Shown here: piece after piece, positions 1 through 64,000 of the stretch
Numbering within the stretch: the first letter of the stretch is position 1
Layout of the letters: each line of letters opens with the position of its first letter
NCBI GenBank assembly: GCA_010909165.1
Contig: MU008157.1
Coordinates: forward strand, 620,001 to 684,000
Length of the DNA stretch: 64,000 bases
Reading direction: 5' to 3'
From: Anthoceros angustus
Taxonomy: Eukaryota > Plantae > Anthocerotophyta
Notes under the pieces: generated by a model
Seen by the model: the letters and a program-made list of their open reading frames with translations, nothing else
Told to the model about the DNA's origin: nothing
Databases searched by the model: none
Position numbers and translations under genes: made by a program

Positions 1-530
1 CGAGTAAGTCCGACTGGGTTCTCTCGGACCTAATCGGGACCCTCGGGTCCCGAGTGGTGAGGTCCGAGTCTCACCCTCTTGGCCCTCTTGGCCTCTAACT
101 CCTTTGTGCCCTCTTTCTCCGGGCTCGGAGGAGGTGAGGGGTCCGGAGCAAGCTCTTTTGCCCCTTCACAGCCGGGGCAGGGCCGGTGGGCTGCGCGGTG
201 ACCTCCTGCTCCTTGGGCCACGTCCTTCGCCTCCTTCGCCTCTTGACCTCTTGCCACTCCCGTGGGCGGGGGTAAGTCCGGATCGGGTTCTCCTGACCTA
301 ATCAGACCTCGTGTCCCGAGTGGTGAGGTCCCGAGTCTCACCCTCTTGGCCCTCTTGGCCTCTAACTCCTTTGTGCCCTCTTTCTCCGGGCTCGGAGGAG
401 GTGAGGGGTCCGGAGCAAGCTTTGCCCCTTCCGGGATGGGACTGCCTGTGGGTGCCGCTGACCTCCGCCTCCTTGGGCCACGTCCCTTCTCGCCTCCCAC
501 CGCCTCTTGACCTCTTGCACCTGCAAGGTG
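1..530. repeat. Two tandem copies of a ~267-bp GC-rich unit
   Basis: The block ctcttggcctctaactcctttgtgccctctttctccgggctcggaggaggtgaggggtccggagc occurs at ~85 and ~352. The copies differ by many small indels. Confidence 0.85.
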
Positions 531-574
531 GGTAAGGTACCGCACCTTCCGAGGTCTTTGCGTTGGTAAGCGGC

Positions 575-2458
575 CGTCTTCCGCCTCTTGGCTCCCGTTG
601 AGTTCGTCGGGGCTCGGCGGCCGTCGTGGTTGTTGGCATTGCGGTCCGGGCCGCGCCCTCGGCATCGCTCCCTCCAGTCTTGCTGCTCGGAGGGCACCAA
701 AAGGAGGAAGGGGAATCTCCTCCCAAACTTCCACAGGTGGTGAGGGGTTCGCTCAGGGCGTATGGTCATCCTCGATCGTCCTCCTCCAGTCGCTTGGTCT
801 TGAAGGGCGACCCCCACCTCAGGCGCCCTTGCACGCTCTACTTGGCGGGGCCTCCGGCCCCTTCCGGGCGGCTCAAGCTCTCCTCCTTGAGCTCGAAATG
901 TCCCCATACATGGTGTATGGTCGGCCCCGATAATGAGGGCTTCGCTCCTTAGCTTGCGTGCCTCTGGCAGAACGGCGAAGATAATCCTTCCCAGTCCGCT
1001 CTCTTCCCATGGGCGCATGCGAGAATACCAGCAGTTATCACCAAGGTGATCCACCTTGGTGGCGAGTTCAATGGACAATGATCCGGCTACGCCCGCCTCA
1101 TTGTCGGCGGATCGGATATCAACCATCCGTTGGTTGTCCGCTGCGTTCCTCAACGCCGTGGGCGGCCCTATCTTCCCTTCGCCTTAAGGGGCTCGGCACC
1201 GCCTTCCGCCTCGGCTCCCGTTGAGTTCGTCGGGGCTCGCAGCCGTCGTGGTTGTTGTTGTCGCCGGTGCCGAGCCGCCAACGCCTCCCAGATCGCCTCC
1301 CTGCACCGCTCCCGAGGGGCACCAAAAGGAGGGAAGGGGAATCTCCTCCCAAACTTCCCCGGGTGGTGAGGGGTTCGCTCACGTATGGAGTCCGGAATCC
1401 CTCCGTCCTCCCGAGTCCGCTTGGTCTTGAAGGACGACCCCCACCTCGGGCGCCCTTGCACGCTCTCGGCCTCCATTCCCGAGCGCCTGCTCAAGCTCTC
1501 CTCCTTCAGAGCTCGAAATGTCCCCATACATGAATCGTATGGGTCACCGATGGCGAGGGCTTCGCTCCTTAGCTTGCGTGCCTCTCGATCAACCGGCGAA
1601 GATAATCCTTCCCACCGCTTCCGAGCGCATGTGAATACTAACAGTTATCACCAAGGTGATCCACCTTGGTGGCGAGTTCAATGGACAATGATCCGGCTAC
1701 GCCCGCCTCATTGTCGGCGGATCGGATATCAACCATCCGTTGGTTGTCCGCTGCGTTCCTCAACGCCGTGGGCGGCCCTATCTTCCCTTCGCCTTAAGGG
1801 GCTCGGCACCGCCTTCCGCCTCGGCTCCCGTTGAGTTCGTCGGGGCTCGCAGCCGTCGTGGTTGTTGTTGTCGCCGGTGCCGAGCCGCCAACGCCTCCCA
1901 GATCGCCTCCCCTGCACCGCTCCCGAGGGGCACCAAAAGGAGGGAAGGGGGAATCTCCTCCCAAACTTCCCTGGGTGGTGAGGGGGTTCGCTCCAGACGT
2001 ATGGAGTCCGGAATCCCCTCCCAGTCGTCCTCCTCCCGAGTCCGCTTGGTCTTCGAAGGACGACCCCCCACCTCGGGCGCCCTTGCACGCTCTACTTCTG
2101 GCAGGGCCTCCAGCCCCTTCCGGAGCGCCCGCTCAAGCTCTCCCTCCTTCAGGAGCTCGAAATGTCCCCATACATGAATCGTATGGGTCACCGATGGCGA
2201 GGGCTTCGCTCCTTAGCTTGCGTGCCTCTCGATCAACCGGCGAAGATAATCCTTCCCACCGCTTCCGAGCGCATGTGAATACTAACAGTTATCACCAAGG
2301 TGATCCACCTTGGTGGCGAGTTCAATGGACAATGATCCGGCTACCGCCCTTACTCGACCGCCCAGCAGATCGGATATCAACCATCCGTTGGTTGTCCGCT
2401 GCCTGTGCCTCAAGATCGCTGGGCCGTGGCCCTATCTTCCCTTCGCCTTAAGGGGCCT
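575..2458. repeat. Three tandem copies of a ~610-bp GC-rich unit
   Basis: ggctcccgttgagttcgtcggggctc recurs at ~590, ~1212 and ~1822; atccggctac recurs at 1081, 1691 and ~2334. The minus-strand ORFs repeat the same peptides (e.g. EPLKAKGR). Confidence 0.9.
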
Positions 2459-3365
2459 GCACCACGCCCCTTCTTCCTCCTTGGGCGGTTGTAGGCCATC
2501 CTCGGGACCTCAAGGTCCATCGCCTCGGGTCCTCCGGAGGTTCTTGGATCGGACCTCCTTGTTGATCGCCCGGCATCTTCGGGCAAACTCCGGACTAATG
2601 TTGTCAAAGGTCCGCACCATTTGGAACACGTCCGGATGCCACTCCCACCAATTCCCTGCTTCCTCCGGCCGGGCCCGAAGTCCGGATAGCGCCGGGTCAC
2701 AATGTTGCGCTCCACGAGGGTCCATGGCTCCCAGACTCCGCGGCTTTTGGGTGCCATTGCTTTCTCCTCCTCTTGTTCTTTGAGGCTGCGGCGAGTCGGC
2801 ACGATGTTCCTCCTTGCGTTGCTCCAACCCCAGCGGTGAGCGCGCTCTGGTGGAAAAGATAGCGCCAGAGAGCCGGATTGCGGGCGCAGGGGCTATGAGG
2901 ATTATGCAGGCTGCCTGAAATGACCTCCTCCTTGGCGCGCTTGTGGAAGTAAGCTGGCGGAAGGCGCCTCTTCGTTGTCCGTAGCGCAGTGCATGGCTTA
3001 CTCGACCCTCGCTTGCCTGCGCCTTACGCGCCCGCGCCGCGGGCGTGAATACTGCCTGCGGCCTCGGCAAGGTTACGGTCTGACCTCTGCATGCCGACCT
3101 CCACTCGGGGCCGTCCACGTGGCGCCGCCTCGTCATCCTCACGCCTCGCTCCTAGGTTACTTTCCACGGCGTACTTATCCTGTTTGACACTGGGTGGGTT
3201 CGGACTTATCCGTTACTCCGTAGTCGGAGCTTGCCATAGTGGTACCGGGTCCGTTGTTCACTCAGTCGGAGTATACTCGAGCCTCGTCCGGCGCTACCCC
3301 AATTTATTCCTCCTTTTCCGCCTTATTTATCCTTCAATCCTAAAAAAAACAGAAACCCTACTTAT
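2400..3365 (-). mobile_element. Degenerate minus-strand ORF of an unidentified element, running into the tandem arrays and abutting the truncated copia
   Basis: Frameshifted ORF pieces (MAPKSRGVWEPWTLVERNIVTRR; GNWWEWHPDVFQMVRTFDNISPEFARRCRAINKEVRSKNLRR) continue into the 610-bp unit. There is an abrupt junction with copia integrase sequence at ~3370. No domain recognised. Confidence 0.35.
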
Positions 3366-5662
3366 TCCTTAACTCCCCAGGGAAGTGCATAGCCCACACA
3401 CATCTTCATAGGATACACTCCAGGTATTCATGGCTACAAATTGTTCGAACCTGTCACAAGGAAGGTGATCCATGCAAGGCTGTTGCGTTTGATGAACGTC
3501 TTGTACTGTCAGTTCCTTCACACTCCTTTAGTGACTTTCTCGACGAAGAAACCGTTGAACTTGAGCATTCTGTAGATGCAGGGGAGGAACCAAAAGATAT
3601 AGTTTGTTTTCTAGACATAGATCCTTCTAATTCAGTCCAAGATCCTGCACAGCTGCCTATAAATGCACCTTACCGCCTGCTAATCCAGACCCTGGCCAAC
3701 CCCCGCAAGCCCCTGATGAGAGGTCATACGGAGATGATCAGCCTCCCTTGCTCCCACAGGATCAGTTAGATGTTGATGATGATCCTGTCCGACCTGTCCC
3801 GTTACATGATGAGCTGCCTGAGGCCTAGTTTGTGGATGACCCAGTGGAGTATGTTATTCCTGTTCCTCAGCCAGAACCCCGTAGGCGCTCTACCAGAATT
3901 CGGAGACCACCAGAACAGTGGAGAGAGCCTCCTTACAGGAGTGAAGATTTCAGGAAGGTACCTCGTCCCCATGGTTCTGGCTCTGATGAGGTGGTTGTCG
4001 ACATGGTGAATCTTTCTATCAATCTAGGCTATGAGCCTTCTACCTATGCTGAGGCAATCACCGGACAAGTTGCAAAACACTGGAAAGCGGCTATACAGTC
4101 GGAGTATGACTCCCTTATACAAAACAATACGTGGGAGCTCTGTCCTCCGCCTGTGGGGAGGAAGATATTTACCTCCAAATGGGTGTTTAAACTCAAATAC
4201 AAAGCTGACGGAAGCATCGCCAGGTACAAGGCTAGGTTAGTAGCCCGTGGTTTTTCACAAGTCCCTGGTTTAGACTATCATGACACCTTCTCCCCCGTAG
4301 TAAAGGCTCAGTCCCTAAGAGTTTTGTTTGCTATGTCTACTTTCTTTTCCCTGCACATCCACCAAATGGATGTTAAAACGGCATTCTTACATGGGAAATA
4401 AGAGGAAGAGATCTTCATGCAGCAGCCTGAGGGATATGAGCTTACCGTAAGTGAGGATTGGGTGTGTAAGCTCTTGAAGACCTTATATGGTCTCAAACAG
4501 AGTCCTCGTGCGTGGTACGAGTGCATAGATGAATTCTTGATAGGTCTAGGCTTCCTTAAAAGCGTTGCTGACACTAACGTGTATCTCCTGCAAGAGAAAG
4601 GCGGTTTTGTTATTTTGGCACTCTATGTAGATGATTGTATTTTGCTGGGAACACACATGGAAGGGATTACCCGTGTTAAAGGTCTGCTGTCGGGTCGTTT
4701 TGACATGGTGGACGTTGGAGAGCTTTCCTACTGCCTTGGAACTCAGAGAGACATCACCCAACATTGTCGCTCATTAAGAAAAGTACATCTATGATATGTT
4801 GTTCAAGTATAAGCCATCAAGCCAAGATGCCTCTACTCCTCTTGAAGTGGTTGTCTGCTCAGCCTCTGATCGCCAAGAGAAGCATGAGATGGAGGCTGTG
4901 CCATACGCACAAGCAGTGGGGTCACTCATATTTTGCTCAAATCACACTTGACCAGATGTTGCTCTGCCAGTTAGCTTGGTGTCCCAATACACCGGGGAGC
5001 AGAGCCCATCGTCAAGAACCAAGAGAATTCTGGGGTATCTCAAGGGGACTAGTGGCCATGGAATTCACTATACAAGAAGAAGTGATGGAGAGAAAGACCT
5101 TACACTCATAGGATACTGTGATGCTAACTAGGCAGCGGACCAAGACACGAGAAGGTCAGTTTCCGCCTATGCATTCTTGCTTGCAGGTGGAGCAGTCACT
5201 TGGTCGTCGAAGAAACAAACAACAGTTTCCTTATCTTCCACCGAAGCAGAATATTCTTCTTTGACTCAAGCTGCGAAGGAAGCAATCCGGCATGACGACT
5301 AGCGGGTCGGAGCGTAAGAGTCCCACATTATCTATTGTGACAACCGCCTTGCTCTAGCTCAATCCTTTACCATGCCCGGACTAAGCACATAGAAGTGCAT
5401 CACCACTTTGTGAGGCATGCAGTTGAGACCAAACAGGTGAGGTTAGAGTATATTCCAACTGAGCTGAATGCGGCAAATATACTTACCAAAGCATTACCTA
5501 GGTTGAAGCACCATCAATTCAAAGAGTCTTTGGGAGTCTTAAGTCCACTTCACGTCACAGACAAGTCCAGCAGTGAGTGAGGAAACTGTATGTGAGGCTG
5601 ATAGGTAGGTGTCAAGTTCAAAAACTTATGCTACTTTCTAAGTCCTACCTACTAGTGCCACT

Positions 5663-6528
5663 CTATGATGATCCCTTGTCTTCAGAACTGGAAGGTGACA
5701 GGAATTTAGATTTGCCCCTCCCGTCTGCCTGCTGCAGGCCAACAAAATTGGGATCGAAGTTTGGCCCTTCGTCACTGGTCTCTTCGTCCATTTCATCAGT
5801 CCAGTTGACACTAGCCTCTTCAGCCATCCTCTCCCTGGATACTGTCGTCACAAGTGGATCATTTGGTCAGAACTTTACTGCAGCAGGTCACACCACAACA
5901 ATAGTGGGAGTAGCATAGACAAGCTGCAAATTTTACCATACTGTAGAAGGAGATGAAGTTCCCATCGTGGCCTCCCCATCTCCACCAATTCTGCCGAAAC
6001 ATCATGATTTTAGTTGTTGGGCAGATGTACTCCTCCGGCGTCCCAGGGTCATCAACACCGTCACCGTCAGTGACTATTCTTCTTCCCTGGTACAGATGCC
6101 CCGTCGGAAGCTTGTATTCCCGAGCCTTGAAGTCCTCTGGCAGCACAATCTGGTCAAGACCTTCAGTTAGCTTCTTAGTTCTAGTTTTACCATAGTTGAA
6201 GGAGCGAGGAGCAGAATGAGAGGTCGAAGCACCAGCTCTCCTTAGGTCAAAAACTTCCTTGGCCGCCTTCCCTTGCTTTGCCTCCCGCAGTTTACGCCGA
6301 TGTTGGCTCCACCTCCCACGCCCACCCTCCGCGTGTTCCCCATCGATGGACCGCACGGCGCATCCGCAGCAGACATGAGCTCGCGCCTCATGGCTCAAAT
6401 CTCGTTTCTCTTATTCTTGGCTTTGGAGGTGTGGAGGTAGTGGCCCGTTCTCAGAGGCGCTCTGGAATCTGCCGAGGTTGGCATCATCAGAAGCTGACAA
6501 GTCGATCGGAGCTGCTCTGGTGCCGGCC
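5663..6528 (-). pseudogene. Degenerate antisense ORF between RNase H and the PPT of the copia element
   Basis: ORF pieces MAGTRAAPIDLSASDD..., 5859..6398 (179 aa) and 5663..5851 are collinear, broken by stops and a frameshift. No recognisable domain. Confidence 0.5.
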
Positions 6529-6666
6529 ATTACCAATCAGTGGAGCGAAAGCGGGAGCTGCGTGAGCTGGTGTATTCGACGCGAGAGAGAAGACTGTGCT
6601 TGGGCGTACATCTACCTTGCTTTACCCGGTGGTTAATTGTTATATCCGTATATCCAATGAGGGGGG

Positions 6667-6879
6667 TGTTGAATATTTAATTATTACTTATAGGGCATTG
6701 TATATACCTAGGGCACTGTTCATAACCCTAGATGAATGTTAGTTGGTTGTTGTAACCGTTTTCATGTAGCTAGGACATATTCCTTGTTCCCCTCAACCTT
6801 TTTGATATACACACACATCTTTGCCTTCGGTGTCATGGGTTGCTCAATCTGCTGTGAACCTATAAACGAAACATTAACA
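6667..6879 (+). repeat. 3' LTR of the copia element (~213 bp)
   Basis: Polypurine tract atgagggggg (6657-6666) is immediately followed by TGTT. The segment ends in AACA at 6876-6879, giving canonical TG...CA inverted termini. Confidence 0.75.
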
Positions 6880-8938
6880 ACTTGTACCATGTTATGCCTA
6901 AGCTACTTGCACCAATAGCATCCATTCCCTTTAGACACCCCATCTAAGTACCGATCCAAGCACAAGATGCTTAATAACCTGTGTCCATTTGGCCTAAGCC
7001 ATTTGGACAAGAGGAGAAGAGCTGGGCATGCTCCCTCTGCCCTGCTCCAGGGGTGGTGGTAGGAGGGGCATGTAGCGCCCGCTGTTTGGGCAAGTTGAGC
7101 AACTATTTTCGGTAATATGCCACCCAAACTTTATAATAATTTATTAATAAATATTTTTAGAAAATGCGAACACTCTGCCGAATGGTACTCCAAAGCATCC
7201 ACCACCAAATGCTACCCAGAAAGCGTCAGTTTTGTGCACGAAACAAGAGGGCTGTCTACCTACCCATATACATAGCTTTCCCATCGATACCTGATGCCCA
7301 TTAAGGCAAATACGGTCAGCAGACCCGTGCGGACGCGCAACCCGATGTACCGTGGCTTCATATCGACATACATGACATAGCAACATCAGTTTGTGGTTCC
7401 GTCGCGTACTCGGGTTTTTGCATCTGTCTGCATTTCCATGACCTTGATGATGAAAGGTTTCAAACCTCGGTTTTCAAGTCCGAGTTTCAAATCAGGTTTC
7501 AAAGCTATGCACTTCATCGCGGTGAACCGATCTAAAGCGAAGCGGTGCAGATGCGACAAGACGCTAATATGCTGCGGTCAGAGACCAGGCCTAAAACCAT
7601 GTTCACGAGAGACCATGTGGATTCACGCCTCATGTAGATCAAGACTCATAGTGAGTGCAAAACTCATCTCACGTCCTCTTGTTAGTTTTGAGAGACACGA
7701 TCATTCCTTCAATTGCGGACTCATTTGTGTTCATCTCCTTGTTGGTGTTCCTCTTCTTTGGTGAAGAAGAGGACCTCGAATGACAACACTTACATCGCTC
7801 ACATGTGATGCAATACGGACAAATTATCTCTTCTTAGGCTATGACCCTCACGTGAATGCAGTGAGCCTACCTTGTTGGACATGGGCATTTAGGAACAATC
7901 ACCGCTAGGGAGTCAGGTGAATCAACATCTTGATTTGCTGCACTATTGGCACAAGGTACAAGCATCATTACTCTTCATGTGGATTTGTGAACTTTGAAGG
8001 GACGAGGGTAACGGTTTTTGCATGGGATCCTTCTCTTCCTTGTCCCCTTTGCATCGATTTTCCAAAGACAAGCATTCACCGGAAGGGTCGACGAACAAAG
8101 TGAAAAGGCTCGGGACATGGCAAGAATAATGTCTCGATGCACACATCGACTCCGGTGTCAACTTGGGGAAGCCGCTTCTGATCCGAGTGGGGGCTGAAAT
8201 GTTGGCAGTGTCACGGAGCCGGCCTTGCCTCTTGTCGGCGATTGGCGGTGCCTCAAGGCCGTGGTAAGTGGGCAGCTGGAGGTGGTCTTCGTAATGTTTC
8301 GTTTTCTCTTTCACAAAGATTTGAGGTTAACTGGATGTCGGATGCATGAATGCAGTGCGGGCTTACGAGTGAGTGTGGCTCGCTGAAGTATGGCATGAAG
8401 CACATGCGATCCTTCACAAACATGTGCAACTCGGGTTCGGTCCCGAGAAGGTGGTGGCTGCGAAGCATGTTCGATCGACATGATCGGTGGTGGTAGGGAA
8501 TGGGCACCTCTTTCAGCGACTTTAGTGCTTAAGTTTCCTCACCGGGTTTGGAGGAGTTGTCACATAGTGCATCTTCTGCATTGAGTCAATTCTCACCTTC
8601 TAAAACCGGAAGAGTGGATTCGACCTTCTAAGGCGAGCGTAATTGACCCGATCAAAACCGAGTGCTATCTCGCTATCTCCTCGGCACCCTACAAAATGGA
8701 TTGGTCGACTTCTAAAACCAAAAGCCTATTTCATCATTCAATCCACCCTTTATCAACGCCTATGTTCCACTTCACCGTCTTTTCTTCTTACACACAACTT
8801 CCTCCAAACCAACATATCGTTTGATCTGTTCGTCCCTCATTCTCAAAAGTTTCCAACACTTGTTTCGTTGAGGTTCTTCATCTGTGCCACTAAGCTGTCC
8901 TAAATTGAGTTTGCTCCATAATGAGGCTATCCCAAAAG

Positions 8939-9483
8939 CTAAATCAACGCCAAATGCGGTATCATTTGCCATCTTTTTAGTAAAATCCAACCGTTTTCTT
9001 TTGCCATCTCCAACCGTGTCTTACATATTGGTGCCACCAAGGGGTTACTAGGCAACACAATGTGTGGAGCTTCTTGATCCTGCATCCAAAAAGCCATAGC
9101 CAAGTTGTTGGTATCACTACTTTCAGCAACATACACTCCATTTGTTCTTCCATTTTGCCTAGCTGTTGATGCACCATCCTTGTGTATGCCCAAGAGTTGT
9201 TGAACTTTCACCACATGCTTGCAGATGAAACCTTTGCTCCTCATTTGACATGAGCATGTAGCCCAAGGAGAGTAAACATGTTCAATCACATACCACAAGT
9301 TAGGGGTCGATGAAGACAAACAATGTGTAGCAACATTTTCGACATGCGGTAAAATAACTGAGCTAATAGGAATAGTTTCTGCACCCTTCATAGCTGTTTC
9401 CTCCAAAGCCTCCAGCTTCTTGTTATGCCTGTATCCCCCTTCTTTCGTGAAGTGCTGGTACCAATAATGTCGGGCAACCACAT
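8939..9483 (-). mobile_element. 3' part of a MULE-type transposase with SWIM zinc finger
   Basis: VVARHYWYQ...WATCSCQMRSKGFICKHVVKV contains the CxC-x(n)-CxH SWIM motif. Confidence 0.8.
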
Positions 9484-11419
9484 GTGGTTGCCCCACGCTT
9501 TGGTGGCACGCAGCATAGAAAAACTGGTTGTGTCATTTGGTCACATGGACAGCCTCTGTGTCACCGAAATTCAAAATTACACACGGGAAGGAACCTCCGC
9601 GGGAACATAAAAAATGTGTGCTCCCGCGTGTTTTCCTGCTCTTGTGAAGGCAAGAACCGATCGTGCATAACCAAACGCGGACTTCCTTCGCCCATTGTCC
9701 GCTATCCCGTTGATGTCATGGACACGGTGGGTCTTGCTTTGGGATGCATTCATGGCATATGTTCTTTGAATTGATGTGAAAAGCTTGGCATTCTGCGGTG
9801 TGGAGCGTACATCACGATCGGTGCAAATGCGGAGAGGAGGCGGGCGGTCGGCGCGATGCGTTGTGTGGCAAGGTTTCGGCATGGATTGTGCGGTATCGCC
9901 GATTGTGCGAGAATAGCCGACTTGTGTGATGGAAGTTTCTCAAGCTCGATTGGGGTGGTTACGCCCATGATGGCCCGCTCTCCTTGTAGTCAACGACGGT
10001 ATTGGGGTGAGAGGCGTCTGCGGAGAGGCTTTGGCGGAAGCTGCGAGCAGGCGCAAAGCGAGGAATGAACCGGTGGACATAGTAGGCACGTGCGGCATCG
10101 ACCTCCACCTCCACAAGCCGAGTGCGTGTATGCGGCGCGATGCAGCGTTATTTCAAGGTCGTTGGGGTTGATACCGCACAATCTCGCGCCGCGACCTAGC
10201 AAGGAGCTTGAGAGCAATTCTTGCGGATGACAAGTGAGTTCTCGATGCAATGTCGCCGTGAGATCTATAGTACTTTTGAAGAGCTTCCTCTGTGAAGGAC
10301 TTTCGTACTCCCAGGCCGGGAAAGATGAAGAGTTGTTCTTGTTCTCATGAGGAATATGAGCACGATGTAAGAATTTGAAGGATGTTCGGTCGGCGATCAC
10401 TGCGAGCCGAAATACGCTCTGGAATATCATTTTGTCGCCGGTCCGGATGACCATCCGATTCCCACACCGCCAAGCACATTGGTGTGAGTCGGGCGGATCC
10501 GATCTGCAGTGAAAGTGCGGGTGGGAAGGATTGTCGGGGCCAAGGTATGTGGTGCGGGTCCGGAAGGAAGCTTAGGTCGATGTGATCTCGGATGATGTGA
10601 AAAGCCGACGTGCAGTGCAGGAGCTCGCCTCGACCTTCCTCCAACACAAAGGACACCAAGCGCCTACGCACCGGACCAAACACTTTTGACCAGCACATCA
10701 TCCACTTCTTGGATACTTCACAGGTGAGATGAATATGTTGTAACTGGATTCCATGCTTGTGTTGTGAGTGCGAACCTTCATCTGTGCTAGTCCCCTCACC
10801 TTCCATGCTTGTTTGTACTTCACGGTGTGCGTTATATGTTAGCACTACCTTCCAAATTCTGTGTTTGACTCTTGGGCATGATGGTATTGGGGTCAGTAAG
10901 GGTGTTCACGTAGGCTTCTCGTAGGCATACTGGTGTTGTGATTTAGGGACCGGTGATATGGGGTGGACAGATTGGTGTTCAGCAGAAGGGCTATGTGATG
11001 CACTGTATGGCCTTGTGATGGTTTGGGCTGATTGGTGATGCTGATTCCTGCAGCCTAGTTATGTTTGGGCCGGCAAGTGCCGGGTTCCCCGGTTTGGTGT
11101 GGGGAGGACGGCGGGTGTTGTGGTTGCTGCGTGTGGGGTGGTCGCTGGGTGATTTTAGTGTGGATGATGTGCGGGACATGGTGATGTGGTGTGGCTATCT
11201 TGTTGATTGATGCGTTGGTGATGTGGATGATGGCATGGTGATAAGGTGGACGGATTGGTGATGTCATGGAGTAGGTGGAGCTTGTTTCCCTTAGTGATGT
11301 GGTGGATGTGTTGGTGTTGTGGATGATGGAATGGTGATCACATGCGGTTTGGTGATGTTTTGGAGTTGTTCCATTTTAGTTGGCATCACTTGGTGACCTC
11401 GTGTCCGTCGTTGGAAGTG

Positions 11420-13406
11420 TGTTGCACGTTTTGATATTGGCCATCCCATCGGTGATACCACCGTTCTGCAGGATGTAATGAAATCGCTGTTCGTGATGTG
11501 CTGCAATTCTACTGCGGTTGCGAGCATCGACATTTCAATTGGGCAGCGAACTTTTGAGAAATTGAAGCCGTATTTTGTGAAGAGCCTGCGAGCGGAACTT
11601 GTCCTTGCGGTATCATGTGGAAATGGCCTTTCTCAAGGGCGCTTTCAATGCTATGCGGTTGTCTTTCAAGTGTGCATCCAGGTCAATGTCGCTGTCCATG
11701 TGACATATGTGCTCCCCAAGAAGGTGACGGGCTTGTTCAAGAGTGTAGTCAGCAACACATGTGTTGTATCCGGGATGTTGTCGAAATTGCTTGTGTGCGA
11801 AGGAGGCAAGCTGGATGGCACAACCTCGCATGTTTGCGGGGCACTTGTGGCGGCGTGTGGGGCAAATTGGCCCGCCCAGTCATCGAATGATAAGCTTCCT
11901 CATCCGTCCTCGGTGGCGCCGTTTTCAATACCAAGTCGTTGGTTCGACCAAGATGGGCATGAGAAGAAGCGGATCAAACTTGTTTTCATGGAGACTCATC
12001 CATGATTTTGTCATGTACTTGAAAGAAAAATTGAAAGAGTTCATCCCGCACGATTTTTGTGCGGATGGCAAGGGTTGGAATTTCGCTGCTTGGAGTGGTT
12101 CCGATGATGTTGTCGTCTCTCATGGACTTGATCGAACTATGCGTTTGGTGTTCAAAGCGAAATTCAATCTATGCATTGGCATAATGACCGTTTCGATTTT
12201 GTCTTGGTGTTCTATAGGAGGACGGGTCCAATTGATGCAGGAACCGGCTGCTAACATCGACAAATACTATCACTTCTACATCGGTGATGATATGGTCCAC
12301 GATACCTTTGTTTAGCGCCTCATGTTGCATTGGCGGTGGATGCGTGATTCGGGTTTCCGGTGCCGGGAACATTGGTGTTGGTCCGATGGGGCAGCTAGTC
12401 AATTTAAAGCATGTAGGCCTTCTTACTTTGTTGCGGTACCTAGCTTGACTGGTGGTTGCAAGATGCTATGGTCGTTCTTTGGCGGTGGGGCATGGCAAAG
12501 GCGAACATGACGAGCAGTGCAATCTTGAAAAGGGCATTGCGGGCTGCAGAGTCCTCTCCGAATGCTCCTCGATCGCCTCTGATGTTGTCACCTACTTAAG
12601 AGAGAACATCTCACGGTGCAACAACGTCGTCTGATGGAGAGCATGTCCATAGGAGCTCCGATTGGGAAAACCGAGGTGAGCAGGAGGAACAAGTTTAATT
12701 GTGACCCAATACAGGTCAAAAAATGCATAGCATATATGGTTTCATTCTGGACCCAACTCAATGCGCATGTTGGCATGTACATCTTGTTGTCTTGATCGCA
12801 TTCTCTATGCATCGCCCATGCGAGGATCTGGAGACTCGTATCCATTAGGCCACATGGACAACCCACGGAAGGAGCCGTACTCGGAGAAGAGGCCGGGATC
12901 GAGTCTGGCGGATACCTTCGCTTGCTACTCGGGAGGAACAAGGAGCTTTGGAAAATACCGTTGATGGCCTTGACGATGATGCTGTGGAGGATGTGTCGGA
13001 CATGGCCGACCTCCTAGAAGTTGGTGATACGTTTGTTGTGCACGCTGACATCGAAGACGAGGGGCAATTGTTTTACCTTGTGCGTTGCACACAGTTGAAG
13101 CAAACCCTACTGTGTAACAAGTGGTGCCCTTGGAGCAACTCAACATTCCGAGTGGGAGAAGTGGTTGTCTGTGGCCAGTACTACACACTCCACACGACGG
13201 CGGCGTCTGTGTACACACTGGCTGAAGAGAATGAGGAGTGCACCCTTCATGCCGACTGTGTCCTAAGTTGCAAGATTGAACTGCGGGTGTACACTGATAG
13301 TGAAGGTGTGGAGTGCTATTCTTTAGAGGGGGAAGCTCTCGACAGAGTGACCACCTTGGTAAGAGAAAGCAACTCGAGCCTTGTGCTAGAAAGCACATGT
13401 GCGTAA
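11420..13406 (+). mobile_element. Degenerate DD(D/E) DNA transposase, tentatively Sola-like
   Basis: Frameshifted motifs RTFEKLKPYFV, RYHVEM, FYIGDDMVHDTFV, WCWSDGAASQFK and WSFFG..GHGKGEHD. The SDG-x3-QFK and HGKG-x2-D motifs are typical of animal/plant cut-and-paste transposases. The family assignment is from memory. Confidence 0.65.
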
Positions 13407-13819
13407 TGATTGGTCTCCCTCTATTGTACGAGGCCCACGTTTGGCAAACATAACCACGCGACCACCAAACAGCTGGTCACTAACTATTTGCTCACTAACC
13501 GTTGTCACTAACCGGTGGCGCCAGTGCACCGAAAGTTATTTTGCAAATGGGTCTTGTCCATGTTAACACGTTGATACATGGCTTCTTTAGGGGTCTGAAG
13601 GTCCAAGCGGGATGCACAGATATGCCGATTGCATTCATGCAAAACACTTATTCGTGGAATTTGCTTACAAGGGCATTTGCATTAAAAGTTGAGTTCTGGT
13701 CTCCGGGACACATGATTATCCGCCACACGTTGAAGCCCACTTTTAATTGACCGGCGTGGTGTCCACAGGCCTTGTCCTTGGTGGCACATAGTCTGGCTTT
13801 AAATGGCGTGACCTGGCGG

Positions 13820-16800
13820 GTCAGTCACGCATCTTCATATACAGCTGGGGAATGCAATGGCCGCCATGTGCTCTAACTTGGGTCTTGTGATTTGTCGAAC
13901 CCCCTGCCCCGCAGCTCCTCTGGTTCCGCCCTTGATCTTTGGGAGAAGCCATGGGCAGCCGAGGCAAGGAGCTTGATGGAAGCGAAGGTTTTGGCCGCAA
14001 TGCGCGGTTCCAAGATCGACCGGCGGCGGTGGCGCGGCGGCGGGCTTCGCGAAGGGAGCGTGGATCGCCATATGCCGGAAGACCTCGTCGCTCGGCAATT
14101 GCGGCAGGAAGGGATGTCGGCCGTGTTGTTGAGGATGATTGTGACATGGGCGTGTTATAGACAATGAATCAAGGATGGCGGTGGAAAGTGGCGACTCTTG
14201 ATGGCGGTTTGCCCACCACGCAATGGAAGCATCTTTGTGCTACGGTCTTGTGATTGGGGCCGTCTTCCACATTCTTTTGGATAGCCCGGACATGGCGCGT
14301 GCATGTTGTTGTCGAAGCCCTTTTAGGCGGCGTGCTTGGATGTAGTTGTTACCCAAGCCTCGTAACTTGATCCCTCCCGGTTGAACGAGTTGGAAAGGAT
14401 GTTGTGTGGCATGTGCTAATGCAAGACGGGTTGAAGGCATGTTTCGTTAATGTCAAGTGCGAGGTAAATCTTGTTGCCTCATGTCGGCAAGTTTATCGGT
14501 GACCATTGTATGTGGATCAACCAAAAAGAAAAGCGGGCCTCCTTAACAACCCTACATTTAGGCATGGGTGCCTAGAAACTCAAAACCACGCAGACGATTA
14601 CGACCATACCAAGACAATCACTTGACCGTCAAGTCCCTCCTTGTCATGCTCCCTCTTAGCCACCCTCCGGATATTTGGCGATTGTGGGGCTCGGCCAATA
14701 CACTGGATGTCTTGGGTAGCCGGGATGGCATCATCAAGTTTGTTGCCAAAACCATGTCCTCCTCTATTGCGTGGGGTGACCACGGACACGAGTTAAGGAG
14801 CTGGTACACCCCTCGAATTTGGCTCTGCTCGTAATAATAAGCCATGATCACCCTCGCCAATAGGAAACACCTTGCCGCTTTGCCATGCTTTGTCGAAGCG
14901 GCTTGGCTAGGTGGCGACGGCCGATACATGTAGCACATAGAACTCCACATGCTCTACATTTCCCTTGGGAGCGCACCATAAAGTTACTACACGCGGACCG
15001 TGTCCGCACTGTCATAAGACCTTGAGGCATGGGTGGGGCGGGCACTTCATCCACATTCTCTCTGACCATTGAGCACCCTTGTGCTTCCACGGATGTTTCT
15101 TTTGGGGCTGTTTCCCATTCTTCCTTTTCCTCCGGCTTCCGAACTTGGCGAGGAGGTGGCGTCTCTGGGACTCCATGCATCGCTCTCCTTTCCTTCATTG
15201 GTTTTTTCTGATTCGCCCACAGTGCCTGCGAACTCGTCAACCATTTCAAAAGTCACCATTTCATTCGCAGGCCCACCTTCTTCATTGGGCATGATGGGCC
15301 CACCACCACTTGCAAGAACACCGTCACGTCGACCAAGCGGTGAAGAGCACGGACATTGATTCACAGTTGCAAGTATGTTCCGGATCGGTGCCACCGCCTC
15401 CACATCGCCAGATGCTCCAAAAGTTTTTGATGTTCGCGATTGAGGCGTCATCCGCAACAACCCTATCTCGCTATAACTTGATTGGCACCAATCATCACGG
15501 TATCCACGCCACCCTCATACGGATCTCCACCGCCACCACAGCTGCAAGCGGTGGACATCACCGGTTGTCGTCAATGCCAAATGGACACTTGGTCCAGTCA
15601 CTTGCCACATGATCCAAGATATTGGTCACGGTAGAACACCACGACTCCTCTGCCGATTCGTCACATTTATCAACACATTCAATTGCGGCCACCTCCAAGT
15701 TATCACTTGATTCACAAGACTCGGACACCACAACCATTTCATCACCTACATCCACACCTCCACTCGAATACCGGTGGGAAGGCACCGTTATGCATCATGA
15801 TAAGAGACCGCACAATACACCGTGACCAACGAGAGCGCGCGGCCACCGTTGTAGCTTGTCTTTGTGCTGGTCATCTGCGCGGACAAACATGTACTCAAAG
15901 TGTAGACAAGATCTAGTTTCAACAAAGCAATGCCCTCACAAACCCACACGATGTCCTTCGGAGGAACACGCACACATGCCAACTTGCCGTGCATTCCTCA
16001 CCAACTTCAACCCTGTGGGGACCTTGTGTCTGGCCTTGGTGGAGTAGGAGCTATGTCCGAGGCGGAGCTGCTCGTGTGGGCACTGTGGGGACAACGTCAT
16101 CTTCAATTTGTGAGTCTAGCACCACTGCACGAGTAATCGCTGCCCAAACATGCGCGAACAACACGAGGCTTTTCCCTCCGGGCATTGGGGTGCGAAGGAA
16201 TTCACGTAGGCTTCATGTGCCTCCGGGCCTTGCAAGCAAATTCATCAGCTACAGTGCGAGAAATACGTTGACATCGGTCAGTTGGCATAATTGCACCACT
16301 GGACGAGTTCGAGATCTTGTATGACAAAATTTAGTCGAGCGGACTTCCAACAAATGGACAAGACAACAACACGGAGAACTGTGGAACATACATATTGGAG
16401 ACTCAAGATTTTTTTGCTGGTGTGGCCAACCAATTCTTCGGTGATTGTGACTCAATGTCTTTCCATCATTTTGTCATGGTCGCCGGTCTCCAATGCACTC
16501 GAGGAACTCTTTCTCCCAAGTGTCTCGTGGTCCTTCCCATGGAAGGAGCTTCTCCTCGGTGCTTTGATCACCAACCCTTCGCTCTCAACCATGATGGGCA
16601 CATCGATTGCACCGGACGTGGGCAGCAACAATGTTTGTCAAGTGCACGTCTGACAGATATCGTGGAAGCAATGGCCACATGGAGTGAACACCATCTCGTT
16701 ACAGGCGTACCCGCCATGACACACATTACACTTTAGGACACACGAGCTTGCGCTTTGAAGGAAAACCAGGTTGCGTGAGAAAGGATCACCTTGGCCTTGG

Positions 16801-18500
16801 CACCACATGACTAGGTGGTGCCAAGGCCACCTCGTCCGCCACCCCACCACTACATCACCAAGTCCAGAACCCATCCACCAGAAACCATGACATCACCGGC
16901 CACCACCGCCCACCAACCTACCACTACATCACGAATGCCACCACCGCCCACCGACCTACCCCTACGGTCACGAGGCCATAACTGCACACAAGCCATGCAC
17001 TACATCACCAAGGCCACCAAAAGCTCACGGACACCCAGATGAACACCGAACCAATTCCTCACCATCCGTCAAGTGATCACCCACCCTTCCACCGGAGAAC
17101 ACATGAGTCACCACCCCTTGAGCACCCCTACCACCACCTCACCATCCCGTGAACGTCACCAGAGCACCCAACTGCTGACATCACCATAAGGAAAACATCG
17201 GTCACGGACACCTCGTCCGTGTGCAAGAAGAATCCACACTTACCGCGTACAAACACTACACGCCGTTACAGACCGGGGCATGACTTGGCGGGAGAGGCAG
17301 GGAGCCGACACCCACGCAGTGATGTTACATGCCCTGTTGAACGCTGGAGAACATCCTCATGTTTTCAAGAGAAGCCAGGGTGTCACGGAGCTTGTTCCTC
17401 ACAGTTTTTTTCTCCTTCAACTGGTCAGAAACACCCTCGGAATACTTAGTTTTGTCAAGCACGAATTTGAATCTCAGTCTCGAATACTCTCGTCGTCAAG
17501 CCCTCCACTATTCATGACCATGTCGGCAAGCTGGACCTTGGTGTTGCCCAAATCCAAGAGTGCCTCCTCCCCATCTTTTGACAAAACAGCCTCCTCCGCA
17601 GCACAAGCTTCCAACTCTGTACGAATTTTTCCACAGACCTCATCCATGATAACCTTTGGTGCCCATGGCTCAAGACACGTAGCCTGGCCAGGTGTCACTT
17701 TTCTCGCCGCCACTGCAGCAATCTGAATTAGAGACTCCTCGTCTCCCTTCTTGCCAGTCTCCTCTTCTACATTCTTTGCAGCCGGAGGTCCGTCCTTCTT
17801 CATGGCCTTGTGCTTCCTCTTCCAACTCGGAGAGCTCCAGATTCTTTGGGAGGATCGCCTCGTGGCTGTTCTCGCTCACGGCAGAGTGGAACACTCTTCC
17901 ACATCAACCTCCGCCTCCTGCATCATCACCGCCACCACAACAGTTGTGAAGAATCGTTGTATTCTCTGCAGATGGGACTTCCACTGTGATTTCTTCTCCA
18001 TCGATCCGCCTTATCCTGCTTCCTCTTCTCAACTAAATAGTACTCAAACCAATTCACACGCTTGCCAAGCTTCTTCTCGATTAGGAACCCAAGTGCCACA
18101 AACCGTGGCACCCTTTGCGATGCAACAGCCGTGGAGCCCGCCCATCTGACTTCTCAACAAGACTATCAACATGCGTCCACTCTATGAGGTGGGTCAGATC
18201 CCCAAGAGGTATCCATCGTTCCCATTAGTGACATCCCCAAAATGCCTCTTGATCTCATCTTCACCTCCAATAGCCTCCTTTAGTCCAACTGTAGTTCAAA
18301 GACATCTCACATTCACACCGTAGTTGACAATTCCATATCACCGTAGTGCCAACACCAATGCTCCCCCACAATTTTTCAGAATGTCGTGTCCTTGCGAGCC
18401 GAGACACCTTTGCGCTCTATCCAACCTAGCCTTCAGTGGCGCCTAGCGTTCTGTCCATCTTGCTTGCACAGAGGCGCTTGACACACCACCGGTATCGCCA
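13820..18500 (-). pseudogene. Fragmented accessory coding region in the 10-kb insertion, with charged/helical, RING-like and Cys-rich segments
   Basis: KCNVCHGGYACNEMVFTPCGHCFHDIC (16638-16874) resembles a RING finger. CSNF..KCRACGVLCATC lies at ~14900-15000. A charged helical ORF lies at 17474-17803. Many stops and frameshifts. Confidence 0.45.
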
Positions 18501-18574
18501 GCCCGCCTCGCCACACGCCGAGCCTTCACCCTACTGTTGCTAGTGACATGGTGTCCTTCACCTCAGCTGCGCCT

Positions 18575-19052
18575 TGTCATGTCCACTCCCGTTTGGCGCA
18601 CCACGCTCCTCGTTCGAAGGCGGATCGCCGCACGGTGGCGAACCCAAACGCCTTCCGCACAAACCCACCGCCTATTGCCCGCACCACCGAGCTCCCAAAT
18701 CCGGCCGTGAAAGCATTCGACTCCAAGCGGGTTCTCGATCACCGCCGTCACACCTACTATTCGCGCGAAAGCTCTAGCGAAGACATATAGGGACTCACCG
18801 GAAAACCTCGGTGGTGGCTGCCTCTGAGTTCGCCGCACCACCGCCTTCGCCGCACCACAACGCTCCACGTTCCACGAAAAGTGCCGCGCGACGGCGGACC
18901 CAAACGCCCTCGCAGCCACCGCCCACCGCCTGCACCACCGAGCTACCAAATCCGGCCGTAAGCGGTTCCGACCCCAAGCACAAGACAATCACCCGTCACA
19001 CCACCTATTGCCCGCACGACATAGCTCTAGCAAAACCCATGTAGGGACTCCA
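18575..19052. repeat. Diverged ~250-bp direct repeat pair
   Basis: The shared cores gcaccaccgagct.ccaaatccggccgt, cgtcacacc, agctctagc and tagggactc recur at an offset of ~250 bp. Confidence 0.7.
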
Positions 19053-19480
19053 CATGGCTGACAACCGTCCTCACACTGCCGTCCAAGGTTGAGCTCAGCG
19101 TGATGCATGCACAAATCCAATGCTTGTGAGTCTCAACATTAGGAGCACGGCTGATGGAAGTGGATAACCTCATTATCACCCTTAAAAAGTCAACGAGCAT
19201 CCCGCTCGTTTCCGCCTCCCCTTCCCGGTCACTTACGAGTTTGTATAATAAATTGTCCCTAGCATATATAGCAAGACTTAAACCAATAATATATCAAATA
19301 AATCAATTTTCCAAATAAAAAATTAAATATATCTATGAAGTTAAAAGCGAATAGCCCTAAAAATATCGGTCAAAATGGGCATAATTTCAATTGTTAAAAA
19401 ATCTGAACGTAATGCAAAACACCACTTAGAGACGGTTTCGCCCGTTTCCGAAATTAGTGGTCACCTAACCATGCTCACAC

Positions 19481-20950
19481 CCACATTCACTAATTGGTGT
19501 GGTAAGCAGTCTAGTCTACGGCCAGGCAAACTTGACTTGCTAAATGGTGCACGTTCTTTTATAAATCTATGGAATCCTTCCACAGCTGAAGTTGTATGTT
19601 GCCCTGCATGAGGAAACATTCTAGCATTACACAACCACATATCTATAGTCTCTCCTCATTGGACCTTCATATATCTCACAAAGTCTCCTTCACTTGTTCC
19701 CCATTTGTCATAAAAATTGTGTAGCATACTTCTTCATATGGAAACACACTGTGAAGATGTGCTTGCTCCTGTGACATACATAATATCCCCTAGCTCTGCC
19801 CATATTGAAATTCGATTACTTTGTGAGTGCACTTTCTTCAATAAAGTTCGTCTCCACGTTTTCCGCACATGCCACAAGCATAATAATATAGGTATGTTAT
19901 GTTTCCACACCGAGTGAAAAGCAAAAATATCTGCCTGACAATCATCAACAAGGAATGAACTCGGTGTCAAATCCTTATTGATCTTTTCAACCTTCTTCCG
20001 TAAAGCTGAAAGCCACCTGACAAGTGACTCAGTAGTAGCATCTTTTGTAATAGCCCATGCCATCGAACACCGCTCAAGTAATGGTCAAAACCCATCATGT
20101 GAATAAGTGGTAGCGATACTGCTCAACCCAAAAGTTGCATCCATAGCTAGCACATTACCATTCCCATAAAGCAACATGCAATTTAACATAAAAGGAGTTT
20201 GAATACCCAAAGCGAAAGGTTGATTCTCGCTTGATTGGTGGAAGACTATAGACGATTTTGCTCCAACCACGGACACCGATGTGGCATCATCCGGCTAGCT
20301 TCCATTCACCAACTTCAACTTGTGTAAGTATATTGAGAACATCATATCTTTGCATATAATCATCTCTTACTAGTTTATATACCTCTCGATTGTTGATTCG
20401 AGCATACAATGCATCGATGATGCCGACGCATTATTTCATCAACAGAACTTTGCAATATAGGCAATGCCCGATCCAATCCTTCTTTTCTTGAAAGCCATGC
20501 GCTCGACATCACGGGTAAGCCTTCGACCAGCCCATGACATATAGCATTTGAAAGGTCAAGATGCCTATGTTCAAAAGACCAATCTCAAAGAACCTTAGGC
20601 CCAGAAGTTTCTTCACCCTAAAATTTGCTTGGCAACCATGCTTGACACTCTCCACGGAGGACCTTACATTTAGCTATATTAGCACCACGTGACACTCCCA
20701 CCTCCTTTTGGCGAAAGTCTTCCGGGCCAGAACACCAATACCGCAAGCCACCTCACAATGTTAATGCCTCCTAAGTAATAAAACAATTTACATACTTCAA
20801 ACCTTCTTACCTAACATATGATGCATTTGTATGCAGCATCGATGCAGGCGAGGTAAACTCCCCCTTAGAATCCTTCTTGTAGAAGTTCGTAGGATGGGAA
20901 CTTATAGCACTCATTCCCCAATAAAGTCTCCCACTCTAGAAAAGAGTATG
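19481..20950 (-). mobile_element. 5' part of a degenerate MULE-type transposase
   Basis: Motifs SVKHGCQANFRVKKL, FALGIQTPFML..LAMDATFG, FLVDDCQAD..ILLCLWHVRKTW and HAGQHTTSAVEGFH..GRRLD. Confidence 0.8.
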
Positions 20951-21312
20951 TGAGCCACCTTCACATGTTTTTGTTGCCCTGGTGCCCTAGAATGGTCATA
21001 TTGAGAAGAAACCCAGTTTAGGTCAATATGGTTAAATAACCCTAATTTAGGAAGCTGCACCACAAAAGGTGTGTTAGTTGGTAACTCTTCTAAGTTAATA
21101 CAAGAACTCAAATCCATATTATTCTCCATAATCACATTCCCCTATCCCAAAGAGAAAAAACCATAACCCTAACCCTAATCTCAACCTTTAACCAAAATCC
21201 CTATCCCTGATCACAAGAGCGCTTCAAATCAAAGAACATGCCGCTCTAATATTATTAGTGGCGTGTAAGCGGGTAGGGACGAGCGGCTTTCTCATGTCCC
21301 GTGTTGGTGGTA

Positions 21313-22033
21313 CAGTCAAACCCCTCTAATTGGGACCCCTATAAATGGGAACCCCCTTTAAATGGGACGCCCGGGCTTACTCCCTTGAATGTGCTACATG
21401 CTAAATGGGAAACCCCTCTAATTTGTAAATGGGAACATGTCTCCCAAACATTCAATGCAAGTACACCTCTGTAAAAGGGAAAATACATATATTTTTAAAA
21501 AAAATAAAAATTGAGGAAATCGTCTTATCGAGATTACATATATTCCTATAGAAGACGAAATATGGCAAGCATGAATCCCTCCGCCTGTCAATGAGGAGGG
21601 TGAGGAGAATAATACACCGTCAATGGAGACCATAGCTCCAAGACTGCGTACGACAAAGGATGCTATAGATAATGCTATGAGGATAGCGAAGATGTTTTTG
21701 GAAGAGATGCCACATAACACTCTTGATGCTTTGAAGTTGCATTCTCAGTTGGAAAAACATATTGCTAGTCATTGGATGAAAGAACTCGGCATCAATCAAG
21801 GATTGATGATTATTTTAACCCGCAAACTAGAATTAGGTTGGCAGCTATGTAGTATGAGGGAGCATTTTGGATTTTTTGGAAGCTTTTAAGCTCTTTCGAA
21901 TTTTTGATTTAAAGATTTTTTGTTTTTTTAATATTTTTATTTTTAAAATAGATGAAAATGCCTAAACGGGAACCCCTCTAAATGGGACGATTTTTGCTAC
22001 TCCCAATTGTTCCCAATTAGAGGGGTCTGACTG
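21313..22033 (+). mobile_element. Non-autonomous pogo/Tc1-mariner-like element (MITE-sized, 721 bp)
   Basis: 23-bp TIRs cagtcaaacccctctaattggga / tcccaattagaggggtctgactg (1 mismatch), with TA on both sides. Subterminal aaatggga repeats. Residual ORF 21623..21889 resembles a transposase C-terminus. Confidence 0.85.
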
Positions 22034-22358
22034 TACTTAGCGCACGGGCGTCAAAACTTCTGGCCACTGGTTCGGATTATGCATGACTCACCATAGCATG
22101 GTGATGAGCAAGGACATACAGAGGTACATATCGTGGCCATGGAAGGCCGTGTGGACACACGTGCCGGCCTTAATGGCCATCGGGTATGCATTTGCAAGCA
22201 TATACATATGTAAGTATATGTGACAAACATATTTGTGTTTCGGATACCTAGACTGAACTATACTGAAGCTTGCACTACCTATATATGCCGGCGCTGCGAC
22301 CTACTTAGGTCCTTTTCGTAAAGAGCAGTGCCCGCTTCCTTTCCTGAGCTCGGCAGCC

Positions 22359-23697
22359 ATGGCGGTCGGGAAGAACAAGCGCATCTCCAAGGGCAAGAAG
22401 GGAGGCAAGAAAAAAATGTGAGTCATTCTGTCTGGGCTGTGCTTCGGCGGTGCAGGATTAGGTCGCGATGGAATCTTCATGCCCTAGCGCTGCTAGCTTG
22501 GTGCCCTAGCGTGAGGTTTGCGGTGTTTGGTGCGGTAAGATGTCAGAGGCAGGAGCTGACGGGTTTTGTTGGCAGTGTTGATCCCTTCTCGAAGAAGGAC
22601 TGGTATGATATCAAGGCGCCGTCTACCTTCACGCAGAGGGCGGTCGGGAAGACGCTCGTGACTCGGACGCAGGGAACTAAGGTCAGTGGGGCAAGCCTTG
22701 GTTTGTGTGGTGGATTGGAGGGAAGGTTTGGGAGCGGGGTCTCACGGGAGAGGCGCTGGGGCCTATGCAGATTGCTTCCGATGGGTTGAAGGGGAGGGTT
22801 TTCGAGGTGTCGCTCGCCGACCTCCAGAACGATGAGGATCAGGCGTTCAGGAAGATTAAGCTCCGTGCTGAGGACGTGCAGGGGAAGAACGTGCTGACCA
22901 ACTTCTGGGTGAGGAAATTGGATTTTGTGGCTTGCGGAGTGGTGTAGGTTAGGTTGGTGGATTTCCAGATAAGGCAGGGGGTGATGCTGTGAGTGCTGTG
23001 CAGGGGATGGACTTCACCACGGATAAGTTGAGGTCCCTTGTTCGGAAGTGGCAAAGTTTGATCGAGGCTCATGTTGATGTGAAGACCACGGACAACTACA
23101 CCTTGAGAATATTCTGCATTGGTTTCACGAAGAAGAGGCCCAATCAGATCAAGAGGACTTGTTATGCCCAGACTGGTCAGATTCGGCAGGTAGGCTTTCA
23201 CATGCCAGAGATGTATGCTCGCCGCACGCTGTCATTCGACCATTTCTGTACTACTCAACAACAAGTGGGTGACGTTTTGAACGGTGACATGCAATGATAT
23301 GCAGATTCGCAAGAAGATGCGGGAGATTATGGTGCGGGAAGCTCAGTCTTGCGATCTGAAGGATCTCGTGGCGAAGTTCATCCCCGAAGTGATCGGGAAG
23401 GAGATCGAGAAGGTGACTGCAGGCATCTATCCGCTGCAGAACACCTTCGTCCGCAAAGTGAAGATCCTGAAGGCTCCCAAGTTTGACCTTGGCAAGCTGA
23501 TGGAGGTACGGCTGCTTCCAACTCAATAGTGACTTTTCACATAACGGGCTTTCTGGGGTTTTCGTGATCCTCACCTTTCTCTCCTTCCTCAGGTACATGG
23601 TGACTACAGCGAGGAAGTGGGCACCAAGATTGAAAGGCCTGTCGGAGACGAGGCTGAGACAGAGGCAGAGCCTGCGGCGGAAGTAGTGGGTGCTTAA
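22359..23697 (+). CDS. RPS3A: 40S ribosomal protein S3a (eS1), 6 exons
   Basis: [35 protein letters not shown]...[13 protein letters not shown]. Exons 22359-22417, 22576-22681, 22771-22908, 23004-23189, 23305-23505 and 23593-23697, all GT-AG. Confidence 0.98.
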
Positions 23698-24809
23698 GTT
23701 TGTATGGTTTAGAATGGTAAACGTTTAGCATCAAATTTTGTGGAACCTGGAGGTCTCCAGGATAGGGCTCCCTTGTTTGCAAGGACTCTTTGGGGTTTCC
23801 TTGCGTGTGGGCTTATTTAGCCCTTGTTATTCATTGGTTATGTTGCATGTTGCGTCCTCGCGAGAGGCTTCGAGCCCTAAAAGTCAATGCAATGGAATTA
23901 AGGAGCTGGTTTCCCGCCAAGCCACGTCAGATGCCGAAAGCTTAATCTGCTCAAAAACTATGTCTGTCGCTTTTGGCCGGGATGTGCACCTGAAATGACC
24001 GAATTGGTTTTGTGTTGGCTGAATCTTGCTTTCAAGCTAGACAAGGGGTTGCAGTGGTCCACACTCGTTTCTAGGGTCCTTTCATTTCCAGCGGCTGGCT
24101 GCATAAAGTTCACAATTCTCACGCTTTTATTCAACTGATCTCGTTGTGGTATGAGGAAGAGCTTTTCCTCAATACATAACAAACTGCCAAGATTTTAAAA
24201 ACAGCATCCAGGAGGAAGAAACTAGTTGTTGTTCATATATGTAAGTGCATTGTTTCAATTCTCCCTATGTAGGCTCTACCAATTTAAAAGGTGGAGTAGG
24301 TATTGATAATTAACTAACATGGGCTTAACATTAACAAATGAGAGGGTAATAATTCAGAGAGAAAGGAAAATTTTGGCAATAATTTTAAATATGCTATTCA
24401 TTTTTTCTGATTTGATATGTATGCCCATGAAAAATAAGTATGTTGTTGATTTTCCCACCGTTTTTATAGGTATCTCACTCAAATTGTACACATTGCACAT
24501 AAAGAGAATAGACACCATACAATTAATGGATGACACTCCACGCCAATTACAAGGCACTGGCACTTTGAGATATGCATTTGACTTTGTAGGAATCAGACAT
24601 CAATGGCGCATAATTGCACTTTTGTATTTAGTAACATTGAAGTCTTACTCTTGAGAGCACAACACAGAGATTTATATTATGGGAAAAAGTGTTTCGTGCA
24701 TATTTGGTGGTCTTTATGCACAAAAAACCGTAATTTCTGGGTAGATTTTAGAACAAGTGGATTAACATGAGAAATATACCTTGGTAAGCACTATCATGAG
24801 ATAAACAAG

Positions 24810-27800
24810 ATGCAACACCTCAATATGGAGGTAGAAGAATCGGACATTATGGAATCTTTTTCATCCTCTAGTGCAGTGGATGATGAATTTATCTCCGAAA
24901 ATGAACCCACAAACAAGAATAAATTCATGAATTCCTACAATGGATTGTATATAGTTGATGCATCCATAATAGATGATCCACCATTTGTCAGTCCAATGTC
25001 TAGCTTCATATCCACTACTTCGTATTTGCGAAGTCGTAAAGCCCAAGGAATAAAGCTGGTACTAGGAGATATATCCATAGATCCATACTCAAAAAGACCA
25101 GATCCCGTTAACTCCATGGGGATGAACAAAGAAGATAGAGAGACCACCTCGGAGGACTCTTGGGAGAACACACCATTTATGAACGAAAGTGGTGATGATG
25201 CAAATGCAGAGGGAAACACACCATTTGTTAGTGAGAATGGTGAAGTCATAGAGGACGGATGGTCCTTCAATAATCGTATTGACAAGGGAAAAGGAATATT
25301 AGAAGATTATGAATATCCTCCTACATTTGAGGTGGGATCCAGTAGTGAGCCTTATTTTAGGGGTAACTATGGTAGTCTTCAAAATTTTGGGTTTGATGGA
25401 AATACCATCATAGATACCTTGACCACTGGACATGGAGTTGATGAGCTTGATAACCATGCATTTTTTTCTAAAGCTAGTTCAAACCATCTCGAGGAAGTAA
25501 ATGTCGATCCCCAAAGTCAGCCAAAAAATTTGGAAGCTTTTGAAAGAGATTTTAAAGCACTTGAAAGTGGTAATTATGGAGATATAATTGAACATGATGA
25601 AGACGAAGAGTTTGACATAAGCCAATTAGATGTTCAGCCACGGAGAGGAAGTATATTTGACCAGGAAAATGCAAATTTCTATGATAGAGGTCCCGTTTAT
25701 TATCCATATGGACCTAAGCCTCAAAATTCTCATGTATGATAATGTTTAAATGTCTTCATGTTGATATATTTTTAAACCCTTAGTACATATTCATAAGAAT
25801 CTAACTAATTAACTACCTACAACCAACAAAAGTACTACTATTATGAATTAACTTTTTTTTTTTACTCTACAAAAATAAATAGGTACAAGGTGCAACATCA
25901 AATCAAGCTGAAGGCAAAGGGTAAATTTATTTATTTATTTTGATATTTTTAGTGTTTACTAATGTCTCATACATTTATTGACTTGAAAAAACAATGATAT
26001 TTGAACGTGCAGTGACAATAGAACTGAAAATCAAGGTCCCAAAGGTCATGTAACTCTGGCAGATTTACGAAGAGCATCTTCTCTTGGGGCTTTACAATCA
26101 ACTATAGAGATTGCAATGTCGTACCATGGAGTAGCAATTTCATATGAAGGATTTGCAAAAAGTCATTTTGCAAACCATTATAAAGGCTTTTGGCCTTTTC
26201 GGACTATTCTACCTATCAATCAAGTTGTGCAATACACAAAGGTATAATACATTGTTGTTTAAAGAGTTTTTGGATTGAATCTTTCTTTTTTAAAATATTC
26301 ATGGATGTGAGTTCTTTTTCTCATTGTATGTATGCTTGATGTTATAGGATTTTCTCAAGAATCCGCTGCTACAAGTGTTGAAGACTTCTGCACTAAAACA
26401 TTGTGCTATAACTGTGTTTGCACGTAATTTCAGCCTGTAACCAGCAATCCTTCCTTCTCATATGTTTTAGTACTTCATATTTTTAACTTATTGATAGTCA
26501 ATTCATTAAAAACTATAAATAAATTATAATACCAATAAATATCAACTTTGGTATCTAAAAGATACTTCATTGCAATAGATATTATGGTTTATATGGGTGA
26601 TACTCCATCTAAGTATCCAAGTGTGGAGCATCTTCAACAAGTTTTATTATTAGGAATCAAGTATCGAAATCTAAGAGACGAAATTTTCTGTCAATTATGT
26701 AAACAAACAACAAGAAACCCTTCAAGGTACAATAAACAACTTAACCATCCTTTTAGCATTTGAGATGTTTATTTGTACCATGTTATTCATCATCAATCCT
26801 TCCAATGTAGTTCCACCAAACGGGGTGTACGGGGTTTCGTATATTGCTATGTTTAATGCTCAAAATGGCCTCAACCATTGTTATATTTAATGCTCAAAAT
26901 CGCCTCAACCAGGTCAAGCAATGTGAAAGGCTGGCAAGCAATGGCAGTTTGTGTGGGGACTTTTACACCCTCAAAAACTTTTCAACCTTTTCTAGAATCT
27001 CATTTTGAACAGGTTAATAATTCATATGTGCTGTAAATAGATTATTAAAAAATATTCTATTTAAAAAATAATTTCATAAAAACATAAACTATTACTTGAT
27101 AGGTAGCTCAAGGAACTGTGGAAGGGACTTATGACGAAGAAGCTGCTCAACCGACTTCATCAGAGATACAAGCAGCAGCTGCTGAACCGTTACAACCTGA
27201 GAAATCCGTGGATCCAATGACAGGATCTTTTAATGCTCCTGAAGCTGCTGCCTATTGTTTGGCTCGCTTACGTAAACTTAGTCGCATTGGTCCACGATTG
27301 TTAGTTCCTGGCGCACCTGAGATACAAGCAGTTGAGGTACAATATTAATAATAGAAACAAATTCATAAAAGATATTTGGACAGTATAACGTGTTGTGCAA
27401 TTTAAGAGATCACGTGTCATAAAATTTTCCCAAAAACAATTTTTTTTCAAATGTCAACCAAAATACTAAGTGGATCTTTCTTAATAAATCATGAAAGCTG
27501 TTTACAGAATATGGAGACTGTCATTCTACACATATATCTACCTAATGGGACATATCAGGTATCCATCATTTATGCGTGTTTTCCTAGTTCTAAAAGTTAC
27601 CAAAACCAAAGTTTATTTTTCAAAACCAATATGTTATATTGCATGTATCCTTCATCCAAGTAGGTATCAACATGGGTTTGATTGGAACCAAAAAGTGTCA
27701 TTGCAGGAAATGATGCTCGATCCTTCTTCTATAGTTGAAGAAGTGACTATGGAACTTGTGGAACACCTTGGACTATCCAATGTAAAATATTATGGAATTT

Positions 27801-29632
27801 TTGAAGATTGGGATGGAGGTATGTTTAAATATTTTTAATATAATTTTTAGAAGTAGCTTACACACCATAGTAATTAAGAATAAAAATAATCTATTTTTAC
27901 AGTACAAAAGCTTCTTGCAAAAAGGGCATTCATAATGGAAGCACATAGTGGAAAATTAATCCAAGAGCGTCCTTTCAAGAAAGGTCTCATGGGAAGGATG
28001 AAGGAAGGCATCTTAAGCATTGCAAAAGCAACTGGCTATAGAGGAGATGGTTTACAGAAGGCTTTAGAGGCCGATGTTCTTGGTAGTCTTAAAAAAAAGA
28101 TAGTTGAATTAGCAGTAAAAAATGATTTCAAAGAATATCTACCAAAACGATTCTTAAATAATTTAGAAGATTCTGAAACGCAACCAACACCACTTGATCT
28201 CTATAGAAAAAATAGTATTCCTGATCAGATACAATTGACAATTAAACCAAGTCACAATGGATCATCAAGATTTCTATTTAAGAGGAAGCTATTTATCAAT
28301 GAGTTGGCAGATTGGCCACAGAGTGTGAGAGATGAAGTGGCTGCATTTGATTACACTCAGGTAAGGATTTTTGTTTATTACGTTGTTTAATTTTATAATT
28401 ACATCTAAAAACTCAAAAATTATAATAAAATAATACTTTATATTACTATGTAGGCAGTACACGATGTGGTGACTGGTGTCTATCCTATGCCAGAAAGTGA
28501 TGCATTGATGCTGGCTGCATTACAATTGCGAACGGATTCGGTTTTTCATCAAATGTCTTCGGACCTTCTTGAGTAAGTTTTTTTTTGTTTGTTGAAGCTT
28601 GCATGATTTATATTTATAAATTCTTGAAAAAATCAACTCAAACTATATCCTGATTTGTGCTTTATGTTAACAGCAGTGTAGATGTTCAAAAATACGGGCC
28701 CATAGAATATGTGTCAAATAACGAGGCTGAATGGCGAGAAGCAATTTTGAAAACTTATGATGCCCTTCCACTCACAAACGACTTGGCTATTTGTAAAAGT
28801 GATTACCTTAAGTACTTACAATCTCGATGTCCACTCTATGGATCAACTTGGTTTTATGTTCAAGTAAGCTATTGTTACAACTAGTGTTTTCAGATACAAA
28901 AACTTGATCTTTTTTTCAAGATAAAAAGGTTACTTGTAATTTATTACAACTAGTGTTTTGAGATAGAAGTTTACTTTTTCTCAAGATTGATAAGTTACTC
29001 ATAATTTATTTTCTTTGCCTGTTCTTACCAGCAAAAAGTTGATCCACGTTTGCCTAGCGAGTTGTTTATAGCTGTAAATGCATTAGGTGTATCTTTTGTT
29101 CAAGTTGAATCAAAGGCAAGTGCATTTGTTTAAAAATAATTATTCAATTAATAATATATAATATACTTGAAAACATTAATATGATCAATTTGATCATAAA
29201 TTTCTACATGATACCCAGGAACCACTACTTTATATGCGATTTACAGAAATATGTAGTTGGGGTCATTCACCTGCTTCTTTCTCCCTTGTCACTGGAAACA
29301 TGTAGGCACTCTTATTCACTCAAAAAGTGATTTTTTATTGAGTGGCTGATGAATAGCACGAGGATTATTCATCATAGGAGTTATGTACTTATTCACTTGG
29401 AATTATTGAATATAGACTTTGACTAAGTTATTATTTGTGGTATTTTGCAGGACATATAATCAAGATCATCGGTTCCTGACAACACAAGTAGATATTATTC
29501 TCATTTATTTACATATTTTTTATAATTTAATTTTATAATTTTGGTTGAAATTAAAATATATGATGTGATATCTTGCAGGGGGCAGAAATTGGAAATATAA
29601 TTCACTTGTATGTGAATCAGTTGCAGCATTGA
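24810..29632 (+). CDS. Multi-exon MyTH4-FERM domain protein with an acidic N-terminus and no motor domain
   Basis: MyTH4 motifs IMVYMGD, LRDEIFCQLCKQTTRNPS, WQAMAVCVGTFTPS and SRIGPRLLVPGAPEIQA. FERM motifs HIYLPNG, FLFKRKLF, DVVTGVYP..DALMLAALQL, YLKYLQ..PLYGSTWFYV and LFIAVNALGV..ICSWG. The GT-AG junctions checked by hand from 25733 to 27020 keep the frame. Stop TGA at 29630-29632. Confidence 0.85.
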
Positions 29633-30099
29633 CTCCTATTGTTGATGTATTGTTGTAGTATAATATGGTAGGATTGATATCCATTTGTCATGAATTTGTA
29701 GAATATATTGGTTGTAAGGTATTTTTGTACCATATTTCCTTAGTTATCGGGCAATTGTACATTAGTTATGAGATAATAATCAAAATTGATACGAACACGA
29801 GTATTGGCACTTTTGCAAGTGTATATTATCTTGTGATAAGTTTTTTTCAATATAGGCATCCTTATTTATGTAAATACCAATTATTTTTATTTTAGGTACG
29901 ATTATGTAAGTAATCATTAATTTATATTATTATCTAATAATATTTTTGATTAATGATCAGATATAAAAATTTATTAGTTATAGGTAGGTATATGACATCT
30001 ATATGATCCTACAGTAACAACAAAATCTTTGAATGATAAGTTCGTATGCTTCCTTGATATATAAGGCTTCTATAAAAGAATGAAGACATTAAGATGCTC

Positions 30100-31400
30100 G
30101 AACTAGGTAGGGAAAACGCATTATACGAACAGAAGGATGTCTACAACATCTTGAGGATAGAGGAGCCCAAGCAGACCCATAAAGAGCATCCCATAATATT
30201 ACCTAAGCTATACATAATGAAGAAGGAAACATTCCACCTTCCTAATCCACGCTTGCACAAAGTCTAGGGCACAAGAATGAGATCCCTAGCCCATTCCATC
30301 TTGCTAACAAGGAATAGTGATGCAGCAACAAAGTCTAAAAGCTGCGCCCATGTTCCTTGCTGAAATATCTTTAGTTCCTTTAAAGTTTGAGTACCTAACA
30401 AAAACTTCCTACATATCATGCTACTATCGAGAGTCCACTTCTGGGAAGGCAATAAGATCCGTTCAAAACCCTCTCCATTATCTTCAGCCACTTCTCCTGC
30501 ACCACTAAGATAATATTTTGAAATGATTCAAGTAAAAGATTTATGAAAAAATCAATAAGTACTTAAACCTATCCAATTGCCAGTTAAACATACAATATCT
30601 ATGTACACTTGTCTTTATTCTTAATTCCATACTAAAAAAGGCGTAACATGGTAGCTGAAAACTGCTTCATACCTACATAGTCTAAGTCATCTTTAGATCC
30701 AGTGGTAAGTAGGCCCTTCCTTATTCTGATTACGATACCTTGGGGGCAGTTCATAGTTTGAGAGTAAACAATCGTGGGCTAATCCCTTCTGAAGACCTGG
30801 GGTCCTTTACAGGGTTCTTCCCCACTCCCTCGGTGTAGATGGCACTTCCATCTCTACTAATCTGTAAAGTCTTCGTTCCCTAATCATAGTCTAAGTAAGA
30901 GAAGGCCACCCATCCTATTGCTAACCATAATTAGATAAGCATATGGATTTGGACAACGTCCCCACTCCCTCGGTGTAGATGGCACTTCCATCTCTGCTAA
31001 TCTGTAAAGTCTCCGTTCCCTAATCATAGTCTAAGTAAGAGAAGGCCACCCATCCTATTGCTAACCATAATTAGATAAGCATATGGATTTGGACAACGTC
31101 GGTTTCTTTGGGATTTCTTAAACTCGGTTTTTTTAGGGATTAGCCATGGCTATTCCACAGCCAGTATGGCACGTCTTTCAACTGCTCTAACTAGGCAAAG
31201 TACCGAGATCTGGATCTGGGATGCGTCAGTCTTCAGTAGATATGTGGTTTCTCAGGGCTGATTTTGGGCAAATTTTTATCAACTTCAACTTCTCACATGA
31301 CTCTAAGTATACATTTATGACAAAAACAAAGCGGGTTTGGGGGAAGTTTCAACAAATTCCCACGATGATCGGACACGAGGGGTCTAACGAGTTTTACGGC
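30100..31400 (-). mobile_element. Highly degraded LINE (L1-like) remnant
   Basis: MEWARDLILV followed by a frameshifted LDF-like segment resembles the L1 RT motif MEWA..(x)..LDFxKAYD. Otherwise riddled with stops. Confidence 0.4.
30821..31100. repeat. 140-bp tandem duplication (2 mismatches)
   Basis: cccactccctcggtgtagat...ggacaacgtc at 30821-30960 and 30961-31100. Confidence 0.95.
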
Positions 31401-32296
31401 AACTTGAACCGGGTACCGGGTACCGGGTAGGAAGGTGCTCACTTCTAAACGAGGTGAAGATTTGTTCGTAGCTATGACTAGTCACCCTCCTCTGCTTCAT
31501 AATCTTGAGGGCAGCAACGCTTAGTTTCAAGCTGGAGTCGCATGGTCCGTTGCCAGCCAGGGCGCACTTTGACTCTCGCAGTAGCTAAACTGTCAGAAGA
31601 TTCATCGAGCACAGCAGACAGTTCAAGCAAACAAAAGGCTGCTAGCACAGCCAGCGACCACAAATGGAAGCATCCTGATTAGAGGAAAACACGGCAAGGC
31701 ATGGCAACAAGTGTTAGAAAACACAGACAATCAGGACATAACATAGGCTTTGGGGATCTGCTGCATTGCACACGGCAGACGAATTCAGCAGTAGGACAAG
31801 TAGCAGCAGGTGGGTAGAAAACGAACGACTGGATCAGTGAACGGTGAGAACCAGCACCGACAAACGTCAGCTGCTTGGAGGACACTGCCGGGATGGGTTG
31901 TTGCAGTAACTCGATGCCCGTACCTTCTTCAACAACGACCTCCTCTTCAGCTGGAGTATGCCCGCAGGCTTCAGTTCTCTAGCTTCTTGAAATGACAGTC
32001 CCAACAGGTGCAGCAGTTAGCAAGGAAGGGCCTCAAGTTGAGAAACAAAGGGCAAGCAACATGCACGAACGGCGAGGGGTTCGGCAGACGGCGGACGTAC
32101 GCAAGTCCCGTCTCATGCAGATCAAAGATGCGTGGAAACATCCGTGCTCCATTTGTTGTCTAGCATATGTGGTGGAGGGCCGACTTGCGTCGGGCCCCGT
32201 TCCAAAATTGTGGCGGGCCGACCAGGCCCCCAAAATGAAAAGAACATCTTGTGTCAGCCTCTGAGTCCAGCGTATCTAGATTCTAGATATGTTCCT

Positions 32297-35200
32297 CTAT
32301 ACAGCTATGCCTCCCAGCGACGAGTCCAGATGTGGCAGAACCTCGTTTCTCTTCAATTCGGCAAGAAGGCCTTTCAGCCTTGCATATATACCTTCACTCT
32401 CGCGATGCTTTGTATCCCCAACAAAAAAAATATGCACCAGACCGTCCATGTCAGTCCACCAGCTCTGGCCTGGCTGCTTCCATGCCCCAATGCCTATTCT
32501 CCTCATCTGCATCTCACGTGCCTCTTCCCACATCTGGGCCACGCTGTATATGTTCGACATCAACACGTATGCTATGGCATCCTTGCTGTCTAGCTTCAAT
32601 GCTTCATGAAAAGCATGACGTCCCACCTCCACGTTGCCCCACTTTCGACAACTACCCAAGAGAGTGTGCCACACTGCAGCATTAGGCAGTGCAGGCATTG
32701 TCCTTGCCAAAGCTAGTGACTCATCCAGATTGCCTGCACGACCCAGAAGATCTACCATGCATGTGTAGTGCTCCACCGTGGGAGTGATGTCATAGTGTCT
32801 CCTCATAGCCTCAAAGTACTCTCGCCCCTTGTCCACTAGACCCACATGACTACATGCTGTTAGTAGACTGAGAAAAGTGATGCTGGCCGGCTGTATGCCG
32901 GCATCTTGCATTTTGTGAAACAAGTTAAAAACTGCTTCACAGTCACCTTGACGGGTGTAGCCTGCAATCAGTGAATTCCACGCCGCGTCCATCCTATTGG
33001 GCATTTCCTCAAACACCTGCTGTGCATCAACCATGCTCCCTGACTTCCCATACATGTTTATCAAACCGATGGCCACCAGCAGATCAGCCTGAAGCCTTTG
33101 TTCTTTGATTTGAGCATGAAGCTGCCTTCCCAGATGCAAAGCTGCCACATCTGCACATGCCTGTAGGAGGCAGACAAAAGTCACAGAATTGGGAGCAACC
33201 ATGCCTTCTGCACACATAGCACTGTAAAGACGGAGGGCTTCCTGACTCATGCCTTGCTCGGAATATCCGTCTATCAGCGCAGTCCATGTCACCACATTTT
33301 TCTGACCAAGTCTGTCAAACACACCCTGTGCCTTCTGTATGCTGCCACACTTTGCATACATGTTTATCAAGCTACTGGCTACAAACGTATCAGCTTCAAG
33401 TCCTCTATCTGTAATTTGAGCATGAACCTGCTCCCCCTCCCCCAAAGCAGTGGTGCCCAAAGTTGCACAGGCTTGCAGGAGGCACACAAATGTCACAGAG
33501 TTGGGTGCAATGACGCCATCTTCTTGCATAGCCCTGTACAGATGAAGAGCTTCCTGTGCCATTCCCTGCTGGGAATATCCTGTCATCATGGCATTCCATG
33601 TGACGACATTTTTTGTACTGTTTGGACCAAGTCTGTCAAACAGACCGCGGGCATCCTCTAGGCTGCCGCACTTTGCATACATGTTTACCAAACTGCTGGC
33701 TACCGACACATCAGCTTGGAGCTCTCGTTTTCTAATTTCTGCATGAAGCTGCTTCCCCTTCTCCAAAGCCAGTGTGCCCACGGTTGCACATGCTTGCAGA
33801 AGGCAGACAAATGTTACAGAATCAGGTGCACTCATGCCTTCTTCTTGCATAGCCCCAAAAAGATGGAGGGCTTCCTGCCCCATGCCCTGCTGGGAATACC
33901 CTGCTATCATGGCATTCCACATCACCACATCTTTCTGAGGAAGCCTGTCAAACAAGCCCTGAGCAGCATTTAGGTTGCCAGACTTTGCATATCCTGTTAT
34001 GAGGGCGGTCCATGTCATCGCATTCTTTTGCTGGAGTCCGTCAAACACTTGTTGGGCGTCTTCCAAACTCCCACACTTTGCATACATGTTCACTAGGCTG
34101 CCACCTACAGCCACATGAGCCTGAAGACCTCGTTCTTTGATCTGTGCATGGAGCTGCTTTCCAGTCTCCAAAGCCGGGGAACCCACCAGTGCACATACAT
34201 GCAGGAGAGACACAAACGCGACAGAATCAGGTTCCGCGGCGCCCTCTTCTTGCATAGCTCTACACAGTTGAAGGGCTTGCCGAGCCATGCCCTGCTGGGC
34301 ATATCCTGATACCAGAGCTGTCCATGTCACCACATCTTTCTGATCGAGTCCATCGAACACCCTTTGAGCGTCTTCCAAGCTGCCACACTTTGCATACATG
34401 TCCACCAAGCTATTGAAAACTACCAAACCAAGCTCCACCCCACTGCCCAACATATCCACATGCACCTGCTGCCCAGCTCTCAAGTCCGTGGCCGTCGCAC
34501 AAGCCTGCAGCGCTGCTACAAAGACGTGGCTATCTGGTTTAACACTTGAACTGCACATCTGGTGATACAGTTGTATAGCCTGCTTGGCTTGTCCCTGTTT
34601 GAGGTGGGCAGAGATTATGGAAGACCACATGAATACATCTGGTTCTGCAACAACTGCAAACACATTCATGGCATCTTCCAACCTGGCATGAGAGGCATAC
34701 ATACGCAGGATGTGGTTGCACAAGAATGTATCCGACTCACCACCCCCTTTCACCGTCAGAGCATGTACTCGACGACCCAGAACTAGATGCCGCTGAACAG
34801 CGCAATGTTTCAGGACGGCATAGAAGAGAGACCGAGAAACACGACAGTCCGTCTGCACCAGAACTCCCAGAGCCTCCACAGCCTGCGCGAGCTGGCCCTG
34901 CTGACATAGTTGACTCACGGTGTGTACAGTGATGCGCCTTTTACATTCTGCAAGCTTGAGCCTGGCGCGGTCACAACAGTTGGATATGGGTTCACAACCG
35001 CCAATGCGCATATCCACCGACGCCAAATGGGCGTCTTCCTGGGGCTCCATGTGCCGGAAGTCGGGCGAGCTGGAGCTCTTGGTATCTTGGCTGCTATCCA
35101 AACAAAGAGCATGGCCCAGGGGATACTGTTGACACAAAAGCTCCTGCCGCCCACCTTCCCCAGCCAGACATTCCCTTTCCCTTGGGCAGGCTGGGGTCGA

Positions 35201-35398
35201 GACCTCATCATTTCCTAACAGCTCGCACCTCGATGTCAGGCCCGCCGAGCTGCACCTCTCATCCCACCCCTTCGTCGGGTCCAGAAGAGCTCTTGCACAG
35301 AGAGGCCCGGTTCCCCTGTTTGAACGAAATACAACCCGGCAAGCACGCATGAGTAGCATAAACATCCGATGCACCGATGGAGTGAAGCCCCAACCCAA
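32297..35398 (-). CDS. PLS-class PPR protein with E domains and a truncated WW-type DYW (E+) extension; candidate organellar RNA-editing factor
   Basis: Intronless 1033-aa ORF with repeated P-L-S triplets, HYTCMVDLLGRAG, and AWKQPGQSWWTD..VHIFFVGD. It ends without the HSE/CxxC deaminase motifs. The exact start codon is uncertain. Confidence 0.95.
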   Translation of the reverse strand: MGWGFTPSVHRMFMLLMRACRVVFRSNRGTGPLCARALLDPTKGWDERCSSAGLTSRCELLGNDEVSTPACPRERECLAGEGGRQELLCQQYPLGHALCLDSSQDTKSSSSPDFRHMEPQEDAHLASVDMRIGGCEPISNCCDRARLKLAECKRRITVHTVSQLCQQGQLAQAVEALGVLVQTDCRVSRSLFYAVLKHCAVQRHLVLGRRVHALTVKGGGESDTFLCNHILRMYASHARLEDAMNVFAVVAEPDVFMWSSIISAHLKQGQAKQAIQLYHQMCSSSVKPDSHVFVAALQACATATDLRAGQQVHVDMLGSGVELGLVVFNSLVDMYAKCGSLEDAQRVFDGLDQKDVVTWTALVSGYAQQGMARQALQLCRAMQEEGAAEPDSVAFVSLLHVCALVGSPALETGKQLHAQIKERGLQAHVAVGGSLVNMYAKCGSLEDAQQVFDGLQQKNAMTWTALITGYAKSGNLNAAQGLFDRLPQKDVVMWNAMIAGYSQQGMGQEALHLFGAMQEEGMSAPDSVTFVCLLQACATVGTLALEKGKQLHAEIRKRELQADVSVASSLVNMYAKCGSLEDARGLFDRLGPNSTKNVVTWNAMMTGYSQQGMAQEALHLYRAMQEDGVIAPNSVTFVCLLQACATLGTTALGEGEQVHAQITDRGLEADTFVASSLINMYAKCGSIQKAQGVFDRLGQKNVVTWTALIDGYSEQGMSQEALRLYSAMCAEGMVAPNSVTFVCLLQACADVAALHLGRQLHAQIKEQRLQADLLVAIGLINMYGKSGSMVDAQQVFEEMPNRMDAAWNSLIAGYTRQGDCEAVFNLFHKMQDAGIQPASITFLSLLTACSHVGLVDKGREYFEAMRRHYDITPTVEHYTCMVDLLGRAGNLDESLALARTMPALPNAAVWHTLLGSCRKWGNVEVGRHAFHEALKLDSKDAIAYVLMSNIYSVAQMWEEAREMQMRRIGIGAWKQPGQSWWTDMDGLVHIFFVGDTKHRESEGIYARLKGLLAELKRNEVLPHLDSSLGGIAV

Positions 35399-36132
35399 AA
35401 TCCAGCTCCAAGGGGCACGCTGGGCAAGTTACACGCATCTCTTCCATTCCGACTGGCTAGCTCATCGATCGTTGAGGTTTCTGCTGGCTCCGAGTCCGCA
35501 TACAACTTTGCAAGGTGAGCACCTGGGAGTCTGTCTGACCCTTCCTCTTCAAGTCCATTTTTCTTCTTTGATCACCACATGCACATATCTGGGATGTACA
35601 TTCATATGTATGAACATGTGATGCAGCCATGAAGGTGGTGGAGACATGCGGACCTGAGGAGACGAGAGCAGACGCAGGACTAGAATTTTAACGCCAAATC
35701 AAGTTAGACAAAACTTCTCCAAACATAGCACTAAAGCAATCCTCCATTTGTTGAAGTCTTGCGAATCTGAATGCGAGCCAAGTGGTATGAATCGTGGTTT
35801 CTCCTGATACGGCAGTGCGCTTGGCCACAGGAGCCTGCACCAATTGCATGCTACAACGCCTACTTCCAGAGAAGGGGAAGTTCCGGCACAGACTAAGATA
35901 TGTCTACGGAGTCTGTGTCTGCGAACTTCGCCACTACGACCACAGCCTCCAGAGTTCAGTTGATCTGTATGTCCGATCTCGGACAAGCCTGGAGCCATTG
36001 GGACATACCAATAGACGAAATTGTATTTGTTCATGTCTGCCCTCTGAAAGAATTTCTCGTCCTATTTACAAATATGATCTCGAGGGACAAAGGACAGACA
36101 ACTCGTGAGTAGGTGTGAAGAAGCTCCATGGA

Positions 36133-38280
36133 TCAGGTTTCCTCACCGGCCCCGAACCAGCCCCATACTCCTGCTGACTGCTTTTGTGCTCTTCCTTGCC
36201 CTGCAGCAGCCTCATCAGCAGCCTTTTGGCGTCGTAGCAAATCCAATTCACTATCCAGACTTTCTGATGCCCGCAATGCCTGACTTAAGTCCACCTCAAG
36301 CTTGAAACATCTTGTTTGCTCCGCTGCCAGTTCAGAGCGGACAGAGATGAGCTGCTCCTTGTATTCCGAAGCTTCGGTTAGTGCATCTGCTAGTTCTTTC
36401 TTCAACTTGCTGATCTCTGCTCGTGCTGCCAGAAGCTCTTCCTCCTCCGCCAGCTGCTTTGCTTTGGCCTCGCGCTCTTGCTGTTTAACATTCTCCTTGG
36501 GTGCTGCAGCTGGATCTGTGAAAGTGGGCAACATAGAGTTCAAATTCTTAGCAGCAGAGGCAGCAGAGGCAGCAGCTGCTGCTGCTGATGGAGATTTGAT
36601 TAGCTTGGGTTTCACCCTGGCGGGCTGGATGGTCTTGAGCACATGGACATCGCTGGAGAAGCGGCCATTGTAGCCTCCAAAGGCTACAAGAAACACAGCA
36701 TCCCCCTCAGAGACAGCCACCACACTTAGTCCTTCACTGGCTAGCGTTGACACTGGCTCCACTTTGGATTCCAGAGACCAAACCAGAGTAGCCATGTTCA
36801 GGACCACAGTCTCAGGTATGCCACACTTGTTGTCTCCACCGCCAATAATATACCAGTTTTCACCTACTACAAGACCAGCATGTCCGGCTCGAGCTGTTGG
36901 CACAAACCCTGGAGTTTGAGCCTCTGACCACTCCAGAGTCTGCAAATCCAAGACATGTAAGTCGTTAAAGCATCTGGAGTGAGAACTACCCCCAAACACC
37001 AGAAGATAACGATCTGCCCACAGTGCAGCAGTGTGCCCTGAACGCGGAGACGGAGGGGTTCCCAAGGTGTCCGTCATATCCCATGTCATTGTCTCCAAAT
37101 CCAGGATGCACAGGTCATTCAGCAACCTCCTCTTCGAATCCTCTCCTCCGAACATCACCAGAGTAGAGTCCACTCTGGTGACTGACTGACCGCCTCTGGG
37201 AGCAGGAGCCGATCCATAGGCTCGAAGAAGCGACCACGACTGCGTGAACAGGTCAAAAGAATGCACAAGCACATTTTCTGACGTGCTTTTGGAATGGCCA
37301 GCCACAGAGAGGAGCCTGCCACCGTCTCGCACCAACGAATGGCCAGCGCAAGGTGGCAGCCAGTCCTGCGCATCTGCCAAAGAGGACAGGGAAGCAGTAG
37401 AGCGCTTGTTATCCAGCTTGGTCCATTTCAAATTGTTGAGATCCAGCACCTGCACGTCATTCAGAAACCGACCACTGTGATTGCCACCTACCACAAACAA
37501 CTTGTCATCAACCACTGCTGCCGCATGCTGATACCGTCCCGGCGGCCGGTAACCGCTGACAGGCACGGCGATCCACTCATTCAAAACTGCCAGCGCCTGA
37601 ATGTCGGCCCCTACGCCGCTCTTGTGACGCGATTTTCTTGGACTCCCGGTGAAGAAACCGCTGCCATTAGCCACCGCCTCGGCGTGCAGACCTGAGTCAG
37701 GATCCGCCTGATCCACACCTTGCCCCGCTGTTCTTTCGCCGGACCAGCTCCCCACCAAGACCGGGCCATCGGAGAAGCCATCTGCTTCTTTCTCCAGTCG
37801 ATGCCGCTGCTGCTGCGTGGCGGATGAGGAGAAAGAGTCGGACACCGGCGATCCCGGGAGCTCCAATTGGCGACCGAGATCCAACGGCCCCGGCAGGTGC
37901 TGCTCCGCCTTGAGGTACCAGTCCGCATCCTCCTCCTCCAGCGTGCGCACAAAGAGCCGCATGGCCTCCACGGACGACGTCTCCCTCAGATGCTGCCAGC
38001 TCGTCCACTTAGCCTGCTCCAGCAAGTTCCACACTTTCGGCTTGGGATCCTTGCACGGCCCGAGCGTCGCCTGCTGGTACAGCGAGTAGAGCAGCAGCCT
38101 GGTCTCCTCCTTGAACGCAGGCGAGGAGCGGGTTGTCGGCTGCTGATCTCCCAACCCCGCGTACGCCGCTGCTGCAAAGAAGCGGTCCGGATACGGCAAG
38201 CTCTGCAACTGCGAGCGCGTTCGAGCGAGCGGCGGCGCCGGCTTGCGCGCGATCGGCTCCGCGGCGTCCCCGTCCGCCAT
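36133..38280 (-). CDS. ACBP4: Acyl-CoA-binding domain + kelch repeat protein (class IV ACBP), intronless
   Basis: YPDRFFAAAAYAG and LLLYSLYQQATLGPC (ACB domain), kelch repeats (RYQHAAAVVD, PRGGQSVT, PRSGHTAA), and a C-terminal coiled coil. Confidence 0.95.
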   Translation of the reverse strand: MADGDAAEPIARKPAPPLARTRSQLQSLPYPDRFFAAAAYAGLGDQQPTTRSSPAFKEETRLLLYSLYQQATLGPCKDPKPKVWNLLEQAKWTSWQHLRETSSVEAMRLFVRTLEEEDADWYLKAEQHLPGPLDLGRQLELPGSPVSDSFSSSATQQQRHRLEKEADGFSDGPVLVGSWSGERTAGQGVDQADPDSGLHAEAVANGSGFFTGSPRKSRHKSGVGADIQALAVLNEWIAVPVSGYRPPGRYQHAAAVVDDKLFVVGGNHSGRFLNDVQVLDLNNLKWTKLDNKRSTASLSSLADAQDWLPPCAGHSLVRDGGRLLSVAGHSKSTSENVLVHSFDLFTQSWSLLRAYGSAPAPRGGQSVTRVDSTLVMFGGEDSKRRLLNDLCILDLETMTWDMTDTLGTPPSPRSGHTAALWADRYLLVFGGSSHSRCFNDLHVLDLQTLEWSEAQTPGFVPTARAGHAGLVVGENWYIIGGGDNKCGIPETVVLNMATLVWSLESKVEPVSTLASEGLSVVAVSEGDAVFLVAFGGYNGRFSSDVHVLKTIQPARVKPKLIKSPSAAAAAASAASAAKNLNSMLPTFTDPAAAPKENVKQQEREAKAKQLAEEEELLAARAEISKLKKELADALTEASEYKEQLISVRSELAAEQTRCFKLEVDLSQALRASESLDSELDLLRRQKAADEAAAGQGRAQKQSAGVWGWFGAGEET

Positions 38281-38551
38281 CGCCAGGCCCCCTCGTGCTC
38301 CTCGTTCACCTCCAACTCGGCTCTTCTTTCAGCGTTTGCATCCGGCTCCCACGCAGTTGGTTCGACAGGGAGCTGGGACGGGTATTTCGTTTCCTGCAAG
38401 ACAGCTGCTAATGTATGTACTCATGAGTTCATTCACATACTTAACGAAGCACATGACCTAACTGCAGCTTCATTGACGAGAGCAAGTGAAGCTCCGTGGA
38501 ACCACTAGACTACCTTCTTGAGAGGCCTCCGGTCCGCTCGGCTCCGTCGCG

Positions 38552-39826
38552 ATGGGGCTCGACGTGCCGATGGAGAGCAAGATCGAGGACACGGCGCGGC
38601 TGTTTGAGAGATTCAAGGCGCTGCTGGCGGCAGGGGATTATGTTCAGGCGGAGTCCGTGCTTCTTCAGCTCAAGGTACAGGCGTGCTGGACGCCTTGCGG
38701 TGTGAGAATTGGCGGGAGGATGGGATTCTGACTGCCGTGCTTGTGTTTCTGCAGGTGAATTTGACGGAATTTCTGGCTCTGCCTCCGCTGTATCACCAGA
38801 CGGCGACGGCAGTAAAGGAGCTAGTTTTAGCAAGTAGGTGTTTGCCGGAACGTTTGTGGCGAGTGCATGTTGAGGCTTGGGATGAGAGTAGGGAGGGATG
38901 GACGGAGGACTTGACTGTGTTTTATGTCTTGGTGGAGACGTGCAGGAGACATTTTTGAGCACGCAGTGGTGTTGAGTGTGAAGACTGAAGATCAAGACAC
39001 TTTTGAGCGTCATTTCCTTCAGCTCAAGTCCTTCTACACGGACTCCAGGTACCTGCTGCTGGCATGAATTTGGTAGGGCTAGGGTTTGTGAGGAGTTGGC
39101 TCTTCAGTTGCAACGCCTGGTCTTGGTGTACAGAGACATCATCCCGCCGTCACCTCAAGAGTACCCTATGCTCGGGCTGAACCTGCTGCGGCTGCTGGTT
39201 CAAAATCGAATCGGTGAATTTCACACGGAGCTCGAGCTACTCTCACCTGAGGCGTATGAAAATCCCTGCATCAAGCATGCCGTGGAGCTGGAGCAGTCCT
39301 TCATGGAAGGGGCCTACTTCAGGGTTTTGAACGCGCGGAAAAGTGTTCCCATCGAGACATACGGCTACTTCATGGACCTTCTTGCCAAGACAGTCAGGTG
39401 ACGCTTCCAGCCTTAGCTCCAACTTACACTCTCTTGTCATATTTATTTACGTCTTGGGTATCGTCCCTCTGGCCATCAGGGATGAAATCGCTGGCTGCAG
39501 TGAGAAAGCCTACGACTTCCTCACACTACAAGATGCCAAGAAGGTTTTGATGTTTTCTGCCGACAAGGACTTGGTGGACTACGTGACTGAGGTGCAGTTC
39601 CCCGTCCAGAACCACCGTTGCTTCTACTCTTCCTTCGTTGCCGGAGTGTACATATATGTATCGTGTTGCGTTTTGCTGCTGGCAGGAGCGTCCGGACTGG
39701 GAGCTGCGAAATGGTGCTGTGTATTTCCAGAAGAGCAAGGAGACCCCGCCCTTCAAAGAAATCCCGTCTTTGCAGCTAATCAATCAGACCCTAGGCTACG
39801 CTCGGGAGCTGGAGCGCATAGTATAA
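38552..39826 (+). CDS. RPN12: 26S proteasome non-ATPase regulatory subunit 8 (RPN12), multi-exon
   Basis: LFERFKA..., LGLNLLRLLVQNRIGEFHTELELL, ELEQSFMEGAY and EIPSLQLINQTLGYARELERIV. The start could be 38552 or 38570. Confidence 0.95.
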
Positions 39827-40205
39827 GTATAGCGGGCAGACTTTGATGATTCATTTAATGCTATTAGCATTTACTAAACGCTTTCTATTTTGCCAGCGCG
39901 ACGGGAAATAAAGCGTTGCTGCGTGACTAAGTAAGTACCTACCTACGACTGAGCCCAAGGAAGGCGAGACCCTAAACTCGACATATGTGAATTTGTAGGT
40001 GCCCATCCCAGCCCAGGGCAGTGGGCTGAAGGGCGCAGTGGGGAGATATTTTTAGGGCTGGTCAGTCATGCGAGGGGGGAACAGCCGGTTTAATAGTGTC
40101 CAGCCGGCGGGAAACAGGTGGAAGGAGAGGCGGCGAAGGAAGGCGAGGGGCTGGGACCAATCCACCCACATTCAACAGACGCAAGGAGCAAGCAAGCTGG
40201 GAGTG

Positions 40206-43200
40206 ATGGCGGCCACGCAGCAGCAGGGCCTGGCCTTGCCCAGCGTGGCCGTGCCCGCGGCGTCCCGGCGAGTTCAATTCCACGCCGCGGGCCAGGGCCA
40301 CATGCACCAGGCCCATGCCAATGGGGGAGGCGATGCCGCCGCCGCCAGCGCCGCCGGCAGCAGCAGCAACGCTTCTCGGGATGCGCACGATTCTGCAGCG
40401 CAGGACGGGGACCAGCCGCCTCTGCCGCTCTCCTGGACCGCGCCCAGCAAAGTGGTAGGTGTGGAGGTCCTGCTCTCCAAGCTGGCCATGGAGGATCTCG
40501 CGTCCCGCACTCGATTCCTGCATCCCATTGGATTCCTGCATCCTGCCTGCCGCCCGCATTTGCACCAGCTCCTGCTCCACCTGCGGGATCCGGGGATGAA
40601 TCTCCTCCTCCGTCATAGTAATTGTTGCTGCCTGCGGGATTCCTCCTCCTGGTCCTGGTCCTGGATTGCGGTGGCATCGGGATGGCGGGGGCGGGAGCAT
40701 CCTGCAATCTGTGTTTGCCGCTGTGGAGCGCAGGGCAGGGCGGGTTTTGTTGGTCCTGTCATCGCTCTAGGTTCTGGTTTTGCTGTGGGGATGCGCGCGC
40801 CTGCCTTGCTTCCCACTACCCCGGCCTCTGATTGTTGCATCGGAAGAGGTGGCGTTCGCTTTTGCTTTCATGCACCGCTTAGGGCTGAGTCCCGGCCAGG
40901 ATTGCCTGCCGGGGAACGTTTGGGAGCATTGTCGGAGCAAATGTTGCGGCCTCATGCCTAGCGTGTGGTGTCGAGTCCTGTCATGTCCTGTCGCGCTGGG
41001 GGAAGCTTCGGCGTATTCCTGGAGGCCGTGTGAAGCGTTGCCTTGTGAGCTTTCCGTCTGTCTGCATCTGATCCCGTCAGTGGCGTGCAGGGAGCAGGGT
41101 TGTCGAATCTGGGAAATACTTGTTTTCTGAATTCCGTCCTCCAGTGCTTAACTTACACTCCTCCCCTTGCTGGTTATCTGCAAAGTGGACACCATAAAGT
41201 CTCCTGTAAGTTGCCTCCAGTGATTATAGCCTGTAATTGGGATGCGAGGCATCTACACTTGATGGCAAGGATTTTAGTCATGCGCTAACAGAAACGTCAC
41301 ATGCAGGCCGTGTTCCAGGATTCTGTGCAATGTGCAGCCTTGAGGAGCATGTGCGCAATGCCCTGGTGAATTCCGGCAAGAGCATTGCGCCTTCGAATCT
41401 CGTGAAGAATCTGCGTTGTATGCTGCTGCTTTTTGCTTGCTTTTGCCGCACTTCTCTAAAATGACCGTCAGTGGAAAACTACCACCTCCTAACAATGCTG
41501 GTTCCTTGACTGCTTCTAGCTATTTCAAGGACTTTCCGCATGTGGCGTCAGGAGGATGCTCATGAGTACATGCGTTGCCTTATAGAAGCGTTGCAGAAAT
41601 GCTCTCTCCCTGCTCACGTCACCAACTCAGCATCTGCGGCTGAGCAGGAGAAAAGTTTTGTCTTCAAGATCTTTGGTGGGCGGCTGAGGAGTCAGGTAAT
41701 TTGGGTTCTGAACTGATGATGAGCTAATGAAGCGTTTCAAAAAGTCATTGTGGGCGGACGTCTCTGATGGAACTGGCTTTCTTGTCTCAGGTGAAGTGTA
41801 CAGTTTGCTTACACTGCTCCAACACGCATGACCCTTTTCTGGACCTAAGTCTCGAGATTGTTCGAGCAGATTCCTTAACCAAGGCTTTATCCCGGTTCAC
41901 AGCGGTGGAGGAGCTAGATGGAGAGAACAAATATCGATGTGGACATTGCAAGAAGAAAGTCAGGGCTCTAAAAAACTTTACGATTGATTCTGCTCCAAAT
42001 GTGCTCACCATACAGTTCAAGCGATTTTCCAGTACACCTGGCAGATTCGGAAAAATTGATAAGAAAGTGGAATTTGGACAAAACCTCGACCTCAAGCCCT
42101 TTATGAGCAGTGGGAAGGTATATGGATGCGCGTTTTCAGTACAGACTGCTCATTCCTTCTCTTATTTTAGTGTTACTCTGTCATCTGCTTGTGCCGATGT
42201 TGACTGTTATGCCTGTAGCAGGAGGGTGATGTTCTGTACTCCTTATACGGTGTGTTGGTCCATTCTGGCGGCTCCACGCACTCGGGCCACTACTACAGTT
42301 TCGTGAAGACGTCAACTGGGATCTGGCATGTTCTCGATGACAGCCGGGTATGCCTCCAACGATGATGGTCATGAGGTGTTGTTCCCTGATAGTGACGGAT
42401 GGTGATGTCCCAGGTCTTGATAATCGTTACTGTCTGGTGGCAGGTGAGACAAGTGAGTGAAAATACAGTTATGGAACAGAAGGCCTACATGTTGTTCTAT
42501 ATCAGAAACGCAAGATCAAATGCATCTACTGTTCCTGGGCTCAGAGGTTTGTCAAAAAGCACAGGACCTGGACAGGTGCAGGGAGTAGGACAGTCAAGCA
42601 AGGGTGTGGAACCGGATGGTAAGTTACATGTGGATAATTATCTTGCTGAAGGCAGCTCAGTATGCCTCACTGTTGATAATGCAAGGGGCCTGGACACATC
42701 CATGCCACCCCCAAAGAATGCAGCCGACACAGAGAAAGCCTCTACTGTGGAAAGCACCCCGTGTCTGGGAGCACTGTCTGCCTCGACAGAGGCGCTTTCC
42801 GCAATGGAGCTGGATGCACTTTCGGTGGACAAGGCTTCTGAGCAGGAAGGATCTGATCGTTTGCCCGCAATTGTCTCTTCTATGTCAGCACCACCTTCAC
42901 TGTCACAGCGGGAAAAACCAAAGTCTCTGCAAGTAGGTGAAAAGGTTAATGAAGATGTTGTGTCAGCACCAGTTCAAAGCAATGGACCAGCAATTGCTAT
43001 TGTGACTCAAAAGGTGTGGTATTACCGCTGTCATTTCTCTTATGTTGAGCCAGTATTTGCCAACCTCTTATCCCATTTGCCTGATTCAGGGACTACTAAG
43101 GGGAGATGAAGCTGGCACCCCCACATTGCCCACCACAGTTTCAGTAGATGTTCGGAGGGAAGACACACCAGGCAACCTAGCAAGCTCAGATCATGTGGAA

Positions 43201-44490
43201 CCTTTGGAGGAATCACACCAAGTAGGCTCAGAAGAATGCAGCACCAGTGGATATGAGGAGGATGAGTATCTGATTGATCATCAGCTGAGGCCTTCTCACA
43301 ATTACCGCCAATTGCTTCTGGTGAACCCATCAACCAGAAGGTTCTACATGGCTAGGAAAATCCCACATCGAGCAAGGAAGAGAACAGTGGATGCTGACTT
43401 CGTTATGGAGGACGTGACTGAAGGTGAGAGGGATGGTGTTCAGGCATCGACAGAAAATGTGATCAGAGACAACACGAGTGGCAGTCCGCCCAGTGCTGGT
43501 GGTGAAGGCAGAGAAGATCTTGAAGACTGCCGAAATCACTCAGTTTCTGAACCAGTTGAAGGTTGTTTTTTGTACTTTGAAACCCTGGGTGAATGTCGGA
43601 GTCTTGGCTGCTCGCATACATGGTTGTCATCCTGTAGCTCTGAGTTGTATGTTACCACTCTTACCAGATATTGGCGTGGACAGTACGCCTGTAATTAGTG
43701 GTGGCCAAAATGGATCTGCATTGGATACTGATTCCAGTAGACTGGATTCTGGTGCATCTTTGGAGCTCAAGAGCAGTTGCATCGAAGTGCGGAAGCTAGT
43801 TTCTGAGCAGGAAGGGGATGCAAATTTGTGTCCCCCGGCTCCGGCAGAAGCCGCTCAAGTGAGGAGACCAAGCTGCTCTTTGGATACGAAGTCTGAGCCA
43901 GTGAAGGAGGGGTCAAGAACAGGGTCTAGCCTCCCATCAGGCCATAAGAACCAGCTTTACGGTTGTGAAGGTAAAAGCAACGACCACGACGGCATCAATG
44001 CATTGCTGTTGCATGCTGGTCTCATGGTGGTGTGTGCCCTGAGTTAGGATACTACTTTCTGCTGGTCAGATAGTTTGACATAGTCACACTAGTTTTGCTT
44101 CTGATGTGAAGATCCCACCATCGCTGACTGTTTGTGATGGATGGGTGTTTAGTACCTCGCTGGAATGAGAGCGACGCAACAGGAATGCACATTGATGCAT
44201 TGCTGTCGTCTCACCACAAGCCTGTGCAGAAAAGATTAGATGAATGGTATGTTTGTTTACCGCAGGTGGCGTGGTTTCTCAAAGCTTTGCTCTTGGTGGA
44301 TTCTCGGAACAGTGTGCTAACCGTGTTCGCGCTTCTCTGTGCTCATGGCTGCAGGGATGAAGAGTATGATCGAGGAAGAGTGAAGAAGATCCGGAAGCGC
44401 GCGGACCGTGCAGAGACAGCTGATGAGCTGCGAGATCGGCCCTCTTCGGCCAGTCCCTTTCAAGAAGCTGCTGCATCTCGACGACACTAA
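40206..44490 (+). CDS. UBP23: Ubiquitin carboxyl-terminal hydrolase, USP36/42-like (plant UBP23-like), multi-exon
   Basis: Cys box [27 protein letters not shown], His box [16 protein letters not shown], and C-terminal [11 protein letters not shown]. The middle exon boundaries were not all resolved. Confidence 0.85.
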
Positions 44491-44885
44491 GAGGGTATTG
44501 AGGTGCTTGTGTGCCGAGTGCGTGTCGGAGGGTCGGCAATAAGCGTAAGAGACACCTTCGGTGCTCTGGGCATTAGGCTGCGAACCGCACCCTGCTTACC
44601 GATGTTTGTCACCTATTTAGGCGTAGGATTCAGACTCCTTTTGGCTTGTGAAAGAGGCCATTAGTAAAGGTTTGTTCCATTTTCTTCCAAGGCAGATGCC
44701 GTTTGCGCCCGAGCCCCGCGTCTATCCCGACTGTACCTAGGTACAGATACGGGATACGAACGATGCGTAGAACTCGCAAAGGATGTATTTTTGTGAGTGA
44801 ACATAGAGAGAGAGAAATATTAGAGAATGCGGACAGAGCCAAGGACAAAAAAGAAGCGGTATTTGAACACGTGACGTGACCACCT

Positions 44886-45700
44886 AACCGTGCGTAAAGC
44901 TCTACCATCCCAAAAGCTCTTCCCGGCATCTGAGAATGAGGGCATTAAACCTAGATCTCATTTACATCTCTATTTCAGTAAACCTAATGGCATAGAAACA
45001 ATCTTTGTACACGTTTCGTTTCTTTTCAACGACCTGTGCATGATCCTCGCCCCTCATCTACGAATCCTCCAAGCATTTGGAGGTTCTGCTAAGGTGATAG
45101 CGGTGATATGCACAACAGGCACCTTGCAGTCCTCAACTTTTGAAACCGATCTATAGTACCTAACTATTCCCTATGCAGCCTTCCCCAAGGCATGATCAGA
45201 ACTTTTTGTCTGTGAGAATTTCTCAATACACTGGCTTTCGGTTTCCATGGTACAGCACTTCTCTCCGCTAAATCCAGACCAGGGATCGCAGCGGATATCA
45301 CCTGATTATGTCGTTTGATAACTTTTATCTGTCTCTATGAAGTGGAGAGCATCGTTCCTGCCGATGACATCAACACGATTCACCCCATTTTTGTGAGTGA
45401 CTCCACAAATCATGTTACCAACCTTCGCAAGCTCAGGTCGAAATGTTGTGGTGATGAACTGTGTATATGAGGCATCTGCCTGTCGTTTGATCATATTCCC
45501 TACTGTTGTCGGTATTGAGGATCTCATCAAACACGGCAAAAGGAGCAGGGTCACCAGCTGGACCTCTGTCGGTTGACATAAGAGTCTTCAGTTCACCCTT
45601 TCTCGTCTCAGCAACCATTCTCATTGCTCTGATTGTAATCTGATCTTCCTTGAAGCCATGGATTTATCATCGATTCCTGGGTAGTGTCCTGAAATTAATG
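44886..45700 (-). pseudogene. Probable decayed group II intron fragment (RT/maturase remnant + domain V), likely organelle-derived
   Basis: PGIDD and SIPTT..FRP resemble RT subdomains 0-2. GIVRYY...ITLAE resembles maturase domain X. It is followed by a 34-nt GAGC...ACGCACGGTT domain-V-like sequence (44886-44919). Heavily degenerate. Confidence 0.45.
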
Positions 45701-46055
45701 TCATTCTAGCTCATTTCTCCGAAAAGAGCTAGAATGCAGTCGGTGCCCTTCTGGGCTAGGTGAGTGAGAGCCCCACTAGGCTTGAACGGTCAGTGCCTTT
45801 CTGGGCTCGAGGATCATTGCCCCTCTGGGCCTGGTCGGAAAGTGCCCTTCTGGGCAGGGCCCGTTGAGTGCATGTGCGGACTCTATCCATAGACTACTTT
45901 CGACATTGCCGGCTTAAAAAGACTTCAAAGGGTTCTGGTGGCCTCTGCGGTAGGTATTTAAGTGGTTGCGGGTTCGACTGTTTGATCGCGACGAGGCTTG
46001 TGTCTCCTGGACTGATCGAGCTGTCGAGCAGACGAGTTCAGGATGAGATGAGAAG

Positions 46056-46507
46056 ATGAAGCAGGTGGTCAAGTTGGGATCGGTGTTTGCCCTGGCGACT
46101 GCGCTCTGGTTGTCGTTGTTGCTCGCCTCGAATCGCTCGTCTGCGCTTCACCTCGTCCTCTCCTACGTAGCGCCCTGTCCTCCTCCTCTTGCAGTGATTA
46201 GGGTTTGTGGGTTTCACTCTGCTGAAATTTGATTCTCGAAGTGACTGTGGAATTCCAGTTTCCGGTTTATGCGTTGGTGGCGCTGGGATCGTATGGGCTT
46301 GGCATGGTCGGGTATGGCTTGATGGTCTTCCCTACGTGCCCGGAAGAAGCTCAGCTGCTTCAGAAGGTAGGCCGTGATGGTTTAGGGTGCACCAATTGCC
46401 TGACGGAGGAGCAAACCTTAGAGTCTGTGGGATCCTTGCAGGACATAGCGGAAGCTCAGAAGTTCCTTTCACGGAAGGGCTTAGATATTTTCAAACCAAG
46501 CAGCTAG
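46056..46507 (+). CDS. DPM3: Dolichol-phosphate mannosyltransferase subunit 3 (94 aa, 3 exons)
   Basis: FPVYALVALGSYGLGMVGYGLMVFPTCPEEAQLLQKDIAEAQKFL. Exons 46056-46166, 46259-46366 and 46442-46507. Confidence 0.9.
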
Positions 46508-46651
46508 GTGACTGGTGAGCTTGTGATTGTGGTATTTTGATGCCGAATCTATGCTAGCTCTCATCTGCAGCTGTGGTGGCTGATTCTGGAAAGGATTTCA
46601 TTCGGTGGGGCCTTTGCATTACAGGTCTTGTTAAAAGGTCATCAGGACGAC

Positions 46652-47000
46652 ATGGATCCCGCAAAGGACCGGCTCATTCGGAACTTGACCTGGCTTGTGA
46701 CGGCCGTTTCTGCAGGCTGCCTGCTCGCCTCCGATTATGGCTCTCGTCCGCATGCTTTTTCTTCGGTATGGTGCATGTTCAACTCTTTACACTTCGAAAC
46801 AGAAGCAGGATTGCTGGCGATTTACAGGTGAACGTTGTCATGCCTCTCAGATTCAGAAGGAGATCCCTAACGCATTTGCGAGTATCAAGGCATGGTTTTT
46901 GACACCCAGTAAGGAGGAACTGGAGGAATTGCGGCGAAGGGGATATGTAGTGCTCCGCGACAAACTCCCGTCGGAGGATGGCATCGACACTCAAACATGA
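46652..47000 (+). CDS. Small (87 aa) two-exon protein with one hydrophobic segment and a DYG..PH.F motif; function unknown
   Basis: Exons 46652-46765 and 46851-47000 (GT-AG, phase 0) give MDPAKDRLIRNLTWLVTAVSAGCLLASDYGSRPHAFSSIQKEIPNAF... Confidence 0.7.
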
Positions 47001-47515
47001 GATTCTTGAGTGTAGGGCGAGTTCAGTCTTGCCTACGCAGACTCACTTAGTTGCGTAATTAACGTCACAGGTTTCGCTGATGGAACCTTCCATGGAGCTG
47101 TGTGGAAGAAGCTCTTGAAAGCACTAATCAGAGGTAACCGTGATCAGTGTTTTCACAAACCGTTAGCGCGGGGGATGGAAGGGGGAGGGCGGAAGTGCGC
47201 TTCTCCGTTCGAGATCCAGAATTTCTTTGAATGAGCTGGTGCAGGCACGCTGCAGTGTCAACCTTTCCGCCAACCGATCTCACTGAACCGGCTCAAACAT
47301 GCAAGCAATTTCGTGAAAGCACAAATATGTTACACGTGATAAGCCTACTGCATCACAAAATTGACCACACCAAATAGGTAGGAGGCGCTTCTCCCTTCGG
47401 ACAAGACATTCCTAAGAAAGAGCTGTTGGAGGCAGGCAGGCGAAGGATCAACCGTTGCCCATTCCGGCTCTCATTGGACCTGCTCATACAAGCAAGCCAA
47501 GCAGGTGGCCGCCGC

Positions 47516-49135
47516 CTACACAGTGTCATCAAACTTGATCTTCTTTGGTGCTGGAGGTATCTGGGAAATCTGTCACATAAAACATCCGATTCCTCGAGTA
47601 AGCAGGTGTTTGTAAATGATAACACACCGAGGATCAGAAAACAGGATCCTTCCTACAACTCCCTCGCAATATATGTAGACCTGAATGTAGACAGCCTTAC
47701 AATGGAAGGAAACTCGTAGTCGATCCCGGATGCTTCAAACTTCTTTATCCTTCGCCTTTCTGTTCTCACCACTCTTCTCACTAAGCGCTTCTGCTCACGG
47801 ATTGTCCTAACCTGCTCCACAACGCACGCCGTCATTCACAGACAGTAACTCACCAATCCGCCACAGGGCTATCTCCACCCACACACGTCACAAACAGGAA
47901 GTGGGGAGCACCTTATCATGTTCCTGACGTGCAATTGCTTGAAATGGCCTGGGTTTGAATCTTTTATTGGCACCCACCCACCTGTTCAACTAACATAGTT
48001 AAGCATAGCCAAGAGGCCACAGCTAGTAGTGAAGTGGGGCTGAACCCACCACCCAAAATCGATGACAAGAGAGCAAGCACAAGAATCCCACAACATTACT
48101 TCTACAAAAACCTCACATTTTGCTGTGAATCTTGTCTAACGGGACGAGCTTCACTTGTAACATAGACTCAAACAGCAGATAGTTGTGCATGCTTTCTGCA
48201 ACAATTGCAGCTACCTGGAAAGAGCCAACAAGTGTTGCCCCATAAACACTCTGCAGCTGCCTTGGAAATACATCAAAATCCAACCAAATCATGCATGGCC
48301 TAACAACAGAAACCACATACCTCAGGAGATTCAAACTCAACGAAACCATAATGCTTTGACTTGCCTGTCTGCATAAGCAGAAGAAACAATTAGTCCGTGA
48401 CAAAGCTCCGGACTGACAGCTCGACTGCAGAGAAAGGCAGTGACCTCTGCAACTGATCAACGACTCTGAGCACGAGAGTTAATTCCTAACAGAACCTTTT
48501 CATACCAAGGCCACCACCTGACTAGCAACCACAAGCTTAACTCGCAAGTCTTAACCTTCTTATTCCGTGAGATGCGAAGCCGAGTGATCGTTCCAAATTG
48601 ACCCAAAAAACCTAAAAACCCAGGGATTGATAAGAACTTCAGATGACGCTCAAATGCTACACCCAGAGCAGAGCAAAACAACTGAGCACGGAGGCACAAA
48701 CCCCGTATTTGCTCCTCGTAGAAACCATGCGGTATTCTTCCGACATAAATCACATTCGATGTAATAGCAGACACAGAAGCATCTTCAGCTCCAGATACCG
48801 CTGCCTTGGACCTTGAACCTTTCTTCCTTGCGCGCTTCAGCGCAGCCTTATCATTGGCTGTGTCCAAGGGCTGGAAGCATAGCAGTGCTCGATTGTCAAC
48901 TCAAAAAAACAAAGATTTGCTTACACCACAACACACAACACAACACAGAGATAATAAGGACCATAAAATTCGCAGAGAACGACTTCGTCTCTGCCGGTTC
49001 CATCACAGGCAGAAGAGCTTGCAGCAGCTCTGGAGACTTGCCCTTCCCTTCACCCGCCGACAGAACATTCGCTCCAACAGCTTCCATCACAGGGTTTGGG
49101 GCCCGTTGGAGCTCGGCAGACTTCCGCTTTCCCAT
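47516..49135 (-). CDS. NIFK: NIFK/Nop15-like nucleolar RRM protein, multi-exon
   Basis: VIYVGRIPHGFYEEQIRG, QFGTITRLRISRNKK, VAESMHNYLLF and GIDYEFP. The last exon ends PAPKKIKFDDTV*. Confidence 0.85.
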
Positions 49136-49562
49136 AGCCGCGAAACGTCAGCTCCAGACCTGTTGTTACATAAATAGAGACCTCACTTGGAGCTGGGTAA
49201 CACAAATATGTACGAGGGCCAAACCTCGACGAACCGGCACGAGGGAAGGCACAATTCCAGTTCCAGCACGCGAACCAGGGACGCCTACAATCGTAGTTTA
49301 CAGCAATAAGGAAGGGTTAAAGGAGGATACTACCAACCCTAAATCATCGCCGTGATTAAGCATCCTGAGCCTAGATCGGTACTTAGATGGGGTGTCTATA
49401 AAGGGAGTGGATGCCTTGGTGCAAGTAGCTTAGGCACACCATGGTACAAGTTGTTACGTACCAAGTCCATGACGGAAATCCGTCCTTAGTGGACTTAAAT
49501 AAAATTCTTTTTCTTCTTCTAAAAATAAAAAATAAAAACCACGTACCGACCCAATTCTTTTG

Positions 49563-50343
49563 CCGTAGGAGCCACCGTTTTTTGACACCTTAATGTCGAA
49601 TAATATTTACTTTTAAAATAATTTCAACTTATATAAGTTTATTATTTTAATTTTCAACAAAATATATAATGATATTTTATTTTCGATAGTTTATCAAATA
49701 GATAGTATAATATACCTTCCTATATAATTCTATAATACCTCACAAATCATAAATAAATAAATAAAAAGACCATAAAAAAATATTATGATTATAACAAGGC
49801 TGCACATGCACACCCAATTCCTCCACAATAAGCAAACATGGTCAGCCCAAGGCTAACCCACACCCCTTTACCATGGAAACCTAGGGATGCCGCTCCTGGT
49901 ATTGCATCTTATGCCACCTCTCCCACTCTAGCAGCTCGATCTACGACAAAGCCTGCAAATCTTTCTAGCACCAATATACCGATCATTGCTGCAAATGTAT
50001 GTACGATGGTATTGCTGCCAATCACTCTACAACAACTGCTTTGTGTCCTACAAATCTTTGTGTAGCGTTGCAGCTGCACAAAAGACTGGACCCCTTCGAA
50101 GGATTGAATCCAATCTTGGTGTGTGACCAAGAGATTGGATCCCGGTGGAGGTGTGCGCTCTCCCCCTCCTCACGCCGAGGTGTGCTGTCTCCGGCTCCTT
50201 GCCACTCAGGTGTGTGCGCACCAGCATGTTTTCACTAACCATTTCGCATTTTTTAGTTTTCGACCACTCATTTCAATATTTTTTGACAATTTGGCACTTG
50301 CTATAATTAATTAATTATTGTCGAAAACAGCTGGCTCCTACGG
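49563..50343. mobile_element. MITE-like element with ~25-bp imperfect TIRs
   Basis: ccgtaggagccaccgttttttgaca at 49563 versus tgtcgaaaacagctggctcctacgg ending at 50343. TA on the right and TG on the left (mutated TA?). Confidence 0.7.
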
Positions 50344-50802
50344 TACTTTGATATCATGAGTCAGTCTAACTATGATATCACGAATGAAGAGCATTTGAGA
50401 TTTGATGAAAAGATGGTTAAAAGATTATTGACGAATAATTGTCTTGCTTATACCTATGCCAAAGCTTAAACAAGCACGGCCCATTAGAGAGGTACACCTA
50501 GAACATTCAAAACCTATATATTATATGCAAATGTAATTATTTTTTCCAATTGATGACGACATCAGTGTAAAGCTTAAACAAGCATGACATGCTTCTCCAA
50601 CATGCTGCCTGCTTCTTCTCTTCCCGACGCCAGCAGTGCTATCACCTCAGTGAAAGGTACGAAGGACGCGTTGCAGGGCATCGTGAAGGGCATTTTAACA
50701 GGCCCGTCAATCAATCCTACTTTAATTACATGTTGTTTCCATGTTACAGCTATGGCCCAGTGGTGCTTCATCCACCATCGCCAGTGACCGAATTTAAATA
50801 TG

Positions 50803-51440
50803 TTACAGGTGGCTGTTTGCAGGACGGAATGGTCCAGGTTGCTGGTATGGGGACTGAATGTTCGTGGAGCGAGGAGAGTTCGTGAATCGAGGAGGCAAGG
50901 TTTTTTCTGCGTCAGAGTTCTTGGCCTGCTTGTCGTTCCCGGACCTCTGCACCATCAGAAAACACTTTGACGCGAATCACGATACTGGACCCCAAGGCTG
51001 CAGCACATGCATAAGCTCACTGATCCACAGCATACCCGAAGCAAGTTGAGGACCTACCGCAAATTTCACAGAGCGGTTGTAGAGAGATACGAGGCCTGAA
51101 AACAGACTGAGCGCATACTCGGCACTCTCCGCAGTCTCGTACTCTGCAAATGCATATGATCTGTGCCGTTTGGTGTCCTTATCGCGCGGCATGTGAATTT
51201 CTACCACGGGCCCTGCCTGGACCATGATCTCGTACAGCGTCCTCTCATCAACCCGTTCATCCAAATTCCCTACACTCACAAACACGCATGCGGTTTCCCT
51301 ACCGTCTCATCAACAAATCAAATCAAGCAATTCCTCCCAGGCGCGTTCACGCAGCAACCACACCGCCGCTGCAAGAATCACGTCTTCGAAGATATTGGAC
51401 TGTTACCTATGTAGAGAGTGGCGCCCGGCGTCTTGGACAT
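50803..51440 (-). CDS. RBM7: RBM7-like single-RRM RNA-binding protein, 3 exons
   Basis: MSKTPGATLYI|GNLDERVDERTLYEIMVQAGPVVEIHMPRDKDTKRHRSYAFAEYE..LFSGLVSLYNRSVKFA matches the plant RBM7-type RRM. Confidence 0.8.
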
Positions 51441-51608
51441 GGTTGCAGAGCTGGCACGGAATTGTTTGTCTGAAGCAGGAGGTTGTCGAGCCTTCCTGGC
51501 CCAGCGCGACGGGAGTCCTTTACACTTGACCTAAAATTTGTAGCAGTAAATTTCCCTGCCGCACGCCGGGGACTGAGCGTCAATTGCCTCAGCAGCGGGA
51601 AGGGAACG

Positions 51609-52294
51609 ATGAGCTCGGGACTGGTGGATTACGGATCTTCTGACGAGGACGAAGAGGTTGCCGAAGAATTACCTGTTCGTGCCGTTGCGGATGCCGCTCC
51701 GGCTCCCGCCCCCGCTACCTCTGCCTCCTCGCCTACCTCTTCGCTTCCAAACAGGTGAGCTCACAGTTCCGTGGGAAAATTTGCTTTACAAGTCCACATA
51801 GCAAGCTGGCCAGGATGTGATGCGCATGGAGGAGGACACTGAGATTCTACTCCATCTGCTGACAGGAACGTCCCAAGCGTCGTGCCGACGGAGCCAAGCC
51901 TCTCACCCGCAGTCCGGTTACCTGATGCAGCGGATTTGCTCGGAGAGTCAGCCAGCAGTCTCTTGGCCGCAACCGCGCTTTCATCATCCAGGAAGAGGCC
52001 CGAGGTGAATGGCTCTGCACATCTGGCGCCACCGAAAAAAATTGCAAGGAGCAATCTTCCGGCTTCACGAAGTAGCCCGGACACTGCTGGAGGACTTCTG
52101 TTGCCTCCACAACTACGAGGCAGGTACGGTTTTTCAAGTTTAGCCAAGAAAAGCATCTGTGCATGGTATTCCTGTTTATGACCAAGCTGCCCTCACTGCA
52201 AACGTGTTATGTACTCTGCTTCCTGTGCAGGAGCAACGTTGTGACGGATGACTTGGACAAGCTTTTTGTGCGTAGAAACAGGAAAGGAGAGTGA
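51609..52294 (+). CDS. Plant protein of unknown function, 3 exons
   Basis: MSSGLVDYGSSDEDEE..., LPDAADLL, and PDTAGGLLLPPQLRGRSNVVTDDLDKLFV, joined by GT-AG junctions. Confidence 0.75.
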
Positions 52295-52590
52295 TCCTGT
52301 GATGGTACCGTAGCTAACAGCTAGCCAGACTGCCGTAGGAGAAAGCGACGAACGCGGATGGCAAACTGGTATGCGATCCCTTAAATCGTTTTTTGCTGTC
52401 ATGGACTTCCTCCAGTGGGAAAGCTCGAGGTTCTCACCATTGCGTTGTGTGTGTGTGCCGTGACGCAGGACTTGTGTAGGCGATTCGTCTTTGCTCGCTT
52501 CTGTTTCCCTTCATCTTTCGTTACACACTTGCCATGCGTAGTTGTTGGTGACCTTATTTCGCACCCGTAGTTGATGACTTTGTTCGTGGT

Positions 52591-52624
52591 AAGGGTGTGG
52601 CTGTCTAATGACAGCCACACCCTT
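52591..52624. repeat. Perfect 15-bp inverted repeat with a 4-nt loop
   Basis: aagggtgtggctgtc-taat-gacagccacaccctt. Confidence 0.9.
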
Positions 52625-52996
52625 GGACATTGAAAGTCCCAAGGCTTTATTACCGTAACCTCTTACCGGAGAAAGCTGTTCTCCATTATGAGGATAACTA
52701 GACTACATTGGTCCTATTCAAAGCCGGTGTGAACTATGAATGTCTAGGCCAGCCAGCGCTCCTTATTAGGGTACGGCCCACAGAAAAGGCAAGGTGTTGA
52801 CAGAGCGACGACTGTGCTGTCGTCCTTCCTCGGAAGCAGCTCCCAGTTGGGAAACGTAAGTACATATTGCTGCTCCTGCCGCCCTTGTTGCTTGCTGTTG
52901 TTGCTTTTTATTTGCTGTGGCTGCTGCTGCTGCTGCTGGTGCTGAATTGAGTCGCGTGGCAGCGAATTGAGTCGCGTGGAAGCGGAGTGAGGAAGG

Positions 52997-54583
52997 ATGC
53001 AGGCCTCGCACTTGTTGCTAGAGGAGCCGCTGCGGCTGGCCTCCATCCTGGAGACCTCGCCGCATGGCCCCAATTACAGCGCCATGACCAAGATCATAGG
53101 CACTCTGGGGCCGCAGTCGCACACGGTGGAGGTGCTGGAGGAGCTTCTCAAGGCGGGGATGTCCGTGGCCAGGTTTGATTTCTCGTGGGGAGACCCCAAG
53201 TACCACCAGCAGACCCTGGACAATCTGAGGAAGGCAGTGAAGAACACGCGGAAGCTGTGCGCTGTGATGCTGGACACGGTGGGGCCGGAGCTGCAAGTGA
53301 TCAACATTACGGGGGTGAAGTCGATTGCGCTTACGGCGGGGGATCATGTGACACTGACTTCGGACAGGGATGCGGATGCCTCGTCCCAGATCCTGCCCAT
53401 CAACTACGACGAGTTGGCCAGCGTGGTGAAGGCCGGGGACACCATCTTCCTGGGCCAGTATCTCTTCACCGGGAGCGAGAACACGTCCGTGTGGTTGGAG
53501 GTGGTGGAGAGCAAGGGCAAGGACGTGGTGTGCCTCATCAAGAACAGTGCCTCTCTGACCGGGACTCTCTTCACGGCGCATGCCGCGCAGGTGCACATCG
53601 GCCTGCCTACGCTGAGCGACGCCGACAAGGGTGTGATATCCACGTGGGGGTTGTCGAACAGCATCGACTTCCTCTCCTTGTCCTACACTCGGCATGCGGA
53701 GGATGTGAAGCAGGCGAGGGCTTATTTGGCAAGTTTGGGTGACCTCAACCAGACCCAGATCTTTGCCAAGATTGAGAATGTGGAGGGGTTGCAGCACTTC
53801 GACGAGATTTTGAAGGAGGCTGACGGGATCATCCTGTCCCGTGGGAATCTGGGCATCGACCTGCCCCCGGAGAAGGTGTTTCTGTTCCAGAAGTCTGCTC
53901 TGTACAAGTGCAACATGGCTGGTAAGCCCGCCGTGGTGACTCGGGTGGTGGACACCATGACGGACACCCCTAGGCCAACTCGAGCTGAGGCCACGGATGT
54001 GGCCAATGCCGTGCTGGATGGCACTGATGCAATTCTCTTGGGAGCAGAGACACTGAGAGGTCTGTACCCTGTGGAGACGGTGTCCACGATCAGGAACATC
54101 TGTGCGGAAGCTGAGAAGGTGTACAACCACGTTGTTTACTTCAAGAAGACAGTGAAGTATGTTGGGGAGCCCATGGCTCATTTGGAGTCCATTGCATCGT
54201 CAGCGGTGAGGGCTGCCACCAAGGTCAGGGCTTCGGTCATTGTGGTGTTCACATCCTCGGGGCGAGCTGCCAGACTCATTGCAAAGTATCGGCCATCCAT
54301 GCCCGTGCTTGTTGTGGTCATTCCCAAGCTCACCACCAACCAGCTGCGCTGGACTTTCACCGGTGCCTTTCAGGCCAGGCAATGCTTGGTTGTGAGGGGC
54401 CTGTTCCCTATGCTGGCAGATCCTCGTCATCCAGCAGATGCCAGCACCACCAATGAGTCTATTCTGAAAGTGGCCTTGGACCATGGAAAGGCAGCAGGGG
54501 TAATCAAAGCGCATGACCGGATTGTTGTTTGCCAGAAGGTTGGTGATTCCTCGGTGGTCAAGATTATTGAGCTCGATGAATGA
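52997..54583 (+). CDS. PK: Pyruvate kinase, cytosolic type, intronless
   Basis: 528-aa ORF: [67 protein letters not shown]. Confidence 0.97.
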
Positions 54584-55264
54584 GGTGTTGTTCATCACAA
54601 ATTTTGCTCGGATTTGACTCTTCACAAATTCTTCTGGCTTCTCACGACGTACTGCCCGATTGATGGGCTTACTAATCAAAGCTTCACATGGACTCGTTGT
54701 AGCAGTCTTCGTTTCGTTCACATTTTGCACTTGATTAGCGGCACTAGCTGGGGTGTCTACGAGCTAGACTCCAGAGTACTAGTCTAGAGTCTAGACTGCC
54801 TACTAGGTACACAGTCTGTATCTGTTGCTATAATTCAACAGCTCCAGTTTATGCAGCACTGCAAATTGCATAATTGCATTTGAGTTTTTGCCCTGTCGGG
54901 AAGCACACAAGGCAAGCTATGAAACATGCAACGAAATACTCTTAGGGTGTCCGAATGACAATTTACAGCTTCGTGGCGACTAGCTTCTTCGAGGTGCAGT
55001 ATGTGTCTGGGGGACCTCTGTATGACGGATATGCTTGGAGCGTGTTTGGAGCCTGGCAATTGAGTCAAGGAAAGGACAGCAAGTCTGTGTGTGAAATCGT
55101 TTCCATAAACAAATTGGTGGGTTTACTGGAGGAGCTCCCGCTTCCCTGACTTCAAGGAACCAAGCGTTGGCAAACAAATGAAACCAAGAATTTCACCATC
55201 TGTGTAGGAGACAGAACCCGTCTCAGAGGATGGGACAGGCAACATAAGAAGAAAAAGCGTCCAC

Positions 55265-58200
55265 TTGATTTCCGGCGTGGGGGAGGTCCAGGAGGTGATC
55301 TACCTAAGCAACTTTCACAAGCCAGCTGAGGTGGATGCTCGCCTTGCTCCCCTGGAAATGGCGATGGACATGAGAAGCTGGAGCTTGGCGGGTGATCCTG
55401 ACCTTAGCAGACCCGCAGGATGGCACACGGGCGTAACAGCTGAAACTGTGAGCCAGCTTTGTCATCGGGGGCATGCGACTGAGGCTGTTGAGGCATTGGG
55501 AGTTATAGTGCAGACGGACTGTTGTTTCTCCAAAGATCTCTTGTACAGTGTGCTGAAGAGCTGCGTAGTCAAGAAGGATCTTGTCCTGGGTCGCCGGGTC
55601 CATGCTCTCATTGTGAGAAAGGGGTATCAGTCGGACACGTTCCTGTGCAATCATATCCTGCGAATGTATGCGTCTCATGGCAGGTTGCAAGACGCGATGG
55701 ATGTGTTCACCGTGGTTGGCAAACCGGATGCCTTCATGTGGTCTTCCATAATTTCTGCGCATGTTAAAGGGGGTCAAGACAAGCAGGCCGTAGAACTGTA
55801 TCATCGAATGCGCAAGTCAAGAGTGAAGCCAGATGGCCATGTATTTGTGGCAGCTCTTCAGGCTTGTGCAAGGGCATCAGACTTGATCACTGGGCAGCAG
55901 GTGCATGCCGATGTGTTGGCTGCTGGCGTGGATCCTGATTCGTTTGTTTGTAGCTGCTTAGTGGACATGTATGCTAAGTGCGGCAGCTTGGAAGATGCCC
56001 AAAGAATTTTTGAGAGCCTTGGTCAAAAGGATGTGGTTACGTGGAATGCCATGATAGCAGTGTATTCTCAGCAGGGCATGGGCCAAGAAGCTCTTAATCT
56101 TTACAGTGCTATGCAACAAGAAGGCCTAGCTGTACCCAATTCTGTGACATTTGTGTGCCTCCTGCGGGCATGTGCAAGTTTGGGCAACATGGCATTGGAG
56201 ATGGGGAAGCAGCTTCATGCGCAAATCAGAGAACGAGGACATCAAGCTAATGTGTTTGTAGCCAGCAGTTTGGTGAACATGTATGCAAAGTGTGGCAGCT
56301 TGGGAGAGGCAAAACGAGTGTTCGATGAACTTTCACATAAAGATGTTGTGACTTGGAATGCAATGATAGCAGGGTATTCCCAGCAGGGCATGTGGGAGGA
56401 GGCCCTTCACCTTCACAGCGCGATGCAAGAAGGCATCGTTGCACCCAATTGTGTGACATATGTGTGCCTACTGCAGGCATGTGCAGGTGTGGGCAATGCA
56501 GCATTGGAGAGGGGGAAGCAGCTGCATACAGAAGTCAGAGAACGAGGACACCAAGCTGATTTATCTGTCGCCAACAGTCTGGTAAACATGTATGCAAAGT
56601 GTGGCAGCTTGGACGAGGCTCAGAGGGTGTTTGACGGTCTTGGTCAAAAAACTGTGGTGACGTGGACTGCTCTTATGGCAGGATATGCCCAGCAGGGCCT
56701 GGGCCAGGAAGCCCTTGATCTTTACAATGCTATGGAAGAAGAAGGTATAGCTGTACCTGATTCTGTAACATTTGTGTGCCTCCTGCAGGCATGTGCAGGC
56801 GTGGGCACCCAAGCTTTGGAGGTGGGAAAGCAACTTCACACACAAATTAAAGAACGAGGACATCAAGCTGATGTGTTTGTGGCAGCAGTTTGGTGAACAT
56901 GTATGCAAAGTGTGGAAGCTTGGAAGACGCTGAGAGAGTGTTTGCAAGACTGGGGAAAAGAACGTGGTGACATGGAATGCCATGATAGCAGGAGTATTCC
57001 CATCAGGCTTGGGCCAGGAAGCACTTTCTCTTTACGGTGTTATGCAAGAAGTGGGCTTGGCTGTACCTGATTCAATGACATTCGTGTGTGTCCTGCAGGC
57101 ATGTGCAACTGTGGGCTCCCAAGCTTTGGAGAAAGGGAGGTTGCTTCACGGACAAATTAGAGAACGAGGACATCAAGATGATGTGTTTGTCGCCAGCAGT
57201 TTGGTGAACATGTATGCGAAGTGTGGGAGCTTGGAAGACGCTCAAAGAGTATTTGAGGGGCTTAGTCAGAAACGTGTGGTAACGTGGAATGCCATGATAG
57301 CAGGGTATTCCCAGCAGGGAATGGGCCAGGAAGCCCTTCGTTTGTACAGTACCATGCAGGAGGAGGGCAGAGCTGTACCCAATTCTGTGACATTTGTGTC
57401 CCTCCTGCAAGCTTGTGCAAGTGTGGGGCCCCCAGCTTTGGCGAATGGAAAGCAGCTTCATAAACAAATTAGAGAACAAGGGCATCAAGCTGACGTGTTT
57501 GTAGCCAGCAGCTTGGTGAACATGTACACAAAGTGTGGGAGCTTGGAAGATGCTCAGGAAGTGTTTGACCGGCTTGGTCCAAAACATGTGACGACGTGGA
57601 ATGCCATGATATCTGGGTATTCTCAGCAGGGCATGGGCCAGGAAGCCCTTCGTCTCTACAATGCTATGCAGGCAGAGGGTCTAGCTGTACCTGATTCGGT
57701 GACATTTGTGTGCCTCCTGCAGGCATGTGCAAATGTGGGCAGGCGAGCCTTGGAGACAGGGAAGCAGCTGCATACAGAAGTCAGAGAACGAGGACACCAA
57801 GCTGATTTATCTGTCGCCAACAGTCTGGTAAACATGTATGCAAAGTGTGGCAGCTTGGACGAGGCTCAGAGGGTGTTTGGTCTTGGTCAAAAACTGTGGT
57901 GACGTGGACTGCTCTTATGGCAGGATATGCCCAGCAGGGCCTGGGCCAGGAAGCCCTTGATCTTTACAATGCTATGGAAGAAGAAGGTATAGCTGTACCT
58001 GATTCTGTAACATTTGTGTGCCTCCTGCAGGCATGTGCAGGCGTGGGCACCCAAGCTTTGGAGGTGGGAAAGCAACTTCACACACAAATTAAAGAACGAG
58101 GACATCAAGCTGATGTGTTTGTGGGCAGCAGTTTGGTGAACATGTATGCAAAGTGTGGAAGCTTGGAAGACGCTGAGAGAGTGTTTGCAAGACTGGGGGA

Positions 58201-60453
58201 AAAGAACGTGGTGACATGGAATGCCATGATAGCAGGGTATTCCCATCAGGGCTTGGGCCAGGAAGCACTTTCTCTTTACGGTGTTATGCAAGAAGTGGGC
58301 TTGGCTGTACCTGATTCAATGACATTCGTGTGTGTCCTGCAGGCATGTGCAACTGTGGGCTCCCAAGCTTTGGAGAAAGGGAGGTTGCTTCACGGACAAA
58401 TTAGAGAACGAGGACATCAAGATGATGTGTTTGTCGCCAGCAGTTTGGTGAACATGTATGCGAAGTGTGGGAGCTTGGAAGACGCTCAAAGAGTATTTGA
58501 GGGGCTTAGTCAGAAACGTGTGGTAACGTGGAATGCCATGATAGCAGGGTATTCCCAGCAGGGAATGGGCCAGGAAGCCCTTCGTTTGTACAGTACCATG
58601 CAGGAGGAGGGCAGAGCTGTACCCAATTCTGTGACATTTGTGTCCCTCCTGCAAGCTTGTGCAAGTGTGGGGCCCCCAGCTTTGGAATGGAAGCTTCATA
58701 AATTAGAGAACAAGGGCATCAAGCTGACGTGTTTGTAGCCAGCAGCTTGGTGAACATGTACACAAAGTGTGGGAGCTTGGAAGATGCTCAGGAAGTGTTT
58801 GACCGGCTTGGTCCAAAACATGTGACGACGTGGAATGCCATGATATCTGGGTATTCTCAGCAGGGCATGGGCCAGGAAGCCCTTCGTCTCTACAATGCTA
58901 TGCAGGCAGAGGGTCTAGCTGTACCTGATTCGGTGACATTTGTGTGCCTCCTGCAGGCTTGTGCAAATGTGGGCAGGCGAGCCTTGGAGACGGGGAAGCA
59001 GCTTCATATGCAAATTAGGGCAGGAGCACTCCTAGATGACGTGTTTGTAGCCAACAGTTTGGTCAACATGTATGCAAAGTGTGGCAGCATGAAAGATGCT
59101 CAGAGAGTGTTTGACGGACTTTGTGAAAAAAATTTGGTGACGTGGAATGCCTTAGTAGCAGGATACTCCCACCAGGGCATGGGCCACGAAGCCCTTCATC
59201 TTTACAGGGTTATGCAGGAAGGCAAGATAGCACCTGATTCCACGACATTTGCATGCCTCCTCCAGGCATGTGCTTGTATGGGTGCCCCAGCCTTGGAGAC
59301 GGGAGAGCAGCTTCATGCACAAATCAAGGAGCAAGGTTGTCACTCTGATATACATGTGGCCAGCAGTTTGGTACACATGTATGCAAAGTGTGGTAAACTG
59401 GAAAACGCTGAAGGAGTGTTTGAAGGACTTCCTCACAAAAATGTGGTGACGTGGAATACCATGATAGCAGGGTATTCCCAGCAGGGCATGGGCCATGAAG
59501 CCCTTCGTCTTTACAGTGCTATGGAAGAAGAAGGCATGGTCCCTGATTCAGTGACATTTGTGTCCCTCCTGCAGGCATGTGCAAACGTGGCAGCTTTGCA
59601 TCTGGGGAGGCAGCTACATGCACAAATTAAAGAACAAGGGCATTATGCTGATGCGTTTGTAGCAAGCAGTTTGATAAATATGTATGGGAAGTCCGGGAGT
59701 ATGGTTGATGCACAGCAGGTATTCGACGAGTCGCCTGAAAGAACCATTTTTGCCTGGAATGCACTCATTGCAGGATATAGCCACCAAGGAGACAGTGAAA
59801 TTGTCTTTAATCTGGTGCTCAAAATGAGAGACGATGACATACAGCCGGATGGCATCACCCTCCTCAGTGTACTATCGGTATGCAGCCATACAGGTCAAGT
59901 GAGCAAGGCACAGGAGCTCTTTGAGGCTATGAGCAGACAATATGGAATCAGCCCTACGGCAGAGCACTATACATGTATGGTGGATCTCCTGGGCCGTGCA
60001 GGCCGACTGGATGAGGCACTAGCTTTGGTAAAGACAATGCCTGTACTGCCTAATGCTTCGGTTTGGCACACTCTGTTGAGTGCGTGTCGAAAGTGGGGCA
60101 ACGTGGAGGTGGGATATCATGCTTTCGAGCAAGCAGTGAATCTAGACGAGAAAGATCATGCAGCATATGTGCTGATGTCGAATATATACACCGCTGCCCA
60201 GATGTGGGATCAGGCACAGGATATGCAGGTGAGGAGGATACGAATAAGGGCATGGAAGCAGCCAGGTCAGAGCTGGTGGATGGACATGGACGGGGTAGTG
60301 CATAATTTTTTGGTTGGAATTAAACAGCATTCCAAGTGCCGAACAGGTCTCAAACAGGTGTTCGAGAATGAAGATCGACGGATTTTCCCCACATCTGGAC
60401 TCGTTTCCCATAGACTCGGTCGAACTGTCATTGAATGCAAGGATTTTGAATAA
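55265..60453 (+). CDS. Long PLS-class PPR gene (E, truncated WW-type extension), broken by frameshifts in this sequence (pseudogene or sequencing errors)
   Basis: Four overlapping ORFs (55265..56896, 56964..57902, 57845..58738, 58729..60453) form one collinear PLS array ending AWKQPGQSWWMD. Confidence 0.85.
56515..58994 (+). repeat. ~1.24-kb near-identical tandem duplication (four PLS triplets) inside the PPR gene
   Basis: gaagcagctgcatacagaagtcagagaacgagg at 56515 and 57761 (offset 1246). The second copy is ~12 bp shorter through small deletions. Confidence 0.9.
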
Positions 60454-60654
60454 AATTCTCCTATGTACCTAATTGCTACACCTAATGATGTATGATGTTT
60501 GCTTACCCCTGGATTCTGAAGTCCTCAGCCAAACAAGGAAAAGGAGATGGATAACAATTCCACACCTAATCAATCAAGTAGCAACTCAAACAAACCTGCT
60601 GACTATCTTGAAATTGTAAGGCGAAGATTTTCCTTTCATTTGGAAAAGAGCTAT

Positions 60655-63600
60655 TTAAGTCTTGATGGACTTTTTATTAACCGTAACCAAAAAACTGTGC
60701 ACCACTCCGTCCGGGTCTGTCCACCAGCTCTGACCCGGCTGCTTCCAGGCCCCGATTATTTTTCTTCGTCTCCGCATATCCTCTGCATGGTCCCACATCT
60801 GTGCACTGATGTATACATTTGCCATCAACGTGTAAGCAGCGGCATCCTTCTTGTCTAGCTTTACTGCTTCATCGAAAGCATGGCATGCTACCACCACGTT
60901 GCTCCACTTTTGACAAGCACCCAAGAGTGTGTGCCACACTACAGCAGTAGGCACTAGGGGCATGGTTGTTATCAAAGTCAGTGCCTCATCTAGACGACCT
61001 GCACGGCCCAGGAGATCGACCATGCAGGAGTAGTGCTCCACTGTGGGAGTGATGCCGTAGTGTTTGCTCATGGCCTTGAAGTATTCTTTCCCCTTGTCTA
61101 CTAGGCCTGCATGGCTGCACGCTGTTAGAACACTAAGGAAAGTGATGCCGAGCGGCTGTACACCATCCTTTCTCATCCTGTGGAGCAAGTTGAAAACCAC
61201 TTCACTGTCTCCTTGGGAACTGTAGCCTGCAATCAGTGCAGTCCAAGTGACAACGTCTCTTTCAGGCAACGCATCAAACACCTGCTGTGCATCAACCATG
61301 CTCCCCGACTTCCCATACATGTTTATCAAACTGCCAGCTACACATACATTAGCTTCAAGCCCTTGTTCTTCAATCTGCGCGTGTATCTGCCTTCCCAGAT
61401 TCAAAGCCGCCACATTTGCACATGCTTGCAGGAGGCACACAAATGTCACAGAATCGGGTACAGCCATGCCGTCTTCCTGCATGGTAGCGTAGAGACGAAG
61501 GGCTTCCTGGCCCATGCCCTGCTGGGAGTACCCTGCTATCATGGCATTCCATGTCACCACATCCTTTTGCCCAAGTCCGTCAAACACTGCGTGCGCATCT
61601 TGCACGCTGCCACACTTTGCATACATACTTACCAAACTGTTGGCTACAACGGGATCAGCTTGAAGTCCCTGTTCCCTAATCTGTGCATGAAGATGCGTGC
61701 CCTTCTCCAAAGCTGGGTGGCCGACAAATGCACAAGCTTGCAGGAGAGACACAAATGTCACTGAATTGGGTACGGCGATGCCTTCTTCTTGCATAGCACT
61801 GTACAGGCGAAGGGCTTCCTGTCCCATGCCCTGCTGGGAATACCCTGCTATCATGGCACTCCACGTCACCACATTCTTTTGCCCAAGTCCGTTAAACACA
61901 CTCTGAGCATCTTCCAAGCGGCCACACTTTGCGTACATGTTCACCAAACTGCTAGCCACAAACACATCAGCTTGGTGTCCTCGTTTTCTGATTTGGGTAT
62001 GAAGCCGCTTCCCCATCTCTAGAGCTGGGGTGCCGACACTTGCGCACGCCTGCAGGAGGGATGCAAAAGTCACAGCATCGGGTACAGCAATGCCTTCTTT
62101 TTGCATGTCACTGTACAGTAGAAGAGCTTCCTGCCCCATGCCCTGCTGGGAATACCGCGCTATCATGGCATTCCATGTTGCCACATCTTTTTGACCAAGT
62201 CTGTCAAATACACTGTAAGCATCCTCTAGACGTCCACACTTCGCATACATGTTCACCAAACTGCTCGCTACAAACACATCAGCTTCAAGTCCGCGTTCTC
62301 TTATTAGCGCATGAAGCTGCTTGCCCTCCTCCAAAGCTGGGGTGCCCACACTAGCACATGCCTGCAGGAGGCATACAAATGTGACAGAATTGGGTATGGC
62401 AATGCCTTCCTCTTGCATCAAACTGTAGTGTTGCAGGGCTTCCTGCCCCATGCCCTGCTGGGAATATCCTGCAATCAAAGCAGTCCAAGTCACTACATTT
62501 TTTTGACTGAGTCCATCAAACACCCTTTGAGCATCTTCCAAGTTGCCACACTTTGCATACATGTTTACCAAACTGCTGGCAACAACCACATCAGCCTGGT
62601 GACCTTCTTCTCTTATTTGAGTATGAAGCTGCTTCCCCTTCTCCAATGCAGGGGTCCCCACACTTGCACACGCCTGCAGAAGGCACACAAATGTCACAGA
62701 ATCAGGCACAGCTGTCTTATCTTCTAGCATTGCAGTGTAGAGAAGAAGGGCTTCCTGCCCCATGCCCTGCTGTGAATACCCTGTTATCATGGCATTCCAC
62801 GTGACCACAGTTTTTTGAACAAGTCCCTCAAACACTCTCTGAGCGTCTTCCAAACTACCGCACTTTGCATACATGTTTACCAAACTGTTGGATACGGACA
62901 CATCAGTGTCATGTCTTCGTTCCTTAATTTTGATATGAAGCTCCTTACCCATCCCCAGAGCCGGGGCGCCCACACTTGCACATGCTTGCAGGAGGCAAAC
63001 AAACGTTACAGAATTAGGTACAGCAATGCCTTCCTCTTGCATAGCCCTGTAGAGAGAAAGAGCTTCCTGGCCCATGCCCTGCTGGGAATATCCTGCGATC
63101 AAAGCAGTCCACGTCACAACATTCTTGGAACCAAGTCCGTCAAACACAGTCTGAGCGTCCTCTAGGCTGCCACACTTTGCATACATGTCCACTAAGCAGC
63201 AACAAACGAACGAATCAGGCTCCACACCAGTAGCCAACACATCAGCATGCACCTGCTGCCCAGTTTTCAAGTCCGATCCCCTTGCACAAGCCTGAAGGGC
63301 TGCCACAAAAACATGGCCATCTGGCTTCACACTTGACCTGCGCATCCAATGATACAGCTCTACGGCCTGCTTGTCTTGTCCGTGTTTAACATGCGCAGAA
63401 ATTATGGAAGACCACATGTAGGCGTCTGGTCTGGCAACCGAGGTGAACACATCCATCGCATCTTGCAACCTGCCATGAGACGCATACATTCGAAGGAGGT
63501 GGTTGCACAGGAACGTGTCCGACTGGTACCCCTTTTTCACCGTGAAAGCATGGACGCGGCTACCCAGAACTATGTCCTTCTGGGCTACACACTCCTTCAG

Positions 63601-63873
63601 CACAACATACAACAGGGATTCGGAGACACGAGAGTCCGTCTGCACCAGAGTTCCCACGGCCTCCACAGCCTCAGCGAGACGGCCCTGACAACATAGCGTG
63701 CACACCATTTCCGCCGTTACGCCTATTCTGCGAGAGTGAGGATCATCCGGCAAGCTCCAATTGGATTTGAACGCGGCACGACCCATTTCCTTCTCCATCT
63801 CCTTGTCCGAAGCAGCGAGCTGCGCATGCACCCAATTTGGCTTGTGGAAGACTAGCGATCGCTTCCTGTCCAT
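60655..63873 (-). CDS. PLS-class PPR protein with E domains and a short WW-type PG box; the ORF stays open to the window edge
   Basis: 1072-aa intronless ORF ending WKQPGQSWWTDPDGVVHSFLVTVNKKSIKT*. There is no in-frame stop from 63874 to 64000. Confidence 0.95.
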   Translation of the reverse strand: MDRKRSLVFHKPNWVHAQLAASDKEMEKEMGRAAFKSNWSLPDDPHSRRIGVTAEMVCTLCCQGRLAEAVEAVGTLVQTDSRVSESLLYVVLKECVAQKDIVLGSRVHAFTVKKGYQSDTFLCNHLLRMYASHGRLQDAMDVFTSVARPDAYMWSSIISAHVKHGQDKQAVELYHWMRRSSVKPDGHVFVAALQACARGSDLKTGQQVHADVLATGVEPDSFVCCCLVDMYAKCGSLEDAQTVFDGLGSKNVVTWTALIAGYSQQGMGQEALSLYRAMQEEGIAVPNSVTFVCLLQACASVGAPALGMGKELHIKIKERRHDTDVSVSNSLVNMYAKCGSLEDAQRVFEGLVQKTVVTWNAMITGYSQQGMGQEALLLYTAMLEDKTAVPDSVTFVCLLQACASVGTPALEKGKQLHTQIREEGHQADVVVASSLVNMYAKCGNLEDAQRVFDGLSQKNVVTWTALIAGYSQQGMGQEALQHYSLMQEEGIAIPNSVTFVCLLQACASVGTPALEEGKQLHALIRERGLEADVFVASSLVNMYAKCGRLEDAYSVFDRLGQKDVATWNAMIARYSQQGMGQEALLLYSDMQKEGIAVPDAVTFASLLQACASVGTPALEMGKRLHTQIRKRGHQADVFVASSLVNMYAKCGRLEDAQSVFNGLGQKNVVTWSAMIAGYSQQGMGQEALRLYSAMQEEGIAVPNSVTFVSLLQACAFVGHPALEKGTHLHAQIREQGLQADPVVANSLVSMYAKCGSVQDAHAVFDGLGQKDVVTWNAMIAGYSQQGMGQEALRLYATMQEDGMAVPDSVTFVCLLQACANVAALNLGRQIHAQIEEQGLEANVCVAGSLINMYGKSGSMVDAQQVFDALPERDVVTWTALIAGYSSQGDSEVVFNLLHRMRKDGVQPLGITFLSVLTACSHAGLVDKGKEYFKAMSKHYGITPTVEHYSCMVDLLGRAGRLDEALTLITTMPLVPTAVVWHTLLGACQKWSNVVVACHAFDEAVKLDKKDAAAYTLMANVYISAQMWDHAEDMRRRRKIIGAWKQPGQSWWTDPDGVVHSFLVTVNKKSIKT

Positions 63874-64000
63874 ACTTGGTCTGTTATCCCACCGGAGAAA
63901 TGGTCGCCGCAGGAGCTCCTGGCGACCACCCTTGGTGGCGGATCTGCCTCCAGCCAGACATCCTCTTGGACGGGCTGTCTTTGGTGCAAAGGTGTTGCAT

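What the first reader, a model, noticed from the sequence alone, without database searches (positions are those of the whole stretch)
24810..29632. Stand-alone, motor-less MyTH4-FERM gene in a land-plant genome
Seen: an apparently intact gene of roughly 15 exons (frame conserved across the junctions checked). It has a ~310-aa acidic N-terminus, a MyTH4 domain, a FERM domain with a ~100-aa insertion in F1, and a stop right after F3. No kinesin or myosin motor lies at either end. Known: the characterised land-plant MyTH4-FERM protein is KCBP/ZWICHEL, fused to a C-terminal kinesin. The IMxYMGD and LRDEIxCQLCKQT motifs look closer to myosin VII/X/XV-type tails than to KCBP as I recall it. Inference: an undescribed microtubule-actin/membrane linker, either an ancestral gene retained in plants with flagellate sperm or a horizontal acquisition.
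Basis: partly seen in the sequence, partly recalled or inferred. Interest (0 to 1): 0.8.

Follow-up and report, generated by a model that had tools for sequence, protein, structure and literature searches.

The report
Motor-less MyTH4-FERM gene of plants
This plant carries an intact gene for a cytoskeleton-linker module (MyTH4-FERM) with no motor attached; it belongs to an old, unstudied gene family that liverworts, a lycophyte, a fern and two streptophyte algae also have, although papers say plants carry this module only in the kinesin KCBP.

Summary
Window 24810-29632 (+) is an intact 16-exon gene encoding 978 aa. It has an acidic, unconserved N-terminus (about 330-345 aa), a MyTH4 domain, a FERM domain with a 105-aa insert in F1, and a stop right after F3. 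No kinesin or myosin motor motif occurs anywhere in the 64 kb.

It is not foreign DNA. Thirteen of its 15 introns share position and phase with orthologues in Marchantia and/or Selaginella. In ML trees it falls in a clade (100/99) with uncharacterised 'hypothetical' proteins of Marchantia, Riccia, Selaginella, Ceratopteris, Chara and Mesostigma, branching roughly as the species do. A related species holds a 90-95% identical copy, and the differences indicate purifying selection on the MyTH4-FERM part.

None of the 121 significant hits of an exhaustive search has kinesin motifs, while at least 13 have myosin motor motifs. That argues against a truncated KCBP copy, but no KCBP sequence could be obtained for a direct tree.

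The gene lies in a 30-35% GC island with ~50% GC flanks. Earlier notes describe many such gene islands in this genome, so this looks like a genome habit.

Function and expression are untested. The likeliest role is a microtubule-to-membrane/actin adaptor, perhaps in flagellate sperm. I found no paper describing the family.

The parts
24810..25733 (+). Exon 1 (aa 1-308): start codon and the acidic, low-complexity N-terminal region
   Evidence: ORF; model. No Pfam domain. pI 4.3. Fast-evolving against organism C: 4 synonymous and 8 non-synonymous differences, no indels.
25883..25920 (+). Exon 2 (38 nt, aa 309-321): linker
   Evidence: Keeps the frame with AG/GT sites. Selaginella has a 41-nt exon at the matching place in the gene, but the alignment does not place the two at the same position. 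This is the least certain exon.
26013..26241 (+). Exon 3 (aa 321-397): N-terminal helices of the MyTH4 domain
   Evidence: Its 3' intron has the same position and phase in Marchantia and Selaginella. It aligns to family members.
26348..26423 (+). Exon 4 (76 nt, aa 398-423): ends ...AITVFA-H
   Evidence: The donor GTGTTTGCAC|GTAATT is identical in Marchantia and Selaginella. Selaginella's exon is also 76 nt.
26579..26726 (+). Exon 5 (148 nt, aa 423-472): MyTH4 core with the IMVYMGD and LRDEIFCQLCKQTT motifs
   Evidence: Pfam MyTH4 38.8 bits. The acceptor ttgcaatag|AT restores ...H-IMVYMGD as in all orthologues. Marchantia's exon is also 148 nt.
26913..27012 (+). Exon 6 (100 nt, aa 472-505): MyTH4 (GWQAMAVCVGTF)
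   Evidence: Pfam MyTH4 32 bits. The exon is 100 nt in all three species.
27103..27336 (+). Exon 7 (aa 506-583): a lineage-specific acidic/Ala-rich loop (about aa 510-546), then the end of MyTH4
   Evidence: Pfam MyTH4 positions 74-105. The exon is 153 nt in the orthologues, so the window has 81 extra nt.
27508..27558 (+). Exon 8 (51 nt, aa 584-600): start of FERM lobe F1
   Evidence: The exon is 51 nt in all three species.
27707..27818 (+). Exon 9 (112 nt, aa 601-638): F1 (RA/ubiquitin-like)
   Evidence: Pfam RA_2 20 bits and FERM_N 13.8 bits. The exon is 112 nt in Selaginella and 115 nt in Marchantia.
27903..28360 (+). Exon 10 (aa 638-790): the 105-aa F1 insert (27953-28267), the last F1 strand (RFLFKRKLF) and the start of F2
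   Evidence: The insert varies in length across the family and is poorly ordered in the fern model. The part covered by organism C is mostly synonymous: 7 synonymous and 1 non-synonymous difference.
28454..28572 (+). Exon 11 (119 nt, aa 791-830): F2
   Evidence: Pfam FERM_M 19.3 bits. The exon is 119 nt in Selaginella.
28674..28863 (+). Exon 12 (190 nt, aa 830-893): end of F2
   Evidence: Pfam FERM_M 16.1 bits. The exon is 190 nt in all three species.
29032..29115 (+). Exon 13 (84 nt, aa 894-921): start of F3; followed by a GC-AG intron (AAG|GCAAGT)
   Evidence: The exon is 84 nt in all three species.
29219..29301 (+). Exon 14 (83 nt, aa 922-949): F3
   Evidence: The exon is 83 nt in all three species.
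29451..29487 (+). Exon 15 (37 nt, aa 949-961): F3
   Evidence: The exon is 37 nt in all three species. One contig of run X1 lacks 2 nt at 29476. This is probably noise, because X1 contigs carry about 1% single-base gaps throughout.
29579..29632 (+). Exon 16 (54 nt, aa 962-978 plus stop): C-terminal helix of F3, then TGA
   Evidence: The exon is 54 nt in Selaginella and 51 nt in Marchantia, and all three proteins stop here.
24000..30300 (.). AT-rich island (30-35% GC) that holds the gene, with ~50% GC flanks
   Evidence: Gene GC3 is 0.275 against 0.50-0.75 in the neighbours; introns are 25% GC; CpG observed/expected is 0.45 against 0.65-0.77 in the flanks. No terminal repeats bound the island. 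One DNA contig of organism A spans 23900-24663 at unchanged depth.
26412..26455 (+). Nucleotide-level conserved element across the exon 4/intron 4 donor
   Evidence: The last 12 exon nt are identical and about 30 intron nt are alignable among the window, Marchantia and Selaginella. A second donor-like motif lies about 20 nt downstream. Its role is unknown.

Best explanation
The gene is a vertically inherited member of an ancient streptophyte family of motor-less MyTH4-FERM proteins. The family has not been characterised. Its annotated members are Marchantia Mp4g21760, Riccia R1sor_014862 and R1flu_015344, Selaginella SELMODRAFT_414494/415350, Ceratopteris KP509_04G017100, Chara CBR_g11025 and Mesostigma Mv03231.

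Shown here:
- The gene is intact.
- Its exon-intron structure is shared with liverwort and lycophyte orthologues.
- Its MyTH4-FERM part is under purifying selection.
- The fern orthologue folds as a complete MyTH4-FERM cassette like those of myosins VII and X.
- It has no motor.

Inferred from what such cassettes do in myosins VII/X and KCBP:
- The protein acts as a passive adaptor.
- The mostly basic MyTH4 domain would bind microtubules.
- The FERM lobes would bind the cytoplasmic tail of a membrane protein, lipid or actin.
- The fast-evolving acidic N-terminus and the variable F1 insert would be regulatory or spacer regions.

More speculative: every named relative found so far comes from a streptophyte with flagellate cells, and the Marchantia orthologue is nearly silent in thalli. 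A role in the microtubule arrays of the spermatozoid or zoid (spline, multilayered structure, flagellar apparatus) is therefore the most attractive setting. This is a hypothesis and has not been shown.
For: Gene model and domains.

No motor in the 64 kb; ordinary plant neighbours (RPS3A, PPR-E, ACBP4-like kelch, pyruvate kinase).

Relatives: the exhaustive search and the naming of hits. The family profile separates members (at least 650 bits) from all other proteins (at most 357 bits).

Introns: 12 of 15 shared position and phase in the first mapping. A 13th followed once the exon 4/5 junction was corrected. Exon sizes from the MyTH4 core onward are 100/./51/112/./119/190/84/83/37/54, identical or nearly so in the orthologues.

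Trees: the family clade has SH-aLRT 99 and UFBoot/SH-aLRT 100/99. The order is Mesostigma, Chara, liverworts, then Selaginella with the fern and the window protein (99/96).

Selection against organism C: in the MyTH4-FERM part 10 synonymous and 4 non-synonymous differences; intron 10 has 12 differences in 93 nt against 8 in about 190 nt of the adjoining exon.

Fold: the fern orthologue's MyTH4-FERM region has pLDDT 89 and pTM 0.87. The top PDB matches are the Myo7a/b, DdMyo7 and Myo10 cassettes. By sequence, the Marchantia orthologue matches Myo7b MF2 at E = 1e-32.

Charge: MyTH4 has pI 8.3-9.7 in six of seven family members; the N-terminus has pI 4.3-4.8 in five of seven.

Expression of the orthologue: Mp4g21760 is at 0.2-0.6 TPM in far-red-treated thalli (PMC13190419, supplement 5).
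Against: - No RNA evidence for this gene. The one putative RNA run of the same organism laid nothing, and the 'RNA?' run of organism C carries introns.
- No binding partner, localisation or phenotype is known for any family member.
- The sperm link rests only on a distribution drawn from a few genomes. The search library holds one representative per 50%-identity cluster, and the word searches were insensitive. Absence from mosses, hornworts or seed plants is therefore not established.
- The MyTH4 domain of the fern member is not basic (pI 6.2).
- No KCBP sequence could be obtained, so the relation of this family to KCBP's tail has not been tested by a tree.
- The structure was predicted for the fern orthologue (about 47-50% identical), not for the window protein.
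Confidence: 0.6

Rival explanations
1. The gene came by horizontal transfer from an AT-rich donor such as an amoebozoan, oomycete or fungus, or the segment is assembly contamination. This would explain the 30-35% GC island in a ~50% GC region.
For: Strong compositional contrast: GC3 0.275 against 0.50-0.75 in the neighbours, and introns at 25% GC. The nearest non-plant relatives are unnamed microbial eukaryote proteins and amoebozoan myosin tails.
Against: - Thirteen of 15 introns share position and phase with Marchantia and/or Selaginella.
- The gene tree follows the streptophyte species tree with 100/99 support.
- One organism-A contig crosses the 5' GC boundary at unchanged depth, and organism C holds the gene together with homologous upstream sequence.
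- No terminal repeats or target-site duplication bound the island.
- Earlier notes, unchecked, report 29 AT-rich islands with ordinary plant genes in this genome.
- The Marchantia and Selaginella orthologues are not AT-shifted.
Confidence: 0.02
2. The gene is a truncated paralogue of KCBP, the kinesin-14 with an N-terminal MyTH4-FERM, that lost its motor.
For: KCBP is the only MyTH4-FERM protein described in plants (PMC1434745, PMC4574192). No KCBP sequence was available here for a direct tree, so a deep sister relation cannot be excluded.
Against: - In an exhaustive phmmer scan of 1.84 billion representatives with the MyTH4 core, none of the 121 hits at E <= 1e-3 carries kinesin motifs, while at least 13 carry myosin motor motifs. 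A KCBP-derived copy should hit the many plant KCBPs first.
- The family reaches back to Mesostigma and Chara and is always motor-less, with the stop right after F3.
- No kinesin-bearing cluster appears among the nearest Atlas neighbours (a lead only).
Confidence: 0.05
3. The gene is a silent relic or young pseudogene that still looks intact.
For: - No transcript evidence.
- AT-rich, CpG-poor composition.
- One contig of run X1 lacks 2 nt inside exon 15.
- The Marchantia orthologue is nearly silent in thalli.
Against: - Sixteen exons are in frame, with canonical splice sites and orthologue-identical exon lengths.
- The MyTH4-FERM part shows 10 synonymous and 4 conservative non-synonymous differences against organism C, and exons are about three times better conserved than intron 10.
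- X1 contigs carry about 1% single-base gaps everywhere, so the 2-nt gap is likely noise.
Confidence: 0.06
4. It is a real microtubule/membrane adaptor, but it works in ordinary vegetative or dividing cells (cortical arrays, phragmoplast, tip growth), with no special link to flagellate gametes.
For: KCBP's MyTH4-FERM acts on cortical microtubules and actin in vegetative cells (PMC4574192). The apparent restriction to flagellate-sperm lineages may be a sampling artefact of the searches.
Against: No angiosperm or gymnosperm protein appears among the significant hits of the exhaustive search, although those proteomes are heavily represented. Mp4g21760 is at or below 0.6 TPM in thalli. Neither point is decisive.
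Confidence: 0.25

Closest known systems
Uncharacterised streptophyte proteins: Marchantia polymorpha Mp4g21760 (MARPO_0090s0045), Riccia R1sor_014862 and R1flu_015344, Selaginella SELMODRAFT_414494/415350, Ceratopteris KP509_04G017100, Chara CBR_g11025, Mesostigma Mv03231
   Same: - Same architecture: a variable N-terminus, MyTH4, F1 with an insert, F2, a PTB-like F3, then the stop; no motor.
- 31-47% identity over the MyTH4-FERM region.
- Shared intron positions.
- One clade with 100/99 support.
   Different: - The N-terminus is longer than in liverworts and Selaginella (344 aa against 115-208) and shorter than in the fern (676 aa), with no sequence similarity to any of them.
- The F1 insert is longer (F1 is 192 aa against 140-176 aa in the land-plant orthologues).
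- There are 27 extra residues in a MyTH4 loop.
- Only this copy is strongly AT-shifted.
- None of these proteins has been studied. RefSeq auto-names Selaginella fragments 'unconventional myosin-VIIa' and 'myosin-I heavy chain'.
MyTH4-FERM cassettes of myosins VII, X and XV and of Dictyostelium myosin VII (PDB 5XBF, 5MV9, 5EJR, 5EJY, 3PVL, 3AU4, 3PZD)
   Same: Same two-domain supramodule by sequence (E down to 1e-32 for the Marchantia orthologue) and by fold (target-normalised TM 0.6-0.78 for the fern orthologue). The MyTH4 core motifs are the same.
   Different: No myosin head, IQ, SH3 or PH domains. A single cassette only. About 17-25% identity. A large insert in F1.
KCBP/ZWICHEL (kinesin-14 with an N-terminal MyTH4-FERM)
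   Same: It is a plant protein with one MyTH4-FERM cassette. In KCBP the MyTH4 domain binds microtubules and the FERM domain binds F-actin (PMC4574192). That is the working model borrowed here.
   Different: No kinesin motor, coiled coil or calmodulin-binding helix. KCBPs are absent from the 121 significant hits of the exhaustive search, whereas myosin tails are present. A direct tree was not possible.
Short motor-less (WW-)MyTH4-FERM proteins of unidentified microbial eukaryotes (P0016, P0115, P0043, P0038, P0096); an Atlas lead points to an Oomycota-rich cluster
   Same: They are the sister group in both trees (99 and 97/96). They are motor-less, 500-680 aa long, and end right after F3.
   Different: About 25-30% identity. 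A compact F1 without the insert. Some have three N-terminal WW domains. They appear intron-less on short contigs. The organisms are not known.
Animal PLEKHH1/2/3 (MAX-1): motor-less PH-MyTH4-FERM proteins
   Same: Motor-less proteins built around one MyTH4-FERM cassette, so the same general idea of a passive adaptor.
   Different: No PH domains are found here. No specific relationship is seen in the trees or hit lists. The comparison rests partly on my own knowledge of PLEKHH architecture.

Membership tests
MyTH4-FERM cassette proteins (general) | A MyTH4 domain (Pfam PF00784) | tested here: met
   Exons 5 and 6 each pass the 27-bit gathering score on their own (38.8 and 32.0 bits). Exon 7 supplies profile positions 74-105.
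MyTH4-FERM cassette proteins (general) | A three-lobed FERM (F1 ubiquitin/RA-like, F2 FERM_M, F3 PTB/PH-like) directly after MyTH4 | tested here: met
   Exon-wise Pfam hits to RA_2/FERM_N and FERM_M fall below the cut-off because the pieces are single exons. The full model aligns end to end with orthologues that pass for MyTH4, RA_2, FERM_M and IRS-type PTB.
MyTH4-FERM cassette proteins (general) | MyTH4 and FERM packed as one supramodule, as in the solved myosin VII/X tails | tested here: inconclusive
   Met for the fern orthologue (pLDDT 89, pTM 0.87; full-length Foldseek matches to Myo7, DdMyo7 and Myo10 cassettes). The spliced window protein itself could not be handed to the predictor by reference.
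MyTH4-FERM myosins (classes VII, X, XV, XXII, XXV) | A myosin motor head N-terminal to the cassette | tested here: not met
   No GESGAGKT, NxSRFGK or DIxGFE motif in any frame of the 64 kb. No Pfam domain in the 308-aa first exon. An RPS3A-like gene lies 1.2 kb upstream.
KCBP (kinesin-14 with MyTH4-FERM) | A C-terminal kinesin motor and a calmodulin-binding helix after the cassette | tested here: not met
   The stop falls at the end of F3. No SSRSH, LAGSE or kinesin P-loop motif anywhere in the window. The next gene downstream is a PPR gene on the opposite strand.
KCBP (kinesin-14 with MyTH4-FERM) | The cassette is most closely related to KCBP cassettes | tested here: inconclusive
   Indirect evidence only. 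No protein with kinesin motifs is among the 121 exhaustive-search hits, while myosins are. No KCBP sequence was available for a tree.
Streptophyte motor-less MyTH4-FERM family (Mp4g21760-like; unnamed) | Falls within the clade of these proteins in a tree with outgroups | tested here: met
   Clade support is 99 and 100/99. The window protein groups with Ceratopteris and Selaginella at 99/96.
Streptophyte motor-less MyTH4-FERM family (Mp4g21760-like; unnamed) | Shared exon-intron structure | tested here: met
   Thirteen of 15 introns have the same alignment column and phase as in Marchantia and/or Selaginella. Eight of the eleven exons from exon 6 onward have the same length as in Selaginella.
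Streptophyte motor-less MyTH4-FERM family (Mp4g21760-like; unnamed) | No motor, an insert in F1, and a stop right after F3 | tested here: met
PLEKHH/MAX-1 type motor-less MyTH4-FERM proteins | PH domains N-terminal to MyTH4 | tested here: not met
   No PH hit in exon 1 or exon 3 at E <= 1.

The most novel reading that the evidence does not exclude
This family is a dedicated part of the streptophyte flagellate-cell cytoskeleton. It would link the spline, multilayered-structure or basal-apparatus microtubules to the plasma membrane, and would have been lost together with flagella in most seed plants. It may also represent the free-standing ancestor from which KCBP's MyTH4-FERM tail was recruited onto a kinesin-14.
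Probability: 0.25. Interest if true: 0.75.

Novelty: new variant of a known kind. Interest (0 to 1): 0.55.

Why it matters
Papers on plant cytoskeleton state that the MyTH4-FERM tandem occurs in plants only in the kinesin KCBP, and outside plants only in myosins (PMC1434745, PMC4574192). This work shows a second, motor-less MyTH4-FERM lineage. It is conserved from Mesostigma and Chara through liverworts, a lycophyte and a fern to this plant, it keeps its ancient intron positions, and its cassette is under purifying selection.

That gives plant cell biology a new candidate microtubule-membrane/actin adaptor. A ready genetic model exists in Marchantia Mp4g21760. It also opens two testable questions. 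First, is this protein part of the little-known machinery that shapes plant spermatozoids? Second, where did KCBP's tail come from?

The result also shows that an AT-rich island in this genome is not in itself a sign of foreign DNA.

Tried and rejected
1. First gene model. Exon 4 ending at 26436 and exon 5 starting at 26562 keeps the frame but inserts 10 residues that no orthologue has. I rejected it for 26423/26579 after comparing the orthologue junctions. The exhaustive search therefore used a query whose first six residues are intronic. The alignments began after them, so the result stands.

2. Word-index protein searches. All three were insensitive. They added only the two Riccia proteins, and the alignment query did not even recover Marchantia. 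They cannot be used to claim absence.

3. KCBP sequences. None could be obtained by any permitted route: no hit in any search, PDB holds only the motor, and I did not type sequences from memory.

4. RNA evidence. Both run searches and the single read-laying run (6,000 letters) gave DNA-like contigs only.

5. Expression of the Marchantia orthologue. Supplements of PMC6174852, PMC6418429, PMC6290024 and 10.1101/2021.07.25.453666 do not list it, and 10.1101/2020.04.06.027821 has no supplement text held. Only PMC13190419 lists it, for thalli.

6. Competing-profile classification of fragments. The outgroup profile had only two sequences, so I replaced it with a best-hit comparison.

7. Mobile-element origin of the island. 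No flanking direct or inverted repeats were found.

8. CpG decay as the cause of AT-richness. It is suggestive (0.45 against 0.65-0.77) but not decisive, because one PPR gene also has 0.47.

9. Hairpin at the conserved intron-4 donor. It is weak (-5.5 kcal/mol) and rests on three sequences, so it remains a side note.

Full report
**Observation**

The region 24810-29632 (+) holds an intact gene. I assembled it from open frames and canonical splice sites and corrected one junction by comparison with orthologues.

The final model has 16 exons, a 2937-nt CDS and 978 aa, with 14 GT-AG introns and one GC-AG intron. Exon coordinates are listed under parts.

Pfam finds MyTH4 in exons 5-7. Exons 5 and 6 each pass the gathering score alone. 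RA_2/FERM_N and FERM_M pieces appear in exons 9, 11 and 12.

- The N-terminal ~344 aa have no domain and are acidic (pI 4.3).
- F1 carries a 105-aa insert, residues 655-759.
- The stop follows the last F3 helix.
- No kinesin or myosin motor motif exists in any frame of the 64 kb.
- The neighbours are ordinary land-plant genes: an RPS3A-like gene upstream, then PPR-E, an ACBP4-like kelch protein and pyruvate kinase downstream.

**Is the DNA native?**

The gene sits in a 30-35% GC island with ~50% GC flanks. Its GC3 is 0.275 against 0.50-0.75 in every neighbouring gene, and its introns are 25% GC. That raised the possibility of transfer or contamination. Three results argue against it.

1. A DNA run of the same organism crosses the 5' GC boundary in a single contig at unchanged depth. 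A second organism (C) holds a 90-95% identical copy, including upstream sequence.
2. No repeats bound the island.
3. Earlier notes of this scan, unchecked, describe 29 AT-rich islands carrying ordinary plant genes in this genome. The Marchantia and Selaginella orthologues are not AT-shifted.

CpG is more depleted in the island than in the flanks (0.45 against 0.65-0.77). This fits methylation-driven decay but is not decisive.

**Relatives**

I ran an exhaustive phmmer scan of 1.84 billion cluster representatives with the MyTH4 core exon. It gave only 121 hits at E <= 1e-3, and none was more than 57% identical over most of the exon.

I compared the full model with these hits and looked up their sources. 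The best full-length relatives are motor-less 'hypothetical' proteins:

- Marchantia polymorpha Mp4g21760
- Selaginella moellendorffii SELMODRAFT_414494
- Ceratopteris richardii KP509_04G017100
- Mesostigma viride Mv03231
- Chara braunii CBR_g11025

Riccia sorocarpa and R. fluitans were added. All have MyTH4, an RA-like F1, FERM_M and a PTB-like F3. None has a motor or an N-terminal domain. A family profile separates members (at least 650 bits) from everything else (at most 357 bits). Identity to the window protein over the cassette is 46.7% for the fern, 40.5% for Selaginella, 39.9% for Marchantia and 31% for Mesostigma.

A metagenome contig (L003) carries a further member that groups with Chara. 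A few unnamed exon-sized fragments look family-like too.

**Vertical descent**

I mapped the exact exon structures of the Marchantia and Selaginella genes and projected the introns onto the protein alignment.

Twelve window introns share column and phase with an orthologue. The corrected exon 4/5 junction adds a thirteenth.

From the MyTH4 core onward the exon lengths (nt) are:

| Gene | Exon lengths |
|---|---|
| Window | 148/100/234/51/112/458/119/190/84/83/37/54 |
| Selaginella | 319/100/153/51/112/398/119/190/84/83/37/54 |
| Marchantia | 148/100/153/51/115/299/113/190/84/83/37/51 |

ML trees of 66 and 31 MyTH4-FERM units give the family 99 and 100/99 support. Its internal order follows the species tree: Mesostigma; Chara with L003; the liverworts; then Selaginella with the window protein and Ceratopteris (99/96). 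Horizontal acquisition is therefore rejected.

The sister group (97/96) is five short motor-less (WW-)MyTH4-FERM proteins from unnamed microbial eukaryotes. An Atlas lead points to an Oomycota-rich cluster. Amoebozoan myosin VII-type tails come next.

**KCBP**

None of the 121 significant hits carries kinesin motifs, while at least 13 carry myosin motor motifs. PDB sequence matches are to myosin VII, Dictyostelium myosin VII and myosin X cassettes.

A recent KCBP-derived copy should have hit the many plant KCBPs first, so that rival is unlikely. I could not obtain a KCBP sequence by any permitted route, so a deep sister relation remains untested.

**Is it functional?**

One search listed the differences between the window and organism C. 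Classified against the model, the MyTH4-FERM part shows 10 synonymous and 4 conservative non-synonymous changes. The N-terminus shows 4 and 8. Intron 10 has 12 changes in 93 nt against 8 in about 190 nt of the adjoining exon. This is the pattern of a constrained cassette with a fast-evolving tail.

No spliced RNA was seen. The only putative RNA run of the organism laid nothing, and the 'RNA?' run of organism C contains introns. One X1 contig lacks 2 nt in exon 15, but X1 contigs carry about 1% single-base gaps throughout, so I regard this as noise.

**Structure**

The spliced window protein could not be passed to the predictor by reference. I folded the closest orthologue's cassette (Ceratopteris 684-1251) with a 46-row alignment that included the window's exons. 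The result was pLDDT 89 and pTM 0.87, and only the F1 insert was poorly ordered. Foldseek matches complete MyTH4-FERM cassettes of Myo7a/b, DdMyo7 and Myo10 (target-normalised TM 0.6-0.78).

**Mechanism (inferred)**

By analogy with myosin VII/X and KCBP tails, the MyTH4 domain (pI 8.3-9.7 in six of seven members) would bind microtubules. The FERM lobes would bind a membrane-protein tail, lipid or actin. Without a motor, the protein would act as a passive linker or scaffold. The acidic N-terminus (pI 4.3-4.8 in five of seven members, unconserved in sequence) and the variable F1 insert may regulate it.

All named members come from streptophytes with flagellate cells. Mp4g21760 is at 0.2-0.6 TPM in thalli (PMC13190419, supplement 5). 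Earlier notes mention HAP2, a dynein docking-complex gene and kinesin-2 in this genome (leads only). A role in spermatozoid microtubule arrays is attractive but unproven. The searches used cannot establish absence from mosses, hornworts or seed plants.

**Literature**

No searchable paper mentions any of the orthologue identifiers, or pairs MyTH4 with bryophyte, lycophyte, fern or streptophyte-alga terms.

- PMC1434745 states that in Arabidopsis MyTH4 and band 4.1 occur only in one kinesin.
- PMC4574192 states that the tandem otherwise occurs only in myosins outside plants.
- A screen for spermatozoid-specific plant genes excluded families with similarity to animal proteins, so it would have dropped this one.
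- The 2026 Selaginella myosin survey does not mention these proteins.

**Verdict**

This is a real, intact, vertically inherited gene. It is a new member of an unnamed, uncharacterised streptophyte family of motor-less MyTH4-FERM proteins, which is a new variant of a known kind. Interest is moderate. It corrects a textbook-level statement about plants and offers a tractable candidate, but function and expression are still open.

Noticed in passing
window 26412-26455; L001 ~8004-8046; L002 ~7021-7064: The exon 4/intron 4 donor region is conserved at nucleotide level between the window, Marchantia and Selaginella. The last 12 exon nt are identical, synonymous sites included, and about 30 intron nt align with one 1-nt gap. 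Window-Selaginella identity at intron nt 7-24 is 12/18, against 1-8/18 in 12 control introns. A second donor-like GTAAT (GCAAT in the window) lies about 20 nt downstream, and its use would shift the frame. RNAalifold gives only a weak hairpin. It may be a splicing-control element.
   Followed up: partly
window 36133-38280 (-) and 52997-54583 (+): The ACBP4-like kelch gene (715 aa) and the pyruvate kinase gene (528 aa) are single uninterrupted ORFs with GC3 0.60-0.75. The neighbouring MyTH4-FERM gene has 15 introns and GC3 0.275. This genome seems to hold two very different classes of gene.
   Followed up: no
window 28872-28968 (intron 12): A 28-nt direct repeat spaced 69 nt apart. Both runs of organism C skip 70 nt here (28904-28975), so one repeat unit differs between the two species.
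   Followed up: no
window 26843-26910 (intron 5): A tandem duplication of a 34-nt unit (91% identical), ending just before the acceptor of exon 6.
   Followed up: no
window 21310-22036: A MITE-like pair of 26-nt inverted repeats (96% complementary, 675 nt apart) in an AT-rich patch upstream of the RPS3A-like gene. It contains several copies of an AACCCCTCTAAxTGGGA motif.
   Followed up: no
window 30819-31098: Two tandem copies of a 140-nt unit (99% identical) downstream of the gene.
   Followed up: no
L003 (JGI metagenome contig, 15.1 kb, 52% GC), about 6400-13750: It carries another member of the family that groups with Chara in the tree. Introns 4 and 13 are absent, and a plant-type LpxB fragment lies nearby. 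It probably comes from a charophyte-like alga in an environmental sample.
   Followed up: partly
Proteins P0125 and P0126 (Selaginella RefSeq XP_024535724.1, XP_024534856.1): RefSeq's automatic names 'unconventional myosin-VIIa' and 'myosin-I heavy chain' are attached to motor-less fragments of this family. The names are misleading, because the proteins have no myosin head.
   Followed up: partly
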